The notes under the pieces were generated by a model that was not told the origin of the DNA, did not search any database, and was given only the letters and a program-made list of their open reading frames with translations. A stretch of DNA of 64,000 nucleotides from assembly GCA_051294375.1 (NCBI GenBank), contig JBJCIZ010000239.1, positions 2,245,476-2,309,475 on the forward strand. Direction: 5' to 3'. This document shows, one piece after another, positions 1 to 64,000 of this stretch. The translations under genes and the position numbers were made by a program. This stretch comes from Paraspadella gotoi. Lineage: Eukaryota > Animalia > Chaetognatha. Each line of letters starts with the position of its first letter. Position 1 is the stretch's first letter.

Positions 1-1190
1 TTCTTCTCTCTCTCTTCCCTTACTCTCACCTAATTCTCACTCTCTCTTCCTTTCTTCTCCTCTCTCTCCCAAACATTTCTTGTGAAGTAAAAAACTTGTG
101 ACAATTCATAAATGGCGGATAGGGGCTCCCAAAATATATCCTACTTTAGAAAAGTTGTTGGTTCTCGCAAAGTTTCTTATTCCAATTTTATGAAAAAAAA
201 CGAAATCACAATGAAAAATTCTCAGGTTGTGATTTATGAACTTTCCACGCCACTTTATGTGGCGTTACCACTTCCGGTTCAAAAATAGCTGTTGTTTTTT
301 GAAAATAAATGGTTCTAGACTTAAATTAGTTATTTTTAAGCTTATTTTCTGGTTAATTATACATAGTTCTAGATTATTTTTTTATATAAATTATATGTAT
401 ACATGTATATTAGATCTCCCAGAAATATCACACATTTTTGAAAGTTGTTGATTCTTGCAAAGTTTCTCATTCCAAATTTGCTTGGAGAAAACGAATATCA
501 CCTGGACTTTCCTCGCCCTCTTTGGCGCGAACTACTTCCGGTTGAAAAAAAACACAGATTTTTGAAAGAACCATCATGCCTTTAGTAAAATTAATCAAAA
601 TATAATAACTTATAACGCTAATACTTAATTTTGTTTTGGTTTACCAATTAGAACTATTATGGGGATTATTCAAACCATTGAGCCGACATGAATTCCCAAA
701 GGGTCAACCAATGCAAAAAAAAATATATTTTTTTAAAATTTATTTATTTATTTTCTTCTAAACAATTTTTTAAATGTGGGTGGTGAATTTCTTTGAAAGT
801 CAATCTTTTGAAAATAAGAGAAAATGGTTTTTGATTTTTGAATTATGATTCATTCATTGATGCTTAAAAAAAATTTTATTCAAAAAATTAACGACTATGA
901 TTATAAACAATGAGTTTTTAGTTATTAAAAAAGGACAAGTTTTTGACTTTAATCCAAGCCTTCTTCAGCGCTAAAAAAGTGTCCGTTTTTAATACATAAA
1001 ATATAAAATTCAAAACAAAATTGAGAGAAAATATATTTTTTTATTGTTTAAAAAACAACGTTTGTGAGATATTTTGGTCTCACGCTCGCAAAATTCTACC
1101 GGAGACCCATGTTAGACAGTCGGAATGGGCAACTGTTCGAATGTTTGCCTTCGCGAGCGTGAGACAAAAAATATCTCACAGTAAAACGAA
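1..1190. repeat. Segment present again as an inverted, indel-rich copy at ~14285-15560
   Basis: 1093-1165 (attctaccggagacccatgttagacagtcggaatgggcaac...) is the reverse complement of ~14305-14372; the match continues back to position 1 (~15560). Confidence 0.85.
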
Positions 1191-1230
1191 AAACGGGTTT
1201 TCGAAGCGGGTACGTTTGAGCTCTGAGAGA

Positions 1231-1386
1231 AAAGTGAAAAAAAAAATACGGACAACCGGACATGGTTCGGCTCTGATAAGAGGCGCGAATTTGTTTCATG
1301 GAAATAAAAAATTTTCACAAGCAAATTCGCGCAGAAGAAGGCTCTCATCAGAGCCAAAACATGTCCGTATTTTTATTTTCACTTTT
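1231..1386. repeat. Short palindromic (foldback/MITE-like) element
   Basis: Arms aaagtgaaaa..atacggac..catggttcggctctgataagag..gcgcgaatttg and caaattcgcgc..ctctcatcagagccaaaacatgtccgtat..ttttcacttt are inverted copies. Confidence 0.55.
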
Positions 1387-1674
1387 ACATTTGTTTTAAA
1401 CAATAAAAAACTTGTATCTAAAACTTACCAACTACAACGAAACGAAAGAAATTACAATATAAATCTGTTTTTTGTCAATAACCGCTGACTTCCCTCGTTA
1501 TTTTGTTAAGTTAGTGATATCGGTTGATAGGTTTATTGAGATTCCCAACCTCAAAGTGGAATCACATGGCCTTTGAACCTTTCACAGTTGATATGTTGAT
1601 ATGTCTTTAAAATTCGCGGTTTTAATGCTTTTTAATGGAGACGAATAATTTATTTGCAACAACAATTTATTATT

Positions 1675-1720
1675 AGACAAACATGTTTCGGCTCACAATT
1701 TGAGCCTTCATCAGCGTCAA
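1675..1720 (-). ncRNA. Minimal type I hammerhead ribozyme motif (Penelope-like element remnant)
   Basis: Minus strand ttgacg CTGATGA aggctca aattg tgagcc GAAA catg TT|tgtc: intact core, stem II ggctca/tgagcc, 1-bp stem III with palindromic CATG, stem I gacg/tgtc. Confidence 0.8.
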
Positions 1721-2116
1721 AGTTCTTTGTGAATTACCTCACAAATTTTTCTACAAACTTCTGGAAACTTTACCCCCTCTCCTATCTCTCTTTCCCCCTC
1801 CCTCTCCCTTCTTTTGTGCCCAATTTTGGGCGACGTGCGATACCAAACTAGAATATTCATAAAAATTAGTAAAATCATATTTATTTTTAACTTATTTTTA
1901 CTTCTTTAAAGATTATTTTTGAATTTTGTTACTTTTATTCATTTCATTCAAAGTAGTTAAAATATTGGCTATAATTGTTTCTATTATTGTTATTAGCGAG
2001 GTAATGGCGCCACCCTCGAGGTTATTATAGATCAATTAACTAATAAAATATTATATTAAAAAACATATATTAATAAAAATATAACAGTACAATTATTGTT
2101 AACTTTAATTCAAAAG

Positions 2117-2451
2117 TATGCGTGGACTAAAATCCACCAACCGTTCATCAGCGGCCATTGGTTGCCGGAGGCAAGTCATTCGCCTCCCAACCCAAAGGTC
2201 CGGGGTTCTAGCCCGGTGGTTGTCTGGCAGTTAAGAGGGACGGGGCGCTTAACCCGCCTGTAACATGGGTGTGTACAGCCTGATCGAAGCTCAGGGACTG
2301 CTTATATTGAACGGGTTCTATCACTAACTCATATCACTAATTACGTGTCTCTTCATTGGTGAGCCCGACTCCGAACACAACAGCAACAACAACACTTTCA
2401 GGCGACATGCCTCACCTGGCGATGCACTTTTCCGCCCACAACACATCAGGC
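2117..2451 (+). mobile_element. TRIM family A, 3'-truncated (LTR 2117-2355, PBS, partial internal region)
   Basis: LTR tatg..tctcttca, then t-TGGTGAGCCCGAC PBS at 2357-2369; homologous to 39531-39860. Confidence 0.85.
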
Positions 2452-3644
2452 ATACTCTCTCTTTTTGAGAAAAATTTTCAACAAAGATTTAAAAAAAGGA
2501 TAGAGGTCGAGGTAAAGACAAGTTAGGTTTAGGCCAGAGATAGAGAGATAGATATTGAAAAAAAAAACAGTTTCACTGTTTAAAGAAAAATCGTTGCTTG
2601 AACTACTTCAAACTCTTTCTAATTCAAAAACGCGACCAATAAATGATAATTTTGTTATTGCTGGATTAAAGGTTTTTTTTAAGGAAAAAAAAAGAAAATT
2701 ATAAATCTGATTAACTTTTTGATGCATGGATATTGTTTCTCTTCTCCTTCACCTGGAAAAACTTAAAAATAGGGTATTCCCTCTAAAGATTTACATAAAA
2801 CTTTATGAAAAAAGGGTCTAACTTCCGGCTATAGTTTTTGAGCAAAAAAATGGTATGCCAGTAATAAAATTATTGATAAAAAAATTAAAATAGTAAAAGG
2901 TATTAAAAATTAAAACCAGGAATTGTTAAAATTAGCAAAGTCTCATTAATAGAATGATTGAAATGAAATTTTGAATATTTACAGCCAAAGTTAAAAGTCC
3001 TTTGGCTATTAAAAAACGAATCTTTTTAAGATGCAATAATTGATAAATATGATTGGATTTTTTTATGATATGGATGATAATCCTTTGTGATAAAGTATAA
3101 AGTATAACAGTATAAAGCCATTAGCAGTCAGAATAGATCAAACACTTTTAATAATACATACTTAATTGATTATCGAGCACTATTTCCGGTTAGGGACACG
3201 CCCACTATTGATGAAAACCCTTTTTTGAACTTTTTTGTCTAAATACTACTTATTAAATAATTATACTAATTGCAAGATAAGTAAAAAACAACTGCCTAAC
3301 TTTTCATTTGTAGTAAAAAGAAAAATTCCATATTGTAGTCCACGCCAACTTCCGGAAAATTGTGCGTAGGTCTAATGCAAAATCTGATTGACGACACCTT
3401 GTTAGTCGTTTTAAGTACTTAAAATTATACTAGAAACTTTACAGGATTGTGAAAAATTTCGACTGCATGGTTAAAAAAAAAGAGTGTAGCGTTTAGTCTC
3501 TCTTTAATCTGACCGTCCTGTCCTATCTTCTTTCCATCCATCGTGTTTCTTCCGTCTACCCTTATCGGGGCTGCAAACCGTTGTCTCATTATCCCAGTAT
3601 GGGCGGCGTGGCAAAATTGACTTGACCAAATAACCGTTTTATAG

Positions 3645-4710
3645 TATGTTGGACTAAAATCCACCAACCGAACACAACAGAACACAACGCAACACTTTCA
3701 GGCGACAGGCCTCAACCTGGCGAGGGCACTTTCCGCCAACAACACATCAGGCGACATGCCTCAACTTGGTGACGCACTTTCCACCAACAACAATTCACTG
3801 AAGAGACGCAACAGACTTCTCCCTACAGGAGGGGGGGATGTATGGTGGACTAAAATCCCCCAACCGTTCATAAGCAGTAAGGCGTAGTAAAATTTTTCTA
3901 AATTTAACTTTAATTAAAATTCTAAAAGTGAGGAAACGAACAACATTATATTAATGAACATTTATGTAATAAAAAATTTATACATAAATTTTACAATTTA
4001 CGCAGGTAGGCCATATATTTATACTAGTACTAAACCAATAAATTTTAAAATTTCAAAACAGTTTTTTTGTAAGTTTTTTTTTGCAGATTTGGATTCGTCA
4101 TAAAAGTTGATAAATAGAAATATAACCTCTTTTTGAAAAATTCCTTCATTAAGTGGGTCAAAAATGAGAAAAAGCTATATTTTAAGCTGAAAAATTAACT
4201 TTTTTCCACATTAAATATAGTTTTTTTAATTTTTAACCCACTTAATGAAAGAATTTTTAAAAATGAAGTTATATTTTCTTTTGTCAACTTTTTTTACGAG
4301 GAATTCCAAATCTGCAATCAAAATTAAGAAAAGCCTATTCTTGAAATATTTCGATTTTATAAGGTTAGTACTATATATAAATATAGCCTACTTGCGAAAA
4401 TTAAAAAAAATAAAATTATTTTTTTTACAAATAATGTTCACTGATGGTATGTTGTTCATAATTGACTTTTAGAATTTTCGTATGTAACTTTCACTACGCC
4501 TTAATAAGCAGCTGTTTCGCGTGCCGGAGGTAAGTCATTCGCCTCCAACCAAAGGTCCGGGGTTCTAGCCCGGTGGCCGCCTAGCAGTTTAAGAGGACGG
4601 GGCGCTTAACCGCCTGTAACATGGTGTTACAAGCCTGATCCGAAGCATCACGGGACTGCTTATTATTGAACGTTCTGTCACTAACATACAAAATAATTAC
4701 TGTCTCTTCA
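3645..4710 (+). mobile_element. TRIM family A with most of the 5' LTR and the PBS deleted, and a MITE inserted in the 3' LTR
   Basis: TSD ATAG at 3641-3644 and 4711-4714; PPT ggagggggggga-tg precedes the 3' LTR at 3841; ends tctcttca. Confidence 0.85.
3878..4503. mobile_element. hAT-like MITE (626 bp, internally palindromic)
   Basis: TIR taaggcgtagt/actacgcctta; 8-bp TSD ATAAGCAG at 3870-3877 and 4504-4511; long internal inverted repeats. Confidence 0.85.
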
Positions 4711-4758
4711 ATAGTTACTTTATTTCGGGAATTTAAATTAGTAGAAGAGACGAAAAAG

Positions 4759-5720
4759 TTTTTAGTCAGATCTGCTTATCAGCAGATCCCGACTCTATAA
4801 TTCACTTTTGTCGGTCCGTCGGTCCGCCTCCTCAATATTGTCGGGTATTAACTTATATCATGTCAGAACATCGAAATTATGATAAATTTATGCAAAAAAA
4901 ATGATGTCCGTCCGTCCGTCCGTCCGTCCATCCCACCTTAGCAAAAACACTAATTACTCGTGATTGGATGGATGGATGGAATGAAATTTTGTGTGCCGGT
5001 AGGGAAGTGTGATTGAGCTGTATATGAAGTTTCGAATGGAATTGTCGCAAGTGGAAATAGTTTAAATGGAAAAAAAAATAAAAAAAAATTTCATCTATTG
5101 AACACCAATTACTCAAGAGTGATGGGGCGATTGACTGAAATTTTGTAATTTGCGTAGGAAAGTGTGTGATTGAGCTGGAAATCAAGTTTCGATGGAATCG
5201 TTTGAGTGGAAATGAGTTTAAATGGAAAAAAACAAAAAATCTGTTTTACTAATTTGATTATGCTTCTTTTTCCTTTTATATTAAATGTAAATGAAGATGT
5301 ATTAATAAATCAAATAATTAATCAGTTAATTAATCAATTAGTCAATTAATTAATCATAATCATCATAATAATCATTAAATTAAATAGTCAATCAATCCGT
5401 ACCATCCGTCCCATCTTAGCAAAAAGCTCCTATAACTCGTGATTGGCTGGTTGGATTGGAATGAAATTTTGTTGTGGGTAGGACAGTGTGAGATGAAGCT
5501 GGATATAAAGTTTCGATGGAATCGTGCGAGTGGAAATGAGTTTAAATGGAAAAACATAAGTTGCATTTACTAAAATCTTTTTAATATATTTTAACCAATA
5601 AATACTCTATTTAATCATAATTGGATGAATAGATTTAGTTGAAATTTTGTGCGTGGGTAGGAAAGTGTGTGACGAAGCTTGATACAAAGTTTCGGTGGAA
5701 ACGTACGAGTTTAATAAAAA
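4759..5720 (+). mobile_element. Possible DINE-1/HINE-like (Helentron-associated) non-autonomous element
   Basis: Starts in a T-run with hairpin gatctgct-tatc-agcagatc, has a (GTCC)n microsatellite at ~4906-4929 and repeated internal blocks (gaaattttg..ggtaggaaagtgtg..aagtttcgatggaa); 3' end not defined. Confidence 0.4.
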
Positions 5721-5842
5721 TATGTGTCACTTTACTTAAATCTTTTTGTTTTCACGATCTTGTTAGTCCTGCAATCGTTCTTTTTTAACCCATAATTACT
5801 CGAATTAATCATAATTGAATTAAATAGATTTGAAAAGGACCT

Positions 5843-5915
5843 GCTATGTAATTATCTTGTAAGAGTGATGGAGGCCTTAAACCACAAGCCTGTCCAAAGT
5901 CAGGGGCAAGATAGC
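5843..5915 (+). ncRNA. P5-type twister ribozyme motif, family C
   Basis: gctat..gagt GA tgg aggcct T|AA acc ac aa g cctg TCCAAAGT cagg..atagc; T1 cca/tgg, T2 ac/gt, P4 cctg/cagg, P5 gctat/atagc; 2-nt deletion relative to the copy at 61615-61687. Confidence 0.7.
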
Positions 5916-6107
5916 TTATTTATTAAATGAATGGATAATTTTTTATATTGGTTGTAACAATTTCATAAAGTTTTTGACGTAATTGTGCCTGTGGGAAATG
6001 AGTTTAAATGGAAAAAAAAATAATTCACATTTTTCTTGAATCTTTTTATTTATGATTACTAATAAATGTTTTAAGTAAATAATTAATTTAATTTGAAAAA
6101 ATGATAC

Positions 6108-6490
6108 AATTTAAAAAAATTATGCAAGTTGAAAAAAAATTATGCAAGTTAAAAAAATTATGCAGTTGAAAAAAGTTTAATGCAAGTTGAGAAATTATGA
6201 TTAAAAAAATTATGCAAGTTGAAAAAATGAATGCAAGTTGAAAAATGATGCAAGTTAAAAAAATGATGCGAATTGTAAAAATGATGTAAATTGGAAAATG
6301 ATGAGTTGAAAAATTATGTGCGTGGAAAAAATGATGCGAGTTGAATAAATGATGCGAGTTAAAAAATGATGCGAATTGTAAAAATATGTAAATTGAAAAA
6401 ATGATGAGTTGAAAAATTATGTGCGTGGAAAAAATTATACGAGTTCAAAAAATGATGCGAGTTAAAAAAATGATGCGAGTTAGAAAAATT
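6108..6490. repeat. Degenerate ~17-20 bp minisatellite
   Basis: Repeated unit approx. gaaaaa(a)ttatgcaagtt / aaaaatgatgcgagtt; duplicated at ~20270-20680. Confidence 0.85.
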
Positions 6491-7432
6491 TTAAAAAATA
6501 CGTAAAGTTGCAAGTGATTTGGTTCCCAATTATCAAGATCCGTGGTATTTTAGAAACGGTGACCCTAGAAATTAGGATAGTGTTATTGTGATGCTAATTT
6601 TTTTTTCTTACAGCTTGAGAAAAAAGTTTAATCAAAAGTTAATTAAATGCGTCTTAGGTACTAAACGACGGAAAAATAACCATATTCACGGGGGGCGTTC
6701 GGTATTCACGTCTGGTTCTTAATTTTCGATAAAAGGTTTCAGAGCAATACCATATTTGGTTCCTTTTTTTGCCGGTACAAGTAACCAGGCTCGTTACTAT
6801 TTTTATCCTTGGAATCTCGAATATTTTTAAAAAAACAGGGCTAGAAAACAAGTAGAACTCTCATTAGAATAAAGTTCTTGATTTTTTTCACCTTTTATTT
6901 TATTTATCTTAATTTCTTCTGAAAACACTCGACAATACATTTTAATTTATATATTTTTATTTATTTATTTTAATTTATCTTACTGTCATGCGAAATTTAA
7001 ATGATATAACGGGTTCGTGTAGGTCTCAAACCTCCTGGTGCAACCTGGTCGGGGGTGAGCCCCCCCTTATGCAATGTCTCCATTCCGCCAAAACGACCAA
7101 GAAATTAATCAATAATCGGCAAACTGGAGATCACGAAAGGGGAGCTGGGCCAATATTGGTGTTGTAAATTCGCACCAAAACAAGACATGCGAATTTGCGT
7201 GCACATTTAAGCGCGCAGTGATGTCGCACGAGGAAACCACCTGCGCGCGTGCGAATAAAAAACTGGCGTGAAAAATCGAGGAATAGAGAAATTCATGAAA
7301 TGCGCGGGAGAAAAAGAAACATTATGCGTCTCGTGTTTTGCCTGAACAAACAAGAACCGTAAAAAAACAAACGTTCGACATGGAAAAACGACGGGGTGGC
7401 ATGGTGAATGGAGGGGAGAAGAAGGAGAAAGA

Positions 7433-7435
7433 GAG

Positions 7436-7502
<67 letters not shown>
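7433..7502. repeat. (GA)n microsatellite
   Basis: Directly visible. Confidence 0.9.
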
Positions 7503-7503
<1 letters not shown>

Positions 7504-7515
7504 GTAGGGTACAAA

Positions 7516-7880
7516 TTAAAATGAGTGAGATCGTCTGTGATGGCTGGCTTGAGTCGATCGACGGAGATTACTTCGACGCCGCGGCCCGGAATCTCTATTT
7601 GAATGTTTTTGGTCCGCGTTCACGGATGTCCGTAAGGGCCGTCGTACTGCGGTTGGAGCGCTCCGTCGAATTGTCCGTCGCGTCTGACGTAGATGAGATC
7701 GGCGTCGGCAAGCGTTTTCGGGATGTGGGAAGGCGGTGCCCATGCCAAGCGGCGGCAGAGGCCTGCATGAAGATCGTCGAGGATTCGTGAGCGGGCGGCG
7801 GCGTCAACGTCAGTTGCTGGGACGGAAGTAGCTCGCCAGGGGAGCGTCAGCATCTCGCCCAGCCTTACTTCCGCTGGAGA
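7516..7880 (-). pseudogene. Gypsy integrase C-terminal (GPY/F) fragment, frameshifted
   Basis: HIPKTLADADLIYVRRDG..LQPQYDGPY..GPKTFKIEIPGRGVEVISVDRLKPA matches the intact pol (HVFIRRGG..PYEGPF..FKIDIPGRGIETVAISRIKPA); second copy at ~21740-22100. Confidence 0.85.
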
Positions 7881-10555
7881 GTAGGGCGTTTAAAAATGTG
7901 TCTAGAGTCTCCAAAAAAGGTGTCATTTCTGTCGTATTTAAACGTTCTTTTAAGAAAAAAAACCTTGCAAAGACTTTTTCAAAACACTCGCCTCTCCCAG
8001 GGCGTCAAGTGCCACGAGCGTCAAATTTATCGATTTTTGACAAATTTTCCTTTATTTTCTTCGTGATAATAGCCAATTTTAATAATTTTTCAATGTTTTT
8101 TATATTTTATTAAAATTTATTCAAGTAAAAAAATTTTTAAGTATCTTCTCTAATGGAAAAAATTCTAACAGAACACCGAAGTGAACTCTCAAAAAGCAAG
8201 TTTTTATTTCGATAAAAATTTCATCAACTTAGGAAGTTTGCACGGCGCCGAAATCATCGCAAAAGATAAGAAAAGACAAAGGGTCGAAGATGGCAGAATT
8301 TGTTCAATTCGTCTTCGCCTCAATCAGTTTGTAAAATTTCGAGAGCGCGCATGTGGATCAACAATTACGATTTGAATTCGGACTCGCGCTCGAAACGAGG
8401 AAGAGGCTCGTCGAGAAACAAGAAATTTGATGAGAAAAACGGTGAGAACCTGGAATTTCAATTTTAAAGTAATTTGACAAAGTATTAATCTGTGATGGTA
8501 ATTAATGAAAATAAATTTTTTAAAAAAACTTTAATAGATTTCATCACTACAACTTATGACGATGATTGATTCAGAATGGTCATTCCGCGACGCTAAACGT
8601 CGAAAAATGCCGGAAACTATTTCGGTCACATTAACAGTCAGCGAGAGTGGATACGGTAGCCATCTGCGCTGGCTGAATCGGGCAGCGTCTATCGACCGAT
8701 AATCATTTTTTTTCTCTACGAGATATTCTTGTCGCGACGTGAAAGTTGACATGAAAACGGGTTTTCTCTCGCCTTCCGCTTATTGCCGAGATACGTAGGA
8801 GTTCATATGACAAGTAAAAATCTTGTAAAGGTAAAATCTTTTAAAAAATTTAAAAAAACATTAAAAACTAAAATAAAAAGTTTATAATCATATGTCTATC
8901 TCCAGGAAATCTTTAAATTTCCGGAAATTCTTTAAAATTTTCTTTGAATGGAAAAAGAGGAAGACCAGCAACGCTGGCTCACAAGGTGAAAACGTGTCGG
9001 TTGCCTTCAGTGGCCCTGGGATGGAAAAAAAAAAGTTTCTTGAGAACACTGCAATTAGCGGAGGGCACGGAGTCCTTGTTGGTTGACGCCGTGAAGTCGA
9101 TTGTCTTTTATGGGTTTAGATCGACAAAGTTATTCCCTACAATTACGAAACTGCAAAGTGTTTAATACTGGCCAGCCAGTGGGTAAATGAATAAAAATTC
9201 AAAAACTTTTTAAAATCTAGGATGAGTAGACAATTTTAATTATTCAAAATGTAGGAGCTTGTGGTAAAATTGAGGAGGCCATAGGGAAAGCGTTCGGTTA
9301 AGTTTGCCAAGTGACATGAAAACTTTGCAATTACTCATAATCCTTGAGCAAATTCCCAGGATTTTTGCAGGGGAATTGATATGCATCGACGCGACCCACC
9401 CCAAAGCAAAGAAGTTTTAAACTTGAAAACGTTCAGCGGCCAATTTGTCAAATGAAACTCATCTATAGCCCCGTCAAACTGATTTTTTTTGTCGCCAATA
9501 AAACTTTTGTTATGAAATCAATTATTATTTTAATTTTTAAAAATTTTGTCGGCTTGCCATTTTTCTTGGTAACAATTAAATATTAAGTATTTGAAATCTG
9601 TGATCTCAATTTTTCGTTTTTAGGGAAAAGTTCAAGCCAATTTAACTTTCGGTTTTAATATAATTTATTAAAAAATCCTAATACCGGTTGAGGAATGTTT
9701 AAATTAATGATTAAATATTTCAGGTAACTTTTAAGTATAACAAATAATTCAAAATTCATTCTTAATTTAGTAATTTTTTTTGAAAAACAGCTCAGAAATC
9801 GCTAAAAAATCAAATTATTTTTGATGAAAGTAGCACTTTAACGCTTTCTGGGAAAGGCCGAGATATTAAAAAAATGTACTAAAAATGCTTTTTATTTTGT
9901 AATAGCTCTAAACAAACGAAAAGAAGACACTTTTCCGTAACTCTAATGAACAATTTTCAGCGGAAAAAAATGTGTCTAGTACATAGCTATTTTAGTGTAA
10001 TCAATCTGTAGAATTAGAAGATGAAAACCAATTTTTTTGTATAGTCTCATATTCTTTTGTCAGAAATGGCGATTTTTGCAGCATAATAATAGTAACTATT
10101 AAAATGGAAGCAAACAATTGTAAAGTTAAAAACTTAAAATTATTAAAATTTAATAAAAGCCATATTAATTTTACATAATATGAATAAAGATCCATATAAA
10201 TATTCTCAGGAAATTTTTTACAATTTATATTTTAAATTAACTGTTTGTTAGCCAATATTTATTAATAAAATAATGAATAAAAAATAGACTAAAGTGAAAA
10301 AATAAAAAAATTAAAACCGGATTTAAATTCTTACAAAAAAGTTGATATAAGAAAGTATAATCCATTTTAAAAAAAAATTTCATAAGTAGGTAAAAATATT
10401 AAAAAAAAACTATTATTTTTGTTTATTTTTTAATTTTTTGCCTAAAATTATAGTTTTCTGATTTTGACCAACTTAATAACATAATGTTGATATAAAATTT
10501 TATTTTCTATATCAACTTATTGCAAAGAATNNNNNNNNNNNNNNNNNNNNNNNNN

Positions 10556-10873
10556 GAATTTTCGTATGTAACTTTCACTACGCCTTAATAAGCAGCTGTT
10601 GGTGCCGGAGGTAAGTCATTCGCCTCCCAACCCAAAGGTCTGGGGTTCTAGCCCGGTGGCCGCCTAGCAGTTAAGAGGGACGGGGCGCTTAACCTGCCTG
10701 TAACATGGTGTTACAGCCTGATCCGAAGCTCAGGGACTGCTTATATTGAACGGTTCTGTCACTAACATACAACAATAATTACTGTCTCTTCAATAGTTAC
10801 TTTATTTCGGGAATTTAAATTAGTAGAAGAGACGAAAAAGTTTTTAGTCAGATCTGCTTATCAGCAGATCCCG
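10556..10873 (+). repeat. Extra copy of 4472-4791 (MITE end, TRIM-A 3' LTR with twister core, flank) next to an N gap
   Basis: Near-identical to 4472-4791, including ataagcag and the atag flank; probably assembly redundancy. Confidence 0.8.
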
Positions 10874-10874
10874 A

Positions 10875-13800
10875 AGGGAGGAGAGGATGTAGAGCAGCAT
10901 GAGCATAACAGTATATGCAATGTTTGAGTACTAAGATATATAGTGTCGTTCTTCACATAACTATTAGATGTTATGCCGGCTTGTCTATTAGATATATATG
11001 ATCAGGCACGCTCAGTAGGATATTATACAGTGACATGTACGCTAGATATTGAAGAGCCATGTTAGGATTCAATTGTATGTGATATATAAGTTGTCGATTG
11101 AGTTATATGTTGAGTATGGCAGTTAGTAATAATATATTAGAGTTACTCGCAAAGAGTGAAAGCACGTTTGCGAGTATTGTGAGAGAATAGATAGTATATG
11201 CAGGGACGATTATGACTAGTTGATAACACGTCATTGTACAGTTGAAGTTAATAGAGAGATATTGTAATAAAGTGTATAGATAAATGTTGATAAAAGAGGC
11301 TCATGCGCAGTATGGTTTTTATTATAAAAGAGTTATGCAAGTTTATTGAAAATAGCGCTCATATGCAGGCTTTGCAATAGAATAACGCTCATGCGTTGAA
11401 TATATAAGACAGACTATGCACGATATAGAATAAAATTCGATAGTTAATGCCAAAGTGTTGAATAAGATTAGTTGCCCAAGATATGATTCAAGAAAATAGA
11501 TATATAATTGACTCAGATATAGTAGCAAATAAGAGTAATGGTCAAGTATGACAATATATAAAAGTTACTTGGCAATCGAGCTAGTGCCATTGTAAACATA
11601 AGTTACGTGCATCTCTTCGTTATATGAGTACATGTGACGAGTATGTCAATTTGTCCGCGAGAGAAATGTAATATGTGACAGATATCCACGCTTAGGGACT
11701 GTAAATGTAGGATCGCGGAATTGAGCAAGATGTATATGTTCCAGAGCATAGTGCGACGAATATATTATGTAGACAAGAGGATTTATGCAACAGTATATGT
11801 CATTTTCTAATGAGATAATATATATATCTATGCCACATCAGATAAATGGTTTATACAAGTGATGTACTGGTAGTTTGCAGAAAAATGTATGGCAAAAGCA
11901 GTATGGAGCAAGTTTATTGATAAAATACATGTAGCCGCTAATGCTTAATATTATAGTTCTTCACTGCTATCGAATTTGAATGTATGCAGTATGCCAATTT
12001 GAAAATGTAATGCCCCAGACACGTCAAGCTGACAATTTTCTTGGTCGTTAGTGGTTCGGCCAAGTGATCAGACTCAATTTGTGCAGCAGAGAGCTATTAG
12101 CATTACAGAGATGCTTTGAATATGTTTTCTTTGAGGAAAACTTTAGTTGATCATAAGCAAAAGCTAAAGTATAGTTGCATGTTCTTAAAAAGATCGCATA
12201 TGTTTAACACTATTAATATTATATGTTTCCTATTCATAGTATTAACGGATATAATCTATTTTTCAGGAGATGTAATCGAATATTATGGCTCCAAGTAAGC
12301 GTATGTAAGTTATGGCTCAATTTGTTTTGTGGAGAAAGGTTAAAAGAAATTGAAGACAGACGTTGTGGGATAATATACATTACACGACGCAGAGATTAGA
12401 TACGAGGATATACTTAAGACGCAGTCAGAGAAAGGGAGAGACGCTGGGATTTTTCAAGGAAGATACATGTGTCGTCGGGAGCGATTAGCGCGCCATTGAT
12501 TTCGCTATGCGCATTGTTCTGCAGCCTGCCTCTCGACTGCTCATCTCCATATTAAATTCTGTTATTATCATGATAGTGTATTACACGGAGATTGAACATT
12601 TGAGGTGATAATATTGGACCACTTTTTTGTCATGCTTCGGGGTGAAATGCCGGCGATTGTTTTTCGCCCACATTTGCTAATATTTTATAAAAAGCTTATG
12701 ACTGTCTTGTCTTTGAGACTTTCTTAATAGAATTTGACTCTTTCGCGTGAGAGCCTCCTGTATGGCTACCTTCAAGTGGCCATATCCTTGTGATTATATT
12801 CATATAATTTATAAATCTGTCGCAGGTAGTATCAAAGAGTAAGACAAAGAAAATGTGATATATGATCAATTATTAAGAGTGTTATCTCACTCGGTATGAT
12901 TACTAGTATGCGAATATTTGAGAAATTACAGCATCTACTTCTTTCATGCGACTCATATGGATTATTGGTCAATAGATCCGCTCTTCATGCCCGTGTGAGG
13001 ATTTAGTCACACGAATACTCGCCAGGAGAGTGTGGGTGCCGAATAGCTCGTGCTGCCATTGGATTCTGATCTCCGTTTTATAATAGTAGAGTATATAGCC
13101 TACTCGTATATAAGTGAGCAGAGAATCATTTGCAGGACCACTTATATATATCTTGAAACCTGTACATCATATTTCATGACTTGTTTATACTCGTTCTTAG
13201 AATGTCTTATTGGGCAAATTCACAGGGACGATCCTGGCCGCTTCCGGCAGTCCCGGGGAATTGTGTTGTCGCCACTCACTCGATTGTCGGAGTGTTACAA
13301 TCCCAGCGATCCTATATTCCTCTAATTTTTAATCAGATGATATCAATTTATTTAGGTAATTAATTAATTATTGCAAGTCCAATCATCCAACAATCAGGTC
13401 AAATACGAAATGTATTTTCGAGGTATCTCGATGTAACTGTCGGTGCTCGTCCACGAGTTCGCATGCACTTTGTATGTGATAGGGAGTCTCGAATGACGGA
13501 TATAAGAAGACCATGATATATAATAAACATACATATTTCGGTTCATTTATTAATTATTATCACAATTTGCTTATAAGTAATTTCTGATATATTATAATTT
13601 ATTTGTTAGATTATTTTGTTATTATAAAGCTCTCCAATATTACCATTAAAGGCCAGCTTTGAGAGTCGAATCTGATCAGATATAGTGGAGCAGACTCCCA
13701 GATTGACTTTGTTTGTGACATACTTTCCATAACGCTGGTTGTCACTTAAGATTCTCCGACTCATTTCTCTCATCATCCGATCGTTCAGCGAACATACGTT

Positions 13801-13900
13801 TATGGGAAAATAAATTCCGTTGCTCTTACATAATTAAATTACACATTTTTATCTCTGTACAACGCAATGAAAAGAAAGGATTACACAAGTGCGGCTTACA
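10875..13900. other. Low-quality, noise-like sequence, probably from an uncorrected long read
   Basis: Lacks the homopolymer-rich texture of the flanks, has no credible ORF, and lies between duplicated error-rich blocks. Confidence 0.55.
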
Positions 13901-15560
13901 AGATAATTAGGAACGTTAATAATGCTGTCGCTACTATAGGGGCCAATATTGAACAATTAACAGCCATTTTTGTTCTTATTATCCATTGCATGTTTTTATT
14001 TGTAAAGAGCAAGGTATAGATAAACAAACCTTTTGAAATTTTAGGGCAAACAAAATTCTGATGAATTAAAGAATCCGTAACGACAAAATCCTTAAGAAAG
14101 TATAAAAAAATGGCTCGTCTTTCAGGGCCGCGGGTATCAAGCGATTTCGATATGAAAACATAGGAAGTTTTAAGCCTGCACCACGAGATTCTCCACTGAA
14201 AATTAGTCCGCTTAGCGCTGTCCCAACTATAAAAAAATATGGCATTTTTGTTTTTTGAATGATTGTACGTTTTTTTAATGTGAGGATAGGTTTTTTGTCT
14301 CAACGCTCGCCGAAGGCAAACATTCGACGTTGCCCATTCCGACTGTTTAACATGGGGTTCTCCGGTAGAAATTTGCGAGAGTTGAGATCCAAAATATCTC
14401 ACAAAACGGTTTGTTTTTTAAACAAGTAAAAAATATATTTTCTCTCAAATTTTGTTTTGAATTTAATATTTTATGTAATTAAAGGAAGCGGAACATCTTT
14501 TAAGCGCTGAAGGAAGGCTTGGATTAAAAGCTCAAAACTTGTCCTTTTTTAAATAACTCAAAAGGCTGCATTGTTTTATAATGCATAGTAGTTAATTTTT
14601 TGAATAAAATTTTTTTTAAGCCTATCAATGAATGAAAATCATAATTCAAAAATCAATAAACCACCTTTTCTGTTATTTTCAAAGAGTTGACTTTCAAGAG
14701 AAGATTCACCACCTGCACTAATTTAGAAAAATTGTTTAGAAGAAAATAAATAATGGAAATTTTAAAAAAATATATTGTTTTTTATTTTGCATTGGTTGAC
14801 GCGCTTTGGTGAATTCATGTCGGCTCATGGGTTGATATCCCGCCATAATAGTTCTAATCTGTGACGAGCCAAAACAAAAAATTAAGTATTTAGCGTTATA
14901 GCTTATTAATATTTTGATTAATGTTACTAGGGCATGATGGTGTCCGTTCTTTCAAAAATCTGTGTTTTTCTCACCGGGAGTAGTGTCGCAGCGGCAAAAG
15001 AGGCGAGGAAAAGTCCTAGGTGATATTGCGAATTTTCTCCCAGCACCAATTTGGAATGAGAAACTTTGCAAGAATCAACAGCTTTCTAAAATGTGGTGAT
15101 ATTTCTGGGCAGATCTAATATAGCATGTATACATATAGCGATTTATAAAAGAAAAAATGATCTAGAACTATGTTATAATTTAACGCAGAAAATAAGCATT
15201 AATAACGTAATTTTAGTCTAGAACCATTTTAAGTTGTCAAAAAACCAACAGCTATTTTGGTGAATCCGGAGAGTGTAACGCCAGCATAAAGTGGGCGTGG
15301 AAAGTTCAAATAAATGCAAACCTGTAATGAAATTTTTACATTGTGATATTTCGTATTTTTTTCGACTAAAGATTTAATAAGAAACTTTGCGAGAACCAAA
15401 CAACTTTTCTAAAGTAGGATATTTTTTGGGAGCCTAATCCGCATGTTAATGAATGTCAACAGTTTTTTTAACTTGCCACAAAGATGTTGGGAAGGAAGAG
15501 AGAGAGAAAGGAAGAGAGAGTGAGAATTAGGTGAAGGAGTATAGGGAAGAGAGAGAGAGG

Positions 15561-18500
15561 AGAAAAATTTTCAACAAAGATTAAAAAAAAGGAATAGAGG
15601 TCGAAGTAAAGACAAGTTAGGTTTAGGGCCAGAGAATAGAGAGATAGAGTATGAAAAAAAAACAGTTTCACTGTTTAATAAGAAAAATGGCGTTGCTTGA
15701 AACTGACTTCCAAACTCTTTTCTAATTCAAAACGCTATTGGCGACATAAATGAATAATTTTGTTATTGCTCGGAAAATTTTTAAGAGGTTTTTTTTTTAA
15801 GGAAAAAAAAAAGAAAATTATATCTGGAATTAACTTTTTGATGCATGGATATTGTTTTCTCTTCTCCTTCACGCTGGAAAAAACTTTAAAAATAGGGTAA
15901 TTCTCTAAAGATTTTACATAAAACTTTTATGAAAAAAGGGTCTAACTTCCGGCTATAGTTTTTGAGCAAAAAATGGTGATGCCCAGTAATAAAATTGATT
16001 GATAAAAAAATTAAAATAGTGAAAGGTATTAAAAAATTCAAACCAAGGAATTGTTAAAAATTAGGGCAAAGTCTCATTAATAGAATGATTGAATATGGAA
16101 ATTTTGAATATTTACAGGCGCAAAAGTTTAAAAGTCTTTGGCTATTAAAAAACGAATCTTTTTAAGGATGCAATAATTGAATAATATGATTGGAGTTTTT
16201 ATGTTATGATATGGATGCATGATATCCCTTTGTGGATAAAGTATACAGTATAAACGTATAAAGCCATTAGGCAGTCAGAATAGATCAAGGACAACTTTTT
16301 AATAATAGCATACTTAATTGAAATTATCGAGCACACTATTTCCGGTTAGGGACACGCCCACTATTGATGAAAACCTTTTTTGAACCCTCTTTTTGTGCTA
16401 AAATATCTACTTATTAAAGTTATTACTAACTATATTGCGGCCAGATAAGTAAAAAACGCAACTGCCATAAACTTTTCATTTGTAGTAAAAAGAAAAAATT
16501 CCATATTGTGTGCCACGCCAAGCTTCCGGAGCAATTGTGCGTAGGTCTAATGCAAAATCTGATTGACCGGCGACACCTTGGTTAGTCGTTTTTAAGTAAG
16601 CTTAAAATTATAGCTAGAAAAGCTTTAACAGGATTGCTGAAAAATTTCGATACTCGCACTGGTTAAAAAAAAAGAGTGGTAGCGTTTAGTCTCTCTTAAT
16701 CTGACCGTCGGCTGTCCTATCTTACTTTGCCAATCCATCGTGTTTCTTCCGTCTACCCTTATGCGGGGCTGCAAAACGTTGTCCTGCATTATACCCGCAG
16801 TAGACGGCGGCGTGGCAAAATTGGACTTGACGCAAATAAGCCGTTTTTATAGGTATGTTGGACTAAATCCAGCCCCGAACAACAACCAAGAACACAACGC
16901 AATCGACTTTCAGGCGACAGGCGCTCAACTGGGCAAGGGCACTTTCCGCACAAACAGCGATCAGGCGAGCATGCCTCAACGTTGGTGAACGCACTTCCAC
17001 CAACAAGCAATTCACTGAAGAGACGGCAACAGACTTCCTCGCTACAGGAGGGGGGGATGTATGGTGGGCTAAATGGCCCCGGCAACGCGTTCATAAGCAG
17101 TAAGGCGTAGTAGAAAATTTTTCTAAATTTAAACTTAATTAAAATTCTAAAAGTTGAGGAACGAAGCAGAACATATATTAATGAACATTTCTGTAATACA
17201 AAAATTTATAATAAATTTTACAATTGTACGCAGTAGGCCATATTTATACTGAGTGACTAAACCAATAAATTGTTTTAAAAATTTCAAAAAAGAGAAAAAA
17301 AGAAGACAGTTTTTTGTAAGATTTTTTTTGCAGATTTGGATTCGTCATAAAAAGTTTGATAAATAGAAATATACTCCCTTGTTTGAAAAATTCCCTTCAT
17401 TAAGTGGGTCAAAATGAGAAAAAGCTATATTTTAACGCTGAATAATTAACGTTTTTCCAACATTAATATATAGTTTTATTTAAAAATATTTTAACCCACT
17501 TAAGAAAGAATTTTTTAAAATGAGTTATATTTCTTTAGTCAACTTTTTACGAGGGAATTCAAATCTGGCAATCAAAATTAAGAAAAGCGCTATTTTGAAA
17601 TATTTCGATTTTATAAGCGTAGTAGACTATAGTAGTAAATATAGCCCTACTGCGAAGAATTAAGAAACATAAAATTAATTTTTTTACAAATTACGATGTT
17701 CCACTGATGCGTATGTTGTTCAGTAATTGACTTTTAGAATTTTCGTTTTATGTACTGTTCAGCAACGCGTTAATCAAGCAGCTGTTGGTGGCCGGAGGTA
17801 AGTCTATTCGCCTCCCAACCCAAGAGGTCCTGGGGTTCTAGGCCCGGTGGCCGCCCTAGCAGTTAAGAAGGGACTGGGGGCGCTTACCTGCCTGTAAACA
17901 TGGTGTTACAGGCTTGAATACCGAAGCTCAGGGACTGCTTAGTATTGAAACGGTTTCTGTCACTAAACATACAAGCAATCAATTACATGTCTCTTCAAGT
18001 AGTTTACTGTTACTTTCGGGAATTTAATAGTAGAAGAGATCGAAAAAGTTTTTAGTCAGATGCTGCTTATCCAGCAGAATCGCGACTATGCTATATTCAC
18101 TTTGTCGGTCCGTCGGTCGCGCTCTCTCAATAATTGTCTCGGTATTTAACTTCTCTTTCAATGTGCAGAACAGTTTTCTCTATCTCTTCTCCCCTGCTTT
18201 GAATTATGTCGATATACATTATGTACAAATCATGATGACCGTTTCTTCCGTTCTCTCTGTTGATCCAGTCGTCATCCCACTCTCATGCAACAAAGTATAC
18301 ACCATATTACTATTCGTCGCAACTCTGAGAGTTGATCAATGTGTATTTGGTATGATGGAATGGAATTCTGATTAGGCTCGCTCGTAGTAGAGGAGAGACC
18401 ACGCTTCTGATGATTGATTGGATAGTTATCGTCTGTGAGTTATGAATGGTATATTCGATCTGGCATATCTTGTCTCTATATTGTCGCCTGATAAGGTATA

Positions 18501-21500
18501 TATATAATTATGGTATTATAAATGGAAAAATAAAGAAAATATAAATTATAATCACTATTTGATAAACTACTGCCACACATACCAGTTTATCATTAGTTAA
18601 TTTAGTAAATATTAATCATGATTGAAGTAGATTCTGATAGGCAATATCCGTAATTAACTGCATAGAGATACCATAGAAATAATTTATGGAAATGTAAGGG
18701 TACGGGCGATTGAACAATTTCAAGAAAATTCTTTGTAGTTGTTGCACGGTAGGTAATGTAATGGTGGGAGTGGTATGCTCTGGAATAATCACAACGCCAT
18801 TCTCGATGGACATCGTTGATAGAGATAGAGATTGTAAACATAGGAAATAGATAAACAACAGAATTCAGCGAATCTGTTATATAGAGTCAGAATAGCTTAA
18901 TTACGATTTATATGAATGGCATAATGATAAATTTCTTAAATATTTTTGGTTTCCTTTTGTATAATTAAGACTGAATTGTATTCATATAAAGCATAGTGAA
19001 GGATGTATTATAATCAAATAATTAATTCAGTTAATTTTATGCAATTAGTCAAATTAATAATCAGATAATCCATCATATAATCATTAATTAAATAGTCAAT
19101 CATCCGTCCGCATCGTGGCACCTGTCATCTTCAGCAAAAGCCTCCATATACTCGTGATTGGCTGTAGTTTGATGGAATGAATTTTGTTTTTGTGGGTAGG
19201 ACAAGTGTGAGATTTGAAGCTGGATATAGAAATTGTTTCGACTGGAATCATGCTCGCTGGGCGAGTGGGAATGGAAAGTTTAATGGAAAAAAGTAAGTGT
19301 GCATTTATCGTTTAAAATGCTTTTTAATATATTTTTAACACATAAATACTCTAATTTAATCCATAATTGGATGAATAGATTTAGTTGAAATTTATGCTGG
19401 TGGGTAGGAAAAAAAGTGTGTGACGGAAGCTTGATACAAAGTTTCTGGTGGATGGAACGTCAGAGTTTAAATAAAAAAATATTGTGCATTTACGTTAAAT
19501 CTCTTTTTGTTTTCACGATCTTGTTTAACGTTGCCCTGCAATAAGTTTCACTGCTATATTTATTTAAAACTTTATCTGTCGCACACCCTCAAATTTTTAG
19601 ACATTTAACTTCATCCGTATATTCGTTATGCGCCTTTTACTTTCTTCTTCTATCGCTCGATATTCAGGCAAATAGCATAAAATTGAATTAATAAATATGC
19701 GTGATTTAGGCAGTTGAAAAGGAGCCTAGCTAATGTTAATCTATTCTGTAAGAGTGATCCGGAGGCCGATAAAACACACACTCAAACGCTATCGTCCAAA
19801 GTCAGCACAGAGACTGCAGAGGATAGCTATTATATTCCTAAATTGAATGGATAATCGTTTGTTTTTTATTACCCATTGGTTGTAAACCCAGATTTCAACC
19901 TAATAAGTTGTTGACGGTAATTGGTGGTGCCACTGCCTGTGGAAAATGAGTTTAAATGGAAAAAAATATTGCTACAGCATTTTTCCCCTCTTGAAATCAT
20001 GCTTTTTTTATACATTTAAATTTTTATAATTGTTCTATGGGATCCTTACCCTCAATTATGTTTTAAAGAAAGTTCAAATAATGATTTAATGTTAATTTGA
20101 AATCGAGAAGAGAGAAAAAAAAAAAATCGGGGATAGCCAAAATAATAATTTTTTTGTTACATATGAAGACGAAATATTATAATAAAAAAAAAAAAGAAAA
20201 CAAAAAAAAAAAATGTACAGATTTCAGAATGCCAAAAAGACGTTGAAAGAAAAAGAGAGCAGAAAAAATTAATTGCAGTTGAAAAATTTAGCAATGTTGA
20301 AAAAGTTAACTGGCAAGTTGAAGAAAATTATGCAAGTTTAAAAAAATTATGCAAGTTGAAAAATGATGGCAAGTTGAAAAACTGTAATGCAAGTTAAAAA
20401 AATGAATGCGATTGTAAAAATGATGTAAATTGGAAAAAATGATGAGTTTGGAAAAGATTATGTGGCGTGGAAAAAATGATGCGAGTTGATAAATGATGCG
20501 AGTTTAAAAATGATATGCGATTGTAAAAGATGAGTGTAAATTGAAAAAAATGAGAGTTGAAAATTATGTGCGTGAAAAAATTATATACGTAGTGTCAATA
20601 AAAATTNNNNNNNNNNNNNNNNNNNNNNNNNGTTCAAAAAATGATGCGAGTTAAAAAAATGATGCGAGTTAGAAAAAATTTTAAAAAATACGTAAAGTTG
20701 CAAGTGATTTGGTTCCCAATTATCAAGATCCGTGGTATTTTAGAAACGGTGACCCTAGAAATTAGGATAGTGTTATTGTGATGCTAATTTTTTTTTCTTA
20801 CAGCTTGAGAAAAAAGTTTTAATCAAAAGTTAATTAAATGCGTCTTAGGTACTAAACGACGGAAAAATAACCAATATTCACGGGGGGCGTTCGGTATTCA
20901 TCGTCTGGTTCTTAATTTTCGATAAAAGGTTTCAGAGCAATACCATATTTGGTTCCTTTTTTTGCCGGTACCAAGTAACCAGGCTCGTTACTATTTTTTA
21001 TCCTTGGAATCTCGAATATTTTTAAAAACAGGGCTAGAAAACAAGTAGAACTCTCATTAAGAATAAAGTTCTTGATTTTTTTCACCTTTTATTTTATTTA
21101 TCTTAATTTCTTCTGAAAAGGACCTCGACAATACATTTTAATTTATATATTTTATTTTATTTTATTTTAATTTATCTTACTGTCATGCGAAATTTAAATG
21201 ATATACGGGTTCGTGTAGGTCTCAAACCTCCCTGGTGGCAACCTGGTCGGGGGGTGAGCCCCCCTTCATGCAATGTCTCCATTCCGCCAAAACGACCAAG
21301 AAATTAATCAATAATCGGCTAAACTGGAGATCACGAAAGGGGAGCTGGGCCAATATTGGTGTTGTAAATTCGCACCAAACAAGACATGCGAATTTGCGTG
21401 CACATTTAAGCGCGCAAAGTTGATGTCGCACGAGGAAACCACCTGCCGGCGTGCGAATAAAAAAAACTGGCGTGAAAAATCGAAGGGAAGAGAAATTCAT

Positions 21501-21633
21501 GAAATGCGCGGGAGAAAAAGAAACATTATGCGTCTTGTTGTTTGGCCTTGAACAAACAAGAACCGAAAAAAAACAAACGTCGACATGGAAAAAAGAGAAC
21601 GGGTGGCATGGTGAAATGGAGGGGAGAAAGAAG

Positions 21634-21700
<67 letters not shown>

Positions 21701-24700
21701 AGAGAGAGAGAGAGATGAGAGAGAGACGTAGGGTACAAATTAAAATGAGTGAGATCGTCTGTGATGGCTGGCTTGAGTCGATCGACGGAGATTACTTCGA
21801 CGCCGCGGCCCGGAATCTCTATTTTGAATGTTTTTGGTCCGCGTTCACGGATGTCGTAAGGGCCGTCGTACTGCGGTTGGAGCGCCGTCGAATGTCCGTC
21901 GCGTCTGACGTAGATGAGATCGGCGTCGGCAAGCGTTTTCGGGATGTGGGAAGGCGGTGCCGCATGCCAAGCGGCGGGCAGAGGCTGCATGAAGATCGTC
22001 GAGGATTCGTGAGCGGGCGGCGGCGTCAACGTCAGTTGCTGGGACCGGAAGTAGCTCGCCAGGGAGCGTCAGCATCTCGCCCAGCCTTACTTCCGCTGGA
22101 GAGTAGGGCGTTTAAAAATGTGTCTAGAGTCTCCAAAAAGGTGTCATTCTGTTCGTATTTAAACGTTCTTTAAGAAAAAAAACCTTGCAAAGACTTTTTC
22201 AAAACATCTCGCCTCTCCCAGGGGCGTCAAAGTGCCACGAGCGTCAAATTTATCGATTTTTGACAATTTTCTTTATTTTCTTGTGATAATAGCCAATTTT
22301 AAATAATTTTTCAATGATATTTTATAATTTATTAAATTTATTCAAGTAAAAAAAAATTTATAAGTATCTTTAATCCGGAAAAAAATTCTACAGACCGGAA
22401 GTGACTCTCAAAAACAGTTTTATTTCGATAAAAATTTCAACTTAGGAAGTTTGCCACGCGCTCGAAATCATCGCAAAAGATAAGAAAAAGACAAAGGGTC
22501 GAAGATGCAGAATTTGTTCATCGTCTTCGCCTCAAGCTCTGTTTTTAATTAGTTGCGCCTTCAATCAGGTTTTGGTAAAGATTCGGAGCGCGCGACTTGG
22601 GATCACCCAAGCAATCTACGGGCGGATTTTGGAAACCCGGACTGTCGCGGGTGAGCTGTCGAGGAAACGAGGAAGAGGCTCGTCGAGAAAAAGAAAATTT
22701 TGGATGAGAAAAAACGGTGAGAAACTGGATTTTTTCAAACGCATTTTAAAGTAAATTTTGAAAGAGGTAAGTTATAATGCTGTGAATGGTATTTAAAATG
22801 GAAATAGATTTTTTTTACAAAAAAAAAGAAAAAAAAAAAAAACCGCTTTAAATAAGAGTGGTTTTTCAATTTCCATGNNNNNNNNNNNNNNNNNNNNNNN
22901 NNCGGTGAGACTGGATTTCATTTTAAAGTAATTTGAAAGTATTAATCTGTGATGGTATTATGAAATAATTTTTTAAAAAAACTTTATAGATTTCATCACT
23001 ACATTATGACGATGATGATTCAGAATGNNNNNNNNNNNNNNNNNNNNNNNNNNNNNNNNNNNNNNNNNNNNNNNNNGTGGATACGGTCAGCCATCTGCGC
23101 TGCTGATCGGGCACGTCTATCGACCGATAATCTTTTTTTTCTCTTACGAGATATTCTTGTCGCGACGAAAGTTGACATGAAAACGGTTTTTCTCTCGCCT
23201 TCGCTAGCGCCGTTTTTGATTTGGGACACCATCTCGGGCGTCGATCCTCACGCCGTATTCTTCTTGGAATCTCGATGACTGACTCGCGTTCTGCACTGTG
23301 CGCAATAACTGGCCAGCAGTGGGGTAATGAATAAAAATCTCAAAACTTTAAATTCTAGATGATAGACAATTTAAATTATCAAAATGTAGGAGCTTGTGTA
23401 AAATTGAGGAGGCCATAGGGAAAGGTTTCGGTTAAGTTTTGCAAGTGACATGAACTTTGCAATTACTCATAATCCTGAGCAAATTCCAGGATTTTTTGGC
23501 AGGGAATTGATATGCATCGACGCCGACCACCCCAAAGCAAAGAAGTTTTAAACTTGAAAACGTCAGCGGCCATTTTTGGTCAATGAACTCATCTATAGCC
23601 CTCGTAAACTGATTTTTTTTGTCGCCATAAACTTTTGTTATGAAATCAATTATTATTTTTAATTTTTAAAATTTTGTCCTTGCCATTTTTCTTGTAACAA
23701 TTTAAATATTAAGTATTTGAATCTGTGATCTCAATTTTTCGTTTTTAGGGAAAAGTTCAAGCCAATTTAACTTTCGNNNNNNNNNNNNNNNNNNNNNNNN
23801 NNNNNNNNNNNNNNNNNNNNNNNNNNNNNNNNNNNNNNNNNNNNNNNNNNNNNNNNNNNNNNNNNNNNNNNNNNNNNNNNNNNNNNNNNNNNNNNNNNNN
23901 NNNNNNNNNNNNNNNNNNNNNNNNNNNNTTTTAATATATTATTAAAAAATCCTAATAACGGTTTGAGGATGTTTAAATTATGATTAAATATTTCAGGTAA
24001 CTTTTAAGTATAACAAATAATTCAAATTTCATTCTTAATTTATAATTTTTTTTGAAAAACCTCAGAAATCGCTAAAAATCAATTATTTTGATGAAAGTAG
24101 CACTTTAACGCTTCTGGGAAAGGCGAGATATTAAAAAAATGTACTAAAAATGCTTTTATTTTGTATAGCTCTAAAATACGAAAAGAATGACACCTTTTCC
24201 GTAACTCTATGACAATTTTCAGCGGAAAAAAATGTGTCTAGTACATAGCTATTTTAGTGTAATCAAGTCTGTAGAATTAGAAGATGAAAACCATTTTTTT
24301 GTATAGTCTCATATTCTTTGTCAGAAATGGCGATTTTTGCAGCATATAAAGTACTATTAAAATGGAGCAAACATTGTAAAGTATAAAAACTTAAATTATT
24401 AAAATTTTATAAAAGCCATATTTAATTTACATAATATGAAAATAAAGATCCATATAAATATTTCAGGAAATTTATTTACAAATTTTATATTTTATTAACT
24501 GTTTGTTAGCAATATTTATTAATAAATAATAATAAAAAATAGACTAAAGTGAAAAAATAAAAAAATTAAAACCGGATTTAAATTCCTTACAAAAAGTTGA
24601 TATAAGAAAGTATAATCCATTTTAAAAAAAATTTTCATTAAGTAGGTTAAAAATATTAAAAACTATTATTTTTGTTTAATTTTTTAATTTTTAGCCTAAA

Positions 24701-24790
24701 ATTATAGTTTTTCTGATTTTGACCAACTTAATAACATAATGTTGATATAAAATTTTATTTTCTTATATCAACTTATTGCAAAGAATGCAA
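15561..24790 (+). repeat. Error-rich direct duplicate of ~2468-10530 (includes copies of the TRIM-A/MITE, the minisatellite and the integrase fragment)
   Basis: Colinear identity with many single-base insertions in 15.5-20.6 kb and several N gaps; likely an uncollapsed haplotype or a gap-fill read. Confidence 0.9.
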
Positions 24791-25139
24791 ATCAAACAAT
24801 AAAATTTTGAAATTGTTATTTTTTAACTTTTAATTATTAATAAATGTAGCTAACTTGTTTTAAAACATAAAATTTAAAAATAAACTTACCAAAATATTTT
24901 TATAAGTCTTTATTTTTATATTTCAAAAGTTCATGTAAATTTTATAAAATTTTGATAATTTGATTTATCAAAATTTATAATGGTTCTGCTATTTTATAAC
25001 AATTTTATATACATTAAAAATAGTAATTTTCGACAAGAAAGATAAAATTATACAAAAAAATGGTCATCACCATCGAATTCTACAGACTTGCTTACACTAA
25101 AATAGCGAGGTACCTTATTAGATTTATTATATTTTGTTA

Positions 25140-27530
25140 TTTTTAAACGCCCTACTGGAGAGGTGTCGGAATCTTTTCGCGGAGTTGCGCGGAGGCTCAA
25201 TAGAGTCCATGGCAGTTGCGCCAACTAGTTATGTCCGGCGGCGTCGCGGCGGGCGCGAAGGGCCGCCTTCAGCGTCCGATGGAGGCGCTCGACCATCCCA
25301 TTGGATTGGGGGTGGTAGGCGGTCGTTGTTGAAGGATCGAAACCATCTACCGCCGCCACTTGGCGCCACAATTCCGACGTGAATTGGGCGCCGCGATCAG
25401 TGGTGACGACGGAAGGGACGCCAAACCGGGAGACCTAGTTTTGCAAGAAGGCGGCGGCGATGGAGGTGGCGGAGGTGTCTCGGAGTGGCTCCGATTCCGG
25501 CCAGCGGGTAAAGCGGTCGATCATGGTAAGGAGATGGGTGTGACAGGAAACGGCTGGCAATGGTCCGACGAGGTCGATGTGGACATGAGCGAAGCGGAGG
25601 GCCAAACGAAACGCGTCGTCACGAGTTTCTTTGACGCGCGAACTCCCGGGTGAGCGATGCCATGAGTGGCGTCGAAAACGCATTGGCACCATGACGCCGT
25701 AACGAGTGGGCGTGCCCGGGAGCCGGAGATATCGCAAATGAGCATCGTGTTGCTGATCGGGACGTTTTTGAGATGGAGCGCCGTATGGGTGTCGTTGAGG
25801 AGACGCTGGACAGTGGACATTGCTTCAAAATCGACTTGAAGGGCGCCGACGGCGTTGACGGTGGCGGCGATGTCGTCACGCGCTTTTTGCACGTTTGAAG
25901 TTGGATCGGGTTGATTGGCGACACTGATTGTCGAGAATGCGGCGTCTTGTGACGCCGCCCATTTTAGCGTCCGCGGTTTCCGTGGAGGACTTCGAGAAGA
26001 GGGTCGAGATGATGGGCGGCGTGAGGACAAAACGGCGATAGTAGTTGAAAACGCCAAGAAAACGTCGGAGTTCTTTCACGGTGGTGGGCATGGCCATTGC
26101 ACGCAGCTCCTCCACCTTCGTCGGTAGTGGGCGGACGCCATATTTGTCGACATTGTAACCGAGAAATTTGAGGCTGGATGCACCGAAGACGCACTTGGCG
26201 CGATTTACAATGAGTCCGTTGTCGACGATGGCATTGAAGACGCGCTTGAGATCCTCTTGGTGCTCTTCGTGCGAATGAGATGCGACAAGGAGGTCGTCCA
26301 AGTAAACAAAGACGTGAGGGGATCCCACTCAGCACTTGATCCATAATGCGCTGAAAGTCTTGGCCCGCGCTCTTCAGGCCAAACGGCATGAAGAGAAATT
26401 CGGTCTTCCTTGGCGACGGGAATCTGATGATAACCCTTACACAAGTCGATCTTTGAGAAGACGGTTTTTCCGGCGACGTCGGCGTTGAAGTCCATGAGGT
26501 GGCTGATTGGGTAGCGGTCGTCAATGGTGACGCTGTTGAGCCGCCGATAATCGCCGCACGGACAAAGGGAGCCGTAGGGTTTCTGTGTGACGTGGAGCGG
26601 TGACGCCCAAGGTTGAGCGCCGGATAATTCCTAGTTCTAACATCTTTTGAAACTCGGCCTTGGCGGCGGCGAGCTGATCAGGGGCGAGGCGGCGAGCGCG
26701 GGCGAAAACGGGCGGGCCTTTCGTCGGTATATGGTTCTCGACCCCGTGCTTTGGCGGCGCCGAGTTGAAGACTAATTTCGTTAGTTCCGGTCGCTCTTCA
26801 AGAAGGGCGGAGTAGGCGTCGCGCACGTGCAGAACGCGAGTCAGTCATCGAGATCAAGAAGAATACGGCGTTGAGGATCGACGCCGAGATGGTGTTCCAT
26901 CAAAAAATCGGCGCCGAGAATGGGCGTGGCGACGTCGGCGATGATGACGAGGTACAGGAAAACGCGTTTCCCGAGTTGAATCCCCATCTCTCGGATGCAA
27001 AAGTTTTGTTGGGCGTGTTGTTGGCAGCGCGGGGTGGCGGGGCGTTGGCAGCGGCCTACCCCCTCGACGGCGGCGTGGTTCGCTTTAGCGGCGGCGCGGT
27101 CGGCAGCTGAGGCGGAATGAGTGTCGCCTCGGAGCCGCCATCGACGAGGCCACTCCAGGCTGGCATCGGGGTCGCGCACGAGGAAGAGTTTAGAGTCGTT
27201 TAGGCTGGCGACGCGGGCGACTAGCGGCCGCCGGCCTTGGCGTTTGAGGGCTCCATCGGGCATGGTCGACCGTCTCGGTTAGTTTCATGGCATTTGAAGG
27301 CCTTGGAGTCGAAATTGTAGTGGTAGGAACACTTGGTTTCGCCCATAGGCGGTTCGCGGTCTGGAGGGAGTGGGGCGTCAAGATTGGGCGACGTTGCTGC
27401 TGCGTGCGCTGCTGCGGTTGACGCTGCTGCAAAAAGGGGCGCTGCGTTGAGCGCGGCGGCGGTCGGTGGACTGCATTCGCGTAAGAGATAGCAGGATCCG
27501 GATCGTCGACGTCGTTTGATGATTCGTTTA
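25140..27530 (-). pseudogene. Decayed CsRn1-like Gypsy gag-pol remnant with frameshifts and an internal deletion over most of RNase H
   Basis: gag C-x2-H motif (CSYHYNFDSKAFKC), protease LVDGGS..ILGADFL, RT FSKIDL..MPFGLK..YLDD, integrase HVHIDLVGPLP..IDRFTRWP, spread across several frames. Confidence 0.9.
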
Positions 27531-28028
27531 GAAAAAGGGTCATTCAAATCAACTTCAAAATATGCCAAAATGGAGTACATTTGATGCATTCTACGCCATT
27601 TTATATCGGTTTTAATTATATCAAACGAAAAAGCCAATCCATCTGATATTTTTTATGAATTTTTTATTACTGAATTAGAAAATGGAATAGAGAGACACTT
27701 TTAAATTTCAACTTATATCCTTGAAAATGAAACGTTTTTAAACTTTAACCCTGAATTCTTCCTAACTGGAACGCGTTTATCAAAATGTCTCTTTATTAAA
27801 TTTTTACAAATGTTTTTAATATTGCTAATCAAATTTTTAAATCAATGTTATTGTAGTCGTTTAGGCTGCAACTCTTCAAATTCAGTGTAGATTAATTGTA
27901 GCTCGAATTTCTTTACCATCTATTAAACTGAAGATTTTGGTCATGACTGGAAAACCAACAGAGTAACAAGATTAATTGTTTAATTCTCCCCTTCTAAATT
28001 ATCCCATACGTGTTTTAACTTCTTACCT

Positions 28029-28750
28029 TAGGACTAAGCTCTGACGAACAAAGCCCGAGGTTTTTTTTAATATATTCTTATACCGGCCAAGGTAGAATGA
28101 TGGCAATATTGTTAATATTAAGTTTCAAAAAAATCCGATCATAAAAATAGAAAATATTAACCAAAATCTTCGGAAAATCAACCCCTTCTTTGAAAGATTT
28201 TCGCCATAGAAGATTTTTCCCGAATCTGACTCCCAGTTGAAAACTCTTAGAATTCTGGTCGTTAGCTCCTCTTTTACTTTTACTTTAAATAAAAATTTCA
28301 CCAAAATAGACTAATTCACTTTTCCATGATCGTATCATATCAAAATAACCAAATAAAATGTAAAAAAAATTTTAAGAGCCCTTTAGACACTTTGCCAAAG
28401 GATTACAAAATTGGACGTCATTTGTTTAACAGGAATATACCTCAGTCACGTTTATATCGTTTTCAAGGAAAAAAATCCCTTTCATTTCTATATAAAATCA
28501 GAGATAGAAAATTTTTCCGTCCAGAAGCAGTCTATTTGTTCTGGCTTGTTTGATATCAAGATGATGATGATTTGACAAGAGAAAAAAAATGCGAGCCCTT
28601 CAGATACAACAGGATCGGAATCAAGTGTTTTTACATCGATGTTTTACCAGAATTTTTACCAGGAGCGTTTATATTGTTTGGTAGTCAGATTTGAACGAAA
28701 ATCTCCATTGAAAAAGTCTTCCTCGATCTCTAAGGACGACGTAGACTCCT
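28029..28750. repeat. Dispersed repeat with an inverted, diverged copy at ~42485-43207
   Basis: taggactaagctctgacgaa.. through ..ctctaaggacgacgtagactcc is the reverse complement of 42485-43207. Confidence 0.8.
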
Positions 28751-29468
28751 ACTTACCTAGAATTTTTTAACAACCAGATTGAAAAACAAATCTTTAAGAA
28801 ATGTGTTTACCAATTTAACTTAACAATTTTGTTATTTCTCGATTTAAAAAAAATGATTGAAAACAGAATGTTTAGTAAACATTGCTTACATATAAATAAA
28901 AACTTATTTTTTTGTGATTACTGATGACTATAATGTATTTCTCGATATATTAGCTCTAATACATCAATGATTACGTATTGTTATGCTGAATGACCTTTCC
29001 TCTTGAGAGACTCGAGTGGCTCGTCCACTGTAACCAAGATGGAGGTGACGACGTTCACCGAGTTTGAGTTTGTCTTCCGCTGGGTGAGGCAAATCTGTTG
29101 ACGCGGTGCTTGCCTCTGCTGAAGGGGGGTTTGATCTTCCGATGACCGAGGCGAGTTTTGTATTTATCTCGAAAATCATTTGGAAAAGTTTTTCTATTTG
29201 CATTTAGGTAGACGTTGCAGATGTCGAGGCGGCGGCGTCGTGGAACGCGTCGTCTCGGCCGGCCACAGTAGACAGGAAGCACAAAAAGAAACATAGGGCA
29301 AAACAAATGAAAGTGTAGCGGTATATTCACACCGCTTCACGTCAATCATCGTTCAGACTATCCCATTCGTTTTTAATTGTTTGAATTTTAAGGTACTGAA
29401 GAGGCTGGTTTTACAGGGCGCCACACCCGCAGCGGTGTCACCTCGTGGCGACAGCGAGACAGCATGTT

Positions 29469-29547
29469 CATGTAGTCCAGAGCTTTGGATCTGGCAGTAG
29501 GCCCATGCCTACAGGCGGGTTACCCGGTCCATCTCACTTTCTACATG
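29469..29547 (-). ncRNA. P5-type twister ribozyme motif in the TRIM-B 3' LTR
   Basis: catgtag aaa gtga GA tgg accggg T|AA ccc gcc [tgtagg catggg cctact] g ccaga TCCAAAGC tctgg a ctacatg. Confidence 0.75.
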
Positions 29548-29550
29548 ACA

Positions 29551-29614
29551 ACCTCAGGGCTCGAACCAGGGACGCACATTGGGATGGTGCATTAGTCCAC
29601 TGAGCCATTGAGGC
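29551..29614 (-). promoter_or_regulatory. tRNA-derived Pol III cassette in the TRIM-B 3' LTR
   Basis: gcctcaa TGGCTCAGTGG..gcacc atcccaa tgtgc..GGTTCGAGCCC tgaggt: A box, B box and acceptor-like stem. Confidence 0.8.
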
Positions 29615-30582
29615 GCTGCGAAAGAAACAGCTTTAATCCATCTGTGGTGATAGGACTACCAGACAGCCGCCCCCAGGACTCTCACATATGAGAGTATGAA
29701 GTAGGGGATGAAGCACATGTCAATCTGCTGAACCTCTCTTCATTCTGGTGGCCTTGCTTTGAGTGGCAGCTGTGTAGCTCAAACCACATCAAGGGCAGAG
29801 GACTATTATCATGCCCGGTTTGCATGTTCGGATCACGTCGGGCTCACCATTGAAGAGGCTGGTTTTACAGGGCGCCACACCCGCAGCGGTGTCACCTCGT
29901 GTTACCCGGTCCATCCCACTTTCTACATGACAACCTCAGGGCTTGAACCAGGGACGCACATTGGGATGGTGCATTAGTCCACTGAGGCGCTGCGAAAGAA
30001 ACAGCTTTAATCCATCTGTGGTGATAGGACCACCAGAGTACAATTTTTAAATTCTCGCACTAGCAAAGTATCTATAGACAGAGTAACTCTGGAGACTGGC
30101 TATTCTGATCGAAAAAGTTAAAAGCACTCATGTTATCATAACAGTTATGAATAATGAAACTAAATTTACAAATTTTTACTTTAAAGATATGATTTTCAGC
30201 TTATAAATAGTTTTCCGTTGCAAAACGTATTATTTTTTTAAATCTTAAAAATACTTAGATATCATAAATTTTTCACATTTAAACTAAAGATAATCAAAGC
30301 CAAAAAAGCGGCTGTCGATCCATCGACATGAGACAAAAGGCGACGTCGATAAGGATTTCCATGAGTCTTTTCTCGGCTCGAGTCTCCAACGCGTCCAGTG
30401 CCGTCGCGTGAAGCAAGACGCGGTCGTCGAGGAGGCAGCAACGAACAGTGCTGGCGCGGAGGGGGGCATGGAAGAGGCCGTATTTGTTGACGAGAGCGAT
30501 AGCTGGGGGGAAAATAAAAGGGAGGAGAGACGCGGAACGACGAGAGAAAATAAATATCCGCCTGTTAACTTAACAATACTAT

Positions 30583-30626
30583 TGAAGAGACAGTGATAAT
30601 TGTTATGTGTTAGTGACAGAACCGTT
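30583..30626 (-). mobile_element. TRIM-A LTR 3'-end fragment
   Basis: tgaagagacagtgataattgttatgtgttagtgacagaaccgtt matches the LTR terminus. Confidence 0.75.
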
Positions 30627-31222
30627 AAAAAAAATATATATATAATACTCACTATAGAAAATATCAAAATTTTAAAAAGGTTTTTTATTATTTTTGAAAG
30701 CAGATTAGAATTGCTCACTAAAAGTTAATAAATGGAAATATAACTCTTTTTAAAAAATTATTTCACTAAGTGGATCAAAATCCTTATAAACCTACAATTA
30801 AATTTTAGTATAAAAATATATTTTTTAAAATTTTTAGCTAACTTAATGAAAGAATTTTTGATTAAGACTTATATTTTCTTATAATTATAGTTATATAGTT
30901 ATATAGTTATATCAACTTTTTATGAAGAATACGAATCGTCTTTCAAAACTAAGAAAAAACTATTTTAAAATTTTGACATTTTCTATGGTGAGTACTAGAG
31001 TGATGTGAAAATAATAAAATTTTAGAAAAATAAAATTTATCATATAAAACATGAACATAAAAATCTATAAAAATACTTTGGTAAATTTATCTTTTAATTT
31101 TATACATTAGTGGGCACCAGTGAGCTATATTTATATATAATAATAAGTATATATTAGGCTAAAATTGTAAATTGCAAATTTTTAAATTTTAAGATCGGAT
31201 TTGGATTTTTTTTTTTGAAATT

Positions 31223-31448
31223 TATGGTGGACTAAAATCCACCAACAGTTCATCAGCGGCAATTGGTGGCGGAGGCAAGTCATTCACCTCCCAACCCAAA
31301 GGTCTGGGGTTTTAGCCCGGTGGTCGTTAAGAGGGATGGGGCGCTTAACTCGCCTGTAACACGGTGTTACAGCCTGATCCGAAGCTCAGGGACTGCTTAT
31401 ATTGAACGGTTCTGTCACATTAACATAACAATTATCACTGTCTCTTCA
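31223..31448 (+). mobile_element. TRIM-A solo LTR
   Basis: tatggtgg..tctcttca with TSD AATT on both sides; 8-bp deletion in the P5 5' arm. Confidence 0.9.
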
Positions 31449-31574
31449 AATTCTTTTATTAAGTTAGTCAAAAATGTTAAAAACTATATTTAAGACGCTG
31501 ATTTTTAATTTCCAGCTTAAAAATATTTTTTTTGTAATTTTAACCTACTTAATAACATAATTTTTGAAAAAGAT

Positions 31575-32221
31575 TGAAGAGACCGTAATTATTGATATGT
31601 GTTAATGACAGAACCGTTCAATATAAGCAGTCCCTGAGCTCCGGATCAGGCTGTAACACCGAGTTACAGGCGGGTTAAGCGCCCCGTCCCTCTTAACTGC
31701 CAGGCGACCACCGGGCTAGAACCCCGGACCTTTGGGTTGGGAGGCGAATGACTTGCCTGCTGATGAATGGTTGGTGGATTTTAGTTCACCATACATCCCC
31801 ATAAGGAGAAGCTGTTGGCGTCTCTTCAGTGATATTGGTTGTTGTTGGTTAGATAAGTGCGTCGTCACCAAGTATTGAGGCCATGTCGCCTGATGTGTGA
31901 TGGATGCAAGAAGGTGGCATTGGGCCAGTTGAGGCTGTTCGCCCCTGAAGTGTTGTTGTTGCTGTTGTGTTCGGAAGTCGGGCTCACCAATGAAGAGACG
32001 TTAATTATTGATATGTGTATATACAGAACCATTCAATATAAGCAGTCCCTGAGCTTCGGATCAGGCTGTAACACCGAGTTACAGGCGGTAGTAAGCGTCC
32101 GTCCCTCTTAACTGCAGGCGACCCGGGCTAGAACCCCAGACCTTTGGGTTGGGGAGCGAATGATTGCCTCCGCACCAATGGCGCTGTGATGAATGACGGT
32201 TGGTGGATTTTAGCCACCATA
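31575..32221 (-). mobile_element. Full-length TRIM family A (LTR-internal-LTR)
   Basis: TSD AGAT at 31571-31574 and 32222-32225; PBS gtcgggctcacca (plus strand) at 31977-31989; two LTRs. Confidence 0.9.
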
Positions 32222-34007
32222 AGATTTTTATATTTTCTTTTATATGAGGAATCTGAATCTGTTTTCAGAATATTAAAAAAAATCATTTTGTAATTTTGAT
32301 ATTAATATAGGAGGTATCACTATATTAACAAAATAGTGACTGGACTATATTTGTAAAAAAAAAACTATAGATTAGATATTCACTAATATCTGATAGTTTT
32401 GCAAGATATACTGTCTAAATTTTTGAATCAAAAACTTTCTCTTTACCGAAGTAAGTACTCGATGTAATTATGGACTGCTAATGCAAAATTTTGTTCTGTC
32501 AACTATTCACTACGCACATTAATTGATAATGTATAAAGCAGCAGCTTTGTCGCTACCGTTCTTGTCAAATATTCAGTCAAAGAAGGAATTTTTTTACCTA
32601 ACGGCGAATGCCCTTCTCTTTCCTCCTCGATCCTACTACCTGATAGGGAATGCTGTTTTGAGATGAAACCGAGGGCTCAACGATATCGTCGTCATCTTTC
32701 ACTCGTCTTCTGTCATGTGGCGGGCGATCTCTCGTTTGGCGCAGGATATCCCTACGGTCGTACGTCGTCGTTAGCAAGCGTGACGTCAAACCCCGGAAGA
32801 CTATCTGTGCCACTTGACGAGGAGAGATCCGCTAGAACGCCGTTATCGTGTATGCATCGGTGAGACATTAGGTTCAGAATTTGCTGACCGCTCTTGTCTT
32901 TAATAATAATTTTAAATTAACTTTCAAGATTAAAGGTTAATTATACCGAAAAATCTTTAAGCAAAAATAAGTAAAGAAGAAGAAAAAAAACAAAAGAGAG
33001 TAGAGAAGAGAGGGAACCACTTTGAACGCCCTTACTTAGCAAAAAGAACGGCAAAGTCAAAAAACGTGACCAGAACAGAGGAGAGGAGAGACGAGATGAG
33101 AGGAGAGAGAGAAGAAGGATGAGTGAGAGGAGGAGAGAGAGAGAGAGATTATGAGAGGGTAAGGGCGCGAACTCAAAACCCGATGGCGTTAAAGGCTCTC
33201 CGGGCGGGGAGTTTGGCAGGAGAGGCAAAGGGGAAAGAGAAAGAACTATATTCGTAAGAAAAAAAAGGGAGGAGAGAGAAACCCCGAAAAAGCGAAATAG
33301 AAACTCGGGGAAAAAGGTTAGACGGCCAGACGAATGGACGAACGAAACAAGTGATAAACTGCTCCCACCACTCGAAAGATGAAAGGGGTGAGTGAAAGGT
33401 AGAGAAACAAGAACGGCGATTCAAATGTGTTGCGCCTCAGTGACTTTTTTTTCACATGTATTTCCCTTTGATCACATGATATGACATGACATGACTAAAA
33501 AAACTTTTTAGCCCATGTATTTATGAAATGCACTTCATCGAAATTCCGTCTTTTATTCCTGATAGTTTTAAGATTTCCTAAAGGCAGCACTAGCAATCAC
33601 TTAGATTTGAGGTTTTGTCCTGTCTTATGTGAAGTGAGGATCGGAACCTTGAGACTAACTAATACAAAATCATCGTGGAAAGAGTAGTCTTCCCCATAGC
33701 AGGATTCTTCATGCATTCAATGCGGGAGATGCTTAAAGAGGCGATATCATGCGACTGCAAAAGGGGGAACAAACAAAGCAATGAAGACTCCAAAGAAAAT
33801 CAATTAGAGATGGTGGGTCCGCTGTGGACCGAAGGAGAGAAAGTATCTAAGAATTACAACGAATTTTTAGGAGTTCGATCGAATGGGACAGAACCAAACC
33901 GGAACGAGGATCAACAGATGAATCAACCGAATACGATGGAGGCACAAGAGACTCCGGGAGAACAAGTCTCGATCACTCAATCAACGGAGACAACTCCTTC
34001 AAGGGTA

Positions 34008-36401
34008 CATGGTGACAATTTTATAAGCGCCGGTAAAAAAACGCGGTCATTTGCAAACCTGTGGTTATTTCATTGATTTTAAAAAATAATTAAGTTGAAA
34101 ATATTAAAGTAATTTATATGTTCAAATTTTATATTGATCAGTTAAGATATGCATTGACAGTGAGTGGAGAAAGTTGGCTTGTATTGGTTTTCATTTTCCA
34201 ACTCACTTTTTTTACATTCAATTTTTTCTCTTACTTTCAGTAAGTTTTCTGAAAAAATTTAAAATAAATAATATTAATTAGAGATGCGCATCGTTCGAAT
34301 CGAAGCTCCGATCAAGATTCTTTTATATTTCACTTCTATTCAAAACTGCATAGTCAAGGCCAAAACAAATTATGTCATATGGGCAGATTTCGAAAGCTTG
34401 GGTCTTGGAAGCCAATGAAGGTAGAGCGCGATCGAAATTCCCATTTATCATGCCAAAAAATGGTATTTAAATGGATTGGTCAGGCCGTTTTTTCCTATTC
34501 CAAGAAAACCTCCTGGCTCTTGAGTAAAAAATACCAAATCATAAATATCAGTACAGTTTCCGAAACCTTTTTGTCTTCTCTACATGATGAAAAAAAGCAA
34601 AATTAAAAATTCTTGCAATCTTAATTGCTTGATGAAGGCATCAAATGAACTGGTTTTTTAGGTGAAAACTGCATAGTCAAGCCTTCATTTTTTTCAATTT
34701 TGAACACAATTGACAGAAACTGTATTGATTTTACTATTCAAATCAGGTAGAGCGCGGGCTTAATTCAAAAGCGTTTTCTCAATATAATGCAAAATTTTCA
34801 AAAAGTCCAATAAAAAACTTATTAAAAACAAAAAATCGTCGCACAGTGTTGCTTGTGAGTCCTAAATGCTAGAAAAATAATTTTTAAATTTTTTATATTA
34901 TTATATAATATATAAAAATATTTATATAAATATGAATATAGTATTAAGAATAAATTTTTTTATTAATCCGAGAAAGTGTATTATATATTAAAAAGTATAT
35001 ATATATAAAAATTATATTTTATAATAAAATTATTAATTTTTCCAAACTGCAACAGTTTTTTTTATTATAATATAATTAAAAAATATAAAATTAAAATAAA
35101 ATATAATAATCATATTAAATATAATAAATTTAAAAAAATTTAATTTTTTTATTTTAATAATAATAACAATAATAATAATAATAATAATAAAAATAATAAT
35201 AATAAATAAAATATAAATATTTTATTTTTTAATTTTATTTTTTTAAATTATAATCATTATTTTTATTATTATTATTATTATTATTATTTTATTATTATTA
35301 TATAATGATGTAATAATATATATTTTATTATAAAATAATTTTATTTTATTTATTTAAAATTATACAAAATTATTTTTTAATTATTTTAATATTAAAATAA
35401 ATTTTTAAAATATTATTTTATAATTAATATATATAAAAATATTTTTAACTGAACGGGATTTTTCTGAAAAATTCAGGCGGGATCTCACTGTGCGCCGGTT
35501 CTAAAGCTTAGTACTACGCATAGTACTAATCTTTGTTGGATCAAAACGAGCTCGATATTAAGCGAAAGTTGATCGTTTGAAGAGCGATTTTTGCGATTGC
35601 TTTTCGGCGATTAGTTTTGAACAGATTGTTGGATTATGATGAAATTATGCATGTAGAATATGTTTACAATTGTCTATCGAACGCTACCAAATTTGATATA
35701 AAACAATGAGTTGTTTAGAAACGATGCTCATCCCCAATTAATATTATTATCTTCTGAAAGCCCTTTCAAATCTAAATAAAATGACGTACTTACAAATGCT
35801 GTAGTATAAAATTTAACCGGCCCAGCTTTAATTTAATTAGGATACTCAAAAATCAATAACTGGAGGGTAAATTTAAGATTTTATCAAATAGTGATTGGCT
35901 ATCTTAAATCTTCTTTTTCAGGCTCTTTCATAATACTTATATAAACAATAATATTTTATGTTATAATAATTTAAACCGATCATATATTTTTTTAAAAAAT
36001 TTAAAATGTTATAAAATTCACTTTTGACTCTTTTAATTGAACCAAGGCTTGGCAGCTTAATTTTTATGTTAGAGCTTTCGTAAGTATATCATTCTCTTCA
36101 TTTTTTAAGGGCTTTCTGAGGATAGTAATATTGTTAATATTTTAATAAATACTTTGTTTAAAAAAGTGCTAAAAGTTGAAGAAAAAAAATTTTAAAACAG
36201 TGAGTTGGAAAATGAAACCCGATTTTGTAAGCCAACTTTCTCCACTTATTGTCAAGGCATATCTTAACTGTTCAATATAAATTTTGAACACATAAATTAT
36301 TTTAATATTTTCTACTCTACTAATTTTTAAAATCAATGAAATAACCACTGGTTTGCAAATGACAGCGTTTTTTTACCGGCGCTTGTAAAATTGTCACCAT
36401 G
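34008..36401. mobile_element. Foldback non-autonomous DNA transposon (Tc1/mariner-like TA TSD) with a nested insertion
   Basis: TA-catggtgacaatttt..aaaattgtcaccatg-TA; the inverted repeat runs >200 bp, and 35750-35830 is also inverted relative to 36045-36125. Confidence 0.8.
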
Positions 36402-38588
36402 TATTTAACCTCGAAGAAAGCGAAGCCTCTTGGAGTCAGGGAAACTCATCGTTTGTATCAATTAATGATCAGGAAGACTCCCCGAGGACGACTCTAAGGA
36501 CCTACAAAAGGGCAAGGACGTGAATGGAGGAAGAAGTCATCTCGTCAACCCCAACACCACCGGGATTGAGGAATCCACTGATAAATCCTCTGAGGAAATC
36601 GGACAGATTATCGAGTAGGACGTTTTCAAGCCCAGCGTATTGTACGGCGACAAGAGAAGAATTTCGTTCAATCGAAGCAGTGGCGAGAATAATTTTGAAA
36701 AAAACACAGAAAGCACAGTCAAAGCTAACGACAGAGGACATCAGAGATGGATATTGTCAATGATAAGGGATCGACTATTATTCAGGTGAACACAAATGGG
36801 AACCCAACTAGATTAAGTGAACTTGTTGATTTTATCTATTCTTATAAAAACCTGCCATTGGTTTTAATGAACGATACAAGATGTGTGGATCTTGATTGTA
36901 CTATTTTTAGAGGATATAAAATTCTAGTAAGAGTGCCACTCTCTAGGGGTGCTGGAGGAGTTATCTGTCTCGTCCCGGAAAACTGGGAATTTTATCAAGT
37001 AGATTTAGAAATGAATTCGGAGATCGAATAAAGTTTGTTAATTTAAGAAGCAAAGGCAGAGAAATAAAAGAATTTATAATAGATTTAAATTGCCCTAATG
37101 AACAATGGGGCTCAAGATTTACCAATAGAAATGGAGTCAAACTTTTAGAAGTACTAAATGAATTTAACCTGGGGGTGATAAACGAATACGATGTAAATAC
37201 TTATCAGGGCTTCGATGGAAAATAACTGTGTGAGAAACATGTTGGTAGCGACCACTTAGTTATGGAGATCACATTGAATATGCCTCTCACTAGAACTGAA
37301 AAGATTTTTAAAAGGATAAATTAGGAAAAAATTGGTAAAGAACTAGAAAAAAGGAGGAGAAGTAATAGAACTGTTTAGTCAGGAAGAACTATTATTAATT
37401 GAAAATAAAATCGAGGAGAACTATGGAACTATGGTATAAAAAAATAAGAGAAACATACAGTAACGCATGGGAAAAAGTCGAACATAAACTAAAAGAAAAA
37501 AATTTAATTAAGTTACGAAACAAAGAAATTAATTCGAATACGAAGATTCCTATTAAAAATGAGAAGGAGTAAAAACATTTTGGGAGAGCTTTTGGAAAGT
37601 ATAAAGCAAATTTTAAACAAGGTTATTAGAGAAGTTAGGAGATCAATAAAAAAGATACGGAGGATTACTTTGAACGCAAGGCACGTGAACTAAATCTTAT
37701 TAAGGATTCAAGAAAGAAATGGGATTGTATTAATGAAATGATGAGGAAAGGAAGGGTCCCAACTGATTATTCGAAACTTTGCAATCAACTAGGCATTTTA
37801 TGTGAGAGTAACGAAGAGAGGGCCGAGGCGTTAGCAAAGAAAATGGACGTTTCATATGCATTTCCCTTGAACCCTTTTTTGATGATCAATTTAAAGATGA
37901 GATAAAAGCGAAAGCTGATGATTTTGTTTTTTGACGAGAGTGGGAAATATTTTCGAAAGTCGTAAAACAGCTTAAGTAGAAATCTGCAACATGGCGAAGA
38001 CGGGATTACCCACTCTCAATTAAGAAGGCTGAATCCACAATTCTCTAAAGGATTGTACGCTATTATGAAGTCATCTTTCAAACTAAATTATTTCCCAGTT
38101 AAATGCAGTTATAAATATGATACCCAAAAAGTGGAAACTGCAAAATTCAGTGAAAGGATTTAGATTGATTAGCCTTCTGTGCTGTGTAAGTAAATTATAT
38201 GAACGTTTCATTCGTGACTTTATTTTAAAACATATGGATGTCAAAAATATAACAAAACCAAATTCAGGCAGGCTTCTGTCGAGGACGATCCACTCAAGAA
38301 CACCTGATTAGATTGTCGGAAGACGTTGCGAGAGGCTTTCAAAAGGATAAAATAACAGTCGCAGTTTTCCACGACGTGGAAGTTGCCTTCAATAGAGTCT
38401 GGCATGACGGCTTGATTATGAAGATAGAGGAATTGGGTTTCCCAGGGAGTTTAATACGATTGATAGACTCATATCTTACAAATATATTTGTCACTGTTAA
38501 AATTGGAGATTGTAATTCGAGGAGAATTTATATGTCTTGTGGTTGTCCACAGGGAGGAATCATCTCACCGGATCTCTTTTATATTTAC

Positions 38589-39120
38589 TAAGGCGGGCCA
38601 AAATTGAACACTTTTTATAACTTATATTTATAACTTTATAACTAATTCTCTCAAAAAAAATTTCTTTTTTCCTTCTAAATCGATTTTCAATGCAACCTTT
38701 TGAATTAGTTCATTGGGTTGTTGCACTGAAGCTTTTAAATATTTATTAATATATAACAAATGACAAAATTTTTTTTTTTTAAATTATGTTTTAAGAACGG
38801 ATTCTTTAAGAGCTTGAAAAGTTAAATGAAAGTTAGTACTACATTTTTTAAAAATTTAAACAAGAAATTGGTTAAAAAAAATAAAATCAAACTTTGTTAA
38901 TCTCTCAAACAACGAAAAAGAAAGGATAATTAGCAAAAAAAAAATTGAAAAATTTAAAAAAAAATTTAACTTTATATAGTAATAAAATAATCTTTAAAGG
39001 CTTCCGTGCGCTTATTAATGAAATAATTTTTTAAAAATATTTTTATTTTCATATTCTCTAACAGTTACTTTACCATTATTTATTTGAGAGAACTTCTAGT
39101 TTTCAACCTGTTCCGGCCTA
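38589..39120. mobile_element. hAT-like MITE inserted in the LINE RT
   Basis: 8-bp TSD ATATTTAC at 38581-38588 and 39121-39128; imperfect TIR taaggcggg..ttgaacact / agttttcaa..ccggccta; removing it rejoins LFYIY-VFDI..FADD. Confidence 0.85.
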
Positions 39121-39563
39121 ATATTTACGTGTTTGATATTACAAGTAAGGTCCCGAAAATAGTAGAAAACAGTCAATTTGCCGATGACACAGCAAACTGG
39201 GTCACAAAAGTGTCTTTAGAGTTGTATCAATTTGAAATGAAAAGGACAATGGACGCCATCCAAAGGTGTTGTAGTAAATGGCGACTTAAGCTGGCCCCGG
39301 AAAAATGTCAGTTGATTATCTTTTCGAGAAAATGAAGAGCGCTATTTGGAAAACTTGACTTAGAATTATTTGGGGAAAAAATTGGGGTCGTACGGGAAGC
39401 AATATTTTTTGGGAGTTACTTTTGACAGTAAATTAAATTGGAACATCCACATAGATAACCTCTCTAAACAAATGATACAAAGATGTGGTGTCTTATCCAA
39501 ATTACGCTACAAATATAAATATTTATGTAGTATGGTGGACTAAAATCCACCAACCGTTCATCA

Positions 39564-39635
39564 GCGGCCATTGGTGCCGGAGGCAAGTCATTCGCATCCC
39601 AACCCAAAAGTCCGGGGTTCTAGCCCGGTGGTCGC
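39564..39635 (+). promoter_or_regulatory. tRNA-Gly-like Pol III cassette in the TRIM-A LTR
   Basis: 72 nt; acceptor stem gcggcca/tggtcgc, A-box-like TGGTGCCGGAGG, B-box-like GGTTCTAGCCC, loop (c/a)tcccaa; the anticodon stem is broken, so this is not a functional tRNA. Confidence 0.75.
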
Positions 39636-40059
39636 CTAGCAGTTAAGAGGGACGGGGCGCTTAACCCACCTGTAACACGGTGTTACAGCCTGGTCAGAAG
39701 CTCAGGGACTGCTTATATTGAACGGTTCTGTCACTAACACATAACAATTATTACTGTCTCTTCATTGGTGAGCCCGACTTCCGAACACAACAGCAACAAC
39801 AACACTTTCAGGCGACATATCTCAACCTGGCGATTCACTTTCCGCCCACAACACATCAGGTGACATGCCTCAACTTGGTGACGAACTTTCTACCAACAAC
39901 AACAATTCACTGAAGAGACGCAACAGACTTCTCCCTACGGGAGGGGGGATGTATGGTGGACTAAAATCCACCAACCGTTCATCAGCGGCCATTGGTGCCA
40001 GAGGCAAGTCATTCGCCGCCCAACCCAAAGGTCCAGGGTTCTAGCCCGGTGATCGCCTC

Positions 40060-40134
40060 GCAATGAAGAGGGACGGGGCGCTTAACCCGCCTGTTACACG
40101 GTGTTACAGCCTGATCCGAAGCTCAGGGACTGCT
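40060..40134 (+). ncRNA. P5-type twister motif in the TRIM-A 3' LTR
   Basis: gagg GA cgg ggcgct T|AA ccc gcc [P3] g cctga TCCGAAGC tcagg; predicted cut 40083/40084. Confidence 0.75.
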
Positions 40135-41219
40135 TATATTGAACGGTTTTGTCACTAACACAACAATAATTATAATATCGTCACGCATAAAACGGGGTAA
40201 ATCTTTTCTCAATCGAGTAAACAAAAATATTTCGGAATGTTCTTTACAGTTTTTTTTAAATTTTAGATTTTTTTTTTCAGAATTTCTTTTTCTATATTTT
40301 TTTCCTTTAATTTTTTTTTAAAAGAATTAATTCCTAATTACTAAGGTAGGGATTAGCAGTATTCGACGAAATTTTTATTTTTCTATCGGCCGAAAAATAA
40401 TAGGGAATTTGATTCCAAAAAACAAGGCTTTTTGAAATATTTACTGTATGGAAAATACTAAAAAGAAAAATTTTCTTTTTTAAATCTAGGTACTGTAAGG
40501 GTAAGTCTAACTAAAAACCGAAAAATAATTTTTTAAATAATAAAAATATTGGAATAGTACAGAAAGCATTTTTTCTTTTTATTGTTGCGCAAAAACTAGG
40601 CTTTCCTCGCAAAACCTCTGGTTACAGGAGATGCAAATGGATTTTCTCTCAACAAATTGGTCATTCTTGATTCCCAAAAATGATGCGCAAAAATGCGCCA
40701 GCAGCAGTTCTGGCGATAGTCATTTTATATCATCTTCCTATTGTATATTAAGGCCTATGAATCATCAATACATATGAAACTGATATAATATATTATTATG
40801 ATCTTAAGATTTATTATGCCTTTTTCTGCTTACAAAAATTCCTCCTTTGCAAAATATACTTGATACTATAATTATTATAATGGGTAATATCTTTATTTAT
40901 AGTCTTTTTTAACTAAGTTCAAATATAAACCTAAAGAGCCATTGTTTATCCACAATTTCTGATACTTTTAATAAAATTGATCCACTGACTTTTTACGTGG
41001 TGTATCTTTGTTTCTTTTTATCTATGATTTGAGATTTATTTTCGGTATTCGTTTTTTCTTTGATTTTAAAGAATCAAAACCGAAAATAATCGACTTAGAA
41101 TCGGAGATTGTATAAAAATAAAAGAAAAAAGAAAAGGGAGGAAAGGGAAAGAGATAAAGTGACGCAGTTTTACGTCAATTTACGCCATTCTACGCCAAAG
41201 CATCTTAACTTAATAGTTT

Positions 41220-41590
41220 ATTTGGAAAATGAAAAAAGTTTTTATGCCACAAAATTAAATGATATTAATATGGTTTTCTGTTTATTTTACGACCATTCTA
41301 CGACAAACCTGTATAAAAAAGGCCGGGAAATATTTAAATCAACTTAACTGAGTAGTTTTTACTAGAAAATAACAAAAAGTTTTTACGCCACAGAGTTAGA
41401 TAATATTTATATCGTTTTTGTTCATTTTACGCCATTCTACGCCACATCTGTATGAAAAAGGCCGGATAATCTTTTAAACCACTTAACCGAATAGCTTTTA
41501 CTAGAAAATAATCAGAAAGTCTTTACGTCACATCATGAATCATATTAAACGGTTTTACCTTCATTTCACGCCATTTTACGCCACAATTCT
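41220..41590. repeat. ~140-bp tandem repeat (about 2.6 units) rich in tttacgcca motifs
   Basis: Units start at ~41222, ~41363 and ~41503 (gaaaat..aaagtttttacgccac..ttttacgccattctacgcca..aaaaaggccgg). Confidence 0.7.
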
Positions 41591-42149
41591 TTTCCAAATT
41601 TTAAATATAAACATTTACACTTATTTAACAAGATATATTTTAAAAATGTTTTTGGAAAAATCATTAACGCCACATATGTAACTAGGAAATAATACGTTTT
41701 GGCGTAGTTTTTACGCCACCAGCGCCAACAAACACGTAAAAAAAAAGAAATCAAATCTGAATCCAATATTACTATGTATTATTAATTTAAAAAAAAACGT
41801 TTTCAAAAATTTTTGTTGAATATCCTTGAGAGCAGAAAGGAGGCAGAAACGTTACTCCAAATTGACGTAAATCATTTGGCGTAAATCAAATATTTAAAAG
41901 TCAAACTTGGAATTAACGATTAAAGTACACTTCGTTAGGCTTAATATAAGGTTTAAAACCATTGAATGAAGAAAATCAGTATTTTTAAAATTTTTGTGCA
42001 ATACCCTAACTAAGGCTTTTAATAAATAATCTATACAAAATATCGAGAATGGTTTATTTCTTTAAACCTTTCATTCAAAATTCAAGTCATTGCTATGGTA
42101 AGAAAGAAAGAATAAGAGGAGGATGAAGCAGATGAGTAGGGTGAAAATC

Positions 42150-42182
<33 letters not shown>

Positions 42183-42484
42183 GAGAAAGAAAAGAAGAGT
42201 GTGGCAGTTATTAAAGAGACAAAGTTTGGAGAGAGGTCGTATGTTGATGCAGTCACAAGAGACTCTCAACAGAGTTAGCACTCTTTGCAGGTATAGTTGC
42301 CGCCGTCAAACCAGTCATCAGAATATTCGGAGAATCTAAAATTTATGATAAAAAGACAGATAAATCAAAAAAGAAAAGTAAAAACAGTTAAATTCTTTCT
42401 TAAGGATTTTCAAGAAGACGGTTCTCATTTCGTGCGGGCCATACCGTGAGACATATCCATGAATTTCAGTAACCAGTTGAAAGG

Positions 42485-43207
42485 TGGGAGTCTACGTCGT
42501 TCTTAGAAATCGAGGAAGACTTTTTCAATGGAGATTTTTGCTAAAATCTGACTACCAAACAATGTCAACGCCCCTGGGGAAAATTCAGTTAAAAAATAGA
42601 TGTAAAAATACTCGATTCCAATCCTGTTGCATCTGAAGGGCTCACATTTTTTTTCTCTTGACAAATAACCATCATTTTGACATCAAACAATCAAATTCAA
42701 ATGGACTGGTCCGCTCGGGAAAATATTTTCGACACAATTTTTATATATAAAATAAAGGGATTTCTCAATTTCAATACAATGTCAACGCATTTAACATATG
42801 TTGTGATTTTACAATAAACTTCAAATTCAGGAATCCGATAGCCATATGTCTGAAGGGCTCTCAAAATTTTTCTTTACATTTTATTTATTTATTTTAATAT
42901 GATACGATCATGGTAAAGTGAATTAGTCCATTTTGGTGAAATTTTTATTTAAAGTAAAAGTAAAAGAGGAGCGAACGATTGGAATTCTAAGAGTTTTCAA
43001 CCGGGAGTGAGATTCGGGAAAAATCTTCTATGGCGAAAATCTTCCGAAGAAGGGGTGGATTTTCCGAAGATTTTGGTTAATATTTTTTATATTTATGATC
43101 GGATTTTTTTAAAACTTAACAATAGCAATATTACCATCATTCTACATTGGTCGGTAAAAGAATATATTAAAAAAACCTCTGGCTTTTTTCGTCAGAGCTT
43201 AGTCCTA
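42485..43207. repeat. Inverted copy of the 28029-28750 repeat
   Basis: Ends ..gtcagagcttagtccta. Confidence 0.8.
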
Positions 43208-43439
43208 TGAAAGGTCTTTTCATCCTCTTGAATTCGCCGTATGCGAACAAAAAATTTGATCAGGGAAAATTAATAAAACGAAGAAAAGATAACTTAATTC
43301 GCAAATTCCAACGCGGTAAACGTTAAAACTATTCCTTTTCGGTTTTACCCTGTTTTATGCGTGATGTAATATTATATTAAATATAATAATCTCTTCAGTA
43401 GTAATATTATGTAGATATGTCGCTCCGNNNNNNNNNNCG

Positions 43440-46400
43440 ATCGAATCCTACATCCCCCCCAGACGAGGAAACGGAAGGAGACGAGGAAACTGTTTCTTCA
43501 CGGTTGGGCTCCACTTCGTTGTTTTGGTGGAGGATGTGCCGCAAGACCGCGCTATAATCTGGTCGTGTCGCGGCGTTGGCGCCTGGACGACAACAGGCAT
43601 CCGAAGGTTTCACTCTTGGGAATGGACGAAGGCCAGAACGGCGGCGTTGTCGGGGCGTTGGCGTTTCGCAACTGGGCGTCGACGGACCTGGGGACCGGGG
43701 AGACGTTTCTGCATGTCCGGTTGTAATAGGAGGCATTGACGCTGGAGTGGGTGCGGCCGGAACTGATTCGTTTTGCTCTTCGCCGCTGTTTTCTGTTGTT
43801 TCGACGCGAATTGGCGCCGGCAAAGGGCGGCGACGACCTCGGCGATTTCTCGATTCAACATGGCGAGGCGACGGAGGCGGAAGCGGCGGCGCCTGCGGTC
43901 CGGGAGGTTCCTCGTCTTCCAATGAGTCGTCGCAGACATTGGCGGGTTTTATTCGGGAAATAGCGACGGTCTCAATGCCTCTGCCGGGGATGTCGATTTT
44001 AAAGTTTAGATTGTCTCGCGCTGTGACACGGAAGGGGCCTTCGTAAGGGGCGGTGAGAGGCGGGTTAATGCCACCGCGCCGGATGAAGACATGTGTGGAC
44101 GTGGCTAGACTCTCTGGGAGATGTACCCGAGGTATTCGATGACTGCTGGTTGGCGCCGGTTGAAGGCGCTCTACTTCAAGGCGGAGCTCGTCTCTAAGGC
44201 GTTGGCGAGCTGCTCGTTCCTCCTCTGCAGATTGGCTCGGGCCAAGGACGTCGCCAGGCACCGTGAGGGCGTCTCCATAGACTAATTGTGCTGGGGAGGC
44301 GCCCACGTCTGGCTTAATGGTGGTGCGGATGGCTAGAAGCGCTGAGGGAAGTCGCCAGTACCAACCATTGGGATTGTCCGTGGCAATTGCGATGAGCGAC
44401 TCCTTCAGTCGGCGATGGAACCGCTCGACCAGTCCGTTGGCTTCTGGATGATAGGCTGCCGTCAAATGGAGTTGACAATCCCACGTTTTGGCGAGCTGTC
44501 TCCAGATCGTTGACGAAAATTGGGAGCCACGGTCCGTCGTGATTTCTGCAGGGATGCCGAATGTCGCGACCCAGTGATGTGCAAAGGCATCGGCGACAGT
44601 GGCCGCCGTAATGTCCTTAATCGGGACTGCCATTGGCCATCTTGTAAACCTGTCAACGGCAGTGAGAAGGTAGGTGAAGCCATTTGACGAAGGCATTTTG
44701 ACCAGGTCCACATTTACATGCTGGAAGCGGCGCGGTGGAACGCTGAATTCGCCGATTTCTGGGATAATGTGGCGCGTCACCTTGGCGCGTTGACAGGCGA
44801 CGCACTCACGCGCCCATCGCGTCACATCTGCACGCATCGATGGCCAAACAAATTTCTCGGCCACGGCGTCTCGCGTTCGCGCGACGCCCGGGTGGCCGAG
44901 TTCGTGGATCGTCTTGAAGACTTTGCGGCGCCATGCCTCCGGAACAAAGGGTCTTGGCGGGCCGTTGGAGAGATCCACTACGATGGATTCGTTGCCGAGT
45001 TGAATTCGACGGAAGTGTAGTCCCGTTGCTGGATCCTGTAAGAGCCGACAAAAATCTCGGTCTAGGGGCTGTTGGCGTGCCATTTCACGAAGGTCGATGC
45101 CTTGGTGCTGCACAGCAGATGCGACAAGGGCAAAATGCTCCGACTTCTCTGCGCTCAGGGGCTTGCTAGAAATGTCGGAGCCCTGATTCGGGCGTGATAG
45201 GGCATCGGCCACGACGTTGGCCTTTCCTTCGACGTGGCGGATGTCCGTCGTATATTCGGCGATGGCCGAGAGCTGGAATGTGTGACGGGCTGTTTGGGGT
45301 TCCGTCTTTTTGTGGAGCGCGTGAATCAAACTCATATGGTCGGTATACAAAACGAAAGCGCGCCCTTCCAGCCAGGGGCGGAAATGCCTGACAGCCCTAA
45401 AGGCGCCGTACAACTCCCTGTCAAAGGGCGGCCACTTCCGTTGGGCGTCGCTCAACTTGGCAGAGAAAAAGGCTAGCGGTTCCCAGCCTTGCGGTCCTCG
45501 CTGCTCCAGCACTGCTCCTACAGCATGGTCGGATGCGTCAGTAGTCAATGAGAGTGAGGCGCCGGTTTTTGGATGACGAAGGAGGACGGCATTCGCCAAG
45601 GCCTCTTTGACGGCGTCGAATCCTTGTTGGCACTCTGATGACCAATCGAGGCGGCGCGGTTTGCCTTTGAGGGCATCATAGAGTGGCGTCGCGTGGTGCG
45701 CTACTCTTGGAATGAATCTTCTGTAGTAGTTGACCATTCCAAGGAAACGCTGCAGTTCCTTGACGGTCGTTGGTGCTGTGGTTTGCCGCAGGGCGTCAAC
45801 CCGCTGGGGAAGTGGCTTCACGCCACTCGCGTCGACATGGTAGCCAAGAAACTCCAGTGACTCTTGGCCGAGAATGCATTTTTTCCGGTTGATCACCAGA
45901 CCATTCTCTTGCAGAGCCTCGAAGACCTCCTCCAGATCCTTTGAGTGCTGCTCGTCATCCTCGCTTGCCACAAGGATGTCGTCCAGATAGACATAAACCC
46001 GTGGTAAACCGCCGAGTATCTCATCCATCAACCGCTGAAAGTCTTGGCCAGCGTTTTTTAACCCAAAGGGTGTCCTTAGAAAAACGTACAGGCCAAACGG
46101 TGTGATAACCGCCGTCTTGGGGACGTCCTCGGTTGCCACCGGGATCTGGTGGTAACCTTTGAGTAGGTCAATCTTCGAGAAAACGTTCTTTCCATTCAGC
46201 TGGGCGTTGAAATCCGCCAGTAATTTCACCGGGTATCGGTCCGGGATCGTCTGAGCGTTTAACTGACGATAATCGCCGCAAACACGCCATCCTCCGTCTC
46301 CCTTGGGGACACAGTGCAGGGGCGATGACCATGGGCTCTTGGCCCGAACAGCGACTCCAAGCTCCACCATTTTGTCCAGTTCTGCCTTCGCGACCGCTAA

Positions 46401-47000
46401 TTTCTCTGGTGAAAGGCGACGTGCGCGTGCCTGACACGGGCGACCTTGCGTCGTAATATAATGGCGGATCCCATGCTTGGGTTCTTTTATTTCAAAGGTC
46501 GGCGTACACAAGGCAGGATAGCGGTCTAGCAATTTATAAAACTGATTGTCCTGACCTGCGAAATGGACATGGGAGGCGGTTTGGCCATATGCTCGGGCGC
46601 AAGCGATCGTCGAATAGTCTTTGAGATCAAGAAGCAAACCATCTCGGTGGTTGGGGGCGAGGAAGTATTGGGCGAGAAAGTCGGCGCCTAAAATACTTTG
46701 CGTCACGTCTGCTACTAGAACCTCGAAAGGGAAACGTCTGGGACCGAGAGTAATATTTTTGGTAACAGTTCCAAAACAAGCAATGGGTGTACCATTTGCG
46801 GCTTGCAGTTGCGGGCCGGAAGTGCCCGCGGCGCGTTGTTCAGGCGTGGGCGGAATTAATGAAAGCATCGCGCCTCCATCTATCAGCCACGCCCTTCCAT
46901 CGCTGGCGTCAACAACGTGGAGGAGATACGAATCTTGTGGTGAATGGTTGTCTTGGCGGGGAATGGCGTTCACCTGCGCCTTCCCGCCTGGCCGTTTCCC
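43440..47000 (-). CDS. pol: Pol polyprotein (protease, RT, RNase H, integrase with GPY/F), probably expressed by -1 frameshift
   Basis: LIDGGA..ILGADFL, RVCGDYRQLN, YLDD, TDASD, ADALSR, H-x4-H..C-x2-C, DRGSQF, PYEGPF; the ORF runs through the PPT into the LTR and the N gap. Confidence 0.95.
46955..47000 (-). promoter_or_regulatory. -1 ribosomal frameshift signal
   Basis: G GGA AAC in gag phase (47000-46994), 5-nt spacer, then hairpin ggcgggaaggcg-caggtgaa-cgccattccccgcc; a -1 shift enters the pol frame (RPGGKAQVNAIP). Confidence 0.85.
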
Positions 47001-48106
47001 GGCTTGGTGGCGCGCTTTTCACCGTAACGCGCGCAGCCTCTTTCACAGCGATAGGCTGCGTCTCCAAATTTCAGGTGAAATTGACAAACTTGCTTCAATC
47101 GAGAAGAGGTGGCGTTCTCGGGTTTTCCAGTTTGCGCGCCAGTGGCGCCGGGGGCGTGGTTTGGCCGAGCGGAAAAGGTGGGGCGTTCACGGCGTCGATT
47201 CACCGCATTGACCTCAGGGTGCTGCTCCTCCTCGCTGGAGAAGGAAAATTCGTCGTCGTGCGTGATGAGGTTGATTGATGAGGCGGCGCTCTTGTAGAGT
47301 GGCTTCCCGGCCGCGTCGAAGTGTTTGTCGGCTATGGCGGCCAGTTCCGCTGCCGTTGATGCTTCGGCGCGGTCCATGACATTCGCTTTGATCGACGACG
47401 GAAGACCTCTGATGACCAGCTCCTTTCGGATATCGTCGATCGTCACCGTCGACGATTTTTCCACAAGGCGGGCCAGGTGTTGTGACGGGCGCATGTCATC
47501 ACGGGCGATTTGGGCGTCGAGGAGCATCTCGGCCTGACGACGCTTCGTGAGACCGTATTCAGTGCGCAAGTAATCGATAAAAGCCGTCCACCTTGGCTCC
47601 GATGGCTCTCCGTACAGAAAGGCGTTGATACGTGGGTCGACGTCGACAGAAATTTTCGCCTCCAAAAAGGCGAATTTGTCCTTTGCTGTGATGACTTTTG
47701 CTCGCGTATACGCGGCTTCTATCCTTCTAATCCATATTTCGATGTTGTTGCGGTCGAAAGGCGGCAGGTCCGGTTTCTTAGGTTTCTCCGATCGGGCGAG
47801 CGCCTCCTGCGCGGCGCGCGTAGCGGCCATGGCGGCGTCTAGTGCCGCGCGAAGTGCTTCGACTTCAGTCTGTGTTGGCGGGGCCTCTGCCATATCCGCG
47901 GCGTCCGCGAAGGCTTCCGGATTGATCGGAGGAAAAACAAACACCGTTGGAGTCTCTGGGGCTCCTTGACCAACCGCTGGGGGAGCTGCGACCTCTTCGT
48001 CGGCGATGCCGGGCGAGGGAGAGAGACGACCGCGACCGAGTGAGGGTGGGGCGCGGAGAACGGCTGCTTGGGACCTCGTGGTGACGCTCGGAATTGGAGG
48101 CGGCAT
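46970..48106 (-). CDS. gag: Gag (378 aa) with CHCC nucleocapsid motif
   Basis: KPDLPPFDRNNIEIWIRRIEA.., CQFHLKFGDAAYRCERGC. Confidence 0.9.
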   Translation of the reverse strand: MPPPIPSVTTRSQAAVLRAPPSLGRGRLSPSPGIADEEVAAPPAVGQGAPETPTVFVFPPINPEAFADAADMAEAPPTQTEVEALRAALDAAMAATRAAQEALARSEKPKKPDLPPFDRNNIEIWIRRIEAAYTRAKVITAKDKFAFLEAKISVDVDPRINAFLYGEPSEPRWTAFIDYLRTEYGLTKRRQAEMLLDAQIARDDMRPSQHLARLVEKSSTVTIDDIRKELVIRGLPSSIKANVMDRAEASTAAELAAIADKHFDAAGKPLYKSAASSINLITHDDEFSFSSEEEQHPEVNAVNRRRERPTFSARPNHAPGATGAQTGKPENATSSRLKQVCQFHLKFGDAAYRCERGCARYGEKRATKPGNGQAGRRR

Positions 48107-50571
48107 CTATTGAGTTGCGCGGGCGTCTTGGCGTTGATCTGACTCGTAGAAGGTTGGTGGGAGTCTCGAGTGATGCTCGAGAGTCTTGAAAAGTTCGAAG
48201 TTGGGGTCACCAATGTGGCGAGCGTTTGCTAATCGCCACGCGTGTCTCTGCAGTTTCTGCTCAGGGTTCTTCGAGATAATAGACCAGAGATGTGCCAGAA
48301 AGCGCAAAGGTGTTGGTATGTGGCTGTGTTCGAATAGATAGAGCAGGAAGCGAGCGCAACGCGGTATATGAGAGAGAGAGAGCAACACATGATAGCGATT
48401 TCAGGATATTAAAGAGAACATCTGATATGCCCCTAAACAACGAAGAGCGAGATGAAGCATAAATAACAGTTAATCACTATAAGCGTAAGCCAATCGGGCG
48501 GGGGGGGGACGAGAGGTAGACACCTGAATGACGGGGATCGGGGGGGCGGGCGGGGCGGGGCGAGGGGGGGGGGCGGGTGAATGACAATGAAGATTTAACG
48601 GTGTAAGAATTCCTTAGTGAGACAGGAAAGGGATAATAAGTCATAACAATAGAAACTATAAAATTACTACTAGTGATGGATCTAGTAAAATGGAATGCTT
48701 ATGATGTTTTATTGTTCTAACATGATTATACTATCATGTTATAATAATTAGCGTAATTTGAATATCTAATTTAAGCTATTGAGATGGAGAGAATACATTA
48801 AGCACTGGTCGTGACTGATAAGTCCGGGATCAAATCCAGAGATGATTATTTTATTTTGACATTAATAAATGTGTTTATAAATAGACTTAGTGTAGTATGT
48901 TAAAAACGGATCATTTTAAAATTTAATGCGGATTCGCCGAGACTCTCAGCTGAGCAGAGGACGAAGATAATTAACTTAATCTTAGCGTGGTATCCTGCTA
49001 AGCTAATCTTGAATTTAAAAAATTAGGGGCCGAATTGCCGAATTAAGATAAAGAGCCGGTTGCGACGAAAGGAGGCCGAAGAGAGAGTCCAACGGAGTCA
49101 AATTTTTTTTTAAAGATGCAGATTGTTGTGTGTTTTTTGTTCCGAGGGAAAATGACGCTGCGAAGAGACCCCGTTCGGTGCATGCCTTTGGCAAAGAAGT
49201 TTGCGTGAACATATGGTACAGTCTATGATGCGGGAAGTCTAAAAAAAACAGACCACAACAAGTTGATCGTATGACTAATTTAAAGTTTAAGTCTATTTTT
49301 TTGTTGGAAGGAGGAAGGAAAAGATTAATTAATTCCCGGGCGGACGAAGGATTATAGAAAGGGTAGAGGGCTGATAAGAGAAATAGCGGGATGGGGCTAT
49401 CATAGCTTTGGCCGATAATTAGATTTTAGAGTTTCCCATACGATGGGATTTCGAAAGAATATTTAATGTCGATTCAAAAAAAAACAAAACAGAAAACTAA
49501 AGATGAGATAATTAGTAAATGTTTTGGAATATTCAATATTGAATATTGAGACGCTTCTAAATACCAAGTAATATCGTTTTGAAATAGTGAATAACAAAAG
49601 CAAAGAAGGATGAAGCCTGACGTAAAAGGTTCGAATGATATTTGGGGATTACGACGGTGATTTTATTTTATAAGATATGCACAGTAACGAAGTCGAAGTT
49701 TGCATTCAGGTCGAGCGACGAAAACCCTCGAATGGATCGGAGAGCAAAGGATCCGCACGCAAACGATTGGCCTCTCGTGACTCGTCTGCTCGCGCTTGGC
49801 GACTCATTCTCTCTCCTCAAAAGAAGATAGAAAAAAAAACTCGAAGCCGCCCCGCCCGCCCCCATCATCAGCGCGAATCGCACTCCTTCGCGCGCACGTG
49901 AGCTCTGGCGTATCCGCGGTGCGACTCGAGGTTTCTCCCCCATCCGCGTGCACGGTACTTTCTTCGTCGCATGCACGTGACTTTCTGCGCCCGTTGCGGC
50001 GGTCGCAAGGCCTCGGCGACGAGAATCGTTACTCTCGCGTGATACCCGCCCTAATCCGGATCACTCCAGCGTTTCTCTCTCTTCGTCTCTCGTCGCTGCT
50101 CTCTCTCTCTCGCTCTCTCTGCTTCCTCCACCTGCCGTGTCACCCGTGCCCTCTCTCTGCTCCTCGTTGCTTGCGTCCGTCCTGCGCCGTCCTCTCTCTC
50201 TCCCTCTCTCCTTCCCTCTCTTTTCACCCTCTCCCCCCCTCGATTGCACAGTGACAGCGAGATAACGTTCGTGTTTCTTTCATCTTTGTAATTATTTCTC
50301 GAATCACGGCCAGACTTTTTTTTATCATTACCGGCATAGAATCTCATTAGCAAAAAAAAAAGAAAACAGGCACAACTGATAGAATCAAAACTCGAAAAAT
50401 TGAATCATAAAAAAAAAATCCTTTATCCTAAAGAATATATCGATGTATTGAATTGTTTTTTTGTTTAACCGTATTTTATTTTTTTGTATTTATACTACGA
50501 TAATCATGATTTCCCTAGCTTGGTCCTTTCCTCTGTGTACACTGTACAGCCCACGTGTAAAATTAGCTGTT

Positions 50572-50930
50572 CATAGATTCATAGATTCATAGATCATAAT
50601 TCTTGCAAGTCAGATAAGAAAATGAATCAACCTAGAATGATGCCTAGTACTTACGTTTTATCATCTGCTGAAACGATATCTTTGATTCTGCATCCCGCCG
50701 AAAATGTAGCATCCATGCCTCATGACTTTGCCATGTAACTAGATTTCCGTGGAATTATATTATTTCTCCAATGTGATATGGTTAAACTTATTTCTCTCGA
50801 GCTCAAAGACGTTTTTCTGGTGAGAGAAAGAGGGACATGATAATCCCCTTCCATCGGAGGTTGAAAGATTCAACCAGGCAAAATGCTTTCGGATGATATC
50901 GAAGAATAAATAATTCACGTCACATTTGAT
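50572..50930 (-). mobile_element. Possible CR1/L2-like LINE 3'-end fragment
   Basis: 8-bp tail repeat (catagatt)n at 50572-50597 next to a more GC-balanced segment; no protein motif recognised. Confidence 0.3.
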
Positions 50931-52491
50931 GCGCAGCGAATAGGAAATGGGGGGGGGAAGTTTTAAATCAGAAAAGATCTCGGATCAACGTCGCGATTCC
51001 GGGAAACCTCTCACGTGGTTTTTTTTTTTTTTTTGGCCTGGATGTGAGAGTGGGGAGGTAAGAAAAAATATTTTTATCATCGCAAAATTATGTTAACAAC
51101 TTTTTGAACCTTGAATTAATGGCGTTTGAATAAATTTAGTCCGAAAACCGAAGCGACTCATGGCGATCGAAAAATTCCAGATTTTTTTTTTTTTTAAAGG
51201 CTTCGATGGTATTTGTGGATTTTAAACGGCCGTGCTCCAAAAAAAAATGTGAATAACTTAAGGCCTTAACTTAGGGCCTAAGTTAAATGCGGCGGGAAAC
51301 TATTATCATTAATCGAAATACTATTTTAGGCCTGTAATGAAAAGACTTGGAATAACATTCCATCGTAAAAAATTCATCTTTTGAAATTTGCGTTTTTTTT
51401 GTTTTTGCTTCCGTTTTTCTTTTCTTCTCTTTTTTTCCAACGCCTATGGCTATGACAGTTTTTGTTTTTGAAAGATAAAAAATAAAAAATAAATGCCTAT
51501 TGAGCGAATTTAAAAAGTTTATTTTTTTCCTCCGTGCTATTTGTGTACAAAAATGTACTAAACGTTTGATACAACTACAAATAATCATTAATCAGCCTTC
51601 CTGTAAAAAAAAAAACCAACAAATAAAGTCTCGATTTATTGACCTCCATCATGAGATATTCTTTTTTAAAAAAAAAATAATATATAGTTAGTCGGATACA
51701 ATAAAAGCATCGGGTCGCGTTTCGCAATCACCCACGGTCAAGGTTTTTTCCACCGTAGTGAGAAAGTGAGTGACAGCGAGTAGAAAAAGGGCTCCACATT
51801 ATCCAACCGAACAGCGATGTAGGACAAGAAAGCCATTACCGATGGGGGATTGGGAAGGCGGCGCAATTTGCTGCCTGTGACAAGGAGATAAGGGGGAGAG
51901 GGGGGGAGTGGGTAGGGGGGGAGAAGAGCGGATTGGGGGGGAGAAGGGCGGATCGAAACGAAGGCGGATCACAGACGATATATATTGGAAGAAACATGAA
52001 CCTTGAATTTTCTGCCAAGAAATAAATTGCGTTTTAGAAGCGGTACTAAGATAAAGGGAAAGATTCCGAGCCGTTTACAAAGCGTCGTTGTTGTTCAGGG
52101 GGGGGTCTCTTCGGGTTCAAATGAGAGAAAGTCACGTGACCATCGTGGGTGAATAAAATCGTAGTTGAGTTGTCAACGGTTGTTGTCGTTGTTGTGAATT
52201 TTGGCCCCTTTGTTTATTTATTCATTTTTTATTTATTCTATAATGATAATCACAATGAAAAACCTAATGAATGTACAAAGTACAATGTACAATGAACATG
52301 TGCTTGAGTATGTACAAGAGCGAAAACAACTATCTTCGTGAAAAGTAAGATATATATATAATTATATATATATGTTGAATAAGCAATTTGTATTTGCGCG
52401 CAACATAATGAGCAGTTAAGGAAGTAAAGGAAGTAAAAGAGTATTAAAGACAAATTAACTAGGCCGACATTATTGACCAACGTGTTAAAAG

Positions 52492-52956
52492 TCAGACATA
52501 TTCCGGCGTGGGTTCAAACTCTCGTGGCAACCGACCCCGCCGCCTTCGCTCGAGCGCATCCTCAGCAGCAGCCGCCGCCGCGTCGGCAGCAGCCTGCGCC
52601 GACGCGGCCGTCAATCGCCCTTCCACGAAGTCCTCGTCCAACCCGTGTTCCTTGACGAGGTGATACTTGAGGTACATGGAATAGCTGAGCCTCTTGGAGC
52701 AGATGGGGCAGCGGTAGTGGCCTTGTGGCGAGAGGATGGATGAGAGGGAGAAGTCGATCCCCGCAAACGGATCCACCGCGGCGGGAGGATCGATGGAGGC
52801 GGCGCCGTTGCTTTTCGCCGCGCTGTTCGGCTGGAGCTGGGCTTCGTCATCCTGATCAATATTTTGGGGTGAGAATAACAACAAAATCGCTCATCGTATT
52901 CTTAGGAAATTTGGAAATAATTTTAGAATTGATAGATTTGCACCGATGGTGTTTCT

Positions 52957-53011
<55 letters not shown>

Positions 53012-55702
53012 CTCTCCCCTTCCTTACAAAAATAAAAACCATATTGTATAATAAGTCAATTCCATTTCAAACAATCGATATTTTTCATATTGTTAGCCCT
53101 TTTTCTTTCGCTCACCGCCGCCGCTTGGTCGGGCTCTCTTTTCGCGATGACGTCAGAATCGATGAAAAACGACTTGGATTTGACGGACGTCGTTTTCTTC
53201 GAGTAAGAGGCTAATGGCCGCATGGTGACCTTTAAGGACAGAAAAGTTCCATAACTTTATCAATCTATACAGTTGGTACAAACAATATGAAAATTATCTA
53301 TTCGTTAAGGTTATTTTGCTTTCTGACTTTAGACTAGCGATGGTAGTTTAAGACTTCTATCCCTCTTGCTAGGTTTTTTAATTATATTAAAATCAGGCAA
53401 AGCTTTCAATCAAGAGACTATTTTACAATTTAGTTTTTTAACCCCCATTTACGGTTTTTATCATTATTATCATTAATGAGAACAATTTCCGGTACATATC
53501 CGTGTCCATTGGACAACTCGCCTTAGATGACGTCGTAGACTTCGGCGGCGACACTCTGGCTCCGAGAATTTCCAAAACGTTATCGTCGTCGTCGTCTTCT
53601 TCTCTTTTAACGATAACAACGTCGTCGCCCAGCAACTGTTCGGATTTTACAGGGATCGCCGCCGCCTCCTCGACTTTCACTTCCATCGCTTCTTTCTCCG
53701 CTTTCGCCTTTAAAAACTTCTTCGTGGTCGAAGCGCACCGAACCGTCTTCTTGTGCTTAGCGTAGTAAGTCGGATTGCGAAAACTAATTCCGCAAGGTTC
53801 GCACGCGTAATCGGCGGATTTGTGCGAATAAGTCGCGTGCGTCTGGAGATGTTTGCCCACGTTGAAGCGTCTGGAGCATATCTCGCACTTCATCTGCAGC
53901 CAGGGAAAGGTGGTGTAGAAAAGTCCGCCGTGGTTGTCTATGAGGTGGTCGCGAAGTTGCTCCGCGCTTGGAAATTGAACCCGGCAGAGATAGCACTCTG
54001 GCTGCTCGTCGAACAAGGGCGTCATGCAGTGCTTGGTCATCATGTGCTCGATCGCTTCCAATTCGCTCGTCAATTTACAGCTGCAGACGATACAAACGAG
54101 GAGAGTGCAGGAAGAGTCGCTCAGAGAGGTTCGAGAGAGGGTGTTGGTGAGGTGCGGGTGAGCAGCGGCGCAGGCGCGGGCGTGAGGGTAAAACTGCTGC
54201 TGCTCCTTGAAGTTTTCATCGCAGGTGGGGCACGCCTATGGAAAGTTTGGAATAAATGAACAGGCGACTCAAATCATTACGACGACGACAAATATAATTA
54301 ATATTAATATTGAAGAGACAGTAATTATTGATATGTGTTAATGACAGAACCGTTCAATATAAGCAGTCCCTGAGCTTCGGATCAGGCTGTAACACCGTGT
54401 TACAGGCGGGTTAAGCGCCCCATCCCTCTTAACTGCTAGGCAGCCACCGGTCTAGAAACCCGGACCTTTGGGTTGGGAGGCGAATGACTTGCCTCCGGCA
54501 CCAATGGCCGCTGATGAACGGTTGGTGGATTTTAATCCACCATAATATGTATTTATATTATAAATAAGTAAATAATTAAATTATAATAAGTAAATTTTGG
54601 GGTTTTTGAATAAACCTTTGAAAAAAAAATAAACATCGAAAAGTTTATAAATATTAGTTAATAAATTTTAAAATATTAAACAAACGGAAACAATTAATAA
54701 ACTACGAAAATGACTTCAAACCTTAAGCAAAACGACTCCCGCGCATCTATGAACCGACTCCATGTGTCTCAACAGAATGTTCTCCGAACTGTAGATCATT
54801 TCGCAGATCGGGCAAGAGAATTGAATCTGGGACCCCACTCGTCCGCCGCTCGTAGTGGGCGTGGCGGGCGGCGCCGGCGAGGCACGACGAGAACGATAGG
54901 ACTTGGCGGCGACGAGCGGCTTCACCTCGAACCGTTCCTGCCGCTTCTGGGAATAGGTCAGGCCTTTGAGTTTAAGCCGATGGGCCATGCGATGGGCGGA
55001 GGACGCCGCAGCCTCGGCGGCGTAGGCGGCGGCCACGGCGGCGAAACTCTCCTCGGCGGCGGCGGCGGACTTTGGGGAGGCGGGTTCGATGAGGACCATG
55101 TCGTTGTCGGACTTTTTCGATGTCGGCCGAGAGTCGGTGTCGGCAGAGCGATTCTTTTTCTTTCTCTTTACCGACGATATACTTTTTTCCAGAACCGGAG
55201 ATTCAGAGCGGAGTTTGGACTTGACCGACGCCTTGCCCGACGCCTTGCCCGAAGCCTTGCCCGACGTCTTTCCCGATGCGATGCCCGACGCCTTGCGCGA
55301 TGTCTTCGCCTCCTCCGACGTCTTGCCCGTCACGGGCGCCGACACTTTTGAAGAATCTTTGGCCGATGCCTGGCTCGACACCGCCTTGCCCGACGACTTG
55401 GCCGACGCTTTGGTCAGATTTTTGGAGCGAACCATTTCTGGGCGTGCCCTCTGCACAATGAGGTGACTCTGGGTTCGAAAAACTCTCCATCCCGATTTAC
55501 GACGCGGTTTTAACGTCGACGTAACTCGAGCAAAGATGTCGTCGAGGGAATCGGCGATGCCGCCGCCGCCGTCGACCACGAGATGCTTCCCCGTGGAGTG
55601 GATCGTCCACTGGCTCCGCGGACACAGCTCCGCCTTGACTTCGTCCGTTACCGACTTCAGGTCCGGGTCTTCGGTCGAGGACGACGAAGAGATGGCGCTC
55701 AT
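52492..55702 (-). CDS. C2H2 zinc-finger protein; predicted exons 55702-54722, 54235-53522, 53229-53116, 52851-52492 (722 aa)
   Basis: Fingers CPICEMIYSSENILLRHMESVH, CYLCRVQFPSAEQLRDHLIDNH, CEICSRRFNVGKHLQTHATYSH, CPICSKRLSYSMYLKYHLVKEH; all junctions phase 0; an acceptor at 55721-55720 implies an upstream exon, so the start is uncertain. Confidence 0.85.
54311..54544 (-). mobile_element. TRIM-A solo LTR (234 bp) in a zinc-finger gene intron
   Basis: TSD ATAT at 54307-54310 and 54545-54548; termini TATGG..TCTTCA. Confidence 0.92.
54362..54437 (-). ncRNA. P5-type twister motif, best-preserved family A copy
   Basis: agcagt taa gagg GA tgg ggcgct T|AA ccc gcc tgtaacacggtgttaca g cctga TCCGAAGC tcagg g actgct; predicted cut between 54413 and 54412. 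Confidence 0.78.
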
Positions 55703-57012
55703 GGCGAGAGGGAGTGGCGCTGCGAAAGGTTGAAACGAGAAACAAAACGTTTTGAAAATAAATATTCCCATTTCGAAAAGAATTTTCAGCATTTCAAATT
55801 AGAATAAACTTAATTACCTTTTTAAGTAAAGTTTTGAACCTTGGCGCCAATGAAAACTATATGAGGATCGATAATTAAAATGGAAAAAGCGAAGGGGCCA
55901 GTGAACAATTAGATAACGATAACTTAGCTGACGCCAGGCTGCATTTGCTGAGTAATCATTTGGCGCTGCACATCTTTGACAGTTTATGAAACAAAAGGAC
56001 AAGACTAGTAATATTGAATTTTCCAAGAAATTAATTTATTTTAAACTATCAGAGGTCAAAACAGCGTTTTATCGCGTAAATATTTTTTAAAATGAAAATA
56101 TAATTAAAGATGCGTCGCCAAGAATAATTTAAATAGGTAAAAATATTTTGACGATGCCATTTTTTCTCGGTGCTGGGCATGAATCCGGTGCCTTTTGTTT
56201 ACGTATTTCATGATTAACGTTTTTTTTTCGTTGTTTTTGTGATCGGTAGGTGTCGCTACGAGTAGCATAACGGAGCTTGTTGGGAAGGATTAGACAAATG
56301 ACAATCCATTTTTTTTCTTTTCTCTTTTCACCGAATTTAAATTTCAGTTGTGAAAAATACATAACAGTGATAACTAATTATATTACCAAGTTAATTCGGT
56401 TCCTAATTTGTTTGTTGAAAATTGTAAACAAACGAGTTTTCTTCTGCTTTTGTTGATTATTTTTAATCGTCGCAGTTTTTATCAGAATGTACGGGTAGCT
56501 AGATAGATCATATAGGATTATAGGTGCATTAACAGAAACACGAAAACATATTCTCAAATTCAAAATAAATCACACAAAAATCAAATCCGTATGTTTTCGT
56601 TCATTAAAGATACGTTTAAAATTCGTTACAGAATTATCAAAAAATACATAATTTAATTTTACCAAGTCGATTTTAATCTAAAAAAATTGCAGAAAAAAAA
56701 ACAAGAGAAAATACAAAGAAGAGAAAAGAAAGGAAAGTGATCGAAGAGTAAAAAAGAAAATACAAAAGGAGAGAAAAGAAGAAGAGAAAGAAGATGATGA
56801 GATTGAGAGAAAAAGAGTTGAAGACGGATTCGATGAGAAGAAGAATGGAAGAAGATGTAAGAAGGAGAAAGAAGAAGAAATGGAAGGAGAAAGAAGAAGA
56901 AAGAGGACGAGGAGCATTTTCCTTAGATCCCCGTTTAAATCCCTGACTAGATTAAGGGGGTTTTACACCGCTTCCCTTTCCTGTGGCTTAATTCGCATAG
57001 AATCTTATTTGC

Positions 57013-57116
<104 letters not shown>

Positions 57117-57850
57117 CTCGATATATATTTATCCTGTCTTGTTGTGTGTTTTATACGTTTGTACTTGAATTCACTTTAATTGATTGTTTAATTTATTTAC
57201 TTAGTTCGAAAGAATGATTATTGTTAAACTTATTTTACATATCGAGTGTCTTCGCAAAGTTTGCGCCGATCTCGCCCCCTTTCTAACAAATCGAGGTCAA
57301 GCGGACAAATTAGTAAACCCATCCGCCGAATAAAAACCCGGCAACAACGTCCAGATCGCAAATCCCCTTAAACGAAATAAAAGTCTACTTAAGGGGAAAA
57401 AGAATTAATCCTTCGATGACAATCGAGGACTCAAAAATCGAGGGGGGAATTAAGGATTCGAACTCCGAACCCGAAGAGAAAGCCCCCTCGCGGGCCCGCC
57501 CCCGGATGAGAGGGAGAGTTTGCGGGGGAGAGGGAGAGAGAGAGAGCAGAAGACGAGCGGATAGAGAAGGAGACGGAGTTTCGAGACAAAAGGCTCAATT
57601 AATGGAAGATGAAAAGAGTTGAGAAATTGAAGAATGCGGTTTTTGGAAATAGGAGAGAAAGATTTGAAAGTGAGGGGAGAAATTGAAAATTTGGGGAAAA
57701 GTAAATCGGAAAATTCGAATAATGAATATTGAATGATAAATTTGTATTATTTTTAATATAGTGTGAATACTTTCTTTCCTGCGTTTTAGAATTAGTTTGA
57801 GAGACGAAAATTTTGTATATTGTTTACAACGATTTTATTATAGAAACAAA

Positions 57851-57894
57851 TTACGGGCATGTTTCGGCTTCAACGTAAACCTTCATCGGCGCAA
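57851..57894 (-). ncRNA. Degenerate minimal hammerhead related to 1675-1720
   Basis: ttgcg CCGATGA aggttt acgttg aagcc GAAA catg CC cgtaa; two core substitutions, probably inactive. Confidence 0.6.
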
Positions 57895-59443
57895 AAAACG
57901 ATTTGATTTCTGAAATTAATTAATGTTTTGTGGCGAATCCTAAATTCGCCTCCGGTATAGCTTGGTGAAAACTCACTTCGTCCCATTGGCTTGGACAGCT
58001 AAGTACTTGTTCACAAATCGTGAGTTCCGGGTTTCAGTAGCTTCTTTATATTTGTTTGTAGGTCAAATCGTTTGGAACTTACCGGCCAAAAAATATTGTT
58101 ACCTCAAATAAAAAATGGCCAAAAAAAATAATATTTAGTTTTCTACCATTTTTGTATTTAGTTATTTGTTTTTATTTTGAATAGAGTTAGTTATTTTTTT
58201 TATTTTTTTTATTTGGCAATGCCATCACAGGAAACGGATTGATCATGCACCTGGTTTAAAAAAGTCCTATTATAGCTCTCAGAAAAGAGGGAAAGATGCA
58301 CAACATCAATATTGGGACTGAAAAGAATTGCGTTAAAGATGTAAAAAAACATTTCACTGTCATACCTCAATTCGCTGTATAAGAGCATGCCCAGAAAAAT
58401 ACAGGCAGTAGTCGATAACAAGGAAGAGCATACCAAATATTGAGAATGTTTTACCCATGTTTTGTATACTTTTTATTGAATAAATGAATTATGTGATATA
58501 CTTTTTTCCTAGATATTAATTCGAGGGAAAGCAATGTATTTACTGAGTACAATTTTTTATTGTGACTAATAAGAACTAATCATTGTCGCTTTAATCGGAA
58601 GAAGGTAAACAATTCGCGAATAGGAGGATGAGCGGAACAATGAAAATTTCATTGCGACGATGACGATATCGATGAAGACGACGACGACGATGACGACGAC
58701 GACGAAGAAGAAAAAGGACAAGGAAGACGACAAGAAATAATCCCGTCCGGGACAAAAAAGAGTGGACCCCAAAAAAAAAAAGGTCGGACAAAAGAACGAT
58801 ATCGTTTCTCCTTAATTGAAGAGAGAGAAACAACCATATCACAAATGGCAAGACGGGTAATGAAAATTGTGTAGTTTATTTCTTGCAACTCCGATATAAA
58901 TGGAAAATTACAAATACTCAATACTGTCGCTTTTAATACTCGTTATACATCAGGCGTTGTGATTATTCTAGTATCAGGCGGTGCTACTGGCTTTGACTAC
59001 GTGTCAGGCAGTCAAAACTCGTAAGATTGCTTGATTGGTTTAATCCGCCACCTTATTAAATCGTTTGGGTTTTCTCAGTCAAATTTGATTAGTTTTAGTA
59101 GCGATATTACTTTTTTTTTCGTTATGATTGCCTTTACTCGTCACAGAGGGCAAGACTTCAAGTCAAGTTTCACCTTTTTCAATACCTAATTCAATACTGC
59201 TGTATAAGTTTATAACATAATAAGTTTATAACATATCAAATAACCGAAAATAGACTCGATCGATGAAATTTCCGATTTCAAAGTCTTGATTTTTATTTTT
59301 CTCTCAAAACGTCGTCGATTTCCTCTTCCTCAAAATCCCATCTTCCTCGTCGCCTTACTCAACCATAGATCATTCCTCTTCCCTCTTCCTTTTACCGAAC
59401 GCTTCTCAACAAGACCGAGAATGGAGGAAGAAGATCCTCGTCG

Positions 59444-59516
<73 letters not shown>
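59444..59516. repeat. (TCG)n microsatellite
   Basis: Directly visible. Confidence 0.95.
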
Positions 59517-59518
<2 letters not shown>

Positions 59519-59621
59519 TTTTCTAATTCGCGTTCGATCGTCCGTCAAGCGTCATCGTTAACTTTGTCATCGTCGTTGTCATCGTCGTTGTCATCGTCGC
59601 CGAGCGCTGAAAAAAGTAAGT

Positions 59622-59622
<1 letters not shown>

Positions 59623-59701
<79 letters not shown>

Positions 59702-60051
59702 GCTCTTTTCTCAGTCGCTTTCCTCTCTTCCGAAGGAGATTTTCTCTTTTTTTTATTTCTGATAAAGAATTGTTAAAAAAAAAATTAAAAAGTACAATTC
59801 CATTTCAAACAATATGTAACAATTTAACAACCAATCAACGTTTATTTTACTAATTGAATAAATTCACCGAGATCCGGTAACGACGCGCCGAAATCATTTG
59901 TAATTTTTTGAACTCAAACTTAGTTTTACTTTTTTACAATAATAACTCGAGTTGTCCGTTGTCTCTCTCTCTTTCTCTCTTTCTCTCTCTCTCTCCCTCT
60001 CTCTCTCTCTCGTTCTTCTCTCTCTCTCTCTCTCCTCGTCTTTCACTCTCG

Positions 60052-60090
<39 letters not shown>

Positions 60091-60091
60091 G

Positions 60092-60124
<33 letters not shown>
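59623..60124. repeat. (CT)n-rich tracts (59623-59698 and ~59962-60124) upstream of ems
   Basis: Directly visible. Confidence 0.85.
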
Positions 60125-60499
60125 ACACTTTGCGCCACCGACGTCTCTCGACTAATATCAGCTGCTTGGTTAAATACTCGGCAAAATACCGCAACCGATT
60201 ATACATCAGGAAAATCAAATCTTTATGAAATGACATTTTATATATATGTAAAATTGGTACAACCAATATATGTTATCGAAAAAATATATGAATGTTCCTT
60301 CTTCTATTTTTAACAGCGCCCTCTGGGAGACACGAGCGTGGAAATAAAAAGAAAGTTTTCGCGGGTGTTAGACGCAAACCCGCGTCAACCAACCGACCCA
60401 AAAATCGAATCCGGATTTCTCAAATTTAAAAAAAAAAAAAACCAAGACTCGCTAAAAATAGAAACGAAAAAAAAAATCGACTCCCCCCCCCGAAACAAA

Positions 60500-60626
60500 A
60501 TGATGCCAGTCGGTCACGTGATGGCGGCGCCGCCTGTGAGGCTTCACAAGAAGATGGCGTTCTCCATCGACGCCATCGTCGGGAAAAGTAAGTTCGGCGG
60601 TTGGAAGATCGAATGGGGTCTTGGGA

Positions 60627-60690
<64 letters not shown>

Positions 60691-63128
60691 GAGACAATAG
60701 ACAATAGACAATATTAAGAGAGAGAGAGACAGAGAGACAGAGAAACAGAGAAACAGAGAAAGAGAGACAGAGAAACAGAGAAACAGAGAGAGAGAGACAG
60801 AGAGACAGAAATCCTCTAAAGATGAGGTTAAGCTTTTTAAAAAAAGCCGTCGTCCCTCCATCCGTAAATCTTCTCTCTAACTCTCAGCTCATCTCATCTT
60901 CTCTCTCTCATTTCCCCCCCCCTCTCCCCTACCCCCTCCTCCTCCAAAAGGTCGTTCCCCATCCCCCACCCACCTCCCCTCCCACTCGCCCGGATCCCTC
61001 AGTCCGGCCACGCCCACTTCCGGTCGAAGCGTCAACGTCTCTCGTCGTTCGCCGTCGCGTCCGCCGTCGCCGCCGCAGACGCGTCCGTCGTTTCACTCGA
61101 CGCCGCTGCCGCTGCCGCTGCTGCCGCCGGCGCCGCGGCGATCGCCGTCCCGCTCTCGATCGCCGCTGCGGACTTCGTCGTCGTCGCCGCCGGAGCAGCG
61201 TCTCGTCCAACCGCGCCCGCGTTACGGCGCCGTAGACGTGAAAGGGATGACGCCGCTTCCGCCGACGACGCCGCCTATGAAGACGCCGATGCGTGCGTCG
61301 CCTACGAGGATCGACGGCGCCGGTTTGGCGAACGGAGCAGGGAGGGCGCCGTTGTCGCCGGTGAGGAGGGAGAAGTCGTTGTTGTTGTCGTTGTCGTCGT
61401 CGTTCCGTGTTTATATCCGCTGTTGTTGTTGTTGTCATTGTCGACTTTTTTTTTCTGTCGTTGTAATCTTCAATGTCATTGTTGCTTTAAACTCTCTTAG
61501 GACTTCGCTGCTTTTGTTCGACCTTATTATTAATATTAAAGAAATAATAATAAAAATAGTAATAATGAAATTGGTACAATCAATATAAAAAATATCCATT
61601 CAGTTAATAAATAAGCTATCTCGCCCCTGACTTTGGGACAGGCTTTGGTGGTTTAAGGCCTCCATCACTCTTAAATAATGACATAACAGGTCCCCGCAAG
61701 CTTTCAATCAATATTACTAATACAACAACATTACAATATTACTACTAATAATATTACTAATGTTAATAAGAATCCTTTTTCCTCCCTTTCAGCCTCTACT
61801 CCCTCCACAACTTCTCCCCGCCTCCCTTCGTTCCTCCGCTCCCTGCTTCTTCCCCTCTCTCCCTCCCTGCTTTCCCTCTTCCCTCCCTTCCTCCCTTTTA
61901 TCCGATCCCGCTTTGGCGTCCTACTTGGCCGCAGCGGCGGCGGCCGCCGCCGCCTCGGCCGCCGCGACTAACCCCACCGGCGCCGCTCACTCTAGTCTGA
62001 GTCCCGGCGGCGTCGAATTGGCGGAAAGGACGCCGCAGACGATGTCGCCGGCTTCTCTGCATTCCGCGGCCTTCGCGCAATTACATTTGCTCGGCTCGAA
62101 TCTTACGCAGGGTAATTCGTGGGAAAAAATATCTTCAATCTAATTTGCATATTGTCGTTTTTTTGGTTTTTTTTGATTATGCATTGATAAAGTTTCGTTA
62201 TGATATTTTACAAGTTTTTTTTTCGTTTTTTTCCTGCATTTATTGGTCATATTTAATTATGATTGGATCTCGAGAGGATGATTGCGTTTGTTAATACAAA
62301 CAACTCGTTTATAATCTATAACATTCGTTCTTGGCATGAAATTTTGACTTCATTCTAATTCATTCGTTTGAATGTTTCGTCCGAATTAGACGAGTTGAGT
62401 CCTTTTGAATTTCAATGGTAAGATAATACCAACGTTGATACGCTATGTTGTCAGTTATTTCTATAATTAATATTATATGATAATGATTCCTTCTTTTTCT
62501 CTCTCTTCTCACTTATCACTTATCTCTTCTCACTTATCACTTATCTCTTCTCACTTAGGTTCTCATTCGCTCCCGGGATTCTCACCCCACCATCTCCCTT
62601 CCATTCCCACTCAACCGGTTCCACTCAAAATTTCCCCGTCGATCAAGTGAGTGGAAAAAACACGTGACCCAGTCACGGTGACACTTAACCATAATTTCTA
62701 TAACTAATTTAAACTAAAAGAAAATAAAAGCATTGTAATGATATTGATATAGATATGAGTTACGTCATTTTTTTTTTACAATGAATATTGACCATGATTA
62801 TTTTTATTTGATATTTATGAATGATTATTGACTTGATGGGAGAAAACTTTACGTTTAAAATGAATTTTATTCATTCATAAAAGTAATATTATTAAGAGGA
62901 CATAAGATTGAATTATGACCCCGGCCCTCGCTCTTTTCAGCCCCGCCCCACATTTGCCGCATCCTACTCCTCTCCTACCGCCCTTCGCCAGCCCGGGCCT
63001 CGGCCCTCACGGCCTCACCGGGCCGCATCCGCCGCCGCCTCCTCCGCCCCACGGGCCGCTTCCGGGGTCCATCTACCCCTGGATACTGGCCCGGCACGGT
63101 CGCCTGCCCACCGGTTTTCGATTACCGG
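60500..63128 (+). CDS. ems: empty spiracles/Emx homeobox transcription factor, 5' part; exons 60500-60587, 60951-61360, 61793-62111, 62559-62646, 62941-63128; homeodomain exon(s) not found in the window
   Basis: N-terminal eh1-like KMAFSIDAIVG and IYPWILARHGR..FRLPG motif typical of ems/Emx just before the homeodomain; all splice sites GT-AG with phase-compatible junctions (1,0,1,2,1). Confidence 0.85.
60626..60810. repeat. (GAAA)n and GA/GACA-rich microsatellites in ems intron 1
   Basis: Directly visible. Confidence 0.9.
61615..61687 (-). ncRNA. P5-type twister motif, family C, antisense in ems intron 2
   Basis: gttat..gagt GA tgg aggcct T|AA acc acc aaa g cctg tcCCAAAGT cagg..atagc; one extra C in L4 relative to 5843-5915. 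Confidence 0.7.
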
Positions 63129-64000
63129 GTAAGATATTGAGAAAGTGAGACGGTTTAATTACAATCAATCCTTTTCTTTAATGGTTAATCTAAATTAAGA
63201 AAATGATATTTATTTCCCCTTTTTTACTTATTGTTTTTTGTTTTTTTTCCAAATGAAAATATTTAAATAAAAGATTTCATTTTCCTAAAAATCTAAGCAA
63301 TCTAATTTATGTAAACGTCGCCAATTTGAAATAGTGCGCGGTTTCCTTCCATAATAATAATAGTCATAATCAAAATAAATTGCTTCTACTTTGACCCGAA
63401 ACAAAAGTCGTATTATAAACGGAACATCCATAAAAGAAATTGAATTTTCCCTTAATAACGATCAAAGTGAATTTTCTTTTCTTTTTTTTTTTATAGCCTT
63501 GCAAACCGTTTCCTTTCTTAAGATTCCCACTGACTCCTTGTTTAAATTTATGAATATCCGTAAAATTACGGCGGTTTTTATAACCGTCGTTTTATTTCTG
63601 GGGAGAATCAACTCGAGGAAAGATAAGAGAAGAAATTATTTTAAATCTTATGTTTTGAGACGTTGTATGAAAGTTTAGTGGATGAATGACAACTAACGGA
63701 CAAGAGAGGGTATTGTAGGAAGAATTACTTAGCTGATATTGAGGTCAATAGTTTCTGCTTAGTGCTTAAAAATGGTTCTTTGTTATATAAAAAAAAGAAT
63801 AGAATACAATAGAAAATAAACGAAATATAGACTTTCTAAGCTGCTTACAAAAATTCAAATTAAATATTTTCCCTCATGATTTATAAACCAAAAACAATAA
63901 TCTTGTATTCTTAAAATGAAAATAAAAAACAGAATGAAATAATATTCTTTATTTCCTAAATAGACTTTTAACATCCTCGATAAAAAGATTAAACTACAAT

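Follow-up and report, generated by a model that had tools for sequence, protein, structure and literature searches.

Repeat family C, one of three families that share a ribozyme design in the window (the whole 64,000-nucleotide stretch of Paraspadella gotoi DNA analyzed here), is an abundant repeat containing a real, unusual twister-type RNA motif whose cleavage is predicted from its sequence. The motif has a type-P5 twister fold, carries a palindrome in place of helix P1, and lies about 60 bases from a fixed 3′ end. In the favored reading, given a probability of about 0.55, the RNA is likely to cut itself, best as a pair. The repeat itself is then likely what remains at the 3′ end of a truncated Penelope-type (Naiad-like) retroelement, or else a non-coding element parasitic on one. 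That family C carries a functional twister-type ribozyme is, as a claim on its own, highly probable.

Structure and covariation of the family C core

The window, from a noisy assembly, was repeat-rich animal-type DNA that contained zinc-finger genes as well as Ty3/gypsy elements. A preliminary description had placed a permuted core at 5.8 kb (+) and 61.6 kb (-). Both were found with the pairings it had given, namely: P2 ACC/G-A-GT; T2 AC/GT; T1 CCA/TGG; and P4 CCTG/CAGG. P5 arms were present as well (Table 1). The active-site bases were conserved in family C: the putative general-base G, the following A, U^A-A, the U of loop L4, and A-A. Stems P4 and open P5 were also present, with likeness between families judged by eye. 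P2 had three base pairs and a bulge, compared with the usual four base pairs, and was counted as present. The predicted cut in copy 2 was 61655/61654 (- strand). The core had no intramolecular, loop-closed P1: the 6-nt linker permits at most one base pair, and a 6-bp P1 could arise only from two copies pairing.

Table 1. Positions of family C copies, parts of the copy 1 core, and family A and B elements in the window.
Feature	Position	Strand	Remark
Family C copy 1, 5′-truncated, inside another tandem-like repeat	5837-5966	+	
Family C copy 2, 5′-truncated, flanks low-complexity and ATT/TAG-rich	61565-61711	-	
Noisy duplicate of copy 1 within a duplicated segment	19714-19969	+	no independent insertion
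Family C copy 4, decayed	53267-53414	-	E 4e-12
Possible stub of the C 3′ end, 22 bases, beside an (AT)n run	60249-60270	-	weak, E 0.15
Family C core, copy 1	5863-5904	+	read off sequence
Family C core, copy 2	61626-61670	-	read off sequence
Copy 1 P5 5′ arm, partner 5906-5914	5852-5860	+	
Copy 1 P2 3′ strand G-A-G-T, bulged base A5864	5863-5866	+	
Copy 1 putative general-base G5867, A5868, T1 strand TGG	5867-5871	+	roles after the available parts of PMC5408937, PMC11662667
Copy 1 palindromic linker AGGCCT, 6 bases, standing where helix P1 would be	5872-5877	+	
Copy 1 U^A-A, predicted cleavage 5878/5879	5878-5880	+	analogy with Rfam RF02684 alignment
Copy 1 P2 5′ strand ACC and T2 strand AC	5881-5885	+	
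Copy 1 P4 CCTG/CAGG and loop L4 with T1 (CCA), A-A, T2 (GT)	5889-5904	+	
Copy 1 P5 3′ arm, then AT-rich tail to the fixed 3′ end (…TTTCA-T)	5906-5966	+	
Family A two-LTR mini element, PBS, 4-bp duplication ATCT, same ribozyme design in each LTR	31575-32221	-	
Family B two-LTR mini element, PBS, 4-bp duplication GTAC, same ribozyme design	29397-30037	-	
Further A/B element locus	39531-40172	+	
Further A/B element locus	54311-54544	-	
Further A/B element locus	31223-31448	+	

In the profile search called for in the preliminary description, the Rfam Twister-P5 model matched 5864-5904, with a score (28 bits) under the gathering cut-off of 37.6; E was 0.089 when the whole window was searched and 0.00042 when 301 bases were searched. 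Family A and B copies had no Rfam twister match whatsoever. Because family C lacks a loop-closed P1 and did not reach the Rfam score, it was filed as a type-P5 variant. A descriptor demanding P2, P4, T1, T2, GA, and UAA found three sites in the window (copy 1 and two family A copies), while 60 shuffled windows gave three in total. The minimum-energy folds of single copies were no better than those of shuffles (z 0.9, 0.6, and -1.1), and this kind of folding is uninformative here.

The type-P5 twister ribozyme is said to have been described by Roth et al. in 2014. Family C had in common with the type-P5 model (Rfam RF02684) the strand order, the active-site G and A, U^AA, T1, T2, A-A, P4 with its G-C closing pair, and P5. 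It differed in having a 6-nt palindrome with at most one intramolecular pair instead of a normal P1, a 3-bp bulged P2, an A-U pair in T2 where G-C is usual, its sub-threshold score, and its location in an animal repeat.

Nine cores were aligned for covariation: three from family C, five of about ten from family A, and one from family B. P4 and P5 were excluded because the alignment register differs. Altogether, 94% of 107 cells were paired and six of the 12 pairs were altered on both sides (0 of 500 shuffles; slid controls, two pairs at most). T1 (3 bp) was 96% paired with two pairs altered on both sides, T2 (2 bp) was 94% paired with one such pair, and P2 was 93% paired, also with one. The ribozymes of families A, B, and C are probably homologous modules on unrelated carriers, so this covariation stands on three lineages only. 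The compensatory changes previously reported were thus recovered, while their independence was reduced to those three lineages.

Outside the core, family C had no significant likeness to family A or B, as 1101, 1806, 2089, and 2074 of 3000 shuffles scored equally high in four comparisons. Descent of the family C flanks from the family A LTR was not supported by the shuffle test. ARAGORN found no tRNA in the window. The earlier statement that the repeat had no tRNA or LTR homology to families A and B held for the parts compared.

The score below the Rfam cut-off and the unremarkable fold energies are what a chance resemblance to twister would produce. Such a resemblance is nonetheless extremely improbable given the E value on 301 bases, the descriptor counts in real and shuffled windows, the covariation, and the behavior of pattern matches elsewhere. 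One viral and 25 metagenome loci fit a degenerate core pattern, and since none of these 26 passed the pairing test for P4, T2, and P2 they were taken as chance matches. The 19-base family C motif had one match in sequence collections, which was bacterial and without P4. The A/C pattern had none in viral contigs.

Copies, ends, and variation of the family C repeat

Three independent family C copies were present in the window: copy 1, copy 2, and copy 4. The preliminary description had also counted three, having included the 19.7-kb duplicate and missed 53267-53414 (-). The 3.5-kb stretch around the 19.7-kb copy duplicates the 5.8-kb locus with 787 bases inserted, 66 deleted, and 104 mismatches, an indel-rich pattern typical of long-read error. 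Because it sits in this error-like duplicate, the 19.7-kb copy is not independent. Positions 1-10530 and 14273-24786 form large insertion-rich duplicated segments, which are probably uncollapsed noisy reads of one locus.

Damage to the copies exceeded the single small indel each had been assigned. Copy 1 lacked 2 nt, and copy 2 had a 3-nt loss in a P5 arm besides an extra C in L4. The extra C is probably an assembly error, since the contig of this locus in run X1 stops matching at 61636, two letters over. In copy 4, P4, P5, and the linker were broken and T1 read CTA/TAG; this paired change happened once, in a decayed copy, and could be due to chance. The letters of copy 4 were identical in contigs of public runs X1, X3, and X4. 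Its likeness to the upstream letters of the family reached about 53440 by eye, and these upstream letters had no second occurrence in the window.

The surroundings of the copies differed. The host of copy 1 was a tandem-like repeat of about 180 bp (4900-6070) with a (CCGT)n run nearby, and about 45 bases of the host unit seem to be missing there. This repeat is reminiscent of DINE-1/Helentron repeats. Copy 2, which is intact, lay antisense between frames of a probable gene at 60314-62143 (+) that had no Pfam match; one of these frames carried an eh1-like FSIDAIV motif. Copy 4, which is decayed, lay in sense just past a zinc-finger frame at 53438-54235 (-), and these orientations comprise two cases only.

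Nine public runs of one organism from three studies contained part of 61450-62200, none of them on record as RNA. Run X9 may be RNA, and its coverage of family C and of copy 4 was given no weight. Runs X3 and X4 belong to one study and may be the source of the assembly. Contigs matching 61480-61800 numbered 1346, 4444, 4058, and 346 in four runs. Peak summed depth was about 544,000 in X1, 3.2 million in X3, and 2.0 million in X4, with 19, 192, and 95, respectively, for a single locus. Summed contig depth is not copy number, as overlapping short contigs can inflate it up to 31-fold, and it was used only as a range: a floor of roughly 500-900 and a ceiling of 17,000-28,000 copies. This points to hundreds to thousands of family C copies.

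Within the four runs, 74, 143, 147, and 26 contigs departed at 61565 into long, dissimilar AT-rich DNA, indicating a fixed 3′ end (…TTTCA, then T). After the 3′ ends came this T and then unique AT-rich flank. At the other side, 39, 65, 63, and 18 contigs continued past 61711 with shared letters, indicating that copy 2 has lost its 5′ part. Thus, the unit of about 85 bp given in the preliminary description was too short; the repeat measured at least 150 bp, covering at least 61565-61711, and other copies extended further 5′. The 5′ end of copy 1 lay about 20 bases later than that of copy 2. The 5′ ends differed among the copies in the window, a comparison of only three independent copies. The 5′ end of the family was not reached with these contigs, including those aligned to copy 4.

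The twister reading and the existence of a third repeat family were both supported by the covariation, the unrelated flanks, and the very many copies. The mobility also claimed for this family is inferred from its dispersal. Family C very probably propagates by retroposition.

Variation among copies was recorded from the contigs of the four runs. The preliminary description had named a many-copy consensus that breaks T1, T2, or P2 as evidence against a twister, and the contigs showed no such break. No letter in 61640-61668 varied at 3% of depth or more, a span that includes the putative general base, T1′, the linker, UAA, P2, T2, and most of the P4 5′ strand. The P2 bulge base 61669 varied between A and T at 4-21% of depth, and the P5 wobble at 61624 changed from G·U to Watson-Crick A-U at 3-21%. 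A few G residues varied at about 2-3%, among them two in P4 (61627 and 61639) and the one that opens the P2 3′ strand (61670). The tail also carried listed variants, and loose contig ends showed a CATAG variant of the CAAAG loop. Variant counts near 61635 and 61671-61682 are biased, because the indels of copy 2 itself thin the coverage there.

This variation bears on whether family C is a dead ribozyme relic, a passive passenger of a SINE-, MITE-, or Helitron-type repeat whose core is uniform only through the youth of the family. In its favor, depth-weighted variation mostly mirrors recent subfamilies, and copy 1 sits inside a different repeat. Against this, the variation fell at unpaired or wobble sites and spared the catalytic ones. 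Old copies also exist, namely copy 4 and the 408 of 1346 X1 contigs that were less than 90% alike. Neither a tRNA head nor terminal inverted repeats were seen in the known parts of family C. A relic is very unlikely.

The palindromic linker in place of P1

The preliminary description took the consensus for a complete core and overlooked the palindrome. In each of the three families, the linker from T1′ to UAA consisted of six self-complementary bases (AGGCCT, GGCGCT, and ACCGGG) that permit one pair within one molecule. Self-duplex energies of the linkers were -9.1 (family C), -8.3 (A), and -8.1 kcal/mol (B). Equally strong hexamers numbered 54 of 4096, or 54 of the 1408 with at least four G/C.

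Copy 1 was predicted to form P4 with a probability of 0.01 alone and 0.99 as a dimer, in which intermolecular P1 had a probability of 1.00. In the predicted dimer the two strands exchange P5 arms, each keeps its P4 hairpin, and the linkers join in one helix; this dimer lay 11.3 kcal/mol under two monomers. The folding program ignores pseudoknots, and P2 probability was 0 throughout. When the copy 1 linker was shuffled, 21 of 179 shuffles also formed an intermolecular helix and 17 of 179 gained equal energy. In families A and B the predicted probability of intermolecular P1 was 0.00 in three copies. The decayed copy 4 kept neither P4 nor the palindrome.

With the first helix replaced by a six-base palindrome, family C would likely cut best with two copies paired, and this cutting would likely help a mobile element to spread. 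Dimer-assisted cutting as such has a little less than an even chance. A precedent comes from axolotl hammerheads, where a one-pair stem is combined with a palindromic tetraloop and dimers cut better (PMC7229834). More broadly, the type I hammerheads that act as dimers in salamander retrozymes and Penelope-like elements share with family C a helix reduced to one pair and a many-copy non-coding animal repeat (PMC7229834; bioRxiv 10.64898/2026.07.22.740005); in these hammerheads the palindrome is the tetraloop (PMC7229834). They differ from family C in ribozyme class. No tandem array of family C was seen in the window.

Alternatively, family C may be an ordinary monomeric “mini” twister for which a one-pair P1 and a tetraloop suffice, with the palindrome serving RNA dimerization in packaging or nothing at all. 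Twisters without P1 cut at near wild-type rates (PMC5408937), so that a family C monomer may cut. Imperfections in P1 and P2 are tolerated among about 1,950 natural twisters, whereas changes to the pseudoknot or catalytic bases are not, a result that concerns type-P1 twisters only (PMC11662667). The lack of a predicted intermolecular P1 in families A and B also agrees with a monomer. On the other side, three families carry three different palindromes, palindromes were read by eye in both Naiad linkers, and copy 1 alone was predicted to misfold. A purely monomeric twister is possible, at clearly less than even odds.

Parent element and proposed propagation

The parent of family C has an even chance of being Penelope-type; an LTR element, present as solo LTRs, is rather unlikely and any other parent decidedly unlikely. 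A Penelope-type 3′ end is favored over a solo LTR because the same ribozyme design can be read at a published Naiad 3′ end. In the available Naiad supplement (Craig et al., 2021; PMC8557442), two consensus 3′ ends among the matches listed showed, by eye, this permuted fold, and their linkers contained palindromes. In one of them, the record that precedes the header Naiad_Mphi, P2 was TCC/G-C-GA (3 bp and bulged, as in family C), and T2 AC/GT and P4 CCTG/CAGG matched those of family C, again by eye. Five strings taken from family C or A did not occur in this supplement, and a sixth matched a coding stretch only; none of the family C strings tried occurred there.

Naiads are 5′-truncated, prefer (TA)n, and reach high copy number, and canonical hammerheads are reported absent from them in the available text (PMC8557442). 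Family C fits this habit with its AT-rich sites, a 3′ end that is fixed, and 5′ ends that are ragged among the three independent copies. By our reading, family C and Naiads have in common a permuted fold with palindromic linkers, in one case with like P2, T2, and P4, as well as 5′ truncation, a fixed 3′ end, AT-rich sites, and high copy number. The Naiad linkers differ in being longer, having two self-complementary stretches, and sitting about 130-190 bases before the end. Linkage of family C to a Naiad frame was not seen, and no Penelope-type (GIY-YIG plus RT) frame was among the 125 window frames scanned. Tandem copies, as in pseudo-LTRs, were absent from the window, and the contigs gave only single joints turning back.

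Families A and B are mini LTR elements with a tRNA head that resemble Helenus, with a twister-type fold added in each LTR. Family A had about ten LTRs in the window, with solo and paired copies bearing the 4-bp duplications ATAT, AATT, and ATCT; family B had two LTRs and the duplication GTAC. Both had a PBS after …CTCTTCA, a purine tract, and tRNA-like boxes ahead of the ribozyme. The PBS resembles tRNA-Trp. It also resembled the PBS of a Ty3/gypsy element at 43407-48228 (-), which had an open 1203-aa pol frame (RT, RNase H, and integrase) and a purine tract like those of families A and B and is a possible helper of both. A broken relative of this element lay at about 25200-27650 (-).

Additional observations concerned the mini elements. 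The integrated 5′ ends (39531, 31223, 54544, and 30037) started with TA or TC, two bases inside the TG after the 3′-LTR purine tract, which is unusual for LTR elements. Family A LTRs had a 9-base inverted repeat (39551-39561 and 39719-39728) enclosing the tRNA-like part and the ribozyme. LINE-type fragments with endonuclease and RT Pfam matches occupied 36947-39332 (+), with a family A element close behind.

Like plant LTR retrozymes (PMC4918200), families A and B have a putative ribozyme in each LTR, a twister-type fold where the plant elements have a hammerhead. Two short LTRs, a PBS, a purine tract, and a 4-bp duplication are common to families A and B, plant LTR retrozymes (PMC4918200), and Helenus TRIMs (PMC10886601), and Helenus also has tRNA-like boxes. 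The word ribozyme is absent from the available text of the Helenus paper, and five L4 strings found no twister in its supplement among the matches listed (PMC10886601).

By extension, family C could be the LTR, perhaps solo, of a third mini LTR element like families A and B. It would be an animal equivalent of the plant LTR retrozymes, moved with the help of a Ty3/gypsy element, and cuts in both LTRs would release a unit that circularizes. In favor, this design occurs in families A and B within true LTRs that have a PBS, purine tract, and 4-bp duplications. The TTCA at the end of family C is shared with their LTRs, and the tail that follows P4 is 61 nt in family C and 58 nt in family A. The Ty3/gypsy element in the window has a PBS and purine tract similar to theirs, and the plant model is described in PMC4918200. 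However, the copies of family C in the window showed neither a PBS nor a purine tract, and no LTR pair or target duplication was found at any of them. Solo LTRs would lack the first three, and a 4-bp target duplication is unreadable where 5′ ends are missing. Further, the 5′ end is missing from two of the three independent copies, which break off at different points, and the family C flanks have no homology to family A or B. The commonest loose ends past TTCA were unique AT-rich DNA, among which a lone PBS junction contig could hide. No tRNA-derived A or B boxes were found in the 45 bases before P2, and the true 5′ part of family C lies beyond. This LTR scheme is unlikely.

For the favored Penelope-type parent, a mechanism can be modeled on hammerhead retrozymes (PMC4918200; PMC7761336; PMC6765202; bioRxiv 10.64898/2026.07.22.740005). 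A transcript with two family C copies in tandem would swap strands, the two linkers would form one shared six-pair P1, and both sites would be cut at U^A; that strand swapping proceeds through to cutting has somewhat under an even chance. The unit released would be joined to a circle. Reverse transcription would begin about 90 bases downstream of the cut, pass back through the rejoined ribozyme, and halt at variable points. By analogy with hammerhead retrozymes, this scheme would account for the intact ribozymes, the single 3′ end, and the ragged 5′ ends.

A more general proposal is tentative: that animal retroelements share an unpublished twister subclass active only as strand-swapped pairs through a palindromic P1, so that cutting needs two copies in a transcript. 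The module would have been passed among Penelope-type ends, mini LTR elements with a tRNA head, and an abundant non-coding repeat, with circular RNA intermediates in all.

The available full text, which covers neither subscription papers nor Repbase, contained no twister in TRIMs or Naiads and no animal LTR retrozyme with a twister. Within the same scope, which also excludes the supplements of twister papers, no palindrome-linked twister was found; those supplements may hold such sequences. Twister is not mentioned in the part of bioRxiv 10.64898/2026.07.22.740005 that was covered, and only three circular permutations of twister are given in the available part of PMC10085705. Twisters are tied to 5′ ends of non-LTR elements in a remark in PMC7761336 and in PMC8501958, and a 2020 review mentions unpublished truncated twisters at RTE 5′ ends. 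The Schistosoma Perere-3 twister variants (PMC8501958) resemble family C in tying a twister to animal retrotransposition. Those variants trim the 5′ end at which they sit, and the target site supplies the rest of P1, whereas the predicted family C cut is internal and near the 3′ end.

Trimming the 5′ end of a Schistosoma retrotransposon is the one described job of a twister in animal genomes that was found in print. Here, three unrelated repeats in a single genome, of which two are mini LTR elements, carry one altered twister design, which also matches Naiad ends by eye. Should the palindrome make two copies a requirement for cutting, twisters would have arrived at the solution used by dimeric hammerheads. 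If true, this would give a testable account of RNA processing by these elements, and Rfam-based scans would be missing a large pool of animal ribozymes.

Follow-up and report, generated by a model that had tools for sequence, protein, structure and literature searches.

Twister-type folds with a near-palindromic six-base linker in place of P1 in TRIM LTRs of the chaetognath Paraspadella gotoi

A 64,000-nucleotide stretch of the Paraspadella gotoi genome, hereafter the window, was AT-rich eukaryotic DNA in which microsatellites, noisy duplicated blocks and runs of N occurred. It contained several copies of a fold resembling the twister ribozyme, in which six bases with a self-complementary centre stood where the P1 hairpin was expected. 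The question raised by this locus was whether these bases served to pair one ribozyme copy with another and, if so, whether cleavage depended on such a dimer. The copy examined most closely had the following parts (the slash in U/A and U/AA marks the cleavage site).

54362..54437, minus strand: type-P5-like twister fold (P5, bulged 3-bp P2, T1, T2, P3, P4/L4), inside a family-A solo LTR
54437-54431 with 54368-54362, minus strand: P5
54424-54423, minus strand: GA motif
54422-54420, minus strand: T1' (TGG)
54414..54419, minus strand: linker GGCGCT in place of P1 (G-U closing pair and GCGC palindrome)
54412..54413, minus strand: predicted U/A cleavage site, placed from the twister consensus
54410-54408, minus strand: P2
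54407-54406, minus strand: T2
54405-54387, minus strand: P3
54386-54369, minus strand: P4/L4

Along the minus strand, positions 54362-54437 ran in the order P5 strand, AAG, P2', GA, T1', six bases, UAA, P2, T2, P3, P4 with the L4 core, and P5 strand, which was the element order of the type-P5 twister permutation. The U/AA cleavage motif and the GA general-base motif were invariant in all ten aligned cores. Moreover, the general base G, U/AA and the L4 core were retained in four families, namely A, B and C of the window and a metagenomic locus, L088, described below. In these families P4 had 4-6 bp and P5 had 6-9 bp, with the L4 core present and the termini in P5. An intramolecular P1 stem was absent, since a linker of six nucleotides allowed at most one pair within the strand. 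Additionally, all four families shared a P2 whose 5' strand had three nucleotides with one bulged base opposite, the canonical four-base-pair P2 being absent; this feature had not been mentioned in the sequence-only reading that preceded our analysis.

The count of six bases rested on a T1 of three Watson-Crick pairs. It was correct because the twister crystal structures give T1 exactly three such pairs (as described in the sections of PMC5408937 cited here), and family C had the identical register in the Rfam Twister-P5 alignment, with a P1 loop length of zero. A fourth T1 pair, which would shorten the linker to five nucleotides, was ruled out by the engagement of the L4 uridine in a trans U-A pair in the same sections, and was also contradicted by a C at the corresponding linker position in L088. 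Both T1 (3 bp) and T2 (2 bp) showed changes on both sides, with 96.7% and 95% of cells paired, respectively. The substitutions in the ten aligned cores were CG/UA/UG at the fourth position of T1, GC/AU in T2 and GC/UA in P2. The covarying helices were T1, T2, P2 and P4. Rfam at its gathering threshold gave no matches in the window. Against RF02684, family C scored 28.0 bits and L088 scored 24.2 bits, both below the gathering value of 37.6, and families A and B gave no match. The motif was a twister by its anatomy, yet it stood outside formal membership of RF02684. We considered it very probable that the fold belonged to a real twister lineage.

The linkers between T1' and U/AA were GGCGCT in family A, ACCGGG in family B and AGGCCT in family C, each exactly six nucleotides long. 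In family A, GGCGCT followed by TAA was exact in 8 of the 10 window copies; the copy at about 17870, within a noisy duplicated block, kept GCGC amid indels, and the copy at 32109 was damaged. Several of the family-A copies were assembly duplicates of a single locus and were not independent. Both family-B copies had ACCGGG (the one in the 5' LTR lacked the 3' half of the ribozyme), and AGGCCT was found in two of three family-C copies, the third being garbled. A descriptor in which the linker was free to vary from 3 to 30 nt recovered from the window six motifs that were structurally valid, each having a six-nucleotide linker with a palindromic core, and gave no matches in 100 shuffled windows. 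The family-B copy was excluded by this filter through a single P2 mismatch. Thus, the claim of the sequence-only reading that exactly six bases with a self-complementary centre were present in all three families was borne out in the window. A palindromic core is expected by chance in about 1/16 of cases, and the cube of this value would overstate the case because the three window families were chosen post hoc and families A and B were clearly related, so that the three were not independent draws.

The elements that carried these ribozymes, together with a Gypsy-type element in the same window, were as follows.

2117..4710, plus strand: family-A TRIM split by nested insertions (PBS 2357, PPT 3831)
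5852..5914, plus strand: family-C twister (linker AGGCCT at 5872-5877, T2 changed to AC/GU; Twister-P5 score of 28.0 bits)
29397..30037, minus strand: family-B TRIM with TSD GTAC, PBS at 29849 and an LTR holding box A and box B at consensus
about 29468-29548, minus strand: family-B twister (linker ACCGGG at 29528-29523)
31223..31448, plus strand: family-A solo LTR with TSD AATT (linker 31340-31345)
31575..32221, minus strand: family-A TRIM with TSD ATCT (ribozyme of the 3' LTR complete in its helices, linker 31683-31678; that of the 5' LTR damaged)
39531..40172, plus strand: family-A TRIM (5' LTR 39531-39764, PBS from 39766, PPT before 39950)
39952 to 40172, plus strand: 3' LTR of the preceding TRIM, truncated at its 3' end
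43407..48212, minus strand: Gypsy-type LTR retrotransposon (gag-like ORF; RT, RNase H and integrase) with a tRNA-Trp PBS at 48212
54311..54544, minus strand: family-A solo LTR of 234 bp, starting TATGG and ending CTTCA, with TSD ATAT (equivalent ends backed by contig run-off)
54449..54503, minus strand: degenerate tRNA-like head of this LTR, with a loose box A and an altered box B (GGTTC in the 39531 copy)
61616..61682, minus strand: second family-C copy (linker 61661-61656)

Elements of families A and B measured about 640-650 bp and consisted of an LTR, a tRNA-Trp PBS, a short non-coding middle, a PPT and a second LTR, flanked by 4-bp TSDs (ATCT, GTAC, ATAT and AATT). They were Helenus-like TRIMs, a group whose features include a length below 1000 bp and a tRNA-derived box A (TRGCY..YGG) and box B (GGTTC) in the LTR. 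Both boxes were at consensus in family B; in family A this held for box B of the 39531 copy, and box A was loose. Neither ARAGORN nor Rfam called a tRNA in the tRNA-like head. The PBS of both families closely matched a tRNA-Trp PBS in the part of the PMC10886601 supplement compared and that of the window Gypsy element at 48212. The PPT/LTR junction of the Gypsy element also resembled that of family A. An element of this Gypsy type was therefore the likely helper of the TRIMs, given its matching primer type and similar PPT junction.

Family A was present in high copy number, as 19,996 contig pieces of one sequencing run aligned to the element, and contigs ran off into unlike flanks at 39531 (110 contigs) and at 39764 (243 contigs). 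In a run recorded as RNA, coverage was confined to 68 nt of the LTR end. A depth peak on the 52-nt core was rejected as a signal because it reflected a centre-of-stretch effect. Part of the TRIM at 2117..4710 recurred as a duplicate at 10556-10874 and again at 17737-18078. The window held four two-LTR elements, and in none of them were both ribozyme copies clean. In the TRIM at 39531..40172, the linkers lay at 39656-39661 and 40077-40082, the two cleavage sites were predicted to be 421 nt from each other, and T2 and L4 of the 5' ribozyme copy carried substitutions. The two family-C copies had about 130 bp in common and a common 3' end. A PBS, a PPT, a clear TSD and tRNA boxes were looked for in the window copies of family C and none were found, and 29 short ORFs nearby had no Pfam domain. 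Thus, the LTR setting proposed for all three families, and with it the argument from two LTRs, was supported for A and B only. The copy at 54311-54544 was itself a solo LTR with TSD ATAT.

Covariation within the linker bore on the first part of our question. Linker pairs 1-6, 2-5 and 3-4 each showed changes on both sides and 96.7% of cells were paired in the ten aligned cores; as these were related copies, this percentage, like those of the other helices, should not be read as a probability. Within one strand, pairs 2-5 and 3-4 were impossible because they would close loops of 2 nt and 0 nt. Since these covarying inner pairs cannot form in a single strand, selection for pairing between copies was likely, and on this sequence evidence we considered it probable that the linker palindrome was maintained for pairing between two ribozyme copies.

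The public collections were scanned with patterns that did not require a palindrome. In a metagenome scan with a free linker of 4-12 nt, one of 45 loci, L088, passed the helix filter. Its linker, CAATTG, had six bases, was a perfect palindrome and was unlike those of families A-C in composition; the locus had the bulged P2 of the window families but a P4 and a P5 of its own. Chance matches in the same scan had linker lengths scattered between 4 and 12 nt, and a palindromic core occurred in none of their 18 distinct hexamers. The L088 contig of 1,097 bases had a 123-nt exact terminal repeat and was a circle or tandem unit of 974 nt. Such a context also places ribozyme copies as neighbours. Six ORFs in L088 gave no Pfam match, a search for a PBS, tRNA boxes and a hammerhead core found none, and its folding stability was unremarkable (z -1.52). 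Five further scans, likewise free of the palindrome requirement, found relatives at none of 91 loci (0/20, 0/14, 0/14 and 0/4 in viral collections and 0/39 in prokaryote genomes), and the out-of-sample support consisted of one case, L088. A viral scan with a canonical P2 (62 loci) raised two candidates, both rejected as relatives: L082 was a P5 twister of the usual kind, its P1 being a long hairpin; L054 was a phage tandem of two type-P1 units. The six-nucleotide junction of L054, GAACGT, was not palindromic and was a counter-case to the palindromic linkers, although it joined type-P1 units with a 4-bp P2.

Our main reading was a strand-swapped double twister, in which a dimer would enhance cleavage within a retrozyme-like cycle; we gave this model a probability of roughly 55%. 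Pol III would start transcription at the tRNA-like head in the 5' LTR, and the transcript would span both ribozyme copies. In a fully nested fold, each copy would pair its 5' half with the 3' half of the other, and the two linkers would build one common P1 of 4-6 bp in the canonical register, activating both cleavage sites. Double cleavage would then release a unit of about 421 nt without terminal redundancy. Circularisation was suggested because the redundancy so removed is required for normal strand transfer, and in plant retrozymes circularisation has been proposed to overcome the same loss (in the parts of PMC4918200 cited). By analogy with these elements, a host ligase might circularise the unit and a Gypsy RT might prime on the circle with tRNA-Trp. 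A circle of this kind would carry a single ribozyme copy and would recut itself slowly, so that dimer gating would protect it. In our view, such protection would account for dimer gating better than the silencing of solo LTRs does. The solo LTRs, besides being numerous, carried a putative promoter themselves and could likewise pair in trans.

Folding energies were compared for this model. In the swapped dimer P1 contributed 3.7-9.4 kcal/mol, and by this gain the native linkers ranked 11-181 among the 4096 possible hexamers. For 39531-40172 the ensemble energies were -191.5 kcal/mol for the swapped fold with P1, -186.5 for two monomers and -182.8 for the swapped fold without P1; that is, the swapped fold was about 5 kcal/mol better than two monomers and about 4 worse if P1 was forbidden. 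Under looser constraints the swapped fold had no advantage (-196.0 vs -197.2), and both catalytic folds lay 25-30 kcal/mol above the unconstrained ensemble, with pseudoknots unscored. Thus, these calculations lent weak support to the swapped fold. Unconstrained cofolding was not counted as evidence because dimers are favoured for any hairpin-rich RNA. The predicted 421-nt circle was not unusually stable (z -1.36). Taken with the linker covariation, the CAATTG of L088 and a hammerhead precedent (PMC7229834, as far as its cited sections go), the gain of about 5 kcal/mol indicated that the palindrome probably did serve pairing between copies, as the sequence-only reading had proposed.

That reading had gone further and made cleavage strictly dependent on the dimer, leaving solo LTRs largely silent. 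This part was unsupported and we regarded it as doubtful, since the cited sections of PMC5408937 report that twisters without P1 cleave at a near wild-type rate and those of PMC11662667 that a large screen of type-P1 twisters saw no loss of cleavage from P1 defects. These results left the case unsettled because the constructs were open at P1 and did not have a tight six-base tether. Monomer activity of a twister with a six-nucleotide linker was plausible, and a monomer closed by one base pair and a tetraloop was sterically plausible. In the axolotl hammerhead with one pair and a palindromic tetraloop, the monomer cleaved to 6% and the dimer much more (the relevant part of PMC7229834). We expected accordingly that the dimer enhances cleavage and is not absolutely required. 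Among the published Helenus sequences inspected, two tRNA-Trp-primed wasp LTRs seemed by eye to hold, at the corresponding place, a type-III hammerhead whose helices were complete. They supported a ribozyme function in such LTRs, and suggested that TRIMs may not need dimer gating.

Of the other explanations, the one closest to our reading was a monomer-active mini-twister, closed by one pair and a tetraloop, in which solo LTRs would cleave too and the palindrome would be minor or act in multimers only. It drew on the dispensability of P1 in known twisters (in the same sections of PMC5408937 and PMC11662667), on the 1-6 pair, which could close in three of the four linkers, and on the intact core of many solo LTR copies. 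However, it left unexplained why four different palindromic cores (GCGC, CCGG, GGCC and AATT) occurred and why the blind match L088 had one against 0 of 18 background hexamers, and we considered it rather unlikely. The opposite objection was that the fold was inactive, with P2 one pair short and P1 absent. The sub-threshold Rfam scores fit such a view, as does the review, in whose cited part damage to the active site is considered a possible result of altering the length of P2 (PMC5408937). Against this, the general base G, U/AA and the L4 core were kept in four families and T1 and T2 covaried, and P2 bulges and deletions were tolerated in the portion of the twister screen cited (PMC11662667), which made inactivity very improbable.

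The palindrome might alternatively have a role apart from cleavage. GC-rich loop palindromes of 4-6 nt serve as retroviral dimer-initiation sites. A kissing or dimerisation signal for co-packaging, template switching or LTR tethering would leave cleavage independent, and the idea of two packaged genomes in the sequence-only reading fits it. Yet the palindrome stood exactly in the P1 register beside the scissile bond in all four families, even in L088, which lacked a PBS and tRNA boxes, and the AATT version would kiss weakly; this explanation was improbable. Slightly less improbable was a legacy of descent, in which the ribozyme came from a tandem or circular replicon (a Penelope-like element, a satellite or an RNA circle) and its dimer design performs no gating in the TRIM. 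LTR hallmarks were missing around the variant both on the 974-nt circular or tandem contig and in family C, which was consistent with such an origin. It was opposed by the difference between the related TRIM families A and B (GCGC vs CCGG), which, provided that the ribozyme had been passed on along with the LTR, would imply compensatory change after the two had diverged.

The twister-type motif can be compared with known systems, in each case as far as the cited parts of the sources describe them. With the type-P5 twister (RF02684; PMC5408937) it shared the order of elements with P5 termini, the GA motif, U/AA, T1 and T2, and the L4 core, and it differed by the palindrome replacing the P1 hairpin, the 3-bp P2 with a bulge and the sub-threshold score. 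In the dimer-dependent, minimal type-I hammerheads known from amphibian retrozymes and from Penelope-like elements (PMC7229834, PMC6765202), the cleavage-side helix is likewise cut down to one pair and a palindromic tetraloop, and a repeated context supplies the partner copy. However, they are another ribozyme class, and the hammerhead core needs helix III, whereas the twister P1 is reported to be dispensable. The Perere-3/RTE twisters of Schistosoma (PMC8501958) likewise combine a twister of altered P1 with a retroelement; unlike ours, they are open at P1 and lie at the 5' end of non-LTR elements, and the sections of that paper considered make no mention of a dimer or palindrome. A 2020 review mentioned unpublished truncated twisters in RTE elements. 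No twister L4 match was found in the available portion of the Naiad/Chlamys supplement (PMC8557442), where other L4 variants could escape.

Plant LTR retrozymes (PMC4918200, PMC7761336) were alike in their non-coding LTR-PBS-internal-PPT-LTR structure, a ribozyme in each LTR, 4-bp TSDs, solo LTRs and a likely Gypsy helper, and this architecture (non-coding, 4-bp TSD, ribozyme per LTR) was found in families A and B. They differ in their type-III hammerhead and tRNA-Met primer, in place of which our elements had a twister, tRNA-Trp, a smaller unit of 421 nt and a tRNA-like Pol III head. Plant retrozymes form abundant unit-length circular RNA, and here such a circle is predicted. Rfam scans gave no hammerhead match in the window elements. 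According to a review of retrozymes among these sources, in its cited part, metazoan retrozymes lack an LTR, PBS and PPT. Helenus, or TRIMp3 (Kojima 2024, PMC10886601), resembled families A and B as a TRIM below 1 kb with 4-bp TSDs and a PBS shared with Gypsy, and Helenus-2_SyJa had the tRNA-Trp primer as well; its LTR carries tRNA-like boxes A and B, which family B had at consensus and family A more loosely. The supplement LTRs compared start with TG, unlike the integrated ends here (TA/TC...CA). The sections of that paper considered report no ribozyme, and no twister L4 match was found in the part of its supplement scanned. In the literature covered, which included few subscription journals, we found no palindromic-P1 or dimeric twister and no twister in LTRs. 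The palindromic-P1 twister in TRIM LTRs thus joins a known ribozyme, the twister, with the anatomy of retrozymes and Helenus TRIMs.

If correct, our reading would carry dimer-gated self-cleavage over from hammerheads to the twisters, for which P1 is thought to be unnecessary, and would provide a natural test of the role of P1 in the P5 permutation. As a variant missed by Rfam, the ribozyme may be common and uncounted. For engineering, a ribozyme of 65-80 nt that needs a partner with a matching six-nucleotide key would be a simple part. A bolder version, which we offered tentatively and thought possible rather than probable, would be a hitherto undescribed obligate-dimer twister class with a palindromic P1 and a bulged P2 across eukaryotic mobile elements. 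In Pol III TRIMs it would act as a two-LTR counter, cutting only full-length precursors and leaving the single-ribozyme circle stable, and these TRIMs would be the first LTR retrozymes that are neither from plants nor based on the hammerhead. For the elements themselves, the finding would suggest a way in which a fast ribozyme can reside in a circular RNA without destroying the circle, and Helenus Pol III TRIMs, plant LTR retrozymes and twister ribozymes would become connected.

The integrated 5' ends of family A, the TRIMs and solo LTRs in which the twister-type fold had the linker GGCGCT, began with TA immediately 3' of the target site duplication (positions 39531, 54544, 32221 and 31223), and that of the related family B (linker ACCGGG) began with TC at the same place (30037). 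In the 3' LTRs, a TG was located between the PPT and the TA or TC start (39950 in family A and 29665 in family B). This TG appeared to be lost upon integration, leaving TA/TC...CA ends. The family-A 5' LTR end at 39531 was also the start of 110 contigs.

Both families resembled Helenus, a TRIM group with a tRNA-like head in the LTR. In the PMC10886601 supplement, two tRNA-Trp-primed wasp LTRs, Helenus-2_SyJa-LTR and Helenus-2_SyUm-LTR, contained an apparent type-III hammerhead, read by eye, with CUGAUGAG and GAAA cores and complementary loops. This hammerhead-like motif lay directly 3' of the tRNA-like head, the slot taken by the twister in the window TRIMs; the accessible portion of the article text made no mention of it.

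Twisters were also present on other contigs. The metagenome contig L088 (1-1097) represented a circular or tandem 974-nt unit with a single short-P1 twister and an additional CAATTG besides the twister linker; the unit was not rod-like and had no Pfam match. In a phage contig, L054, a pair of type-P1 twisters lay directly head to tail, in tandem, at about 95-235.

The window contained further elements:

3916-4478, long terminal inverted repeat element (MITE-like)
24241-25113, long terminal inverted repeat element (MITE-like)
30643-30997, long terminal inverted repeat element (MITE-like)
25521-26677, (-), second RT/integrase element, fragmented

One family-A TRIM had one of these MITE-like elements inserted in its 3' LTR. 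A large block was found in two copies (2-10874 and 14273-24786) that were about 80-95% identical and differed by numerous indels. This was probably an assembly duplicate, either uncollapsed or noisy.

The solo LTR at 54311-54544 (-) was flanked on either side by ORFs on the same strand:

53438-54235, (-), C2H2 zinc-finger ORF
54716-55798, (-), C2H2 zinc-finger ORF

The solo-LTR ribozyme might therefore be included, in sense orientation, in a read-through host transcript.

Within the TRIMs, the family-A LTR 3' end (39756-39764) was complementary to a motif immediately upstream of the PPT (39911-39919), and family B had a similar complementarity between the same two regions. The predicted stem would close the internal domain, and both LTR ribozymes would come close together.
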